In this document: positions 1 to 32,000 of the stretch, piece by piece
How the letters are laid out: every line of letters begins with the position of its first letter
How positions within the stretch are numbered: position 1 is the stretch's first letter
Origin: Megasphaera elsdenii DSM 20460
Lineage (GTDB): Bacteria > Bacillota > Negativicutes > Veillonellales > Megasphaeraceae
DNA: 32,000 nucleotides
Direction of reading: 5' to 3'
Assembly (NCBI RefSeq): GCF_003010495.1
Contig: NZ_CP027570.1
Location: 660,001-692,000 of the forward strand
Notes under the pieces: model-generated
Database searches by the model: none
What the model was told of the DNA's origin: nothing
Seen by the model: the letters and a program-made list of their open reading frames with translations, nothing else
Translations under genes and position numbers: made by a program

Positions 1-2
1 CT

Positions 3-665
3 GTGGATATACACCTTCACTGCATCACAGATCCACTGACCCATAGTAATTGTTACATTCTCTCAGAAAAATCCCGCACACTTATCATTGATCCAAACTG
101 TTACCAAGAAATCCATTCCTATCTTACGACTCATCAACTTGTTCCCGAGTATATCATTTTGACGCATGAGCACTGCGATCACATCGCAGCGCTCAATGAT
201 ATGCGTAAGTATTATAGCTTAAAAGTACTTTGTAGTGCGGCATGCAGTCAAGGGATTCAAAGCACGACACTAAATATGACCCGTATCATGGAGACCTATT
301 TATACTTTAAGAGCCAAGGGGAGCTCCAGGTCTCCTATCCCCCTTTTACTTGCCAAGCTGCCGATATCATTTTTGACAATACTTACTTAGCTACTTGGCA
401 AAACCATACTATCTTTTGTATTACAGCACCCGGCCATACTCCAGGCAGCACCTGCATCATCATAGATGAAAAGATGTTATTTTCTGGCGACTACTTTATT
501 CCTGGCGAAGAAGTCATCACCCGTCTTCCTGGTGGAGACGAAGAAACTTATGAGCAACAAGGAAAAGCCACTTTGCGTTGTCTGCCAACACCGATATTAA
601 CTTATCCGGGCCATGGTGAACCATTTATATTGACACAGGAGGTGAAAAAAAAATATGGACTATAG
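3..665 (+). CDS. MBL-fold metallo-hydrolase (N-terminus at or just beyond the window edge)
   Basis: The ORF carries the HxHxDH zinc motif (LTHEHCDH), then PGHTPGS and a C-terminal PGHG, typical of the metallo-beta-lactamase fold. GTG at 3 may be the start, or the ORF may continue upstream. The stop overlaps the next gene by 11 nt. Confidence 0.75.
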   Translation: MDIHLHCITDPLTHSNCYILSEKSRTLIIDPNCYQEIHSYLTTHQLVPEYIILTHEHCDHIAALNDMRKYYSLKVLCSAACSQGIQSTTLNMTRIMETYLYFKSQGELQVSYPPFTCQAADIIFDNTYLATWQNHTIFCITAPGHTPGSTCIIIDEKMLFSGDYFIPGEEVITRLPGGDEETYEQQGKATLRCLPTPILTYPGHGEPFILTQEVKKKYGL

Positions 666-1722
666 TAATTGGTTGATGCAACCGCCTTACCATTGGACAC
701 AGGACGAAAAAGAAGCCCATTACGTGCCTCTCTTATTCGAATTGACTTCTCACCACTGTCATTGCTGTCAACCTTATGGTCAAGCGATACAAACGCTGTA
801 TGAGAAAAATAAAAGATATGACTCTTCCAACCAAATCCCAATGCTTCCTATTTCTTTATTTAAAACAGAAGAACTAAAAAGCATCCCTGATTCCGAAATT
901 TTTAAAGTAATCACTTCGTCGGGAACATCGGGAGTGGCATCTCATTTATACCTCGACGCCTTTAACGCACAAAATCAACAATTGGCCTTATATAACATCG
1001 TGAAAGACTTTATTGGCTCCTCGCGACTCCCCATGTTGATTGTCGATACGCCGGATATATTAAAAAATCGAGACGCCTTTAATGCCCGCGGGGCAGCGGT
1101 CTTGGGCTTTTCCATCTTTGCTAAACGAAAATATTACGCATTAAAACCAGATCTATCCGTTGATTTGGAAAGCATCCGCACATTCATTCAGACATATCGT
1201 AATCAACCGGTCTTAATCTTTGGCTTTACTTTTATGATTTGGCAGTATCTTTGTGAAGCGCTGGCAAACTATCCAGGTTTAATTGATTTATCCAATGCAA
1301 TTTTAATCCACGGCGGAGGCTGGAAAAAAATGCAGGACCGCGCGGTTTCACCTCACGAGTATAAGAAACGGCTATATGAACAGTTCCAGATCCATAAAGT
1401 CCACAATTATTATGGCATGGCTGAACAAACAGGATGTATTTATATGGAATGTGAACAAGGCCATCTTCATGCCAGCATATTCTCCGATATTATCATTCGC
1501 AATCCAGAAAACTTTTCAGTCTGTCCCGTAGGAGAAACGGGCATTGTCCAAGTATTGACTCCACTGGCCACGTCCTATCCGGGTCATTCTATCCTGACAG
1601 AAGATATGGGCACCCTGTTAGGAATCGATGACTGCCCTTGTGGCCGTTTAGGAAAATATTTCCGCATTGATGGCCGCATGGCAAAAGCCGAAATAAGGGG
1701 GTGTAGTGATGCGCACAACTAA
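655..1722 (+). CDS. LuxE-type acyl-protein synthetase
   Basis: Motifs shared with Vibrio LuxE as I remember it: IPMLPISLFK, TSSGTSG, HGGGWKK and ATSYPGHSILTEDMG. A near-C-terminal Cys (IRGCSDAH) sits where LuxE is acylated. AGGAGGTG lies upstream of ATG 655. Confidence 0.75.
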   Translation: MDYSNWLMQPPYHWTQDEKEAHYVPLLFELTSHHCHCCQPYGQAIQTLYEKNKRYDSSNQIPMLPISLFKTEELKSIPDSEIFKVITSSGTSGVASHLYLDAFNAQNQQLALYNIVKDFIGSSRLPMLIVDTPDILKNRDAFNARGAAVLGFSIFAKRKYYALKPDLSVDLESIRTFIQTYRNQPVLIFGFTFMIWQYLCEALANYPGLIDLSNAILIHGGGWKKMQDRAVSPHEYKKRLYEQFQIHKVHNYYGMAEQTGCIYMECEQGHLHASIFSDIIIRNPENFSVCPVGETGIVQVLTPLATSYPGHSILTEDMGTLLGIDDCPCGRLGKYFRIDGRMAKAEIRGCSDAHN

Positions 1723-2899
1723 AAGCTTCACGATACTTGCCGGTTCGATTCCAGAAAAAATTATGCCCCAACAACCTTTTTCTCCGCTAACCTTGCAGTT
1801 TTGCCAAGATTTCGCGCACCAATTACAACAACGGCCTATCGCCAAAGAAGAGCCTGACTGGGCCGCTTTCAGTTTTTGGCTGCGCCCGCGAAAATTAGAA
1901 AGTTATAGAAAACTACTCACTTTTCCTGAAAAAAGATTAGGCCGAGGATTGACCTTTCATATAGCGCCAGCGAATATGCCTACCATGTTTTTATATAGTT
2001 TATTCATTTCCTTATTAGCTGGAAATGCTAATATCGTCCGGTTATCCCCCCGGTTGCTTCCCAAGGTACAGCCCGTTTGCGAATTACTCAACACTATATT
2101 GAATACACAGACATATCGTTCTATTAAAAACATGAATGTTATACTAACGTATGGTCACGACCGGAAAATAACGGATTGCTTCTCCAAACAGTGCAACAGC
2201 CGCATCATCTGGGGCGGCGATAAGACAATTCTTGAAATCAGAAAGTCACCGCTATCTCCCATGGCCATCGATATTCCTTTCGCGGACCGTTATTCATTGG
2301 CAATCGTCGACAGCGAATATGTCGCTAATTGCTCAGAAGACGAATTAAAAAATGCAGTCCACCACTTTTATCTGGATACCTACGAAGCCGATCAAAATGC
2401 TTGTTCCTCACCGCGCCTGCTCTTTTGGCTCGAAAAAAAATATGGCTTCTTTGCAATAGCTCAAGATCGCTGGTGGCGGGCTGTTACGATTGAAATCCAA
2501 AAGTACGACTTGGCAGCTATAAAAGTAAGTCGAAAATATGCAGAAGCTTGGACGTTTGCCATGCACACCCCTGAAATCAGTGACTTTTCATATGCAAGCA
2601 ACCGGCTTTATGTATACACCCTTGATTCACTTCCCAAAGACATTACTCAACTAGCAGGTTCCTTTGGACAATTTTTTCAATATCCTATAAAAAATCTAAA
2701 AGACATCATTCCTTATATGACAGCTAAAGTGCAGACGATTACAACTTTACATGTAGATATACAGGCGTTTCGTGCTCAGTTAATCGAAGCGGGAATTACC
2801 GGTGTCGATCGAGTGGTTCCCTTTGGACAGGCTATGGATATGGATATAATCTGGGATGGCCGTAATTTATTGGACGCGTTGACCCGTATCATTCGTTAG
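1709..2899 (+). CDS. LuxC-type acyl-CoA/acyl-enzyme reductase
   Basis: LuxC-like FHIAPANMP, IIWGGDKT and DQNACSSP (active-site Cys context). ATG 1709 follows a GGGGG RBS; GTG 1706 is the alternative start. The gene overlaps the end of the luxE-like gene. Confidence 0.7.
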   Translation: MRTTKSFTILAGSIPEKIMPQQPFSPLTLQFCQDFAHQLQQRPIAKEEPDWAAFSFWLRPRKLESYRKLLTFPEKRLGRGLTFHIAPANMPTMFLYSLFISLLAGNANIVRLSPRLLPKVQPVCELLNTILNTQTYRSIKNMNVILTYGHDRKITDCFSKQCNSRIIWGGDKTILEIRKSPLSPMAIDIPFADRYSLAIVDSEYVANCSEDELKNAVHHFYLDTYEADQNACSSPRLLFWLEKKYGFFAIAQDRWWRAVTIEIQKYDLAAIKVSRKYAEAWTFAMHTPEISDFSYASNRLYVYTLDSLPKDITQLAGSFGQFFQYPIKNLKDIIPYMTAKVQTITTLHVDIQAFRAQLIEAGITGVDRVVPFGQAMDMDIIWDGRNLLDALTRIIR

Positions 2900-2910
2900 G
2901 AGGGATACTT

Positions 2911-4329
2911 ATGTTGAACTTTTTTGATGAAAATCCGGCATATGAAAATCACGTATTATTCACCAATGGGGCAGGCCACTCTTTAACCTACAAAGACTGG
3001 TATACCCATAGCAGAAACTTAGAGGAAAAGCTTTCATCCCCAACAAGACAGTTAGCAGCTATCATCTGTCATAATACCATAGGGTCTGCCTTATCTTATC
3101 TCTGTTGCTTGCAAAATCGAATCGTCCCCTTACTCATCGATCACGACATGGACATAGAATTGCGTCAACGCCTGCTGTCCATTTATAAGCCTAATTATAT
3201 ATTCAAGCCTGTAGACGATGAAGTCGAACCTCTTTATACATTAAATGGATATGGCGTATATCAAGCAAATGATATAGCTCATAATATTCATTCCGATTTG
3301 GCGTTACTTCTGACAACGTCTGGCAGTACAGGCAGTCCCAAATTGGTCCGTCAAAGTTATACAAATATTCAATCCAATGCAGCGTCTATCGCACAATATT
3401 TAAAAATTACGGCACAAGACCATCCTATTTCTTCCTTGCCCATGCATTACACGTTTGGCCTTTCTGTCATCAATAGTCATGTACTATGCGGAGCCTGTGA
3501 ATGTCTGACAGAAGCAACTGTATTCGATAAAGAATTTTGGAATATTTGTCAAAATGACGAAATCACCTCTATTGCCGGTGTCCCCTTCACTTATGAATGT
3601 CTAAAGCGCATCGGCTTCATGGCCATGGATTTACCGAAATTAACGCTGATGATTCAAGCCGGTGGCCATTTATCAACACGCCTGCAAAAAGAATACCTGG
3701 AATTTGCCCATAAGACAGAGAAACGCTTTATCGTCATGTATGGTCAAACAGAAGCCACTGCACGCATGTCTTATCTGCCCTTTGATATGGGACTGAAAAA
3801 AATAGGCAGTATCGGCATTGCCATTCCCGGCGGGACCTTCCATATTATGGAAGATGAAAAAACGGAAATCACCCAGCCACATGTTACGGGCGAACTTTGC
3901 TATGAAGGACCCAATGTTACATTAGGTTATGCCCATTGTGCTGAAGATTTGGCCTTAGGCGACATGCGTCATGGCCGATTATATACGGGTGATATGGCCT
4001 ATTTCGATGAAGATGGATACTACTATATTGCGGGACGCAAAAAGCGCTTCATCAAAGTAATGGGTAAGCGTGTGAATATGGATGAAATGGAAGAACTGCT
4101 AAAAAGTGCTTTTGATTTCAGTGATTTCGCCTGTGTGGGTCAAGATGATGATCTGCACGTATTTATGACCAATAATACCCATCAATCTGAAGTTGAAGAC
4201 TTCCTTATAGAAAAGACAGGTTTGCATCTCCGTTGTTTTACAATCCATCACATTAAACAAATTCCTAAAAACACTTCTGGCAAAACACAGTATCCTGAAT
4301 TAAAGGCCTTGGCCGAAAAACAGGGGTGA
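2911..4329 (+). CDS. AMP-binding (adenylate-forming) enzyme, stand-alone
   Basis: Adenylation core motifs LLLTTSGSTGSPKLV, YGQTEA, YTGDMAYFDEDGYYYIAGRKKRFIKVMGKRV and C-terminal PKNTSGK. An AGGAGGG RBS ends 8 nt before the ATG. Confidence 0.85.
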   Translation: MLNFFDENPAYENHVLFTNGAGHSLTYKDWYTHSRNLEEKLSSPTRQLAAIICHNTIGSALSYLCCLQNRIVPLLIDHDMDIELRQRLLSIYKPNYIFKPVDDEVEPLYTLNGYGVYQANDIAHNIHSDLALLLTTSGSTGSPKLVRQSYTNIQSNAASIAQYLKITAQDHPISSLPMHYTFGLSVINSHVLCGACECLTEATVFDKEFWNICQNDEITSIAGVPFTYECLKRIGFMAMDLPKLTLMIQAGGHLSTRLQKEYLEFAHKTEKRFIVMYGQTEATARMSYLPFDMGLKKIGSIGIAIPGGTFHIMEDEKTEITQPHVTGELCYEGPNVTLGYAHCAEDLALGDMRHGRLYTGDMAYFDEDGYYYIAGRKKRFIKVMGKRVNMDEMEELLKSAFDFSDFACVGQDDDLHVFMTNNTHQSEVEDFLIEKTGLHLRCFTIHHIKQIPKNTSGKTQYPELKALAEKQG

Positions 4330-4334
4330 TAAAA

Positions 4335-5612
4335 ATGGATGCAGGTATCACCATTTCACAAGAACAATTACAAAAACTTTCCATAAATCAAATTCAATCC
4401 TTGCATATTCTTTCTCTCTCAGCTGAATCCCTACGCGATTTATTGCAAAAAGAGTCTGAAGAGAATCCTTTTATGGATTATAGCCCTAGCACAAGCAATA
4501 ATATTTCCTCTGATGGCTCTACTTCGTTTTTAAACTTTATAGCTGCTCCTGAAGAAAGAAGTGTGAAGCAATTTATTTTAGAGCAAGTAAATCTATCTAA
4601 TTTCACGACTCCCCAGTGGGCTCTTTTCTCCTATTTAACCGATTATGTCGATACACGGGGCTATTTAACTATTACAGAAGAAGAACTCAAAAAAAAGATT
4701 CCTTTACCCGACGGCCTTTTTGCTTCTTGTTTACGAATACTCCAAAACTTAGATCCTGCCGGAATTGGAGCTACATCTTTGACAAACTGTTTAAAATTAC
4801 AACTGCAACGAAAAAAACAGCTTACCCCTTTATTAGAAAACTTAATTGAAAACCATTTAAATGAAATAGGTGCACAAGATATATCTCACATCTGTCAATC
4901 ATTAAAAACGCCCAAAAAACAAATTTTGGCCGCTATCCGACTGATTAAGCGCTTAAATCCAGCTCCTTTAGAAGGATTATTTGAAACAAATTCAACCTAT
5001 ATCGTCCCTGACGTAATTATTAGGTTCATGCCTACAGGACATGAAATCATTTTAAATGACGCTTGGGTTGCCTCTTACTCCATGAGCGATTATTATGTCC
5101 GCATGATGCATACAACAACAGATGAAAGCGTAAAAAAATATTTCAAGACAAAATACACCCGCTGTCGCTTGTTATTTTATAATATAGAACGCCGACGCCA
5201 AACACTGTACAATCTGACCGATGTGATTTGCCATCATCAGCAAGCCTACCTGCAAAATCATGGCCCTTTAGCTCCAATGACACTGGCAGATATTGCTAAG
5301 GAAATCGGAGTGCATCCTTCAACAATTAGTCGGTCTATAAAGAACAAATATTTACAAACGCCATACACGACACTTTCTTTTAAAAATTTATTCCAACGCC
5401 CTTTTCCCAAGACGGGAAAAGATATTTCTAAAGAAGCATTAAAAAAAGAATTGTGTTGCCTGATAAAATCAGAAGACACGAAGCATCCCTATAGTGATGC
5501 TCAACTGACAAACATCCTTTCAACCCAATTTGGTCGAAGTTTTTCCCGTCGTCTTATCCAGAAATATCGGATACAATTGCATATTCCCAACTCCTATGAA
5601 CGCTACGGATAA
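4335..5612 (+). CDS. rpoN: RNA polymerase sigma-54 factor (425 aa)
   Basis: Gln/Leu-rich region I ending in EENPFMD, HTH TLADIAKEIGVHPSTISRSIKNKY, and RpoN box SRRLIQKYRIQLHIP. ATG 4335 lies 5 nt after the upstream TGA, preceded by an AGGGGTG RBS. The tracked GTG 4326 is less likely. Confidence 0.85.
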   Translation: MDAGITISQEQLQKLSINQIQSLHILSLSAESLRDLLQKESEENPFMDYSPSTSNNISSDGSTSFLNFIAAPEERSVKQFILEQVNLSNFTTPQWALFSYLTDYVDTRGYLTITEEELKKKIPLPDGLFASCLRILQNLDPAGIGATSLTNCLKLQLQRKKQLTPLLENLIENHLNEIGAQDISHICQSLKTPKKQILAAIRLIKRLNPAPLEGLFETNSTYIVPDVIIRFMPTGHEIILNDAWVASYSMSDYYVRMMHTTTDESVKKYFKTKYTRCRLLFYNIERRRQTLYNLTDVICHHQQAYLQNHGPLAPMTLADIAKEIGVHPSTISRSIKNKYLQTPYTTLSFKNLFQRPFPKTGKDISKEALKKELCCLIKSEDTKHPYSDAQLTNILSTQFGRSFSRRLIQKYRIQLHIPNSYERYG

Positions 5613-5655
5613 AGCATGTGTTTTTTATATATTTAACATACACCTTGCGATATTC

Positions 5656-5684
5656 TTGTTTACATAATTAAAAATTGTTATAAT
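5656..5684 (+). promoter_or_regulatory. sigma-70-type promoter for the activator gene (TTGTTT-17 nt-TATAAT, TG-extended)
   Basis: -35 TTGTTT at 5656-5661, a 17-nt spacer ending in TGT, and -10 TATAAT at 5679-5684. Read directly from the sequence; no experimental support. Confidence 0.4.
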
Positions 5685-5720
5685 TTTTTACATATGCATA
5701 TATGTAATATTTATTTCGCA

Positions 5721-5738
5721 GAGGCCCGTCAGGGCCTC
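5721..5738 (+). promoter_or_regulatory. GC-rich leader hairpin GAGGCCC-GTCA-GGGCCTC
   Basis: Perfect 7-bp stem with a 4-nt loop, followed by ATTGCTTCTTTG. It lies between the predicted promoter and the RBS of the bEBP gene. Confidence 0.35.
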
Positions 5739-5771
5739 ATTGCTTCTTTGTCGTAAAGGAGGACCATCTTT

Positions 5772-7235
5772 ATGACGAATGTAACAAAAATTTTTTCGAC
5801 ACTGTCCGAGGCCAGCGAACGGCTCAATGCCATTATTGAACATTCTTTTGATGGCATTTTCATTACCGATGCAAAGGCCAATGTTATCCGTATCAATCAT
5901 GCCTACGAAGTCATTACCGGCTTAAAGAAAGAAGAAGTCCTCGGAAAAAACATGGCTGATCTCGTGCGCAATAAATTAATCTCAGAATCAGGCTCCCTGC
6001 AAGTTATTAAAACGAAACAACCAGTAACACTGCAACAATGCTTTCGTTCAGGAAAGGAAGCGTTAGTAACTAGTTCTCCTATTTTTGACGCCGACGGCAA
6101 TTTCATTATGATTGTCACCAATGTTCGGGATTTGACAGAAATTTATAATTTAAAAGCTGTCGTCCAAGAAAAAACGGCTGCCATGGATCGCCTAGCTATG
6201 GAACTGGAACATTTACAAACAACGTCAGAAGACAATCAGGAAATCATCGCTAAGGATGAAACAACCTTAGCAGCCATGCTGCTTGCCAACCGCGTAGCAT
6301 CCATGGACACGACGGTTATTCTACTAGGAGAAACGGGTGTCGGGAAAGAAGTGATGGCCCGATATATTTTCCAGCACAGCCATCGCGCAAAAAATAGTTT
6401 CATTAAAGTAAACTGTGGGGCTATCCCAGAAAATCTGATTGAAAGTGAACTCTTCGGGTATGAAGGTGGCGCTTTTACAGGCGCCAATAAAAACGGAAAA
6501 ATCGGTCTCTTTGAATTGGCTAATAAAGGCACCTTATTTCTCGATGAAATTGGGGAACTTCCCAAAGACATGCAAGTAAAATTGCTACGTGTTCTTCAAG
6601 AACAAGAAATCTTGCGCGTCGGTGGTACGAAGCCCGTAAAAATTGATGTCCGCATCATTGCCGCTACGAACCGAAATTTAGAAGAAATGGTAAAAGACGG
6701 TACTTTCCGTGAGGATTTATATTACAGGCTCACTGTCTTTCCCATTTCCATTCCGCCATTGCGGATGCGAAAAAAGGATATCATCCCCTTGGCGCTCTCT
6801 TTCCTGGAAAAGCTGAATCAAAAATATCAACTGAAAAAGTATTTTACCGACTTATCCATGCAGCTTCTCCACGAATACGACTGGCCTGGTAACATCCGCG
6901 AATTAAAGAACATCGTCGAAAGAGCAATTATTATAAGTCCTTCAGATGCAATAAAGCCGGAAGATCTCCATATACATTCTGCTAGTAAACCAATCGTAAT
7001 TATAAAAGAAAATGATTTTAGCGATAATACAAAAAATTCTTTACCGCCCTCCCCCGAATTTCCGATAAATTTAAAAAATACTCTCGAAAAAATAGAGTAT
7101 ACCTACATGGTCCAAGCCTATAAATTCTTTGGCAACGTGCGCGATGCTGCCAAAAATTTGGGACTCACACCTTCTACCTTTGTACGGAAACGCAAGCAAT
7201 ATCAGCAAAACAATACGGACCCTGAAAGGATGTGA
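5772..7235 (+). CDS. sigma-54-dependent transcriptional activator (PAS sensor, AAA+, Fis-type HTH)
   Basis: N-terminal PAS-like domain, Walker A GETGVGKE, sigma-54 contact loop [23 protein letters not shown], and C-terminal HTH ([17 protein letters not shown]). An AAAGGAGG RBS precedes ATG 5772. Confidence 0.9.
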
Positions 7236-7240
7236 GCAAT

Positions 7241-8275
7241 ATGACAACTCTGGAAGAAATCCGTAAAAAAGCCCGTGCTAAAATGAAAGGTTGTTATGTC
7301 TGTCCTGATTGTGATGGTAATGCCTGTTCCGGGATGATTCCTGGTTATGGCGGTATGCGGACAGGCCAATCTTTTCGTAATAATCGATTGTCCTTCCAAA
7401 AATATGGTCTCCTATCTCATCTCTTATCGGCTAGCAAAAACCCAGATACGACGTGTTCTATTTTTGGAAAAACGTTATCCATGCCCATTCTTATCGCCCC
7501 AGTCAGCGGCTATGTCCATAATGGAAAAATAGAAGGAAATCCGGAAGAAAAAGAATATGAATATCTCTTTTCTATGACTGAAGGAGCTGCAAAAGCAGGA
7601 ACACTGGTATTTACCGGCGATAGTGGCCATGCTTATATGTATGAAGCTGGGATTGCCGCTTCAAAGAAATATCCAAAACACGTAATTCCGACAATAAAGC
7701 CGCGAAAAAATCAAAAAATCATTGAGAAAGCACGACTAGCTGAACAATCAGACGCATTCGCAGTGGCAAACGACGTTGATGCCGTAACCTCCGCGAATAT
7801 GCGATTTTTTGGCCAGCCCTTAGAAGTAGAGCGGCTAAAAAATCTAAAATACATTATTAGTTCCATTCATCTCCCTTTCATTGTAAAAGGCATTATGTCC
7901 CCTGATGAAGCCTTGCTTTGCCTAGAAGCAGGCGCCAAAGGAATTGTTATCAGCAATCACGGAGGCCGCATACTCGATGGTATGGCTAGTCCTTTATCTG
8001 TCCTGCCCGAAATTTCTGCCGTTGTAAAAAACAGATTAACAATTTTCATAGATGGCGGAATCCGACACGGTGAAGACGTCCTAAAAGCATTGGCCCTAGG
8101 AGCTGACGCAGTATTAATCGGTCGACCTGCTGCTATTGCAAATATAGGTGGATACGCAGAAGGCGTTACATTGCTCCTCGATACCTTAAAGCAAGAATTA
8201 CAAGATGCTATGACAATAACAGGCATTCCTGATTTGCAACACATATCGTCTAATATTTTACAAAAAATAAAATAA
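7241..8275 (+). CDS. FMN-dependent alpha-hydroxy-acid oxidase/dehydrogenase family protein
   Basis: TIM-barrel FMN_dh-like motifs (GIVISNHGGR, IFIDGGIRHGEDVLKALALGADAVLIGRP). The N-terminus has a CYVCPDCDGNAC patch. ATG 7241 with a GAAAGGA RBS is preferred over the tracked GTG 7232, which overlaps the bEBP stop. Confidence 0.75.
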   Translation: MTTLEEIRKKARAKMKGCYVCPDCDGNACSGMIPGYGGMRTGQSFRNNRLSFQKYGLLSHLLSASKNPDTTCSIFGKTLSMPILIAPVSGYVHNGKIEGNPEEKEYEYLFSMTEGAAKAGTLVFTGDSGHAYMYEAGIAASKKYPKHVIPTIKPRKNQKIIEKARLAEQSDAFAVANDVDAVTSANMRFFGQPLEVERLKNLKYIISSIHLPFIVKGIMSPDEALLCLEAGAKGIVISNHGGRILDGMASPLSVLPEISAVVKNRLTIFIDGGIRHGEDVLKALALGADAVLIGRPAAIANIGGYAEGVTLLLDTLKQELQDAMTITGIPDLQHISSNILQKIK

Positions 8276-8420
8276 CAATCCCAAGAAACTTTAAACACTA
8301 TCTCGACATATTGCCTCAAATATGCAAATCTACCCAATTTTGCTAAAATAAAGGCAATCAATAGTCTATACAATTTGACTTTTTGCCTTGTATGCCATTC
8401 CCCTTTTAGGAGGTTTTATC

Positions 8421-9224
8421 ATGGATTATTTAAGCAATATGTTTTCTTTGAAAGGTAATGTCGCCCTCATTACGGGCGGTTCTTACGGCATCGGTTTTGC
8501 CATTGCCAAAGCGTTAGCCCGTGCTGGCGCCGTGATTGCCTTCAACTGCCGCAGTCAGGAACATCTGGATCAGGCCATGAAGGATTATGAAAAAGAAGAC
8601 ATTGAAGCTCACGGCTATCTTTGCGATGTCACTGATGAGCTCCACGTGCAAAAATTGGTCAGTGAAATAGAAAAGACGTTGGGGACTATCGACATCCTCG
8701 TCAATAACGCCGGTATCATCAAACGTATCCCCATGTGTGACATGACGACGGAAGAATTCCGCCAGGTCGTCGATATCGACTTAGTCGGTTCGTTCATCGT
8801 ATCCAAGGCAGTCATTCCCGGTATGATAAAAAAAGGCCACGGCAAAATCATCAATATCTGCTCTATGATGAGCGAATTAGGACGTGAAACCGTGTCGGCT
8901 TACGCCGCAGCCAAAGGCGGTCTGAAAATGTTGACCCGTAATATCTGTTCCGAATTCGGCGGCGCCAATATCCAGTGCAATGGCATTGGCCCTGGCTACA
9001 TCGCAACGCCCCAAACGGCCCCGCTGCGTGAGAAACAGCCTGATGGCTCCCGCCATCCTTTCGACCAGTTCATCGTCTCTAAGACGCCAGCTGGCCGCTG
9101 GGGAACGACAGAAGACCTCGAAGGCCCGGCTGTTTTCTTAGCTTCCCATGCTTCGGACTTCGTAAACGGACACATTTTATACGTCGACGGCGGTATCCTA
9201 GCCTACATCGGAAAGCAACCGTAA
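8421..9224 (+). CDS. SDR-family oxidoreductase, gluconate 5-dehydrogenase-like
   Basis: MDYLSNMFSLKGNVALITGGSYGIGFAIA, NNAG and YAAAKGG (YxxxK). An AGGAGG RBS lies 7 nt before ATG 8421; the tracked start 8388 is an upstream TTG extension. Confidence 0.85.
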   Translation: MDYLSNMFSLKGNVALITGGSYGIGFAIAKALARAGAVIAFNCRSQEHLDQAMKDYEKEDIEAHGYLCDVTDELHVQKLVSEIEKTLGTIDILVNNAGIIKRIPMCDMTTEEFRQVVDIDLVGSFIVSKAVIPGMIKKGHGKIINICSMMSELGRETVSAYAAAKGGLKMLTRNICSEFGGANIQCNGIGPGYIATPQTAPLREKQPDGSRHPFDQFIVSKTPAGRWGTTEDLEGPAVFLASHASDFVNGHILYVDGGILAYIGKQP

Positions 9225-9229
9225 ATGCT

Positions 9230-9258
9230 TTGTGCAATCCGGCTGGTTTTGCTACAAT
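9230..9258 (+). promoter_or_regulatory. sigma-70-type promoter TTGTGC-17 nt-TACAAT
   Basis: Hexamers at 9230-9235 and 9253-9258, about 50 nt upstream of ATG 9308. Confidence 0.35.
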
Positions 9259-9307
9259 AGAGTCAATCCGTAGTCCGTCATAATTATTGTCTAAAGCAGG
9301 TGAAACC

Positions 9308-10638
9308 ATGAATACTCAAATGCCCATCGGCGTAGATGACTTCAAGGAAGTCCGGGAGAATTATTATTTTGTCGATAAAACCCATTTCATCCAATCCCTC
9401 ATTGATGGCCACAGTAAAGTGACCTTATTGACCCGGCCCCGTCGTTTTGGGAAAACCCTGACGATGAGTATGCTCGATTACTTCTTTTCCTTAGAAAGAG
9501 AGCCGGAAAGCCTTCACCTGTTTGATGGTTTGCAGATTGCCAGAGCGGGAATCGATTATATGAAGCATCGAGGCCAGTACCCTGTCCTCTTCATGAACTT
9601 CAAAGGCATCCAGAATGATACCTGGGATTTAGCTTTCAATGCCTTCCAGCTGGTCATCCAAAAGGAATTCCAGCGGCATCGTTATTTGTTGGACACTCCG
9701 GAATTGGCTCCTGAAGAAAAACAACTCTATAGCCGTTTCCTCGATAATACGGCCACGCTTGCAGAATACCAAATCAGCCTGCTCTACTTATGCGAATATC
9801 TCTACCGGTACTATAAAATTCGGCCAATTATTCTGATTGATGAGTACGACGCGCCCATCCAGAACGCCTATAACCATGACTTCTATAATACGGCTATCTC
9901 CTATTTCCGTACCTTTTACAATAACACCTTAAAAGGGAATGAGTTCCTGAATTTCGCTATTCTCACCGGTGTCCTGCGCATTGCAAAAAAGAGCATCTTC
10001 AGTGGCCTGAACAATCTCCGTGTCTGCTCGATTCTTGATAATGCCTATGCCGATGTCATGGGATTTACGGAAGAAGAAGTAACTCAAATAGCTAAGGATA
10101 CGGGGGAAGAACAGACCCTGCCGACCTTAAAGAAGTGGTATGATGGTTATCGGTTCGGGAACATCGACATATATAATCCCTGGTCGATCATCAACTTCTT
10201 TGCTGAACGGACAGCCGACGATTATTGGGTCAATACGTCCTCGAATGACATCATCCAGCATATGATGCAGGGAAATGCAAAAAGCCAGGAAAAGAACCTG
10301 CCGACCCTCCTGCATGGCGGAACTGTCGCCGCCATCATCCGAGAAGGCTTGATTTATAAAGATATTACCCAAAATAAAGATGGACTCTATACCCTTTTAC
10401 TGATGACAGGCTATCTGACAGCCGTCCAGAATACGACTGTCCCCAATGGACGTCTTTGCCAGCTCAGGATTCCCAATGAAGAATTGACACATGTCTTCCA
10501 AAGCGAAATCCTCAACTTAGAGCCCTTCAGCAAATCGAAAAGCAGCAATATATCGCTGAATTCAAGCAGAAGCAGATACCCTCAGTCCTGAAATACGGTA
10601 TCTCATTCTGCGGGAAGAAGATTTATGTAACCAGGTAA
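9308..10638 (+). pseudogene. AAA-ATPase-like / PD-(D/E)XK (PDDEXK_9-type) protein with internal deletion and frameshift
   Basis: The first ~400 aa (MNTQMPIGVDDFKEVRENYYFVDKT...TRPRRFGKT) fit the predicted AAA-ATPase family. The frame stops at 10591. The +1 frame continues ALQQIEKQQYIAEFKQKQIPSVLKYGISFCGKKIYVTR*, the usual extreme C-terminus of the fused nuclease domain. The nuclease core between them is absent. Confidence 0.55.
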
Positions 10639-10654
10639 TAGAGATGGCTAAAAT

Positions 10655-10855
10655 GTGCCGAGAATTAGAGAATTAGAGAAATGGAGCATGGAAGAGCGTC
10701 AAGAAGGTCTTGTCGAAGGGCAGCGCAAGGGCGAAGATAATCTGGCAAAACTGCTGAAATTGTTGAAGGCTGATGGCCGCTTACGTGATTTGGATTTAGC
10801 CATAGAAGACGAAGAGGCCCGAAAAGCGTTATACAAGGAATATCACATTGACTAA
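10655..10855 (+). CDS. small Glu/Lys-rich ORF, probably a gene fragment
   Basis: GTG 10655 or ATG 10688. The helical charged sequence (EGQRKGEDNLAKLLKLLKADGRL...) resembles C-terminal tails of larger nuclease/transposase-like proteins. It begins inside an 8-nt tandem, GAGAATTA x2.6 (10660-10680). Confidence 0.25.
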   Translation: MPRIRELEKWSMEERQEGLVEGQRKGEDNLAKLLKLLKADGRLRDLDLAIEDEEARKALYKEYHID

Positions 10856-10862
10856 AAAAATT

Positions 10863-10899
10863 CCCCCGATGCTATCGAAATAGTGGACAGCATCAGGGG
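10863..10899. terminator. bidirectional intrinsic terminator between convergent genes
   Basis: CCCCGATGCT pairs with AGCATC(A)GGGG across a 15-nt loop. An A-run lies on the left and a T-rich stretch on the right. Confidence 0.5.
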
Positions 10900-10919
10900 A
10901 TTCTTTATTTATCAGGGAA

Positions 10920-12239
10920 CTATGCTCCGGCAACTTCTTTATTTTTGTTCAACATGATGTGCAAGACTTCGCAATCTGTCTGCTGCATACCATTAGATGC
11001 CAAGAGGCCTACGTTTCGGATACATTCATCTGCCGTATCGGCGACGAGCCCATCTGTACCTTCTACGCGGATACCGGCTAAGGCCATGAGGACCGAACGA
11101 TAAGCGATTTCCGCTGCCGAAGCGACTTTCATGGCACAGCTATCGGCGGCACCATCACAGACCATACCGACGATGCCGCCATTCATAGATGAAATAGCTT
11201 TGCAAATAGTCTGATACGGTGTCTTTCGGTCGAGGAGCCAAGCCATGCCAGCCGCTGCTCCCATGGCAGCCGTAACGGTCGCGCAAAAGGCAGACAACTT
11301 GGGTAAATAGCTGTGCGCATAGATAGCGACCATACTGGCCAAAGCCAGGGCCCGGACGCGTTCTTCGCCAGAGGCTTTGATATGGTCAGCGACAACTGTT
11401 ACTGGCTCAGATACGGTGATGCCCTGATTCCCGGAACCAGAATTGGTCATGGCCGGACAGGCAGCGCCACCCATGCGAGCGTCTGAAGCGGCCACTGTAC
11501 GGACTTGGATTTCACGAGCCAAATCGCCTGCCAACAGGCCCTCTTTGATGCTCTTTTCCATGGTGCAGCCAATGCGCAGGCCATATTTCCCCGTCAGACC
11601 TTCTTTAGACAAGGCATCATTTAAATTTTCTGCATTCTTGATGAATTGGATATTGGCAAGGGGAATATTTTCAGCAAATTCCAAAATATCTTTGATGGAA
11701 AGGGACTGCAAAAAAGTGATTTTATCGGCTTCACTATCATTACAGCTCGCTTTTTTTTCAAAAATAACCTGTCCATCTTTTTCGATTAAGACAACGTTCG
11801 TATGGTTATCGACGATGACGGCGCGGACATGATGGCTTTCTCCATAGACATTGGCTTCCGAATAAAGGATATGCTTTGTCGTTTCATTGACACCAACGGT
11901 GACTTTGCCGTCAGCTACCATTTGTTTGCCTTGGGCTACCACATCAGGCGTCAAGGATTTCAGGACCTGGAGACCTGCGTTAGCATCGCCGCCCAGGGCA
12001 CCAACAGCAGCAGCAATAGCCAATCCCGGCATGCCGGTGCCTGGAACCATAACGCCCATCCCATTTTTCATCAAATTAGCGGAAACAAAGGCTTTGACAG
12101 CTTGTACGGGTTCTCCCAATTCTTTCGCCGCCGTAGCCGCTGCAAAAGCCAGGGAAATCGGTTCCGTACATCCCGTAGCCGGTTTGATATCTTGCTTCAT
12201 GATTTCAATCATTTTATTCCACATAGTACATGTTTCCAT
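10920..12239 (-). CDS. cyuA: UPF0597/YhaM-family L-cysteine desulfidase-like protein (serine dehydratase alpha-like)
   Basis: The N-terminus WNKMIEIMKQDIKPATGCTEPISLAFAAATAA resembles E. coli YhaM/CyuA. The protein is Gly/Ala-rich with a TNSGSGNQG motif. An AGGAG RBS lies 7 nt before ATG 12239; the tracked start 12248 is GTG. Confidence 0.75.
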   Translation of the reverse strand: METCTMWNKMIEIMKQDIKPATGCTEPISLAFAAATAAKELGEPVQAVKAFVSANLMKNGMGVMVPGTGMPGLAIAAAVGALGGDANAGLQVLKSLTPDVVAQGKQMVADGKVTVGVNETTKHILYSEANVYGESHHVRAVIVDNHTNVVLIEKDGQVIFEKKASCNDSEADKITFLQSLSIKDILEFAENIPLANIQFIKNAENLNDALSKEGLTGKYGLRIGCTMEKSIKEGLLAGDLAREIQVRTVAASDARMGGAACPAMTNSGSGNQGITVSEPVTVVADHIKASGEERVRALALASMVAIYAHSYLPKLSAFCATVTAAMGAAAGMAWLLDRKTPYQTICKAISSMNGGIVGMVCDGAADSCAMKVASAAEIAYRSVLMALAGIRVEGTDGLVADTADECIRNVGLLASNGMQQTDCEVLHIMLNKNKEVAGA

Positions 12240-12288
12240 TATTATCACTCCTAAAAAAAATCAATCTATAAAATAATCCGTTATAGAC

Positions 12289-13626
12289 TTACGAAAAAGC
12301 CAGGAACGGTGAGATAATTAACAAGATGCCCGTCGCAATGATGAGATATAACGAAACGCCTTTCAAGTCATGCAAGCGCGGCACCCGGTAGACGAGATAA
12401 GCCGGAATCAGGCAGCCAATCATGCCAAAGACAGGGCTGCAAATTGAAGTAAAGCTCAAAACGGGAGCATTGAGGATAATGGCACCCCACGACACGAGAA
12501 CAGCAAAGACCAGGATACCCAAGGAAACGGCACGTGCATTAATCTTATCTTCTGGCATAATGCGTTTCAAGCAGTTCATGGCAATGCCGCGGCAGGCTTC
12601 GCGGAAACCCAGGAAGACGCCGAAGAAGGCCGTAACGACAGCAAAAATATTTAGAATCAAACTCATGATCTTAATGGATGTGCCGGGAATCCCCTGGGCA
12701 GCCAATGCTAAAGCAGAAATATTGTTTTCATAAGCCATAACAGCTTGGTCATGGCCCATAGCCAAGTTGAACGAAATAGCATAGAAAAATACGGTGACAA
12801 AGAGCACGCCAAAGGCGATATTCATGGCCCGCAAAGCCTTGTACCGGGCAACTTCAATCGACTTATTATGAGAACGATAGGAAATGACCATCGGGCTCAA
12901 GCTCTGTAAAAATAAAATAGATGTCAGCGTAAAAGGCAGCATGATGATAGTCTGCTTGATGAGATAGCCAAAATCGGGAAAACTACCTATATTCGCTAAA
13001 TTCCAATGCTGGACCATAATCATACCCAAAACAGCTACGACGCACAGCTTCGTCAAGACCATTAGCGTAGAAATCTTGAAGAGTACTTTTTCGCCACGAG
13101 AAGCAATGGCTACGAGGGCACAAATAATGACCAACCCGTATAACGGATTTTTAGCCAGTGAATGGTCCGTCACGCCAAAGGTGACTAAGAAGGAAGCACT
13201 GTCATTATTGATGGCCGTCGAATAGACGAATACCCAGATAATGAGCATCAGGAAGTAAAGAAGACCTAAGAACAGGCCCCAGTTCTTGCCCAAGTAGTTG
13301 CCAATGACACTAGGATAATCTTCACATCTTTCAGATTTTGCCAGAGTATTAATGAATAATCGCTGGAAAAGGTACATAGCCGGATAACCGATAATAGATG
13401 ACAAGAGATAAATCCAAATCCCTGCCAAGCCTACCTGTACCGGTAAAAATACGATGCCTGCACCGATAGCCATGCCGATACTCATGATGACCCAGCCCCA
13501 GTCGGTACTGTCAAACTTGACGGCTTCTTTCCACTGGGCCTTGGTCATACCCGCTTTTTCCCATCGGGTCAACTTTTCTTTCCCCAAAGTTTGTCCTTTA
13601 TCAGGACACTGAACTGTCTGTTCCAT
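12289..13626 (-). CDS. HAAAP-family amino-acid permease (YhaO/CyuP, SdaC, TdcC-like)
   Basis: About 11 hydrophobic segments and an N-terminal WGWVIMSIGMAIGAGIVFLP motif typical of hydroxy/aromatic amino acid permeases. It sits directly upstream of the cyuA-like gene, as in E. coli cyuPA. An AAGGAG RBS precedes the start. Confidence 0.7.
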   Translation of the reverse strand: MEQTVQCPDKGQTLGKEKLTRWEKAGMTKAQWKEAVKFDSTDWGWVIMSIGMAIGAGIVFLPVQVGLAGIWIYLLSSIIGYPAMYLFQRLFINTLAKSERCEDYPSVIGNYLGKNWGLFLGLLYFLMLIIWVFVYSTAINNDSASFLVTFGVTDHSLAKNPLYGLVIICALVAIASRGEKVLFKISTLMVLTKLCVVAVLGMIMVQHWNLANIGSFPDFGYLIKQTIIMLPFTLTSILFLQSLSPMVISYRSHNKSIEVARYKALRAMNIAFGVLFVTVFFYAISFNLAMGHDQAVMAYENNISALALAAQGIPGTSIKIMSLILNIFAVVTAFFGVFLGFREACRGIAMNCLKRIMPEDKINARAVSLGILVFAVLVSWGAIILNAPVLSFTSICSPVFGMIGCLIPAYLVYRVPRLHDLKGVSLYLIIATGILLIISPFLAFS

Positions 13627-13718
13627 TCTATCAATCTCCTTTTATAGTGTAATCCCTTCATTCCACACAAGATACCGTCATTGCCTATACGCTTGTATGC
13701 CCCTCTTTTTTCAATAAA

Positions 13719-13747
13719 ATATTATCATAGTAATAATTATTTTGCAA
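13719..13747 (-). promoter_or_regulatory. sigma-70 promoter for the permease/desulfidase operon (TTGCAA-17 nt-TAATAT, TG-extended)
   Basis: On the minus strand the -35 is at 13742-13747 and the -10 at 13719-13724. This leaves an ~85-nt leader. Confidence 0.45.
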
Positions 13748-13822
13748 TATTTCTTATTTTGTCTTTTTGTAATAAACGATTACTATGGATTGTTCTTTTG
13801 TAATGAACTTACAAAGTCAAAA

Positions 13823-13862
13823 AAATATCCTGCCAAAAATAAAATATTTTAGCAGGATATTT
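13823..13862 (-). terminator. intrinsic terminator (11-bp inverted repeat AAATATCCTGC / GCAGGATATTT, 18-nt loop)
   Basis: Perfect arms at 13823-13833 and 13852-13862. On the minus strand a run of T follows. It would stop transcription coming from the yheO-like gene. Confidence 0.45.
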
Positions 13863-13913
13863 ATATTTTCGTTATATTTAGTTTCTTGTAAAAGGACAAC
13901 CTCAAAGAAAAAT

Positions 13914-13962
13914 CAACCTCTCAGACCGCCTTTGGGCGGCCAGCTCTCCTAGGAAGAGAGCC
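13914..13962. repeat. two-hairpin intergenic repeat module, copy 1
   Basis: CAACCTCTCAG-[ACCGCC TTTG GGCGGC]-CAG-[CTCTC CTAGGAA GAGAG]-CC. It has the same frame as 18469-18514, with different but still complementary stems. Confidence 0.6.
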
Positions 13963-13976
13963 TTTCGCCTCACTTT

Positions 13977-14197
13977 TTAGAAGCCGGCTTTGGACAATTC
14001 GTCTCTCATGGCCCGGCGGTTCCGATAAGTTTCCCGCCATTCTTGGGCGATTTTACGGGCTATGTTCAGGCCTTCGGGATAGGTGCTGAGTTTTTTTCAG
14101 GTAAACGATGCAATCTCGATATTGATTGCGGCTATTCAGTCCAGGCATGGCCTTTTTCACATAGTCCGCATAAAAGAAGTCTCTCCAATTTCCTAAA
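13977..14197 (-). pseudogene. orphan C-terminal gene fragment with a frameshift in a homopolymer
   Basis: The minus strand reads ...GNWRDFFYADYVKKAMPGLNSRNQYRDCIVYLKK, then after the A7 run (T7 at 14091-14097 on plus) shifts frame to LSTYPEGLNIARKIAQEWRETYRNRRAMRDELSKAGF*. There is no start codon or RBS. The family is not recognised. Confidence 0.3.
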
Positions 14198-14207
14198 TCC
14201 CTGTTTC

Positions 14208-14915
14208 TCACCCCCGTACATTTTGATTTTCTTTCTTGATACGGTTCAAGTAACGGTAAATCGTCGGTTCTGATACGCCCAGGACCTGGGCCAGGGCATA
14301 GACGCTGCCTTTGAGGACGAAGAGGCCATTCTTGTAGAGGTCTTCTACGACGGCCAGGCGTTCTTTTTGTGAAAGGCGTTTGGCATCGGCGGCATAGGGC
14401 TGCAACGACCGCTGGATGAGGTGCTGAATGGCATCGTCTACGGTCGGATACATGCTCTCTGAGATTTCGACACCCAGGAAATGATCATCGCCATTCTTCG
14501 AAGCTGGCGGAACCACGTCGGCCAGCGTTTTTTCCGTATCCATGAGAATTAAGGCATCCAACTGTTTCCGCACGTCCAAATAGTGCTGGACGTCGTAGTT
14601 CAGGCAGAGCGCCCCTATGATGTTATCGTCCTCATCATGAATGAAGAACGTCGAAGACCGCAAGGTATGGCCATTGATGCTCTTTCCGTAGTAATTGGTC
14701 ATGTACTCCTGATCCCGTTTTTTACCGACCTGCATGAGTTTCAGAATGAAATCCGTCGCCGGTGCACCGAGCTTGCGGCTGCTGATGTCACCATTGGCAA
14801 TGGCGATGACCGACTCTTCAGGATGGCGCAAATCATGAAGGACGACTTCACAATCCTTTCCCAACGCGGCCCCTAAAAAGGGAACGATATGTTTATACAT
14901 CTCTAAAATACTCAC
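14208..14915 (-). CDS. YheO/DauR-like transcriptional regulator (PAS_6 sensor plus C-terminal HTH)
   Basis: The N-terminus YKHIVPFLGAALGKDCEVVLHDL...IANGDISSRKLGAPATDF is typical of YheO-like PAS domains. The C-terminus has the HTH ALAQVLGVSEPTIYRYLNR. Confidence 0.8.
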   Translation of the reverse strand: MSILEMYKHIVPFLGAALGKDCEVVLHDLRHPEESVIAIANGDISSRKLGAPATDFILKLMQVGKKRDQEYMTNYYGKSINGHTLRSSTFFIHDEDDNIIGALCLNYDVQHYLDVRKQLDALILMDTEKTLADVVPPASKNGDDHFLGVEISESMYPTVDDAIQHLIQRSLQPYAADAKRLSQKERLAVVEDLYKNGLFVLKGSVYALAQVLGVSEPTIYRYLNRIKKENQNVRG

Positions 14916-14945
14916 GACGTCACTCTCCCTATCTGTTATAAGAAA

Positions 14946-14975
14946 AGTTTATCACAATGAGAATGTGTAGGGCAA
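14946..14975 (-). promoter_or_regulatory. candidate promoter of the yheO-like gene (TTGCCC-18 nt-TAAACT, TG-extended)
   Basis: On the minus strand the -35 is at 14970-14975 and the -10 at 14946-14951. The spacer contains ATTGTGATAAA, shared with the ridA promoter. Confidence 0.3.
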
Positions 14976-14978
14976 GGG

Positions 14979-15013
14979 AAAAAGGGCTTGTCGCACGACG
15001 ACAAGCCCTTTTT
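14979..15013 (-). terminator. 35-nt terminator hairpin, copy A (AAAAA GGGCTTGTCG CACGA CGACAAGCCC TTTTT)
   Basis: 10-bp perfect GC-rich stem (14984-14993 and 14999-15008), 5-nt loop, flanking A5 and T5. It sits downstream of ridA on the minus strand. Confidence 0.7.
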
Positions 15014-15109
15014 AGTGGTTAGTGGCTAGTTGTTAGCAGTTAGCGGATGGCTGAAAATTTAAAGCCAGCTTCTGCAAACTACAAACTCCATACTACAAAC
15101 TAATACTTA
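15013..15109. repeat. heptamer-periodic composite repeat, copy A
   Basis: TAGTGGT TAGTGGC TAGTTGT TAGCAGT TAGCGGA (15013-15047), then a central TGGCTGAAAATTTAAAGCCAGC, then CAAACTA CAAACTC CATACTA CAAACTA (15075-15102). The two tracts are imperfect inverted repeats. Confidence 0.65.
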
Positions 15110-15475
15110 CACTTCCGCAATGACTTCGATTTCGCAGAGGAAGTGAGCCGGCAGTTCTTTGACGGCTACGCAGCTGCGGGCCGGTTTGCTGATGAAGGCT
15201 TTTTCGTAAATAGCGTTGAACGCAGCAAAGTCCTTCATGTCATAGAGGAAGCACGTCGTCTTGACGACTTTCGAAAAGTCCGTTCCAGCTGCTTCGAGGA
15301 TAGCGGCAATGTTCTTGACAGCCTGTTCCGTCTGGGCTTCGATGCCTTCCTGGAGCTTGCCCGTCTGCGGATCGACGCCGGCCGTACCAGAAATGTACAG
15401 CATACCATTGGATACCATAGCCTGGGAATAAGGACCGATAGCTTTCGGTGCGTTCTGGGAAACAATTACGTTCAT
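15107..15475 (-). CDS. ridA: RidA family reactive enamine/imine deaminase
   Basis: MNVIVSQNAPKAIGPYSQAM...GMLYISG...PARSCVAVKELP...IEVIA is the classic YjgF/RidA signature, and the length is 122 aa. An AGGAGGG RBS precedes the start. Confidence 0.9.
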   Translation of the reverse strand: MNVIVSQNAPKAIGPYSQAMVSNGMLYISGTAGVDPQTGKLQEGIEAQTEQAVKNIAAILEAAGTDFSKVVKTTCFLYDMKDFAAFNAIYEKAFISKPARSCVAVKELPAHFLCEIEVIAEV

Positions 15476-15516
15476 GGAAATACCCTCCTGTAAGATAACT
15501 TTATTTCACTAATAAA

Positions 15517-15545
15517 ATTTTATCACAATAATAATTGATTTTCAA
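15517..15545 (-). promoter_or_regulatory. sigma-70 promoter of ridA (TTGAAA-17 nt-TAAAAT, TG-extended)
   Basis: On the minus strand the -35 is at 15540-15545 and the -10 at 15517-15522. The spacer is 17/21 identical to the spacer of the permease promoter. Confidence 0.45.
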
Positions 15546-15619
15546 TAAGTATCTCGACGTTTTTTATCGTAGTTTTGCCAGAAGACTCCTTCCTCTTAGG
15601 TAGGAGCATCAATGGCGAT

Positions 15620-15650
15620 GGATTTCGCAGGTTCGATGCCTGCGAAATTC
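15620..15650 (+). repeat. left-end subterminal hairpin of the TnpB element
   Basis: ATTTCGCAGG-TTCGATG-CCTGCGAAAT is a perfect 10-bp stem (15622-15631 and 15639-15648), extendable by G-C and G-U pairs. Confidence 0.5.
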
Positions 15651-15727
15651 ACCCTATGTCTTTTCCGTCTTAGCCTTTTCACTTCGTCTACGGTATAATG
15701 GTAGATAACAGAGGAGGTGGATTCCAG

Positions 15728-16984
15728 ATGTACTTGACGCAATCGAATGTCATTCGTGGCTTGTCGAAACAAGAGTATACGATGCTCCGGGAAATGTGCC
15801 AATACAGCAACAACCTGTACAATGTAGCGGTCTATACGATTCGGCAACATTACTTCGATACCCAACAATTCTTGCGCTATGAAAAAAATTGCCATGTCTG
15901 CAAGGAAAATGAAAATTACAGATTATTGCAGGCTGGTGTTTCTCAACAGATATTGAAAGTAGCCGACCGCAGTTTTCGTTCTTTTTTCAGGCTTTTGCAG
16001 AAAGTCAAGTCAGGTGACTATGGTTCAAAGGCTGTCCGCCTGCCGTACTATCGTGAAAAAGGGGGTCTCTTCAATCTCATCTTGTCGACGAATGCCATTA
16101 CCATTAAGAATGGCTTCCTAACCGTGCCGATGAGCCGTGAATATATGAAACGCCATAACGGTCATCGGATTCGGATTCCTGTTCCTGACAGGCTGAAAGA
16201 GAAGAAAATCAAGGAAGTCCGCATCTGTCCCATGTATGGCGGACGGTATTTCAAGATTCAGTATTGTTACTTGGAGAATCCAGAACTGGTGAAAACCTCG
16301 CTGGATCGGGTTCTGGCTATCGATTTAGGCTTGGACAATCTGGCCGCTTGCATTACCAATACAGGGACGTCGTTCCTCATGGACGGTCGTAAACTCAAAT
16401 CTATCAACCAGTATTGGAATAAACGCAAAGCCAGACTCCAAAGCATTGCCGCCAAGCAGGGCCAGAAGACAACGAACCAGCTCTGTCAGTTAGCGAAAAA
16501 ACGCAATTGCCGGATGCAGGATATCCTTCGCAAGACAGCCCGCTATATCCTCGATTTTTGCATCAGTCATCAGATAGGGACCATTGTCTGCGGCTATAAT
16601 CGCGATTTCAAACGAGGACTGAAACTAGGTAAAGTGACAAATCAGCACTTCACTCAAATCAATTTGAGCTATTTGCGCAATACCTTGAAACACCTGTGTG
16701 AACGCTACGGGATAACCTATCTGGAACAAGAAGAATCGTATACTTCTCAGGCCAGCTGCCTGGATTTGGACGATATTCCCGTATACCAGCCGGATGCCCC
16801 CTATACAGGAACGTTCAGCGGGAAACGAGTCCGGCGCGGCCTGTACCGTTTCGCCGACGGCAGGACAGCTAATGCCGACATCAACGGCGCCGCCAACATA
16901 CTCCGCAAAAGTAAGCAGAACTTCGATTTCGAGGGACTGTGTAAGGGGCTTTTGGACAGCCCTTTGAGAATAAGGCTATCCTGA
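15728..16984 (+). CDS. tnpB: TnpB-family RNA-guided endonuclease-like protein (418 aa), variant lacking a zinc ribbon
   Basis: RuvC-I VLAIDLGLDNLA, EESYTSQASC, RGLYRFADGRTANADINGAANILRK (RuvC-III). A GGAGG RBS lies 10 nt before ATG 15728 and TATAAT is at 15694-15699. The tracked start 15698 is an upstream extension. Confidence 0.85.
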   Translation: MYLTQSNVIRGLSKQEYTMLREMCQYSNNLYNVAVYTIRQHYFDTQQFLRYEKNCHVCKENENYRLLQAGVSQQILKVADRSFRSFFRLLQKVKSGDYGSKAVRLPYYREKGGLFNLILSTNAITIKNGFLTVPMSREYMKRHNGHRIRIPVPDRLKEKKIKEVRICPMYGGRYFKIQYCYLENPELVKTSLDRVLAIDLGLDNLAACITNTGTSFLMDGRKLKSINQYWNKRKARLQSIAAKQGQKTTNQLCQLAKKRNCRMQDILRKTARYILDFCISHQIGTIVCGYNRDFKRGLKLGKVTNQHFTQINLSYLRNTLKHLCERYGITYLEQEESYTSQASCLDLDDIPVYQPDAPYTGTFSGKRVRRGLYRFADGRTANADINGAANILRKSKQNFDFEGLCKGLLDSPLRIRLS

Positions 16985-17050
16985 TTTCAGGAGGAAACTT
17001 AAACTGCAATCTTCTCAAGAATCTCCCGCTTCTATAAGCGGGAGAGGTTC
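16830..17050 (+). ncRNA. predicted omega-RNA (reRNA) scaffold overlapping the tnpB 3' end and right end; limits are guesses
   Basis: This rests on analogy with characterised TnpB systems, where the guide RNA scaffold spans the last ~100-150 nt of tnpB plus the right end. The right-end hairpin at 17022-17045 is visible. There is no direct evidence of transcription. Confidence 0.3.
17022..17045 (+). repeat. right-end subterminal hairpin of the TnpB element
   Basis: TCTCCCGCTT-CTAT-AAGCGGGAGA is a perfect 10-bp stem, 38 nt after the tnpB stop. Confidence 0.5.
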
Positions 17051-17082
17051 AACGAAAAGCATTTCCGGTGGTGCCTTTAATG

Positions 17083-17111
17083 TTGACATATGTCATCTAT
17101 ATATCTATAAT
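17083..17111 (+). promoter_or_regulatory. perfect-consensus sigma-70 promoter TTGACA-17 nt-TATAAT
   Basis: TTGACA at 17083-17088, a 17-nt spacer, TATAAT at 17106-17111, then an AAAGGAGGGGG RBS and ATG 17136. Confidence 0.6.
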
Positions 17112-17135
17112 AAAAGGCGTAAAGGAGGGGGTATT

Positions 17136-17489
17136 ATGCCGAGACCACCGCGGTGCCGGCGGGTTTGTTCATTGCCGGCGGCTTCTGTCTTTGGACCTGT
17201 AGACGGAGGACAATCAGCAGATGCCATTATCATGGGCATTGATGAGTATGAAGTCATCCGCCTCATCGACTGGGTCGGCTTGACGCAGGAACAGTGCGCC
17301 GCTCAGATCAATGTGGCGCGCACGACGGTAACCGGCATTTATGATTCGGCCCGACGCAAACTGGCCGATGCCCTCATCCATGGCAAACGTCTCGTCATCG
17401 AAGGCGGCCATATCCAAGTTTGTGAACGTTCCGGTACGTGCTGTCATGCCTGCTGTCACGCCGGAAAAAAAGAATACAAAGGAGAATGA
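17136..17489 (+). CDS. DUF134 (UPF0251) family putative DNA-binding protein with Cys-rich tail
   Basis: MPRPPRCRRVC..P....FGP N-terminus, a sigma-70 region-4-like HTH (LTQEQCAAQINVARTTVTGIYDSARRKLA), and the C-terminal CERSGTCCHACCH. Confidence 0.8.
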   Translation: MPRPPRCRRVCSLPAASVFGPVDGGQSADAIIMGIDEYEVIRLIDWVGLTQEQCAAQINVARTTVTGIYDSARRKLADALIHGKRLVIEGGHIQVCERSGTCCHACCHAGKKEYKGE

Positions 17490-17494
17490 TCCCA

Positions 17495-18331
17495 ATGAGT
17501 GAAAATTGTACACACGATTGTTCCAGCTGCGGCAGCTCCTGCGCTGAACGCACCCAGCCCCAGAGCCTGCAGGCTGCCCCCCATGCCGGCTCGCACATCA
17601 AGCATGTCATCGCTGTTGTCAGCGGCAAAGGCGGCGTCGGTAAATCCCTGGTAACGTCCCTTATGGCTGTTGAAATGCAGCGCCGCGGCTTCAAGACGGC
17701 TATCCTCGACGCCGATATCACAGGCCCGTCGATTCCTAAGGTCTTCGGCCTGACGGACCATGCGACAGGCGACGAAAACGGTATCTATCCGGTTACGACC
17801 AAGACGGGCATCAAAGTCATGTCCATGAACCTCTTGCTCGAAGACGCTGCCGCTCCGGTCGTATGGCGCGGCCCGGTCATTTCCGGTGCTGTAAAACAGT
17901 TCTGGACTGACGTCATCTGGGGCGACATCGACTACATGTTCGTCGACATGCCGCCGGGAACGGGTGACGTTCCGCTGACAGTCTTCCAGTCCCTACCCAT
18001 GGACGGCATCCTGGTCGTCACATCGCCGCAGGAACTCGTTTCCATGATTGTCGAAAAAGCATTGAACATGTCGGAAATGATGCACGTCCCGGTCCTGGGC
18101 CTCATCGAAAACATGAGCTATTTCGAATGTCCTCACTGCCACGAAAAATTAGCCATCTTCGGTCAGAGCCATGTCGAAGAATCGGCACAGAAATACGATA
18201 TTCCCCATACGGCAAAACTGCCGATCGACCCGGAATTTGCATCCCATTGCGATAAAGGTGACATCGAAGGCTACGAAGCCAGCTACATGGCGGACACAGC
18301 CTCCTTCCTGCAAGGCGTGTTAGGGAAATAA
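17495..18331 (+). CDS. Mrp/NBP35 (ApbC-like) Fe-S cluster carrier ATPase
   Basis: N-terminal CTHDCSSCGSSC, deviant Walker A VVSGKGGVGKS, DADITGPS, VDMPPGTGD and CPHC. ATG 17495 is 10 nt from GGAG; ATG 17486, overlapping the upstream stop, is the alternative. Confidence 0.85.
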   Translation: MSENCTHDCSSCGSSCAERTQPQSLQAAPHAGSHIKHVIAVVSGKGGVGKSLVTSLMAVEMQRRGFKTAILDADITGPSIPKVFGLTDHATGDENGIYPVTTKTGIKVMSMNLLLEDAAAPVVWRGPVISGAVKQFWTDVIWGDIDYMFVDMPPGTGDVPLTVFQSLPMDGILVVTSPQELVSMIVEKALNMSEMMHVPVLGLIENMSYFECPHCHEKLAIFGQSHVEESAQKYDIPHTAKLPIDPEFASHCDKGDIEGYEASYMADTASFLQGVLGK

Positions 18332-18332
18332 T

Positions 18333-18367
18333 AAAAAGGGCTTGTCGCACGACGACAAGCCCTTTTT
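18333..18367. terminator. 35-nt terminator hairpin, copy B (identical to copy A)
   Basis: AAAAAGGGCTTGTCGCACGACGACAAGCCCTTTTT begins 2 nt after the mrp stop. Stem arms are 18338-18347 and 18353-18362. Confidence 0.75.
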
Positions 18368-18455
18368 GAGTATTAAGTTTGCAGTTCGTAGTTTTTAGTG
18401 AAGTTTTTTAAATTTAAAGCTAGCTTCTACAAACTACAAACTCCATACTACAAAT
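18368..18455. repeat. heptamer-periodic composite repeat, copy B
   Basis: TATTAAG TTTGCAG TTCGTAG TTTTTAG, a central AAATTTAAAGCTAGC, then CTACAAA CTACAAA CTCCATA CTACAAA (18427-18454). Positions 18409-18455 match 15056-15102 with only a few mismatches, in the same orientation relative to the hairpin. Confidence 0.65.
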
Positions 18456-18468
18456 TATATTGAAAGAG

Positions 18469-18514
18469 CAACCTCTCAGTCAGCTTCGCTGACAGCTCTC
18501 CTATAAGGAGAGCC
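18469..18514. repeat. two-hairpin intergenic repeat module, copy 2
   Basis: CAACCTCTCAG-[TCAGC TTC GCTGA]-CAG-[CTCTCCT ATA AGGAGAG]-CC. A 12-nt direct repeat TGCGGGCCGCCC follows at 18517-18528 and 18559-18570. Confidence 0.6.
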
Positions 18515-18579
18515 ACTGCGGGCCGCCCATCCTCTGATGTCCGTTTTGGCGACCAGCTTGCGGGCCGCCCTTTGGGACG

Positions 18580-18629
<50 letters not shown>

Positions 18630-18630
18630 A

Positions 18631-20475
18631 TCATTTTACATTCTTCGTGGCGTCGATGCCGAGGGCTCTCATGATGCCAAAGAAGACTTCTGTGTTATCC
18701 ATGACGCCCTGGAAGTATTCCGAGCCGGGACCTTCGGCGTTGAGCGGTACGTCGTCGGCAGCATGGCATTCATCACCGATAGTATCGGGGATATTAGCCG
18801 GTACGAGTTCCCAAGGATCGCCGTCGTGATGGCGGGCCGGATTGGCTTTTTCGACGACTGTCGATACCTGATGGTATTCGGTCTTATCGCCAGCCTGCTG
18901 GGCTTCCTGTTTGGTAACGGTCTGGGAAACAGTCGGCAGCGTCGGTTTCTGCTGGAAGTGGAAGTTTTCGTAATATTCCGGATGGTTGGCATACTGGACG
19001 GCCAGGGTGACATCAGGATCGGGATTATCCGGGAACCCGTCGTGGTTGGCATCTTTAAAGGTCGGGAAGATGGAGTCGGCATAGGTGCGGACTGCGGCCA
19101 GGCCTTTCTTGCCGTCCCGTTCATGATAGGTGCCGGTAATGGAAGCGCCGTGAGCGTGGTCGGCGACGACGATGATCAGCGTGTTGTCCCCGTGTTCTTT
19201 ATTCCATTTCTGAGCATATTCGATGGCCTTATCGAACTCGATGGTATCATACGTTGCGCGCTGCCAATCCATGGCATGGAGCTGCTTGTCGATGGAAGCG
19301 CCTTCAATCATGGCAAAGAAGCCTTTCGGATTCTTGCTGAGGATGTCCAGGGATTTCTTAGTCATGTTGATGAGGTTCGGCTGATCCGTATATTTACCGA
19401 GGACTTCCGGGTTCTTGAGCATTTCCCGATCGATATAGACGTTCATCGTCCCCGGATGGAACAGGCCCAGGAGCGGTTTGTTGTCCGGTGCGGCCATCAT
19501 TTCTTTAGAATTGGTGACGAAGGTATAGCCTTTATCCTTAAATTCCTGGATGACGTTCTGGTTGTCGTGGCGCTTCGATCCCTGTTCGGACTGCGGGATA
19601 TAACGGCGCGAGCCGCCACCCATGATGACGTCCGGGCGATGATAATCTTCGAGATATTCCGAAGCGATGTAATCCTGGTTGGCACGGCGGCGCGTATGAC
19701 CGACCATGGCAGCCGGCGTAGCGTCTGTCGATTCAGCCTGGGTGATGATACCGACGGACATGCCGCGGCTGCGTTTTACGATTTCCGAAATATTTTCGAC
19801 ACGAGGATCATCGAAGGGATCTTTCGTGGAATCTGCATAGACCCCCAAGGCATTGACGACGGATTTATGGCCTGTCGCATAAGCCGACGCCGAGTTGGCG
19901 CTGTCTGTCGTCAGGGAATCGTAACCGCTGGTCGTAATCAGGCAGTTATGGGGCATCTTTTCCATAGCCAGCAAGTCATTGTACTTGCCGTTGGTCATGC
20001 CTTTGGAAATGATGCGGGCCATTTCGCGGGCTTGCAGGGACATGCCGTCGCCGACGAAGAGGATGACGTTCTTGGCCTGGCGCTGGGCTTTTTCCTGGAC
20101 GACGGTATAGCGGGCATCGGCGGAGTTAGCGCCGTCAGCATCGGTGGCCGTCGCCTTTACCGTATAGGAACCGGTTTTAGGGAAATTGACCTGATTGGCA
20201 CGATATGAAATGACGCCGTTGCCCAAAGCCTTCCCCTTTAATTCCTGGCCAAAGAATTTATCGGCTTTCTGTCCATTGACGGTAATATCGACATTCTTCA
20301 AATTTTTGGCTTTCGATACTTCGACGTCGAAATCGAATTTGGCACCTGCCAGGAATTTCGCATTATCGACGGGAAGGATGCGGACATCGGCCGCCTGTAC
20401 ACCGGGAATGAAACCTGCCAGTGAGCCGCAGGCTACCATAGAAAGAATTGCTCGTTTCAACCATTGTCGTTTCAT
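18631..20475 (-). CDS. alkaline phosphatase family protein, secreted, with N-terminal beta-rich extension (614 aa)
   Basis: Signal peptide MKRQWLKRAILSMVACGSLAGFIPGVQA, then ILFVGDGMS, TTDSANSASAYATGHK (nucleophile Ser) and VVADHAHG. AGGAGG lies 7 nt before ATG 20475; the tracked start 20595 is an extension. Confidence 0.85.
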   Translation of the reverse strand: MKRQWLKRAILSMVACGSLAGFIPGVQAADVRILPVDNAKFLAGAKFDFDVEVSKAKNLKNVDITVNGQKADKFFGQELKGKALGNGVISYRANQVNFPKTGSYTVKATATDADGANSADARYTVVQEKAQRQAKNVILFVGDGMSLQAREMARIISKGMTNGKYNDLLAMEKMPHNCLITTSGYDSLTTDSANSASAYATGHKSVVNALGVYADSTKDPFDDPRVENISEIVKRSRGMSVGIITQAESTDATPAAMVGHTRRRANQDYIASEYLEDYHRPDVIMGGGSRRYIPQSEQGSKRHDNQNVIQEFKDKGYTFVTNSKEMMAAPDNKPLLGLFHPGTMNVYIDREMLKNPEVLGKYTDQPNLINMTKKSLDILSKNPKGFFAMIEGASIDKQLHAMDWQRATYDTIEFDKAIEYAQKWNKEHGDNTLIIVVADHAHGASITGTYHERDGKKGLAAVRTYADSIFPTFKDANHDGFPDNPDPDVTLAVQYANHPEYYENFHFQQKPTLPTVSQTVTKQEAQQAGDKTEYHQVSTVVEKANPARHHDGDPWELVPANIPDTIGDECHAADDVPLNAEGPGSEYFQGVMDNTEVFFGIMRALGIDATKNVK

Positions 20476-20593
20476 ATCATGACCTCCTGAGTTTCGTAAC
20501 ATATTCGACATGGTAAGTATAAAATTCCTATACATAGAAACGGTCAAAACTATGTATAATCTTTGTATAATCCCAGGAAGGATGTGTATACTC

Positions 20594-21472
20594 ATGATTT
20601 ATAGCTGCTTTGACATTGGCGGCACAGCCATCAAATTCGGCCTCATCGACGAAACGGGCCGCTTCCGCAAGAAAGGCAGCCTGCCGACCGAAGCCCAGAC
20701 GGAAGGCGGGCCGGGCATCGTCCACAAGGTCTGCTCGCTCATCCATCGCCAGCTGACCGACCATCCCCTAGAAGGCATCGGCCTCTCGACAGCCGGCATC
20801 GTCGATACAGAAAGAGGAAGTATCGACTACGCCTTGTCCATCCCCGGCTATACCGGGACGGACTGGAAAGGCATCCTGGAAAAGGAATTTCACCTTCCCT
20901 GTATCGTCGAAAATGATACCAACTGCGCCGCCCTGGGGGAATGGTGGCTCGGCGCCGGTCGGGATATGGCGTCCCTCTTTGCCGTTACGGTCGGCACCAG
21001 TATCGGCGGAGCCTTCATCGAGAACGGTCATATTCTCCACGGTGCCAGCCGGGCGGCCGGAGAAATCGCCTATATGCGCGTCCCCGCCGGCCGTCTCCAC
21101 GATGTCGCCTCGGCGACGTACCTCTGCCGGAAAACGGCACGCCAAAAAGCCGCCGACCCGGAAAAGGTCGACGGCCATAAGGTCTTTCAATTCGTCCGTC
21201 AAGGCGATGCATCGGCTTTAGCCGCCCTCGATGCCTTCTGCCAGAATCTGGCTGACGGCCTGGCCAACATCGCCTGCCTGTGCAATCCCGACGGCATCGT
21301 CCTCGGCGGCGGCATCATGGCCCAGGAAGCCATCCTGCGGCCCCGATTGGAACAAGCCTTAGCGGCACGATTGCCAAAAATGATGCTGCCGCCGAAAGGC
21401 CTGGCTTTCGCTCAGCGACAGAATGATGCCGGCATGCTCGGCGCTTTGTACCTGTTACAACAAAAAAAGTAA
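20594..21472 (+). CDS. ROK-family sugar kinase
   Basis: CFDIGGTAIKFGLID and ENDTNCAALGEWWLGAG. No CxCGxxGC zinc motif was seen. ATG 20594 follows an AGGAAGGA RBS. Confidence 0.8.
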   Translation: MIYSCFDIGGTAIKFGLIDETGRFRKKGSLPTEAQTEGGPGIVHKVCSLIHRQLTDHPLEGIGLSTAGIVDTERGSIDYALSIPGYTGTDWKGILEKEFHLPCIVENDTNCAALGEWWLGAGRDMASLFAVTVGTSIGGAFIENGHILHGASRAAGEIAYMRVPAGRLHDVASATYLCRKTARQKAADPEKVDGHKVFQFVRQGDASALAALDAFCQNLADGLANIACLCNPDGIVLGGGIMAQEAILRPRLEQALAARLPKMMLPPKGLAFAQRQNDAGMLGALYLLQQKK

Positions 21473-21476
21473 GCCC

Positions 21477-22622
21477 TTAATGATTCAGTTTGGTGCGGAC
21501 GATGCGGGTAACTTTTTCATCGACTAAGGCCCGGAAGTCTGCATTGTTCTTATATTCCTTCAAGAGGCCGTCATAGGTTTCCCGTTCATGGGCATATTCA
21601 TGGCAGACCAGGACTATATCAGCACCGGCCTTGATAGCCATGACGCCCATGTCGGCAAAGGCATAGTGTTTGGCCATGGCCCCCATTTCCATATCGTCGG
21701 AAACGATGAGACCCTGGTAGCCGAAAGTGTGGCGCAACAAGTCGGTCATGATCGGCTTGGAGACGCAGGCCGGCAGATTGGGGTCCAAAGCGGGGAAGGT
21801 GACGTTCGAGACCATGATGAACATTTTCTGATTGTCTTCGCGCTTGATGAGGTTCTCAAAGGGCTTCAAATCCTGTTTCAAGAGTTCATCCTTAGAGCTG
21901 TTGACGCTGTCCCCGTCAATGTGAGGATCCGTCTTGACTTTGCCAATGCCCGGGAAATGCTTCAAGGAGCACCAGATACCGGCCTGTCCATAGCCGGCAA
22001 CGGCTTCATGGGCGAACTGGGTCACGACGCCGGGGTCGAGGCTGTACGACCGTTCGGCCTGGGAGCCTAGGTCGACGACAGGAGCGAAATTGACATTGAT
22101 ACCCAGTTTCTTCAACTCAGTCCCCGTCGTAAGGGCCCACTGTTTGGCCTGCTCCGGCTGGCCGCTCTGTCCGATGGCCTGTTCCGAAGGAATCGGCGGG
22201 AAAGCCTTGCGCATGCGCAGGACCTGGCCCCCTTCCTGATCGAGGGCAATAAAAGGCATGACGCCGCTCTTCTTGCGGATCGTCGTGTCTATTTTTTTGG
22301 TCAGATGCTGGACCTGGTCGGGCCTGTCCATATTGCGGTCGAATAAGATGACATTCCCGGCGTGGCAGTATTCCAGCTGGCGCTGGGCCTGGTCGTCGAT
22401 GGTCGTCCCGGCCAGGCCGATCATCATGAGCTGGCCGATCTTTTCTTCTGGCGACATCTTGTGGACCAATCTGGCCGCCTCGTCTTCCTGTACGGTCCCG
22501 CCAGGAGAAGACGGCGAAGGTACTGCCGGTGACCGATTCCAGAAGAACCAAGCCCCAGCTAGCACGAGGACCAGGACGGCCAGGGCCAGGAAAATCCCGC
22601 TCTTGGCATTACGCTTCTTCAT
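21477..22622 (-). CDS. nagZ: glycoside hydrolase family 3 beta-N-acetylhexosaminidase, membrane-anchored
   Basis: N-terminal TM segment (IFLALAVLVLVLAGAWFF), KHFPGIGKVKTDPH, and VSDDMEMGA. The start overlaps the nagA stop by 14 nt. Confidence 0.75.
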   Translation of the reverse strand: MKKRNAKSGIFLALAVLVLVLAGAWFFWNRSPAVPSPSSPGGTVQEDEAARLVHKMSPEEKIGQLMMIGLAGTTIDDQAQRQLEYCHAGNVILFDRNMDRPDQVQHLTKKIDTTIRKKSGVMPFIALDQEGGQVLRMRKAFPPIPSEQAIGQSGQPEQAKQWALTTGTELKKLGINVNFAPVVDLGSQAERSYSLDPGVVTQFAHEAVAGYGQAGIWCSLKHFPGIGKVKTDPHIDGDSVNSSKDELLKQDLKPFENLIKREDNQKMFIMVSNVTFPALDPNLPACVSKPIMTDLLRHTFGYQGLIVSDDMEMGAMAKHYAFADMGVMAIKAGADIVLVCHEYAHERETYDGLLKEYKNNADFRALVDEKVTRIVRTKLNH

Positions 22623-23763
22623 TGTATGCCAGCTCCCCGGCGATGACTGTCTGTTTTACGTGGAAATCGTTGCTGTCCAGAATGGTGATGTCCGCCTGTT
22701 TCCCTTCTTCTAAGGAACCGATGCGGTCGTAGACGCCGAGGGCCTTGGCCGGGTTGACCGTAGCCATGGCGACGACTTCGGGAATGGAAGCGCCGGAATT
22801 GATCAGGAAGTGGAGGGCCACTTCGTTCATGGGGGCAATGCTGGCAGCCAGAGTTCCGTCGGCCAAGCGGGCTTCGCCGTTCTTGACAAAGACTTTCTGG
22901 CCGCCCAGGCTGGACTCGCCATCGCCTTGCAGGCAGGCCCGCAAAGAATCAGTGACCAGGATGAGGCCATCGCGGCCTTTCATCTGATAAGCCAGTTTCT
23001 GCGCTGCCGGATGGACGTGGAGGTCGTCGCAGATCAATTCGCAGCAGGCGTGCTTATTGAGCAGTGCCGCCCCGACGACGCCGGGTTTACGGTGATGAAA
23101 GGGCGTCATGGCATTATATAAATGGGTGACATGGCAGTGGCCGAGGGTGTCCATACATTCCATGGCCTGGTCGAAATCAGCCGCTGTATGTCCAATGGAT
23201 ACGGTAATGCCGTGGTCCTGGCAGTCTTTCAGGAACTTCTTGTTCTTCAGCGTTTCCGGTGCCAGCGTGATGATCTTGATGACATCGGCATAGGATTCGA
23301 GCCAGGAAAAATCAGCCGTCTGGATATTTTCTTCGGCCTGGGAACCTTTATAGGCCGGACTGATGAAAGGGCCTTCCATGTGGGCGCCCAATACCTGGGC
23401 TCCGCCCTGATAGTCTTTCCGGGCCTGGCGTATCCGCTGCAGGGCTTTCTCGATGCGGCCTTGTTCCATGGTCATCGTCGTCGGGACAAAAGACGTAACG
23501 CCCGTCGCCGGCAGGGCCTGCTGCATGGTCTTCAAGGCCTGGTCATCGTCATCCATGGTGTCGGCACCGGCACAGCCGTGGATGTGTTCATTGATGAAGC
23601 CTGGTACGACGAAGCCGCCGTTAGCGTCGATAAATTCCGAACACATGCCGGCACGGAACTGCTTGCGCGGTACGATGCGCCAGATGTCCTTTTCATACAT
23701 GATGACATGTCCATTAATGATTTCGTTCGGCAGAACAATGAGTCCGTCGATGATAGCTTTCAT
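22609..23763 (-). CDS. nagA: N-acetylglucosamine-6-phosphate deacetylase
   Basis: VVPGFINEHIHGCAGADTMD, SIGHTAADF and THLYNAM motifs. An AGGAGG RBS precedes ATG 23763. Confidence 0.9.
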   Translation of the reverse strand: MKAIIDGLIVLPNEIINGHVIMYEKDIWRIVPRKQFRAGMCSEFIDANGGFVVPGFINEHIHGCAGADTMDDDDQALKTMQQALPATGVTSFVPTTMTMEQGRIEKALQRIRQARKDYQGGAQVLGAHMEGPFISPAYKGSQAEENIQTADFSWLESYADVIKIITLAPETLKNKKFLKDCQDHGITVSIGHTAADFDQAMECMDTLGHCHVTHLYNAMTPFHHRKPGVVGAALLNKHACCELICDDLHVHPAAQKLAYQMKGRDGLILVTDSLRACLQGDGESSLGGQKVFVKNGEARLADGTLAASIAPMNEVALHFLINSGASIPEVVAMATVNPAKALGVYDRIGSLEEGKQADITILDSNDFHVKQTVIAGELAYNEEA

Positions 23764-23796
23764 ATTAAATTCCTCCTAATCGTATTCACTGTTTAA

Positions 23797-23825
23797 AGTA
23801 TACCACAAACGCCAAGACGTGAAAA
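23797..23825 (-). promoter_or_regulatory. candidate nagA-nagZ promoter (TTTTCA-17 nt-TATACT, TG-extended)
   Basis: On the minus strand the -10 is at 23797-23802 and the -35 at 23820-23825. The -35 abuts the first perfect DnaA box (23826-23834). Confidence 0.35.
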
Positions 23826-24215
23826 TGTGGATAAGTAAAGTGGATAAGTTGTGCACATCCTTAAAAAATGGCTATTTTATGCTTTGTCCACCTGTGCATA
23901 CCTTTCCACAATGTATCCACATATTGTGGAAAACTCGCCGCAACAGGTTATCCACATTTTCACAAGACTTATGCACATTCTCTGTGCCATTTGTTCGCCC
24001 GGTATCATTGGCTTGTCTATCCCGTTTTTCGTCCATTTTCACTAGAGATACACATTTATCCACGAAAGTTATCCACATTTCAGCCATCCATCTCCTAAAA
24101 GTATGCACCTGGAAAAAATGGCATAACCATGCGCTTGGCAAAAAAATATCCACATTTCTGTCACTCTTGTACACAGAAAATGTGGATAAATTGTGTATAC
24201 CTGAATTGTGGATAG
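23826..24215. promoter_or_regulatory. DnaA-box cluster (oriC-like or DnaA-titration locus)
   Basis: Four perfect TTATCCACA/TGTGGATAA boxes: 23826-34(-), 23948-56(+), 24069-77(+), 24181-89(-). Six one-mismatch boxes: 23839-47, 23913-21, 23925-33, 23969-77, 24056-64, 24146-54, 24207-15 (seven listed; at least six are clean). There are also several two-mismatch boxes. No credible gene lies in the interval. Confidence 0.75.
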
Positions 24216-24222
24216 TTGTACT

Positions 24223-24510
24223 TCAATCGACAGGCCGGCTCCAGTCAATGTGGATGCCCGTAGCCCGCCAGATGTAGCACAGGGCCAGCTTCAAAGCTTC
24301 CAGGCTCGACGTCGGCACGACACTCAAGGTCTTGTAGTTCGATAAATCCGTATATTGATGCAAGGCCTTTTCTGTCGTCAAATACTGACGAGCCTTTTCA
24401 TCCATGGCGTCATCATTGAGGTGGACGCCGAGTTCCTTCGTTTCTGTATCGTATTCGATGTACCCGTTGTTGTTGTCACCCGTATGGGCCGCTACTTTAA
24501 AAATTGCCAT
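24223..24510 (-). CDS. hypothetical protein (95 aa) downstream of dinB
   Basis: GAAGGAG lies 8 nt before ATG 24510 (MAIFKVAAHTGDNNNGYIEYD...). The tracked start 24543 overlaps dinB. No family is recognised. It is likely co-transcribed with dinB (16-nt gap). Confidence 0.5.
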   Translation of the reverse strand: MAIFKVAAHTGDNNNGYIEYDTETKELGVHLNDDAMDEKARQYLTTEKALHQYTDLSNYKTLSVVPTSSLEALKLALCYIWRATGIHIDWSRPVD

Positions 24511-24526
24511 AACAAAAACTCCTTCT

Positions 24527-25708
24527 CTATGTATCTTTTTCATGGGACATTTCCCAGAGAAATCCCTTCATGATGGCCGTCCGGCCAAAGCGCTTCTGCA
24601 GCTTGTCGATGGCCTCTGTCACTTTGGCCTTCGTCTCTTCGTCTTCCGAGAACAAATCGCCCTGCACCTGATAGGCCTGGAGCTGGCTGACCGTCAGTCC
24701 CAGGAGGCGGATGGGTTCATGGCCTTTGCTCTTATTATACAATCTTTTTGCCGAAAAATATAATTGTTCTTCTGAACAAGTTCCCATGCTCTGCAACGTC
24801 AAAGACCTGGTAATGGTCTTGAATGAGGCATAGCGTATCTTGATAGTGATGGTCCGTCCCATGAGCCGGTTCTGCCGGAGCCGCCAGGACACTTCATTGG
24901 CCAGGAGTCGGAACTGTTCATCCACTTCGGCCTCCTGTGTCAGATCGTGGCTGTACGTATGCTCATTGCCGACGGACTGAGGCCGCCGCCGCACTTCCAG
25001 CGGCCGGTTATCCTGCCCCTGGGCCAGGCAGTAAATCCGCCGGGCCTGATTGCCGACGACAGGCTGGAGTACTTCGGGACTGGCTGCCGCAATATCACCG
25101 ATGGTATGGTAGCCCGCTTTTTGCAAGGCTTCGGCTGTTACCTTGCCGACACCCCACAGGCGGCTCAGCGGCAGGGGCGCCAATATCTGACGTTCCGTCC
25201 CATAGGGGATCCAGACCAGGCCATCCGGTTTGCGAAGGTCCGACGCCAATTTGGCCAGGAACTTATTGGGCGCAATGCCGGCCGAGGCGACAAGGCCCGT
25301 CGTCCGCCGTATCTCTTCCTTGACGGCCTTGCCTATGTCGACGATATCCGGATAATGGCGTTCCATCCCGGAGACATCGAGGAAAGCCTCATCTAAGGCC
25401 AGTGGTTCGATAAACGGCGAGTAGTGGGACAAGATCAGGCGTATCTGGTGGGAAATGCGCCGGTAATGGGACATGCGCACGGGCAGGAAGACGCCGTTGG
25501 GACAGAGACGGCGGGCCAGTTTCATGCTCATGGCCGAATGGACACCGCAAGCCCTCGCCTCATAAGAGGCCGTCGCGACGACGCCCCGTTCCATGAGACC
25601 GCCGACAATGACCGGCAGCCCCTTCAGGGCCGGGTTATCCCGTTGTTCTACAGACGCATAAAACGCATCCATATCGACATGCATGATCCATCGCCGTGCC
25701 ATAGCCAT
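24527..25708 (-). CDS. dinB: DNA polymerase IV (Y-family)
   Basis: IMHVDMDAFYASVEQRDNPALKGLPVIVGG, LALDEAFLDVSG and RLWGVGKVTAEAL motifs. A GGAGGAGGG RBS is present. The start may be the first or second ATG (25708 or 25702). Confidence 0.9.
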   Translation of the reverse strand: MAMARRWIMHVDMDAFYASVEQRDNPALKGLPVIVGGLMERGVVATASYEARACGVHSAMSMKLARRLCPNGVFLPVRMSHYRRISHQIRLILSHYSPFIEPLALDEAFLDVSGMERHYPDIVDIGKAVKEEIRRTTGLVASAGIAPNKFLAKLASDLRKPDGLVWIPYGTERQILAPLPLSRLWGVGKVTAEALQKAGYHTIGDIAAASPEVLQPVVGNQARRIYCLAQGQDNRPLEVRRRPQSVGNEHTYSHDLTQEAEVDEQFRLLANEVSWRLRQNRLMGRTITIKIRYASFKTITRSLTLQSMGTCSEEQLYFSAKRLYNKSKGHEPIRLLGLTVSQLQAYQVQGDLFSEDEETKAKVTEAIDKLQKRFGRTAIMKGFLWEMSHEKDT

Positions 25709-25784
25709 CCCTCCTCCATTCTATACTATATTATACAACGATTGCCGTCCCTAAATATAGGGGCTTGTGTCATTTCATACAAAA

Positions 25785-25798
25785 TATTGTTAACAATA
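25785..25798. promoter_or_regulatory. perfect 14-bp palindrome TATTGTTAACAATA in the dinB / lysR divergent region
   Basis: TATTGTT/AACAATA was read directly. It is a possible operator; no GAAC-N4-GTTC LexA-type box is present in 25709-25932. Confidence 0.3.
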
Positions 25799-25932
25799 CA
25801 TCCATGCGCTGAAACACAAATTGCTATAAAACGGCTTAGTAGTGCCGCTTACAAAGAAGTGTACACCATTGGATTTTCATGCCATAATATGGTAAACTAT
25901 AAGAATACTAAAGAGAGGTGAAATATCACATT

Positions 25933-26874
25933 ATGGATTTATTCCAATTGACATACTTCATCGAAGTCGCTCATAAAAAAAGCTTCACCAAAGCTTCTAA
26001 ATCACTGCATATCAGCCAGCCATCGATCAGCAAGGGAATCAAGGCCCTGGAAGAACACTGGGGCGTCCAGCTCTTCGACCGCAAGGGAAAAAATGTAGAG
26101 CTCACGGAAACGGGGTCCTATTTGCTCCCCAAAATCGAAGAGCTCATCAAGGGATTCACCCAGCTGAACGAAGAAATGGAATCGCCCCAGCTGCTCAATG
26201 CCGGCAAATTATCCGTCGGCGTACCACCTATGATCGGGTCATCGGTCATCGCACCGTTCATCGCCCATTTCATCAATAAATATCCTAAAATCGAGCTGGA
26301 AATGAAAGAAGTCGGTTCTCAGGACGTCGTATCCGCCATCGACGACGGCCTCATCCAGGTCGGTTTCGTCGCCCTGCCGATTACGACGGAAATACCGTAT
26401 GAATTTTTCATTTTCCATGAAGAACCTCTCGACGTCGTTCTCTGGCCGGATCATCCCCTGGCCTCTCGGCCGTCGCTGACCTTGTCGGACATCAAAGATG
26501 AAACCTTCGTCTTCTATCCGAATGGCTTCTCCCTGAATCCCTACCTGCGCTCGGCTTTCCAGGAAATCATGGCCCATCCGAAGATTGTCTGCCGTTCCAG
26601 TAACTGGGACTTCCTGGCTCAGATGGTCGCCGGCCGCCTGGGCATTTCCCTGATGCCGCACACCATCTGTCAACGGATTTCACCGGACCTTGCCGTTTCC
26701 GTCCCCCTCGTCCAGCCCCATCTCTATTGGACCCTGGCCCTGATATGGAAAAGCAAGGGCTATTTATCGCACCCATCGCGGACATGGGTACAGTCGTTCA
26801 AAGATTATTTCAAGGATGCCAATGCGGCCATCCAGAGTGCCGCCTCCGAACATCCTTACCTTTCAGAGGAGTAG
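25933..26874 (+). CDS. LysR-family transcriptional regulator
   Basis: MDLFQLTYFIEVAHKKSFTKASKSLHISQPSISKGIKALEE HTH plus a LysR substrate-binding-like C-terminal domain. ATG 25933 is preferred over the tracked 25918. Confidence 0.85.
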   Translation: MDLFQLTYFIEVAHKKSFTKASKSLHISQPSISKGIKALEEHWGVQLFDRKGKNVELTETGSYLLPKIEELIKGFTQLNEEMESPQLLNAGKLSVGVPPMIGSSVIAPFIAHFINKYPKIELEMKEVGSQDVVSAIDDGLIQVGFVALPITTEIPYEFFIFHEEPLDVVLWPDHPLASRPSLTLSDIKDETFVFYPNGFSLNPYLRSAFQEIMAHPKIVCRSSNWDFLAQMVAGRLGISLMPHTICQRISPDLAVSVPLVQPHLYWTLALIWKSKGYLSHPSRTWVQSFKDYFKDANAAIQSAASEHPYLSEE

Positions 26875-26880
26875 ATCACG

Positions 26881-27654
26881 ATGTCTAAATCATTGCTATC
26901 GGCAGCAGAAAAAAACGAAATTTTTTCACATCAGCGCGATAACGGTCCCTTCAGCGCCCTGGCCCTGGAAACGGCCTGCCTGAACTACCTGGACCGGTTG
27001 AACCGCATCTTCCGCGATCCCCTGGCAGCTGCAGCGGACCGCCGGGCAGCCCTCAAAAAGGGGATGGCCCTGGAACAAAAGCTTTTCGACTATATCCGCC
27101 ACGAAACGCCGATCAGCTATTTTGACAGCGATTTCCGCAATCAGACGAAACAATATATCCGCATGCGGGAAATCTACGTCGACGCCGTGAATTTCACCTT
27201 CAAGCGCCATCGCTTCCGCTTCGTCCTGGACTTATTGCGCCTGTACAGCGAAGACCCGTGCCAGATCCTGCCGGAACGGGATATCTTCAAGGAAAAATGG
27301 GAACAGGTCCTGCTCTACGACTACCTGCTCCTCGACATGGGCCAGAAGAACACCGAGGACATCGGCCGCGAAGCCGTATCCAACGGATATCATGAATGTG
27401 ACTATACCCTGGAAATCGAAGAAGTGTGGAAACAGCCCATGAAAGCCGTTCCCCGCTCCCATTTCCGTTACGTCAAAGCGGCCCTGCCCTACAGTCAGGG
27501 CGCCCGGGCCATCACCACGTGGATGAAAGACCATGCTAACGACCTTGCCCCGGCCCTGTGGGTCGTCGATACGAAGGCCATCGAAGCCTTGAGAAAGGGC
27601 CCGGACCTCATCGTCACCGACGAAGATATCGCGATTATTGAAAAAACGTTTTGA
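26881..27654 (+). CDS. hypothetical protein (257 aa), no recognisable domain
   Basis: GAGGAG lies 9 nt before the ATG and there is a 6-nt gap after lysR. Codon usage matches host genes. No motif was recognised. Confidence 0.55.
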   Translation: MSKSLLSAAEKNEIFSHQRDNGPFSALALETACLNYLDRLNRIFRDPLAAAADRRAALKKGMALEQKLFDYIRHETPISYFDSDFRNQTKQYIRMREIYVDAVNFTFKRHRFRFVLDLLRLYSEDPCQILPERDIFKEKWEQVLLYDYLLLDMGQKNTEDIGREAVSNGYHECDYTLEIEEVWKQPMKAVPRSHFRYVKAALPYSQGARAITTWMKDHANDLAPALWVVDTKAIEALRKGPDLIVTDEDIAIIEKTF

Positions 27655-27690
27655 AAAAAAGGGCTTGTCGTCGTGCGACAAGCCCTTTTT
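27654..27690. terminator. 35-nt terminator hairpin, copy C (exact reverse complement of copies A and B)
   Basis: AAAAAAA GGGCTTGTCG TCGTG CGACAAGCCC TTTTT. The loop TCGTG is the reverse complement of CACGA. It lies between convergent genes. Confidence 0.75.
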
Positions 27691-27712
27691 ATCGCAGGGA
27701 TGCGTCCTCGCC

Positions 27713-28648
27713 TTACATGACGCGTTTGGCACCGATGTAGCGGGCAGACCAGTAGTTGCTGTCCATATCGGAGATGCTGACGCCATCACTGGCGGCATTG
27801 ATGAACTGGTGGTTGCCGATATAGATGCCGACGTGGGAAATTCCCGATTCATAAGTAGAGAAGAAGACCAGGTCGCCAGGCTGTAAATTGGCCATGGAAA
27901 CGGAATAACCTACGCCATACTGTTCATCGGCGCCGCGCGGCAAGTCAATACCGGCCGCCGAATAGACGTAACGCGTAAAGCCCGAGCAGTCAAAGCCGGA
28001 TGGCGTAGAACCACCAAAGACGTAAGGTACACCGATATATTGGTTGGCAATATCGAGAATATGCGTCGCTTCCGGGCTTTCGACCCGGGATACCCCGTTA
28101 TAACCGCCACTGCCGAAACGGCGGATCGGTCCGGTCGGCAAGGACTGCCCCGTCAGGGAATAGAACGTCTCTTGACCGACGATGCCGTCTGGTTCCAGTC
28201 CATGGTCCACCTGATAAGAGCGGATAGCCCGTTCCGTACCGGGTCCAAAAGCCCCGTCTACGGCAACGTCATAGCCATTGTTAGCCAAAGCCTGCTGGAC
28301 GAGCGTGATTTCATTTTGCGACGTCGCTGCCGGCATCGCTGCCGAAGCGCCGGCCTGGACCGTATGGTTTTCCGGCATCGCTTCTCCCATCAAGGCTTCG
28401 TATGTCGCAGCTCCGACGATGCCATCTGCTTCCAATCCCTGTGCTTCCTGGAATTGGCGGACTGCAGCCTGCGTCGAAGCGCCGTAATCGCCATCGACGG
28501 AAATATCATAGCCATAATTGGCTAAGGCCTGCTGAATCGTCGTGATTTGATTTCCCTTGTCACCGGGATGAAAAGTAGCACCGGCAAAAGATATAGAAGT
28601 CATCAGACACAAGCCCAGCATAACAGCTATCTTCTTTGTCGTATCCAT
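27713..28648 (-). CDS. secreted NlpC/P60 (C40) peptidoglycan endopeptidase with two PG_binding_1 repeats
   Basis: Signal peptide, two repeats (QQALANxGYD..VDG.FG..T..A+R.+Q...GLE.DGIVG), catalytic FDCSGFTRYVY and ISHVGIYIGNHQFINA. Confidence 0.85.
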   Translation of the reverse strand: MDTTKKIAVMLGLCLMTSISFAGATFHPGDKGNQITTIQQALANYGYDISVDGDYGASTQAAVRQFQEAQGLEADGIVGAATYEALMGEAMPENHTVQAGASAAMPAATSQNEITLVQQALANNGYDVAVDGAFGPGTERAIRSYQVDHGLEPDGIVGQETFYSLTGQSLPTGPIRRFGSGGYNGVSRVESPEATHILDIANQYIGVPYVFGGSTPSGFDCSGFTRYVYSAAGIDLPRGADEQYGVGYSVSMANLQPGDLVFFSTYESGISHVGIYIGNHQFINAASDGVSISDMDSNYWSARYIGAKRVM

Positions 28649-28772
28649 GAAATACCCCTTTCACAAAATCGTAATATATTATTTTATTATATCATTTTTT
28701 CGACTGTATTTGTAGGGTATGGGGCCATTGTCATACAAAGGCTTCTGCCATCATACGAGATTTCTTTCACTC

Positions 28773-28809
28773 AAAAAGGCGCTGTCTTCATGCGACAGCG
28801 CCTTTTTTT
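28773..28809 (-). terminator. intrinsic terminator after the GGGtGRT gene
   Basis: GGCGCTGTC-TTCATGC-GACAGCGCC (28778-28802), flanked by A5 and T7. Confidence 0.7.
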
Positions 28810-28821
28810 ACATACGTAATA

Positions 28822-29832
28822 TTAGAATTTGCCAGCTTTAGCAGCGCCTTCTACGGCGACAGCTACGGCTACGGATGCACCAACCATGGGGTTGTTGCCC
28901 ATGCCGAGGAAGCCCATCATTTCTACGTGAGCCGGTACGGACGAAGAGCCAGCGAACTGAGCATCGCTGTGCATACGGCCCATGGTATCGGTCATGCCGT
29001 AAGAAGCAGGGCCGGCAGCCATATTATCCGGATGGAGTGTACGGCCTGTGCCGCCGCCGGATGCAACGGAGAAGTATTTCTTGCCCATTTCGATGCATTC
29101 TTTCTTATATGTACCTGCAACGGGGTGCTGGAAACGGGTCGGGTTGGTGGAGTTCCCCGTAATGGAAACGTCGACGCCTTCGTGGTGCATGATAGCGACG
29201 CCTTCGCGGACATCGTCGGCACCGAAGCAGCGAACGTTAGCCCGTTCGCTCTTGGAGTAGGGGATTTCACGGACAATGTTCAATTCGCCCGTTTTGTAAT
29301 CGAACTGGGTCTGAACATAGGTGAAGCCGTTGATACGGGAAATGATCTGGGCAGCGTCTTTGCCGAGACCATTGAGGATGACGCGGAGAGGCACTTTACG
29401 AGCCTTGTTGGCATTGCGGACGATGCCGATAGCGCCTTCAGCAGCGGCGAAGGATTCGTGACCTGCCAGGAAGCAGAAGCATTTCGTTTCGTCCTGCAAG
29501 AGCATAGCTGCCAGGTTGCCGTGGCCGCGGCCGACTTTGCGGTCTTCAGCGACGGAGCCGGGAATGCAGAAGGACTGGAGGCCGATGCCGATGGCTTTAG
29601 CCGCTTCTACAGCCGTCCGTGCATTGGTCTTGATAGCGATGGCAGCGCCAACGGTGTAGGCCCAGCCAGCATTTTCAAATGCAATCGGCTGTACGTCTTT
29701 GACGATTTTATAGGGATCCAGGCCGGCAGCTGCACAGATATCGCGACATTCTTCAACGCTGCCGATACCGTATTCTTTCAGTACGCCGAGGATCTTATCA
29801 ATTCTTCTGTCGTAGCTTTCAAATAATTCCAT
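28822..29832 (-). CDS. GGGtGRT family protein (unknown function)
   Basis: Contains the eponymous motif FSVASGGGTGRTLHPDNMAAGPASYGMTD. At 336 aa it matches the family size as I recall it. Confidence 0.8.
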   Translation of the reverse strand: MELFESYDRRIDKILGVLKEYGIGSVEECRDICAAAGLDPYKIVKDVQPIAFENAGWAYTVGAAIAIKTNARTAVEAAKAIGIGLQSFCIPGSVAEDRKVGRGHGNLAAMLLQDETKCFCFLAGHESFAAAEGAIGIVRNANKARKVPLRVILNGLGKDAAQIISRINGFTYVQTQFDYKTGELNIVREIPYSKSERANVRCFGADDVREGVAIMHHEGVDVSITGNSTNPTRFQHPVAGTYKKECIEMGKKYFSVASGGGTGRTLHPDNMAAGPASYGMTDTMGRMHSDAQFAGSSSVPAHVEMMGFLGMGNNPMVGASVAVAVAVEGAAKAGKF

Positions 29833-29844
29833 GGTTTTGCCCTC

Positions 29845-30537
29845 CTATTGCTGTCTCGGATCGATATACGAAGCTGCTTCTTCAAAGCGGCCATAGTGGC
29901 CTTTTGCGTCTTCCATAGCTTTGGCCGGTTCGACGCCCTTCTTGATGGCTTCCATCATTTTGCCGAGGTGGATGAATTCATAGCCGATGACCTGGTTATC
30001 TTCATCGAGTGCCATGCGGGTAACATAGCCTTCGGTCATTTCCAGATACCGCGTGCCTTTCGCTTTCGTACCGAACATGGTACCGGTCTGGCTGCGCAGG
30101 CCTTTGCCGAGGTCGTCCAGGCTGGCGCCGATGGGGAGGCCGCCTTCGGAGAAGGCTGTCTGGGTACGGCCGTATACAATCTGGAGGAAGAGCTGGCGCA
30201 TAGCCACGTTGATAGCATCGCAGACCAAGTCTGTATTGAGGGCTTCAAGAAGCGTTTTGCCCGGAAGGATTTCCGAAGCCATAGCAGCAGAATGAGTCAT
30301 GCCGGAACAGCCGATGGTTTCAACGAGGGCTTCTTCAATGATGCCGTCTTTGACATTGAGTGTCAATTTGCAGGCACCCTGCTGCGGAGCACACCAGCCT
30401 ACGCCATGGGTCAAGCCGCTGACATCTTTGATTTCCTTTACCTGTACCCATTCGCCTTCTTCCGGAATCGGGGCCGGTCCGTGATATGCGCCTTTCGTGA
30501 CGGGACACATATTCTTAACTTCTGTTGAATATAACAT
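29845..30537 (-). CDS. NifU/IscU-N-terminal-like putative Fe-S scaffold protein
   Basis: IscU-like core GVGWCAPQQGACKLTLNVKDGIIEEALVETIGCSGMTHSAAMASEILPGKTLLEAL with three candidate ligand Cys, plus a ~100-aa C-terminal extension. It lies 12 nt upstream of the GGGtGRT gene. Confidence 0.65.
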   Translation of the reverse strand: MLYSTEVKNMCPVTKGAYHGPAPIPEEGEWVQVKEIKDVSGLTHGVGWCAPQQGACKLTLNVKDGIIEEALVETIGCSGMTHSAAMASEILPGKTLLEALNTDLVCDAINVAMRQLFLQIVYGRTQTAFSEGGLPIGASLDDLGKGLRSQTGTMFGTKAKGTRYLEMTEGYVTRMALDEDNQVIGYEFIHLGKMMEAIKKGVEPAKAMEDAKGHYGRFEEAASYIDPRQQ

Positions 30538-30591
30538 GTTCTCTTCACCCTTTCAAAATGTATGAGAAATAAAAAGCAGCACGTATAAGAC

Positions 30592-31461
30592 TCAGTCCTT
30601 CAACTGGTCGTATATCTGTGTGAATAAAGCGCGATACATGCTGCCTTTGCGCCACAAGAATGAAAATGCGTGCATGACGGAGAAATCCTTGACGACGATG
30701 CGTCGCAGCGTCCCGTCTGCCAGTTCTTTCTGAACTGATGTTTCATATAAAAATGCAATACCGCAGTCACGGCAGGCCAGTCCTTTGACGGCCGACAGGC
30801 TGCCCACTTCATAGCGGGCCGGGAAATGGTCCAGTGTGTAGCCCTGTTCTGCCAGCTTATGTTCCAAGATCCGGCGGGCGCCGGCATGGCGTTCGCGGAC
30901 GATGATCCGATAGCGCATGAGTTCTGACAGCGTCATTTCTTCCGGAGCTTCATAGCCCGTACCGCAGACAGCGACAATCGGTTCATTAGAAAATAAGAGC
31001 GATTCATAGCGTCCCTGGTCAAAAGAACTTTCGACAATGGCAAAATCAATGGCGCCATCGTCCAGGGACTGGAGCAGCTTTTCCGCATCCGCAATTTCCA
31101 TGCGAAGATTCATATCGTCATTATGCTTGAGCAAGTCAGCCAATTTATCGAGAATCCCCACGCCAGCTGTCGGCGTCGCCCCAAAGGTCAGGGAGCGATT
31201 GTGCTGCAGGTCGCGAAGATGCTCTTTTAAGATGGCATCGTCATGACTGATGGCAGTCACGGCATTCCAAAGGATGTGCCCAGCCTGGGTCAATTGCAGA
31301 TGTTTTCCCTTATAACTGAAAAGCTTGGTCCCGTATTCGCGTTCCAAGTAGCGAATATGCTGAGAAACGGCAGGCTGTGTGATGTGAAGTTCCGCAGCAG
31401 CCCGGGTATAATTCATGTGACGGCAAACGCACAAAAATGTATGGATACGAAAATCTAACAT
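30592..31461 (-). CDS. LysR-family transcriptional regulator
   Basis: MLDFRIHTFLCVCRHMNYTRAAAELHITQPAVSQHIRYLEREYG HTH. ATG 31461 is preferred over the tracked 31491. It has the same orientation as the NifU-like gene and sits 54 nt upstream of it. Confidence 0.85.
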   Translation of the reverse strand: MLDFRIHTFLCVCRHMNYTRAAAELHITQPAVSQHIRYLEREYGTKLFSYKGKHLQLTQAGHILWNAVTAISHDDAILKEHLRDLQHNRSLTFGATPTAGVGILDKLADLLKHNDDMNLRMEIADAEKLLQSLDDGAIDFAIVESSFDQGRYESLLFSNEPIVAVCGTGYEAPEEMTLSELMRYRIIVRERHAGARRILEHKLAEQGYTLDHFPARYEVGSLSAVKGLACRDCGIAFLYETSVQKELADGTLRRIVVKDFSVMHAFSFLWRKGSMYRALFTQIYDQLKD

Positions 31462-31652
31462 AGCACCCTTCCCTTTCTTTGCGTTTTCCATAAGATAATT
31501 TTATGATATTTCAAAATTTTTATCAAGAAAAAAGTGGGCATTTTTCGTATACGTATGGGACGTCTTTGCTCCCAGTATAGTTTTACCCCTGCCTTCATGA
31601 TATAATAGGACAAACGATTAACCTATTTTACGATAAGGAAGGATGGATTCTC

Positions 31653-32000
31653 ATGAAAAAAATGACGACGCTCTGTGCGTCCCTGCTCCTGGCCCTGGGC
31701 TGCCTGACAGCCAACGCCATGGATTCCCAGACCCTGGTCAGCAACCCCGGCCGTTACCGCGTCATCAGCACCAGTCCGGACGGCATCGCCTATGCCGATA
31801 TGGATTCCCTCCGGGCCATGCAGACCATGGACTATCCCAACAGCATCGAAAACATGAGCTTTACGTTGTATGTCGAAAAATATGCCGGCATCCGCGATGA
31901 CCTAATCTTCCAGCTTGGCCAGGAAATCCACCAAATCAACGAATACAAAGCGGCCCTGCACGCCAACAAGCGCGAGGGGACATATGACTTGAACGCTGAC
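31653..32000 (+). CDS. secreted or lipoprotein-like hypothetical protein, 3'-truncated by the window end
   Basis: This ORF is not in the supplied track. ATG 31653 follows an AAGGAAGGA RBS, has the signal peptide MKKMTTLCASLLLALGCLTANA, uses host-like GC3 codons, and is open for 116 codons to position 32000. The tracked 31643..31900 ORF is an off-frame Pro/Arg-rich shadow. Confidence 0.6.
   Translation, partial: MKKMTTLCASLLLALGCLTANAMDSQTLVSNPGRYRVISTSPDGIAYADMDSLRAMQTMDYPNSIENMSFTLYVEKYAGIRDDLIFQLGQEIHQINEYKAALHANKREGTYDLNAD

Follow-up and report, generated by a model that had tools for sequence, protein, structure and literature searches.

A LuxE/LuxC-type gene module with a second sigma-54 factor next to an abfD operon in Megasphaera elsdenii

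Introduction

Which acid would be reduced by the LuxE- and LuxC-like proteins encoded in the rumen bacterium Megasphaera elsdenii DSM 20460, and why are their genes joined to a sigma-54 factor and its activator? The genes occupy positions 1-8275 of the window, the 32,000-nucleotide stretch of DNA that was analysed, which is 100% identical to HE576794.1 over 11.7 kb overlapping locus L004. They make up the right-hand half of a locus that spans at least 17.6 kb and is very probably a XanR-type, sigma-54-controlled locus of 4-hydroxybutyrate/butyrate metabolism. The first-pass annotation knew of no characterised pathway with this gene set; similar sets have, however, been described in clostridia by comparative genomics, and the set cannot count as new. 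Nie et al. (2019; PMC6615313) reconstructed a XanR sigma-54 regulon in C. kluyveri, C. tyrobutyricum and C. beijerinckii, with abfD-nifU... and acp-caiC-luxEC as targets, and filed it under 'Butyrate/Butanol synthesis'. Distinctive here are the divergent second rpoN, its place inside its own target operon, and the low GC content in the M. elsdenii clade.

Organization of the locus

Seven genes lie on the plus strand in the order MBL, LuxE, LuxC, AMP-ligase, sigma-54, PAS-bEBP and FMN_dh, all above the Pfam gathering score:

1..665, plus strand: MBL-fold hydrolase of a small glyoxalase-II-like subgroup (Pfam Lactamase_B, 45.9 bits)
655..1722, plus strand: LuxE-like acyl-protein synthetase, adenylating, with a C-terminal swinging Cys (PF04443, 175 bits)
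1706..2899 (start at 1709 in gene callers), plus strand: LuxC-like acyl-thioester reductase (PF05893, 86 bits)
2911..4329, plus strand: stand-alone AMP-forming ligase, 'CaiC' in Nie et al. (PF00501, 132 bits)
4335..5612, plus strand: rpoN, second, cluster-linked sigma-54 paralogue and last gene of the putative nifU-to-ligase operon (TIGR02395, 313.9 bits; cut-off 277)
5721..5738, plus strand: GC-rich hairpin GAGGCCC-GTCA-GGGCCTC in the 159-nt gap, terminator-like, with a weak T-tract (ATTGCTTCTT)
5772..7235, plus strand: PAS-AAA+-HTH bEBP, XanR-type activator (PAS, Sigma54_activat with 238 bits, AAA_lid_14, HTH_8/HTH_50)
7232..8275, plus strand: FMN-dependent 2-hydroxyacid dehydrogenase/oxidase homologue (PF01070, 228 bits)

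The open reading frames (3-665, 655-1722, 1706-2899, 2911-4329, 4326/4335-5612, 5772-7235 and 7232/7241-8275) overlap or are separated by 5-11 nt, with the 159-nt gap as the single exception, and the profile scores bear out the earlier naming of LuxE, LuxC, an extra adenylating enzyme and an MBL hydrolase. What had been taken for a joined unit is nevertheless cut by the window. Directly upstream lie nifU, a gene for a Cys-rich MaoC hotdog dehydratase and a gene for a 78-aa acyl carrier protein (ACP), followed by the divergent abfD operon. The stop codon of the ACP gene is 6 nt ahead of the window start, and the true ATG of the MBL gene is 1 nt past that stop codon, 4 nt before position 1 (L004 9343); the earlier statement that no carrier protein is in view holds only because the window begins past the ACP stop codon. 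A rightward operon would comprise nifU, maoC, acp, MBL, luxE, luxC, the ligase gene and rpoN, of which the part from MBL onwards lies in the window, and a leftward operon would comprise abfD, abfT, a permease gene, a gene for a 204-aa protein and a gene for a GldA-type alcohol dehydrogenase (GldA family, 475 bits). AbfD scores 781 bits against the 4-hydroxybutyryl-CoA dehydratase of C. aminobutyricum (1U8V), and the CoA-transferase (AbfT) 560 bits against 4-hydroxybutyrate CoA-transferase 3EH7. One metagenome contig lacks most of maoC, a variation at the strain level.

The low-GC island of the first-pass annotation has a right border but no left border in the window. GC is 0.409 at 1-8275, 0.462 at 8276-17000 and 0.531 at 17001-32000, and GC3 is 0.32-0.42 in the seven genes (lowest in rpoN, 0.319) versus 0.49-0.73 in every gene to the right, which places a sharp step at about 8.3 kb. 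Upstream of the window low GC (0.419) runs on for at least 9.3 kb, so that position 1 marks where the window begins and not where the island does. The low-GC composition is confined to the M. elsdenii clade.

The enzymes of the module

Residues 10-351 of the LuxE-like protein align to LuxE of P. phosphoreum (7XC6_E, E 6e-19), and its translation contains the motifs TSSGTSG, HGGGWKK and a C-terminal RGCSD. K224, R341 and C350 align to K238, R355 and C364 of 7XC6_E, residues shown to be necessary for adenylation and self-acylation. Orthology to the bioluminescence LuxE was rejected (NCBIfam 77 bits versus a cut-off of 550). A search of the PDB with the single LuxC-like sequence gave no match; the LuxC family profile (A2) matches LuxC 7XC6_A (E 1.3e-9 over 76-394). 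The motif QNACSSP is present in the translation, and the invariant Cys233 (DQNACSSP) aligns to DQQACFS of 7XC6_A, the site of the catalytic Cys. As judged from these alignments, the catalytic residues of both proteins are intact. Seven of the 80 surveyed loci encode LuxE and LuxC as a fusion.

The ligase, presumed to load the ACP, was detected at half or more of query coverage in 75 of the 80 loci. Among solved structures oxalate-CoA ligase 5IE0 is its best relative (E 3.9e-28), and its partial NCBIfam matches, none of which reaches the cut-off, include o-succinylbenzoate-CoA and malonyl-CoA ligases; the matches to dicarboxylate ligases, far below the family cut-offs, reflect generic similarity within the ANL family. 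The ACP family profile matches solved ACPs (2LML, E 1.7e-5), and the invariant Ser of WDSxGHM aligns to their DS motif, the Ser of which carries the phosphopantetheine arm. The MBL protein, probably a thioesterase, is nearest to solved MBLs of about 210 aa (7EV5, 2XF4, 7L0B), several of which are named hydroxyacylglutathione hydrolase; its gene lies between ACP and LuxE in 12 of the 22 abfD-linked loci and is found also in nine glycan-type loci.

The FMN_dh protein, which had been counted with the set, scores below every NCBIfam lactate-enzyme cut-off. Its gene follows the bEBP gene only in M. elsdenii and the sister species (L093/L094), whereas in L091 and L092 DUF134 and ParA come directly after the bEBP. 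It is a passenger specific to this lineage, coupled to the bEBP gene and outside the conserved unit.

Regulation by sigma-54

M. elsdenii DSM 20460 has two rpoN genes, MELS_0350 and MELS_0442 (PMC12316311, supplementary tables). In the product of the island gene the AID, CBD and DBD domains were all found (Pfam). All organism-named homologues with 47-84% identity come from Megasphaera, the next best has 39% and the others have 33% or less, which suggests a divergent sigma-54 lineage found only in this genus. The description of the module as having its own sigma-54 is upheld by the same operon slot in other Megasphaera: rpoN lies 3' of the ligase gene in five of five other loci examined (including L011, L091, L092 and L093/L094) and is followed by the bEBP gene in the four that extend far enough. 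The bEBP contains GAFTGA; its identification as PrdR was rejected (422 bits versus a cut-off of 795). Its homologues (54-75% identity) adjoin abfD/LuxE clusters in six surveyed loci, from Megasphaera, Pelosinus, C. cadaveris, Anaerostipes, a Paludibacteraceae-labelled bin and Clostridium sp. AM30-24. The hairpin, 33 nt upstream of the bEBP start codon in a gap with neither a sigma-70 consensus nor an Rfam match, is a candidate terminator, attenuator or 5'-UTR element.

Extension upstream of the window, which yielded the carrier protein, also revealed -24/-12 promoters: a single 580-bp intergenic region contains one toward each of the divergent operons. The abfD promoter lies on the minus strand at 81-97 nt upstream of the gene and is an exact TTGGCATGATTTTTGCT; by chance 0.25 matches per 21 kb are expected even with one mismatch. 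The nifU promoter, TTGGCACGATAATTTCA, about 40 nt upstream of the start codon, is identical in the sister species. Canonical divergent pairs occupy the same intergenic region in eight loci (L011, L016, L019, L033, L039, L047, L073 and L091), and were not found in the LysR-regulated Lacrimispora loci that were checked. In abfD-type loci 17 matches fall in 418 kb, in glycan-type loci four in 777 kb. These data point to a XanR-type PAS-bEBP and a dedicated sigma-54 paralogue that would drive both operons. Arguing against this mechanism are the degenerate -12 element of the nifU promoter (TTTCA) and the absence of GTTGCA-N4-TGCAAC, the XanR enhancer motif of clostridia, from the intergenic region of M. 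elsdenii.

Relatives of the module

The survey comprised 80 loci or genomes with a homologous module. In 22 of them abfD (77-92% identity) lies within 10 kb, accompanied by abfT in 20, nifU in 20 and Cys-rich MaoC in 18; 41 of the 80 contain the glycan genes DegT, PglD, FabG and split transketolase. In a neighbour-joining tree of LuxE the abfD-linked loci, the window LuxE among them, are all adjacent in leaf order, apart from the glycan type. Gene order also differs, being ACP-MBL-LuxE-LuxC-ligase in the abfD type versus ACP-ligase-LuxE-LuxC in the glycan type. Within 10 kb to the left and right, neither M. elsdenii nor the other abfD-type loci have sugar-nucleotide, glycosyltransferase or acyltransferase genes. 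A stand-alone module occurs as well, in L061, with an alcohol dehydrogenase. In Cronobacter the module adjoins what is probably fliA. The module is widespread, with a predicted carrier-protein-dependent "acid-to-aldehyde" chemistry.

Proposed reactions and alternatives

The best reading of the enzyme set is a predicted sequence from carboxylate to acyl-AMP, thioester and aldehyde, and it is likely that this reduction depends on the ACP. The substrate would be a short dicarboxylic acid, probably C4, which the ligase would attach to the ACP via one carboxyl. LuxE would then adenylate the free distal carboxyl and pass it on Cys350 to Cys233 of LuxC, where NAD(P)H-dependent reduction by LuxC would give the aldehyde, from which an alcohol dehydrogenase would form an omega-hydroxyacyl-ACP. 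The hotdog dehydratase and the MBL protein may trim and release the product, which would feed, or come from, the branch from 4-hydroxybutyrate via crotonyl-CoA to butyrate. A dicarboxylate is proposed because two adenylating enzymes and one ACP fit it, and oxalate-CoA ligase as the nearest solved ligase lends support. Conversion of a C4 dicarboxylate to a 4-hydroxybutyrate-type product is nevertheless a doubtful, if possible, part of the scheme. With two ATP-to-AMP activations for each molecule, the route is too expensive for bulk fermentation; C. kluyveri and Lacrimispora also have the cheap SucD route in the same cluster, which the module therefore cannot simply replace; a route from succinate to 4-hydroxybutyrate leaves the hotdog dehydratase without an obvious substrate; and the generic nature of the matches to dicarboxylate ligases speaks against the scheme as well. 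Taken as a whole, a sigma-54-controlled 4-hydroxybutyrate locus with ACP-dependent reduction of a C4 dicarboxylate is proposed tentatively, at somewhat less than an even chance.

Alternatively, LuxE and LuxC might serve as an electron sink by reducing a monocarboxylic end-product or intermediate of the pathway (butyrate, crotonate or 4-hydroxybutyrate) to the aldehyde, a neighbouring alcohol dehydrogenase forming butanol or 1,4-butanediol, with ACP and ligase as an alternative acyl donor to LuxC. The butanol heading given to the XanR regulon, the alcohol dehydrogenases of the divergent operon and of L061, and the retention by LuxE of all residues required for activating a free acid on its own agree with this proposal. 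It is unlikely all the same: an ACP and a second adenylating enzyme beside LuxE/LuxC in most of the 80 loci are left unexplained, as are the hotdog dehydratase and the MBL protein, the ATP cost is high for a redox route, and M. elsdenii is, to our knowledge, not known as an alcohol producer. The same cost suits biosynthesis rather than fermentation, and the ACP module might divert an intermediate of the 4-hydroxybutyrate pathway into a low-flux product such as a signalling compound, a lactone or a substituent of lipids or of the cell envelope, with abfD co-regulated for precursor supply. The MBL fold includes lactonases, the sister lineage in the glycan loci is biosynthetic, and the strain-level variation at maoC would be in keeping with such a branch. 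With no transferase, condensing enzyme, exporter or glycosyltransferase conserved beside the abfD-type module, and with its tight association with catabolic abfD/abfT across several phyla, this is given as little probability as the electron sink.

The null hypothesis of the first-pass annotation was an acyl substituent of a surface polysaccharide, with the V. cholerae O1 tetronate genes as precedent; extended to flagellin glycans, it fits about half of the family, namely the 41 loci with glycan genes, and conforms to the Cronobacter location and to the papers on flagellin-glycosylation islands. It fails here because the window belongs to the abfD lineage of LuxE; the lack of sugar and glycosyltransferase genes, the different gene order and the regulation together with a fermentation operon argue in the same direction, so that at the M. 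elsdenii locus it is largely refuted and very improbable. Just as improbable is a classical long-chain fatty-acid reductase providing fatty aldehydes or alcohols for lipids or waxes, as in lux. Pfam membership and conserved catalytic residues speak for it, but the NCBIfam equivalog scores are far under the cut-offs (for LuxC 27.9 versus 750), luxD and luxAB are missing and the context is short-chain acid metabolism. In addition, the LuxC-like protein has 397 aa versus 477 aa in the solved LuxC chain; the alignment covers chain residues 137-444, and neither the N-terminal part nor the oligomerisation segment near the C-terminus (P460-P488 as numbered in the paper on the structure) is matched.

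Comparison with known systems

The LuxE/LuxC part would be a carboxylate reductase that depends on a carrier protein, like that assigned to tetronate synthesis in V. cholerae. The ACP-ligase-LuxE-LuxC core resembles the tetronate (2,4-dihydroxybutyrate) genes, a likeness drawn from their description. In papers of the 1990s V. cholerae RfbN reportedly resembles LuxC/LuxE, and RfbM is said to be an Fe-ADH. The tetronate genes VC0248-0252 include the 471-aa ligase WbeL (PMC3441752), and the core has been reported in flagellin glycosylation islands (PMC4875605, PMC7874193). In A. piscicola AH-3, a strain with acp-fabG-ligase-luxE-luxC, the flagellin glycan includes a 102-Da moiety (PMC7874193). 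By our own arithmetic, not that of the cited paper, a dihydroxybutanoyl residue, C4H6O3, has 102.03 Da. Support for the proposed chemistry comes from WbeL, from the 102-Da moiety and from the stand-alone module of Pseudoflavonifractor, in which an Fe-ADH is added and the Cys-rich domain is retained on a hotdog protein of the FabA type.

Gene content of the locus

The seven plus-strand open reading frames (ORFs) that the first-pass annotation had placed in window 1-8275 were recovered with the same positions and spacing, and the motifs it quoted were found in the translations. In a Pfam profile search, the predicted family of each ORF scored above its gathering threshold.

Pfam matches of the seven plus-strand ORFs in window 1-8275
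MBL ORF: Lactamase_B, 45.9 bits
LuxE ORF: PF04443, 175 bits (gathering score 24.9)
LuxC ORF: PF05893, 86 bits (gathering score 21), match confined to residues 73-241
AMP-ligase ORF: AMP-binding, 132 bits
rpoN ORF: AID, CBD and DBD (PF00309, PF04963, PF04552), all above threshold
bEBP ORF: PAS, Sigma54_activat (PF00158, 238 bits) and HTH_8/HTH_50
FMN_dh ORF: 228 bits

Residues 10-353 of LuxE match positions 25-385 of the 391 positions of the PF04443 profile, and the protein aligned end to end with LuxE of Photobacterium phosphoreum. Its K224, R341 and C350, invariant across the LuxE family alignment, coincide with K238, R355 and C364 of the P. phosphoreum enzyme, which form the catalytic Lys/Arg pair and the C-terminal acylated Cys (PMC9157457). 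A PDB search with the single LuxC-like sequence gave no match and a family profile was required; the profile matched the LuxC chain 7XC6_A over 76-394 (E 1.3e-9), with the invariant Cys233 aligned to the catalytic Cys. Since the catalytic residues of both proteins are kept, a relay from acyl-AMP via Cys(LuxE) and Cys(LuxC) to the aldehyde is plausible.

Several closer identities were tried and rejected. Against the NCBIfam equivalogs NF052244/NF052251 of the bioluminescence proteins, LuxE reached 77 bits (cut-off 550) and LuxC 27.9 bits (cut-off 750), and luxA, luxB and luxD were found neither in the window nor in the 10-kb flanks, so that a reductase of the bioluminescence type was discarded. 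The bEBP, whose translation carries GGAFTGA, is not PrdR (422 bits, cut-off 795), and FMN_dh scored at most 142 bits against L-lactate dehydrogenase/oxidase equivalogs with cut-offs of at least 376. By contrast with these scores and their cut-offs, RpoN is a sigma-54 factor at the equivalog level (TIGR02395, 313.9 versus 277.35 bits). The nearest solved relative of the AMP-ligase is an oxalate-CoA ligase, and the MBL protein bears some resemblance to small glyoxalase-II thioesterases.

The upstream half of the locus

LuxE is encoded on many contigs, among them HE576794.1 (GCA_000283495.2). The locus on this contig, L004, reaches upstream of the window; over the 11.7 kb in which the two overlap, from approximately position 394,580, their sequences are 100% identical. 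The observation of the first-pass annotation was confirmed, whereas its interpretation was partly right and missed the upstream half, which contains nifU, maoC and acp as well as a divergent abfD operon. Its statement that no carrier protein was in view likewise holds inside the window only, as an ACP gene ends just outside.

Features upstream of the window
Immediately upstream of the window, plus strand: nifU, 99 aa
L004 8363-9094, plus strand: Cys-rich MaoC, 243 aa, AF_0334 domain (KYCGGCNPRYDR...) fused to a MaoC hotdog
Stop codon 6 nt before window position 1, plus strand: ACP, 78 aa
Divergent operon: AbfD, 781 bits to C. aminobutyricum 4-hydroxybutyryl-CoA dehydratase 1U8V
Divergent operon: 4-hydroxybutyrate CoA-transferase, 560 bits to 3EH7 and 490 bits to 3GK7
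Divergent operon: permease and a 204-aa protein of no known function
Divergent operon: GldA-family dehydrogenase

The 78-residue ORF is, by its family profile, a carrier protein. Its Pfam PP-binding match reached only E 0.03; the profile built from 15 members, in all of which WDSxGHM is invariant, matched dozens of solved ACPs, the best being 2LML (E 1.7e-5), and the Ser of the invariant W33-D34-S35 aligned to the DS motif of those proteins. The divergent operon is separated from nifU by an intergenic region of about 580 bp with 27% GC. With a bona fide AbfD and a 4-hydroxybutyrate CoA-transferase it represents the pathway from 4-hydroxybutyrate to crotonyl-CoA, and it contains the only alcohol dehydrogenases of the M. 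elsdenii locus.

The Cys-rich N-terminal domain (about 70-90 aa, Pfam AF_0334, YCGGCNPRYDR ... GC..C) has the look of a metal- or cluster-binding domain. Its fusion partner is a MaoC hotdog in Megasphaera but a hotdog of the FabA type in Pseudoflavonifractor (locus L061, 8305-9039), and the two proteins share 35% identity in the N-domain only; the domain was kept while the type of dehydratase was swapped. A NifU-like gene usually adjoins the Cys-rich hotdog gene. On a metagenome contig of the M. elsdenii type (L006, 8529-9341), nifU lies about 470 nt nearer to acp and no maoC is called, as if most of the Cys-rich MaoC gene had been lost by natural deletion from an otherwise intact operon.

Sigma-54 promoters and candidate enhancer sites

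A promoter of the -24/-12 type (pattern TTGGCATNNNNNTTGCT) lies ahead of each target operon in M. elsdenii. The exact sigma-54 promoter TTGGCATGATTTTTGCT is located on the minus strand, 81-97 nt upstream of abfD, and TTGGCACGATAATTTCA faces nifU on the plus strand, about 40 nt upstream of its start codon. The -12 element of the latter, TTTCA, is identical in the sister species and therefore not a product of random decay. Both operon-facing promoters lie where the first-pass annotation had proposed to look, upstream of window position 1. Inside the window, a loose -24/-12 pattern matched coding regions only, close to chance (24 matches, 17 expected), and a stricter regular expression did not match at all. 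The divergent pair is present in canonical form in eight other loci, those of two other Megasphaera, C. cadaveris, Anaerostipes, a Lachnospiraceae bin, Treponema vincentii, a Paludibacteraceae-labelled bin and Clostridium sp. AM30-24. It was not found in the five Lacrimispora-type loci checked, in which a LysR gene replaces the bEBP gene. The density of -24/-12 matches is about eight-fold higher in abfD-type than in glycan-type loci. Homologues of the bEBP with 54-75% identity adjoin the cluster in six surveyed loci (L011, L013, L016, L019, L047 and L073).

The upstream activating sequence (UAS) of the clostridial activator XanR, GTTGCA-N4-TGCAAC, lies upstream of the promoters (PMC6615313). 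It is present in C. cadaveris (L016, GTTGCATAAATGCAAC) and in Megasphaera sp. L011 and absent from the 581-bp intergenic region of M. elsdenii. That region contains a perfect palindrome with 11-nt arms, ATGAAACAAAT-TACC-ATTTGTTTCAT (L004 7756-7781), between the two sigma-54 promoters. The palindrome overlaps a GTTCCA-N5-TGAAAC site that resembles TTGTTCCA-N5-TGGAACAA in Anaerostipes (L019 3235-3258), and it is not conserved in the sister species. Palindrome and site may perhaps constitute an enhancer motif alternative to the clostridial UAS. The half-site TGTTYCA is enriched in some loci only and is regarded as a lead, not as a result.

The only long gap in the gene row, window 5613-5771, consists of 70-80% A+T. 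A sigma-70 consensus promoter was not found in these 159 nt. A GC-rich hairpin at 5721-5738 is situated 33 nt before the bEBP start codon; if it terminates the rpoN transcript, little space is left for a bEBP promoter. The hairpin may be a 5'-UTR or attenuator element.

The second sigma-54 gene

M. elsdenii DSM 20460 has two full-length rpoN genes, MELS_0350 and MELS_0442, together with seven EBPs, and is the only one of ten Negativicutes with two rpoN genes (PMC12316311, supplementary tables). The rpoN gene of the window is probably MELS_0350, as estimated from gene density; among the RpoN homologues, no match of 30-39% identity could be assigned to MELS_0442. These homologues fall into an upper group with 47-84% identity, in which every member named by organism is a Megasphaera, and a lower group at 39%, 35% and then 33% or less (Fusobacterium, Peptoniphilus). 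In each of the five other Megasphaera loci examined (L011, L091, L092, L093, L094) the rpoN homologue comes directly after the ligase gene, and in the four that reach far enough a bEBP gene is next. The identity gap and the constant slot in the operon support the view of the first-pass annotation that the cluster has its own sigma-54: the gene is a divergent paralogue inherited with the cluster. Outside this genus, a sigma-54 gene also adjoins the module in one Lachnospiraceae bin (L033).

The position of rpoN at the end of an operon with a sigma-54 promoter implies a predicted positive feedback of RpoN on its own operon. Basal expression of rpoN must then come from elsewhere; a promoter for it was not found. 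A literature search on sigma-54 in M. elsdenii and on rpoN in Megasphaera returned nothing relevant.

Composition and the right-hand insertion

The compositional step described by the first-pass annotation was reproduced within the window, with a GC content of 0.409 in 1-8275 versus 0.531 in 17-32 kb. GC3 is 0.32-0.42 in all seven genes versus 0.49-0.73 in every gene to their right. Since the upstream genes, on the nifU side and in the divergent operon, are also low in GC3 (0.32-0.49), the low-GC tract extends over at least 17.6 kb and its left end lies beyond the stretch examined. Judged within the window, the tract has the atypical composition of a horizontally acquired genomic island. It lacks the signature of an insertion: the cluster is also present next to the same genes in relatives (see below), and an integrase was not found at the right border. 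In M. elsdenii and its sister species the cluster has about 41-44% GC and the flanks 49-53%; in Megasphaera sp. ASD88 (L091) the values are 0.556 and 0.569, and in another Megasphaera species cluster and surroundings are all at about 0.44. In ASD88 and in L092 the cluster is located directly upstream of DUF134-ParA, which in M. elsdenii lies 10 kb further downstream. As the cluster lies upstream of the same two genes in other Megasphaera and has the GC of its flank in ASD88, it is, by position and composition, old in the genus, and all that stands out is its composition within the M. elsdenii clade. This composition would fit an exchange of the cluster for a copy from a relative of lower GC.

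Compared with ASD88, M. elsdenii has a mosaic insertion that begins at the FMN_dh start (7232/7241), ends at 17135 and measures about 10 kb. It contains genes for FMN_dh, a KduD-like SDR, AAA-ATPase-like and serine-dehydratase-alpha-like proteins, a permease, a YheO-type regulator, RidA and an IS605-family TnpB. The KduD-like SDR is a remnant of the hexuronate cluster KduI/KdgT/KduD/KdgK/KdgA seen in the sister species (L093). In L091 and L092 the bEBP gene is followed directly by DUF134 and ParA/Mrp (window 17136-18331). Being inside the insertion, FMN_dh is therefore a passenger, despite its translational coupling to the bEBP gene and the low GC3 common to both. Within the insertion, ARAGORN calls a 95-nt tRNA-Lys(CTT) at 15559-15653, 45 nt upstream of the TnpB gene (15698-16984). 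At gathering thresholds Rfam identified no RNA family in window 1-17500, this site included; the element may be tRNA-like or degenerate and linked to the IS605-family gene.

Distribution of the module

In a LuxE search about 8,000 candidates were scored and at least 587 genome matches confirmed. The 120 matches listed, mostly with 51% identity or more, include Cronobacter, Lacrimispora, Hungatella and Sporomusaceae. Loci from 80 species-representative genomes, annotated by BLASTP with reference proteins, revealed the ACP-ligase-LuxE-LuxC core in two settings. In type A (41 loci) the core is accompanied by FabG-type SDRs, a split transketolase and DegT/PglD sugar enzymes; the Cronobacter module lies in an apparent flagellin glycosylation island, beside a probable fliA. 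Flagellin glycosylation islands carry "fatty-acid-synthesis" genes of the same kind (PMC4875605, PMC7874193). Type B (22 loci), to which the relatives of the window belong, has abfD within 10 kb, with abfT in 20, nifU in 20, Cys-rich MaoC in 18 and MBL in 12 of the loci. Its hosts are Negativicutes, Clostridia, a spirochaete and a Bacteroidota-labelled bin. In Lacrimispora the module is situated between sucD-4hbD-abfD-cat genes and a thl-crt-hbd-larA-LDH-bcd-etf block.

A neighbor-joining (NJ) tree of LuxE was built on aligned segments; LuxE-LuxC fusion ORFs had distorted a tree of full ORFs. The 24 type B entries (the 22 survey loci, L004 and L009) are contiguous in leaf order and apart from type A, with the midpoint root inside the type B group, so that monophyly is not claimed. 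Three stand-alone modules with the gene order of type B fall among them. The stand-alone module of Pseudoflavonifractor encodes a Cys-rich FabA-type hotdog protein, ACP, MBL, LuxE, LuxC, ligase and an Fe-ADH; with the Cys-rich domain retained and the hotdog swapped, its alcohol dehydrogenase completes the set. Single-ORF fusions of LuxE and LuxC (761-902 aa, starting at about 9,900-10,000) occur in seven surveyed loci (L034, L047, L073, L051, L056, L057 and L087), three of them abfD-linked and four glycan-type or other. RfbN of V. cholerae is similar to such a fusion.

Proposed chemistry

A substrate that bears two carboxyls is the simplest explanation for the constant set of one ACP, two adenylating enzymes and LuxC. 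The ligase would tether one carboxyl to ACP, LuxE would activate the other, and LuxC and then an alcohol dehydrogenase would reduce it. The same logic has long been proposed for the synthesis of tetronate (2,4-dihydroxybutyrate) in V. cholerae. Three pointers agree loosely with this reading: the relationship of the ligase to oxalate-CoA ligase, the glyoxalase-II-like MBL protein and a 102-Da group in Aeromonas. A. piscicola AH-3, which carries a type A module (acp-fabG-ligase-luxE-luxC), has a terminal 102-Da moiety on its polar flagellin glycan (PMC7874193). By our own arithmetic, which is not taken from that paper, this is the residue mass of a dihydroxybutanoyl (tetronate-type) group, C4H6O3 (102.03 Da), and exchanging one acetyl (42 Da) of Pse5Ac7Ac (316 Da) for the 102-Da acyl yields the mass of the 376-Da Pse derivative. 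The location of a module family that would make C4 omega-hydroxyacyl groups beside 4-hydroxybutyrate enzymes suggests that module and enzymes share a metabolite pool.

The dicarboxylate route would cost two ATP-to-AMP activations, in C. kluyveri and Lacrimispora it would exist alongside the cheap SucD route, and it leaves the hotdog dehydratase without an obvious substrate. Because of these three points, the specific chemistry, in which the distal carboxyl of a C4 dicarboxylate is reduced via LuxE and LuxC, is considered possible but doubtful. Two rivals are live: the module may serve a low-flux biosynthetic branch, or it may act as a sink that converts a monocarboxylate to an alcohol. The pairing of two adenylating enzymes with a single ACP speaks for two carboxyls, and the ATP cost, the SucD coexistence and the unexplained hotdog speak against the dicarboxylate route. 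Should the module prove to be no more than a small side branch, the locus amounts to one further member of the known XanR regulon.

Joined with the regulatory data, the dicarboxylate reading would make the abfD-linked ACP-ligase-LuxE-LuxC-hotdog-MBL set a hitherto undescribed ATP-driven, carrier-bound system that reduces the distal carboxyl of a C4 dicarboxylate and feeds the radical enzyme 4-hydroxybutyryl-CoA dehydratase, giving anaerobes of gut and rumen a new entry to butyrate. The Megasphaera locus would become a self-contained, autoregulated sigma-54 cassette, since its private sigma-54 paralogue would be transcribed from the very promoter that it serves, and the same chemistry would explain the 102-Da flagellin group of Aeromonas. 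Taken as a whole, this combination is unlikely.

The ACP-ligase-LuxE-LuxC core is very common and occurs in flagellin and O-antigen decoration of pathogens and in butyrate-pathway loci of gut and rumen anaerobes. For the enzymology of this very widespread module there is now a C4-acid hypothesis that can be tested. The role of the abfD-linked version, once shown, would add a step to models of butyrate synthesis from succinate, GABA or 4-hydroxybutyrate, or remove one. With its arrangement, Megasphaera offers a compact natural test of why bacteria keep a second rpoN and of whether a sigma factor can be wired into positive feedback with a single regulon.

Relation to known systems

The M. elsdenii proteins belong to the fold families of LuxC-LuxE from P. 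phosphoreum (PDB 7XC6) and have kept the catalytic Cys of the former as well as the K/R pair and C-terminal Cys of the latter, so that both systems probably relay the acyl group by one mechanism. Unlike the bioluminescence system, the M. elsdenii module lacks LuxD, LuxAB and a long-chain context, its LuxC is about 80-90 residues shorter, and ACP and a second ligase are obligatory partners.

LuxC/LuxE-like and Fe-ADH functions were reportedly assigned to V. cholerae tetronate genes in papers of the 1990s. Compared by description, the tetronate module resembles M. elsdenii in its ACP, its ligase of about 471 aa and its LuxC/LuxE-like functions, and its product is a C4 omega-hydroxy acid that differs from 4-hydroxybutyrate by one hydroxyl. 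The genes are VC0248-0252 and the ligase WbeL has 471 aa (PMC3441752). The V. cholerae module ends in an acyltransferase and decorates perosamine within an O-antigen cluster, whereas acyltransferase and sugar genes were not found at the M. elsdenii locus (window and flanks), which has a hotdog dehydratase and MBL and fermentation enzymes as neighbours. M. elsdenii thus has the ACP, ligase, LuxC and LuxE of a tetronate module, but an alcohol dehydrogenase only in the divergent operon.

Flagellin glycosylation islands (Aeromonas group II; Enterobacteriaceae with Acp, FabG, CaiC, LuxE and LuxC) contain the same four-gene core, and their LuxE (Cronobacter, Kosakonia, Pantoea) is 49-54% identical to that of M. 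elsdenii. Their additional genes encode FabG reductases, a split transketolase and sugar enzymes of the DegT/PglD type, and their LuxE sequences are apart from the abfD-linked loci in the NJ tree. The LuxCE core and the flagellin-island genes form one module family, which probably also includes the tetronate genes. The null hypothesis of the first-pass annotation, an acyl-substituent pathway of a surface polysaccharide, is not borne out: the locus is not of the glycan type, given the lack of sugar and acyltransferase genes and the separation of its LuxE from type A.

In C. kluyveri, Sohling and Gottschalk reportedly found in 1996 that the sigma-54 gene sigL adjoins the succinate-to-butyrate cluster cat1-sucD-4hbD (cited via PMC6510779). 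There, as in M. elsdenii, 4-hydroxybutyrate genes are linked to a sigma-54 gene; Clostridiales genomes carry a single sigL (Nie et al., PMC6615313), whereas the linked gene of M. elsdenii is an extra paralogue.

A further close system is the XanR regulon, an in-silico reconstruction for C. beijerinckii, C. kluyveri and C. tyrobutyricum published by Nie et al. (2019, BMC Genomics 20:565, PMC6615313). Its targets are "abfD-nifU-hyp-ach-golB" and "acp-caiC-luxEC"; the genes include CKL_3020/3021/3027 of C. kluyveri and Cbei_2099/2100 of C. beijerinckii, promoter and UAS sequences are tabulated, and the regulon is classed under butyrate/butanol synthesis (PMC6615313). A literature search for the C. 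kluyveri locus tags CKL_3020-3029 gave no match. The first-pass annotation, sound as an observation, knew of no characterised pathway with this gene set and missed this prior description. The M. elsdenii locus is a member of the in-silico regulon. In both, a bEBP gene adjoins two kinds of operon, abfD-nifU-CoA-transferase(-alcohol dehydrogenase) and acp-caiC-luxEC, ahead of which -24/-12 promoters are located, and AbfD, NifU, 4-hydroxybutyrate CoA-transferase, a GldA-like "golB", ACP, ligase, LuxE and LuxC are common to both. From its position and shared targets, we infer that the M. elsdenii bEBP is orthologous to CKL_3021/Cbei_2099.

The M. elsdenii version differs in its host, a Negativicute, and in the clostridial UAS motif, which it lacks. 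Its nifU is the first gene of the luxEC operon and does not come after abfD, the order is ACP-MBL-LuxE-LuxC-ligase, Cys-rich MaoC and MBL are added, and a second, divergent rpoN is the last gene of a target operon. The regulatory picture was largely known already; new in M. elsdenii are a Negativicute version in which nifU, Cys-rich MaoC and MBL are merged into the luxEC operon, a private sigma-54 paralogue and a clade-specific composition.

Follow-up and report, generated by a model that had tools for sequence, protein, structure and literature searches.

Introduction

To our knowledge, enolase was long considered universal. The enzyme is the classic target of fluoride, the eno gene is under the control of a fluoride riboswitch in some bacteria, and in the gapA operon of Bacillus the eno gene holds the slot after pgk-tpiA-gpmI. 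The absence of enolase was noted in Butyrivibrio proteoclasticus (2010) and, later, in Prevotella and further bacteria of the rumen and gut; recent reviews call this gap unsolved, and the literature treats the missing enolase as an open problem (PMC2914790, PMC11026938, PMC11187502).

The gene pairs BT0173-BT0174 of B. thetaiotaomicron and T433DRAFT_01350-01351 of P. brevis encode proteins of the PF14057 (GGGtGRT) family with a neighboring 'NifU' gene. In the enolase-less Prevotella brevis GA33, both proteins of the pair are abundant in the published proteome (PMC10542786 and its supplement), where they reach the level of ribosomal proteins. In B. thetaiotaomicron, BT0173-74 fell 11- to 13-fold under iron depletion, and eno (BT4572) was listed as up-regulated, with p=0.144 (PMC10434189); strong iron-dependent regulation of the pair has been reported in two species. 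Transposon insertions in BT0173-4 were recovered from the same glucose-repression screen as pfkA, with a modest (2-fold) phenotype.

A pair of the same family, with the same kind of neighbor, is present in Megasphaera elsdenii DSM 20460, within the 32-kb stretch of DNA analyzed here (the window). The adjacency of the B. thetaiotaomicron and P. brevis genes is known from locus tags, and gene order was read in DNA only for the carriers compared across orders; the M. elsdenii pair differs from these two in that a genus-specific LysR gene is located 54 nt upstream. Indirect genomic and literature evidence points to a candidate enolase activity (EC 4.2.1.11) of the pair. Such an enzyme would resemble the Fe-S hydro-lyases (class I/II fumarase, AcnB/AcnA and Fe-S L-serine dehydratase) in the use of an oxygen-labile cluster to activate a β-hydroxyl next to a carboxylate and, judging from the B. 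thetaiotaomicron data, in the use of an Fe-S form when iron is plentiful and of a cluster-free isozyme otherwise. It would differ from them in being non-homologous and in carrying the proposed cluster on an IscU-like subunit, whereas the cluster of the hydro-lyases is in the catalytic polypeptide.

Results

Organization and conservation of the locus

The genes are on the minus strand of the window, in the order lysR, IscU/NifU-like gene, GGGtGRT gene and terminator. The LysR-type regulator gene (30592..31461) encodes 289 aa when read from the ATG at 31461; the longest ORF begins at 31491, but 31461 is the likelier start because a ribosome-binding site is present there and homologues align from residue 5-11. 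The lysR stop is separated from the start of the IscU/NifU-like gene (29845..30537, 230 aa) by a 54-nt gap (30538..30591) that contains a conserved ribosome-binding site, GAAAGGGTGA, at 30554..30545. Direct reading of the sequence showed a 12-nt spacer with a GGAGGG ribosome-binding site (29833..29844) between this gene and the GGGtGRT gene (28822..29832, 336 aa), consistent with operonic coupling of the two. The unit is closed by an intrinsic terminator (28773..28802) with the stem GGCGCUGUC/GACAGCGCC, after which comes a U-run. This terminator was missing from the list of the consensus scanner and was found by folding against shuffled sequences (dG -23.9 kcal/mol, z=-6.1; 0 of 200 shuffles folded as well). 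The 12-nt and 54-nt distances, the common strand and the clean terminator given in the initial annotation were therefore confirmed.

A consensus scan yielded a sigma-70-like promoter candidate upstream of lysR (TTGATA-17-TAAAAT at 31498..31526, minus strand, 10 of 12 matches), and promoter-like matches in the region overall, this candidate included, were not in excess of chance expectation. No usable promoter was found in the 54-nt gap, where the sole consensus match (30556..30528) places the -10 element inside the ORF, and the ribosome-binding site was the only conserved element in 12 aligned upstream regions of the pair from the genus. The other genes of the window (LuxC/LuxE, sigma-54, NagA/NagZ, DinB and others) had no functional link to the pair.

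It was found that the NifU-like gene is directly upstream of the GGGtGRT gene in 75 of 75 informative loci, so that the two are conserved neighbors, as the initial annotation had supposed; no other neighbor of the pair was conserved among the loci compared, and no cysteine desulfurase was found there. The pair is an obligate and very conserved two-gene unit of anaerobes. The LysR gene has another history. It is beside the pair in syntenic position in all 11 genomes compared within the genus, as part of a wider block that includes NlpC/P60, and in two members of the genus the gap to the NifU-like gene is only 17 nt, but in no locus outside the genus was the pair directly preceded by a homologue of this LysR. 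Within the genus, LysR identity was 56-86%, compared to 93-99% for the pair, and LysR by this measure appears to evolve much faster. The three-gene module proposed in the initial annotation was therefore rejected, and LysR is considered a possible local regulator. The HTH_1 and LysR_substrate domains of this protein scored above their cut-offs (69.8 and 103.9 bits), and none of the named NCBIfam LysR subfamilies reached its cut-off (138.5 bits compared to 250 for the selenium-metabolism-associated LysR NF040786).

Sequence and structure of the two proteins

The 336-aa protein, which had been placed in the GGGtGRT family because of its GGGTGRT motif, indeed gave a full-length match to PF14057 (profile positions 1-326 of 327, E=2.3e-193, 641.9 bits with a cut-off of 27); the profile check that had been suggested for both proteins was thus positive for this one, whereas the NifU_N match of its partner was below the cut-off. 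The motif is at residues 259-265 (codons at 29038..29058 on the minus strand, read from the translation) and is invariant in two alignments of 26 and 79 sequences. In the larger alignment, 192 of the 336 columns were at least 98% conserved. The most conserved block, residues 254-318, contains the motif and was left disordered by AlphaFold2 (pLDDT <50 for residues 258-299). Clustering of the family at 50% identity resulted in essentially one cluster, and the pair was 79-80% identical to that of carriers in a different order as defined by GTDB; the titles of MAGs among the loci are no reliable guide to taxonomy, and one MAG titled 'Alistipes' (G076) belongs to the same order as Oscillibacter.

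A Foldseek search of the PDB with the GGGtGRT model gave no match with E≤0.001 (best TM 0.25), and comparison of the profile with PDB sequences (E≥0.8) gave no relative of solved structure. Neither protein of the pair matched the enolase TIM barrel (PF00113) in the Pfam search, and there was no Pfam or Foldseek PDB match to the Fe-S hydro-lyases (aconitase, class I fumarase, SDH_alpha/beta, IlvD/Edd). In the literature searched, no paper assigned a function to the GGGtGRT family, in agreement with the earlier statement that it has no assigned activity.

The 230-aa protein consists of an IscU-like core (approximately residues 40-122) and a conserved C-terminal domain of about 100 residues. Profile matches to IscU structures covered residues 49-104, and the top Foldseek matches of the model (pLDDT 61) were all IscU, with probability 0.96-0.98 and a TM of 0.45-0.5 on the target, at E>0.01. 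The match to NifU_N (PF01592) was weak, covering only residues 55-102 with 20.8 bits compared to the cut-off of 22. An IscU/NifU-like N-terminal half, as initially annotated, would fit the IscU profile and Foldseek matches. Three candidate cluster-ligand cysteines had been listed; instead, the alignment gave four (C49, C56, C77 and C106; codons within 30220..30393, minus strand), all 100% conserved in 66 sequences and all kept in the most divergent NifU-like partner (54% identity).

The ligand positions of IscU, which we take to be Cys37, Cys63 and Cys106 with a labilising Asp39, were compared with these cysteines in HMM and profile alignments. Cys77 aligned with Cys63, within a GCxx...S motif shared with the IscU/NifU N-terminal scaffolds (PF01592, TIGR01999, TIGR03419), as the fold of the core may also be. 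Unlike in these scaffolds, the first ligand position (the Cys37 column) is a glutamine, Gln53, flanked by two new invariant cysteines, Cys49 and Cys56; the C-terminal domain is an addition, and a desulfurase partner is missing. Ala55 is in the column of Asp39. Cys106 follows an 'NTD' turn, where IscU Cys106 would lie but outside of the HMMER alignment, with only 3 residues in between; in IscU there are about 13, which include the LPPVK chaperone-binding motif. It appears that the features of a transfer scaffold (Asp39 and LPPVK) are absent from the NifU-like protein.

A dedicated system for Fe-S assembly, delivery or repair, made up of an IscU-like scaffold and a GGGtGRT partner or client, would be in keeping with the IscU homology and IscU-like fold, with cysteines that do not vary, and with regulation that depends strongly on iron in two species. 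However, the scores of the NifU-like protein are far under the IscU/NifU/SufU equivalog cut-offs (TIGR03419, 27.3 compared to 187.9; TIGR01999, 22 compared to 192.4), the replacement at Cys37 and the apparent absence of Asp39 and LPPVK do not suit a scaffold, neither a cysteine desulfurase nor another conserved neighbor accompanies the pair, and the links to enolase, phosphoglycerate mutase and fluoride described below would be left unexplained. We consider such a system quite improbable. The initial suggestion of a metallocluster enzyme or maturation pair can be divided accordingly: the cysteines, which are invariant, and the iron regulation described in the literature are compatible with an iron-sulfur enzyme, whereas a maturation pair is less likely, as the evidence points to a specific metabolic role at the enolase step, one that the initial annotation had not anticipated.

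Distribution of the pair and of enolase

In a survey of 36 genomes of the genus, enolase was missing from 12, including a closed genome (G010) and three genomes that are 96-99% complete, and the pair is present in every one of the 12. Enolase was found in all 8 genomes that do not have the pair, and no genome was without both. The gene tree of iPGM (phosphoglycerate mutase) placed at least four well-supported independent enolase losses in the genus, all inside the pair-bearing part; a paired sign test in the genus had no power. The iPGM gene was intact in 36 of 36 genomes, and therefore the missing step is exactly enolase.

In a second order, sampled as 201 genomes of at least 90% completeness, 67 genomes had both the pair and enolase, 75 only the pair, 54 only enolase and 5 neither (Fisher p=7e-10, with kinship ignored). 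Enolase was missing in 53% of carriers compared to 8.5% of non-carriers, the latter being about what is expected from genome incompleteness, and 75 of the 80 enolase-less genomes carried the pair, 5 being without it. The enolases remaining in carriers were more divergent (p=1e-16). In a third order, the pair was found in 2 of 3 enolase-less genomes compared to 2 of 18 controls, and among the fetched loci, 24 of 50 pair-carrying genomes were without enolase, including three Oscillibacter isolates. In-frame stops in enolase genes, which are weak evidence of decay, were found in carriers in the second order (6 of 6) and in non-carriers in the third order (3). The association of the pair with enolase loss is new in the present analysis.

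Enolase is kept in 16 of the 28 carriers in the genus, M. elsdenii DSM 20460 included (canonical enolase elsewhere in the genome, C1:734326-735174), and in 67 of the 142 carriers in the second order; therefore, the pair is not simply a replacement. This retention is one reason to consider that the pair has an unrelated function (redox or stress protection, or iron handling) and that the correlation with enolase loss reflects only shared ancestry and habitat, the lineages being strict anaerobes of gut and rumen that each came to tolerate this loss independently, from some other cause. The counts ignore kinship, and carriers and non-carriers are in different clades of the genus iPGM tree, as would then be expected. 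However, the pattern was repeated in three orders, with at least four independent losses in one genus, and habitat does not explain the operon links to pgk-tpiA-gpmI and apgM in distant lineages or the fluoride riboswitches (see below). An unrelated function is, in our estimation, very improbable.

Glycolytic neighbors and fluoride riboswitches

In five loci, the pair is part of an operon, pgk-tpiA-gpmI-NifU-like-GGGtGRT, in which it occupies the slot after gpmI that eno holds elsewhere. The most divergent member (53% identity) is three genes from apgM, in the cluster apgM-x-NifU-like-GGGtGRT-x-His_Phos_1. Directly upstream of the pair in two genomes (L045/G091 and G166), there is a fluoride riboswitch (RF01734); no RF01734 was found in the 32-kb window or in 14 diverse loci. 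A regular-expression screen of 65 loci also found no fluoride riboswitch, with a pattern so strict that it missed the real one in L045. The pair therefore resembles enolase (PF00113/PF03952) in operon position, in its presence under a fluoride riboswitch and in being found wherever the genus has lost enolase. It is unlike enolase in that there is no similarity of sequence or fold, and in that two cysteine-rich, iron-regulated subunits stand in place of a Mg-dependent TIM barrel.

The same co-occurrence and neighborhood evidence is equally compatible with a different role in lower glycolysis, such as a conversion of 2- or 3-phosphoglycerate or PEP that bypasses enolase, or a flux sensor or regulator that makes enolase dispensable. 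The weak regulatory phenotype of BT0173-4 mutants fits such a role, as does the low enolase activity in B316 extracts. Kelly et al. 2010 reported very low enolase activity in extracts of the enolase-less B. proteoclasticus, using a coupled spectrophotometric assay (PMC2914790); the Methods passage on the assay makes no mention of anoxic handling, and the result bears on the pair only if the strain carries it. Against a bypass, none of the genomes of the genus that are without enolase has lost phosphoglycerate mutase, which leaves a one-step gap, and the known bypasses (methylglyoxal and serine) give no PEP, cost ATP and are reported not to be encoded (PMC11026938). Against a flux sensor, abundance at the level of ribosomal proteins fits a catalytic enzyme better. 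In the M. elsdenii genome, the pair was in the top 28-30% for codon bias, and eno was near the median, by crude ENC/CAI values calculated without a proper reference set. We regard a glycolytic role other than the enolase reaction as unlikely.

Discussion

The GGGtGRT and NifU-like genes form an obligate pair that is extremely conserved and whose genomic links are with the loss of enolase, with genes for phosphoglycerate mutase and with fluoride riboswitches. Our best explanation, in which our confidence is evenly balanced, is that the two proteins together make up, as its subunits, a single abundant enzyme that depends on iron and acts in lower glycolysis and in gluconeogenesis. The most likely candidate is a 2-phosphoglycerate dehydratase of the oxygen-labile Fe-S type, which would be a non-homologous analogue of enolase. 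In a more specific form, which we put forward tentatively, the pair would be the 'missing enolase': an oxygen-labile, Fe-S-dependent and fluoride-insensitive 2-phosphoglycerate dehydratase, in which one subunit, derived from IscU, carries the cluster and the other has a new fold. It would catalyze the next-to-last step of glycolysis, and the reverse step in gluconeogenesis, in the many enolase-less anaerobes of gut and rumen, and would function beside enolase in organisms such as M. elsdenii.

We infer that the two proteins form a complex that would interconvert 2-phosphoglycerate and phosphoenolpyruvate. The IscU-derived subunit would hold an Fe-S cluster on the invariant cysteines, and the GGGtGRT subunit, the proposed catalytic and substrate-binding subunit, would provide the pocket for the substrate, in which the glycine-rich GGGTGRT loop would bind the phosphate. 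The cluster would then activate the C3 hydroxyl as a leaving group, in the manner of aconitase, class I fumarase and Fe-S serine dehydratase. Several observations count against a dehydratase, among them the very low enolase activity in extracts of B. proteoclasticus, the enolase kept in many carriers, the enolase-less genomes without the pair, the p value of the eno up-regulation in B. thetaiotaomicron and the modest BT0173-4 phenotype. Proteins of the IscU fold normally act as transfer scaffolds, and with four cysteines there would be no iron site open unless one of them is a non-ligand; the pair has no similarity of sequence or fold to any known dehydratase. In M. elsdenii, an Fe-S dehydratase of this kind would be an additional isozyme beside the canonical enolase, dependent on iron and presumably insensitive to fluoride; the genus-specific LysR gene upstream may regulate it or be transcribed together with it.

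If the pair is an Fe-S enolase analogue, a core step of glycolysis would have a second, non-homologous solution in a large share of gut anaerobes, and metabolic reconstructions of microbiomes would need correction. There would also be a mechanistic starting point for the effects of fluoride and iron on gut fermentation, and IscU-like proteins would have a catalytic role. Even if the proposed reaction is wrong, the GGGtGRT and NifU-like proteins are among the most conserved and abundant proteins of gut and rumen metaproteomes that have no assigned function.

Anatomy and conservation of the two-gene unit

The initial annotation had described three same-strand genes, separated by gaps of 12 and 54 nt and followed by a terminator, and all of these elements were found on the minus strand of the window. 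The GGGtGRT gene (29832..28822, 336 aa) matched PF14057 end to end (E=2.3e-193), as had been anticipated, whereas the expected NifU_N match of the 230-aa NifU-like protein (30537..29845) was weak, scoring 20.8 bits over residues 55-102 where the cut-off is 22; this protein also scored far under the IscU, NifU, and SufU equivalog cut-offs. Its stop codon lies 12 nt before the GGGtGRT ATG, with a GGAGGG ribosome-binding site inside the spacer. The LysR-type regulator gene (HTH_1 and LysR_substrate domains) ends 54 nt upstream of the NifU-like gene, and the start proposed earlier, 31461, is likelier than that of the longest ORF, 31491. A GC-rich 9 bp hairpin with a U-run (28802..28773, minus strand; dG -23.9 kcal/mol, z=-6.1) closes the unit.

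Neighborhoods were surveyed by scanning one genome per species, which gave >590 relatives, and the 80 best loci were examined. It was found that a full-length NifU-like gene (72-96% protein identity) lies immediately upstream of GGGtGRT in 75 of the 75 such loci with upstream DNA, in keeping with the predicted conserved adjacency. ORF clustering across the same 80 loci yielded no other conserved neighbor of GGGtGRT, and a homologue of the window's LysR was found in the closest relative only. Within the genus, the block LysR/NifU-like/GGGtGRT/NlpC-P60 was syntenic in 11 of 11 further genomes, with identities of 56-86% for LysR versus 93-99% for the pair. The proposed three-gene module thus reduces to a conserved unit of two genes, as among the loci examined the LysR homologue adjoins the pair only within the genus. 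The lysR/NifU-like gap narrows to 17 nt in two genus species, and the sole promoter-like match upstream of the window's NifU-like gene has its -10 element within the ORF; it is possible that the pair is co-transcribed with lysR or that its promoter lies within lysR.

In a comparison with 1.8 billion representatives of 50%-identity clusters, the GGGtGRT family proved to be essentially one full-length cluster plus fragments, with one divergent member at 53% identity. Carriers of the pair in another GTDB-defined order retained 79-80% (GGGtGRT) and 72-77% (NifU-like) identity to the window's proteins. One locus titled 'Alistipes onderdonkii' (L023) comes from a genome whose GTDB order is that of Oscillibacter; MAG titles are unreliable, so little weight should be given to cross-phylum claims that have no other basis. 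In a 494-aa GGGtGRT protein (P0121), approximately the first 160 residues are duplicated internally, which may reflect either a genuine tandem duplication or an assembly error.

Several other features of the window were recorded. On the plus strand, genes for a LuxE-like acyl-protein synthetase, a LuxC-like acyl-CoA reductase, and an AMP-binding enzyme lie directly upstream of rpoN (sigma-54), which is followed by a PAS/sigma-54 activator, an FMN-dependent dehydrogenase, and an SDR; this set (655-9224) may be a sigma-54-controlled cluster. An SDH_alpha family protein (serine dehydratase alpha-like, 442 aa) is encoded beside a 445-aa ORF with no Pfam match (10920-13626, minus strand). The plus strand also carries a TnpB-type IS200/IS605 element (15698-16984; 428-aa ORF with OrfB_IS605 and Cas12f1-like TNB domains) and a Mrp/NUBPL-type Fe-S P-loop NTPase gene (17438-18331), 10 kb from the pair and with no evidence of linkage to it. 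A second LysR gene (25918-26874) is directly followed by a 257-aa ORF with no Pfam match (26881-27654, plus strand), an arrangement also seen, with 42-53% identity, in three genomes of the genus.

Cysteines and predicted structures

The initial annotation gave the IscU-like part of the NifU-like protein three candidate ligand cysteines; four cysteines, 49, 56, 77, and 106, are invariant, and all are kept in the divergent partner. Cys89, 118, and 202 of GGGtGRT are invariant in close members, and the divergent member retains Cys202 alone. Because all four cysteines persist in the IscU-like subunit and just Cys202 in GGGtGRT, an Fe-S cluster, if any, would most likely reside on the former.

In comparisons with IscU structures, using the established IscU residue numbering, Cys77 aligned to IscU Cys63, whereas the IscU Cys37 and Asp39 columns were occupied by Gln and Ala and there was no room for a counterpart of the LPPVK segment. 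From these alignments, the NifU-like protein appears to have the IscU fold in remodelled form and not to be a transfer scaffold. The AlphaFold2 model of GGGtGRT was confident (pTM 0.82) save for residues 258-299, which coincide with the most conserved block, GGGTGRT...MTDTMGRMHSDAQFAGSSS. A Foldseek search of this model against the PDB gave nothing at E<=0.001 (best TM 0.25), and the GGGtGRT profile had no match among PDB sequences.

Distribution of the pair relative to enolase

Among the 36 genomes of the genus, 16 had both the pair and enolase, 12 the pair only, 8 enolase only, and 0 neither. Among the 12 enolase-less genomes are a closed one (G010) and three with 96-99% completeness. All 25 genomes from other genera of the order had enolase and lacked the pair. 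On the gene tree of the phosphoglycerate mutase iPGM, at least 4 independent enolase losses were placed on well-supported branches, all in the pair-bearing part of the tree. Since iPGM is intact in 36 of 36 genus genomes, exactly one step is absent in those that lack enolase.

In a second order (201 genomes, >=90% complete), 67 genomes had both, 75 the pair only, 54 enolase only, and 5 neither (Fisher p=7e-10, with genomes treated as independent and kinship ignored). Enolase was absent in 53% of carriers versus 8.5% of non-carriers, the latter being roughly the value expected from incompleteness, and the enolases remaining in carriers diverged more from the family model (p=1e-16). In a third order, the pair was present in 2 of 3 enolase-less genomes versus 2 of 18 controls, and 24 of 50 pair-carrying genomes among the fetched loci, including three Oscillibacter isolates, had no enolase. 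The window's own genome keeps an intact enolase besides the pair (C1:734326-735174). In-frame stops occur in the enolase reading frames of seven carriers (G144, G243, G122, G186, G195, G206, and G103); they also occur in 3 non-carriers of another order, and so their meaning is uncertain.

Glycolytic neighbors and fluoride riboswitches

A co-directional operon pgk-tpiA-gpmI-NifU-like-GGGtGRT was found in five loci; in the Bacillus gapA operon, eno occupies the position that the pair has after gpmI. The divergent member lies in a cluster (L099) of apgM, a 304-aa ORF, the NifU-like and GGGtGRT genes, a 326-aa ORF, and a His_Phos_1 protein gene, in which apgM passes the NF003104 cut-off. The two ORFs flanking the divergent pair (2401-3315 and 5001-5981) have no family assignment, and an IS66 transposase fragment is present at the contig end.

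In two genomes, both of which also have enolase, the pair is immediately preceded by a fluoride riboswitch. At one locus (L045, region 6012-7330), a second fluoride riboswitch directly follows the GGGtGRT gene, so that two bracket the pair, and precedes a 396-aa membrane protein taken by eye to be an antiporter.

Published data on the pair

In the literature searched, no function was assigned to the pair, in agreement with the earlier statement that the GGGtGRT family has no assigned activity. In B. thetaiotaomicron, BT0173-74 falls 11-13-fold under iron depletion, and eno (BT4572) appears in the up-regulated group of the same table (2.0-7.7-fold, p given as 0.144) (PMC10434189). The Clostridium pasteurianum protein changes, up or down, 2.2- to 7.1-fold in iron-availability comparisons (PMC5395762). 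A glucose-repression screen that recovered pfkA also gave transposon hits in BT0173-4, where the effect was 2-fold (bioRxiv 10.64898/2026.04.10.717545). [quoted passage not shown]

Discussion

The best-supported interpretation is that the pair is a predicted two-subunit Fe-S enzyme at the 2-phosphoglycerate/PEP step. The chemistry is plausible for an Fe-S enzyme: in 2-phosphoglycerate an alpha-proton stands beside a carboxylate and the beta-hydroxyl is the leaving group, a combination on which aconitase, class I fumarase, and Fe-S serine dehydratase also act. In B. thetaiotaomicron, expression of the pair depends on iron and eno is listed as rising when the pair falls, which resembles the behavior of known Fe-S/cluster-free isozyme pairs. 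In the window's genome, the pair may serve as a conditional second isozyme beside enolase, perhaps under the LysR neighbor.

That the pair is specifically an enolase analogue is a prediction to which we give an even chance. Against it, many carriers retain enolase, a few enolase-less genomes have no pair, the counts treat related genomes as independent, and an IscU fold with four cysteines is unusual for a catalytic cluster. Also counted against it is the very low enolase activity that Kelly et al. report for an enolase-less strain from a coupled spectrophotometric assay; the Methods passage on the assay does not mention anoxic handling (PMC2914790). The remaining weight is divided among a related lower-glycolytic role, a role in Fe-S biogenesis, and coincidence.

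The GGGtGRT family is already in Pfam, and the 'NifU' adjacency is in annotations and in PMC10434189 and bioRxiv 10.64898/2026.04.10.717545; therefore, the gene pair as such is no discovery. No relative with a characterised function or a solved structure is known. The absence of enolase without a known substitute is a stated open problem (PMC2914790, PMC11026938, PMC11187502), and the pair matters in that it may bear on this 15-year-old gap in glycolysis.
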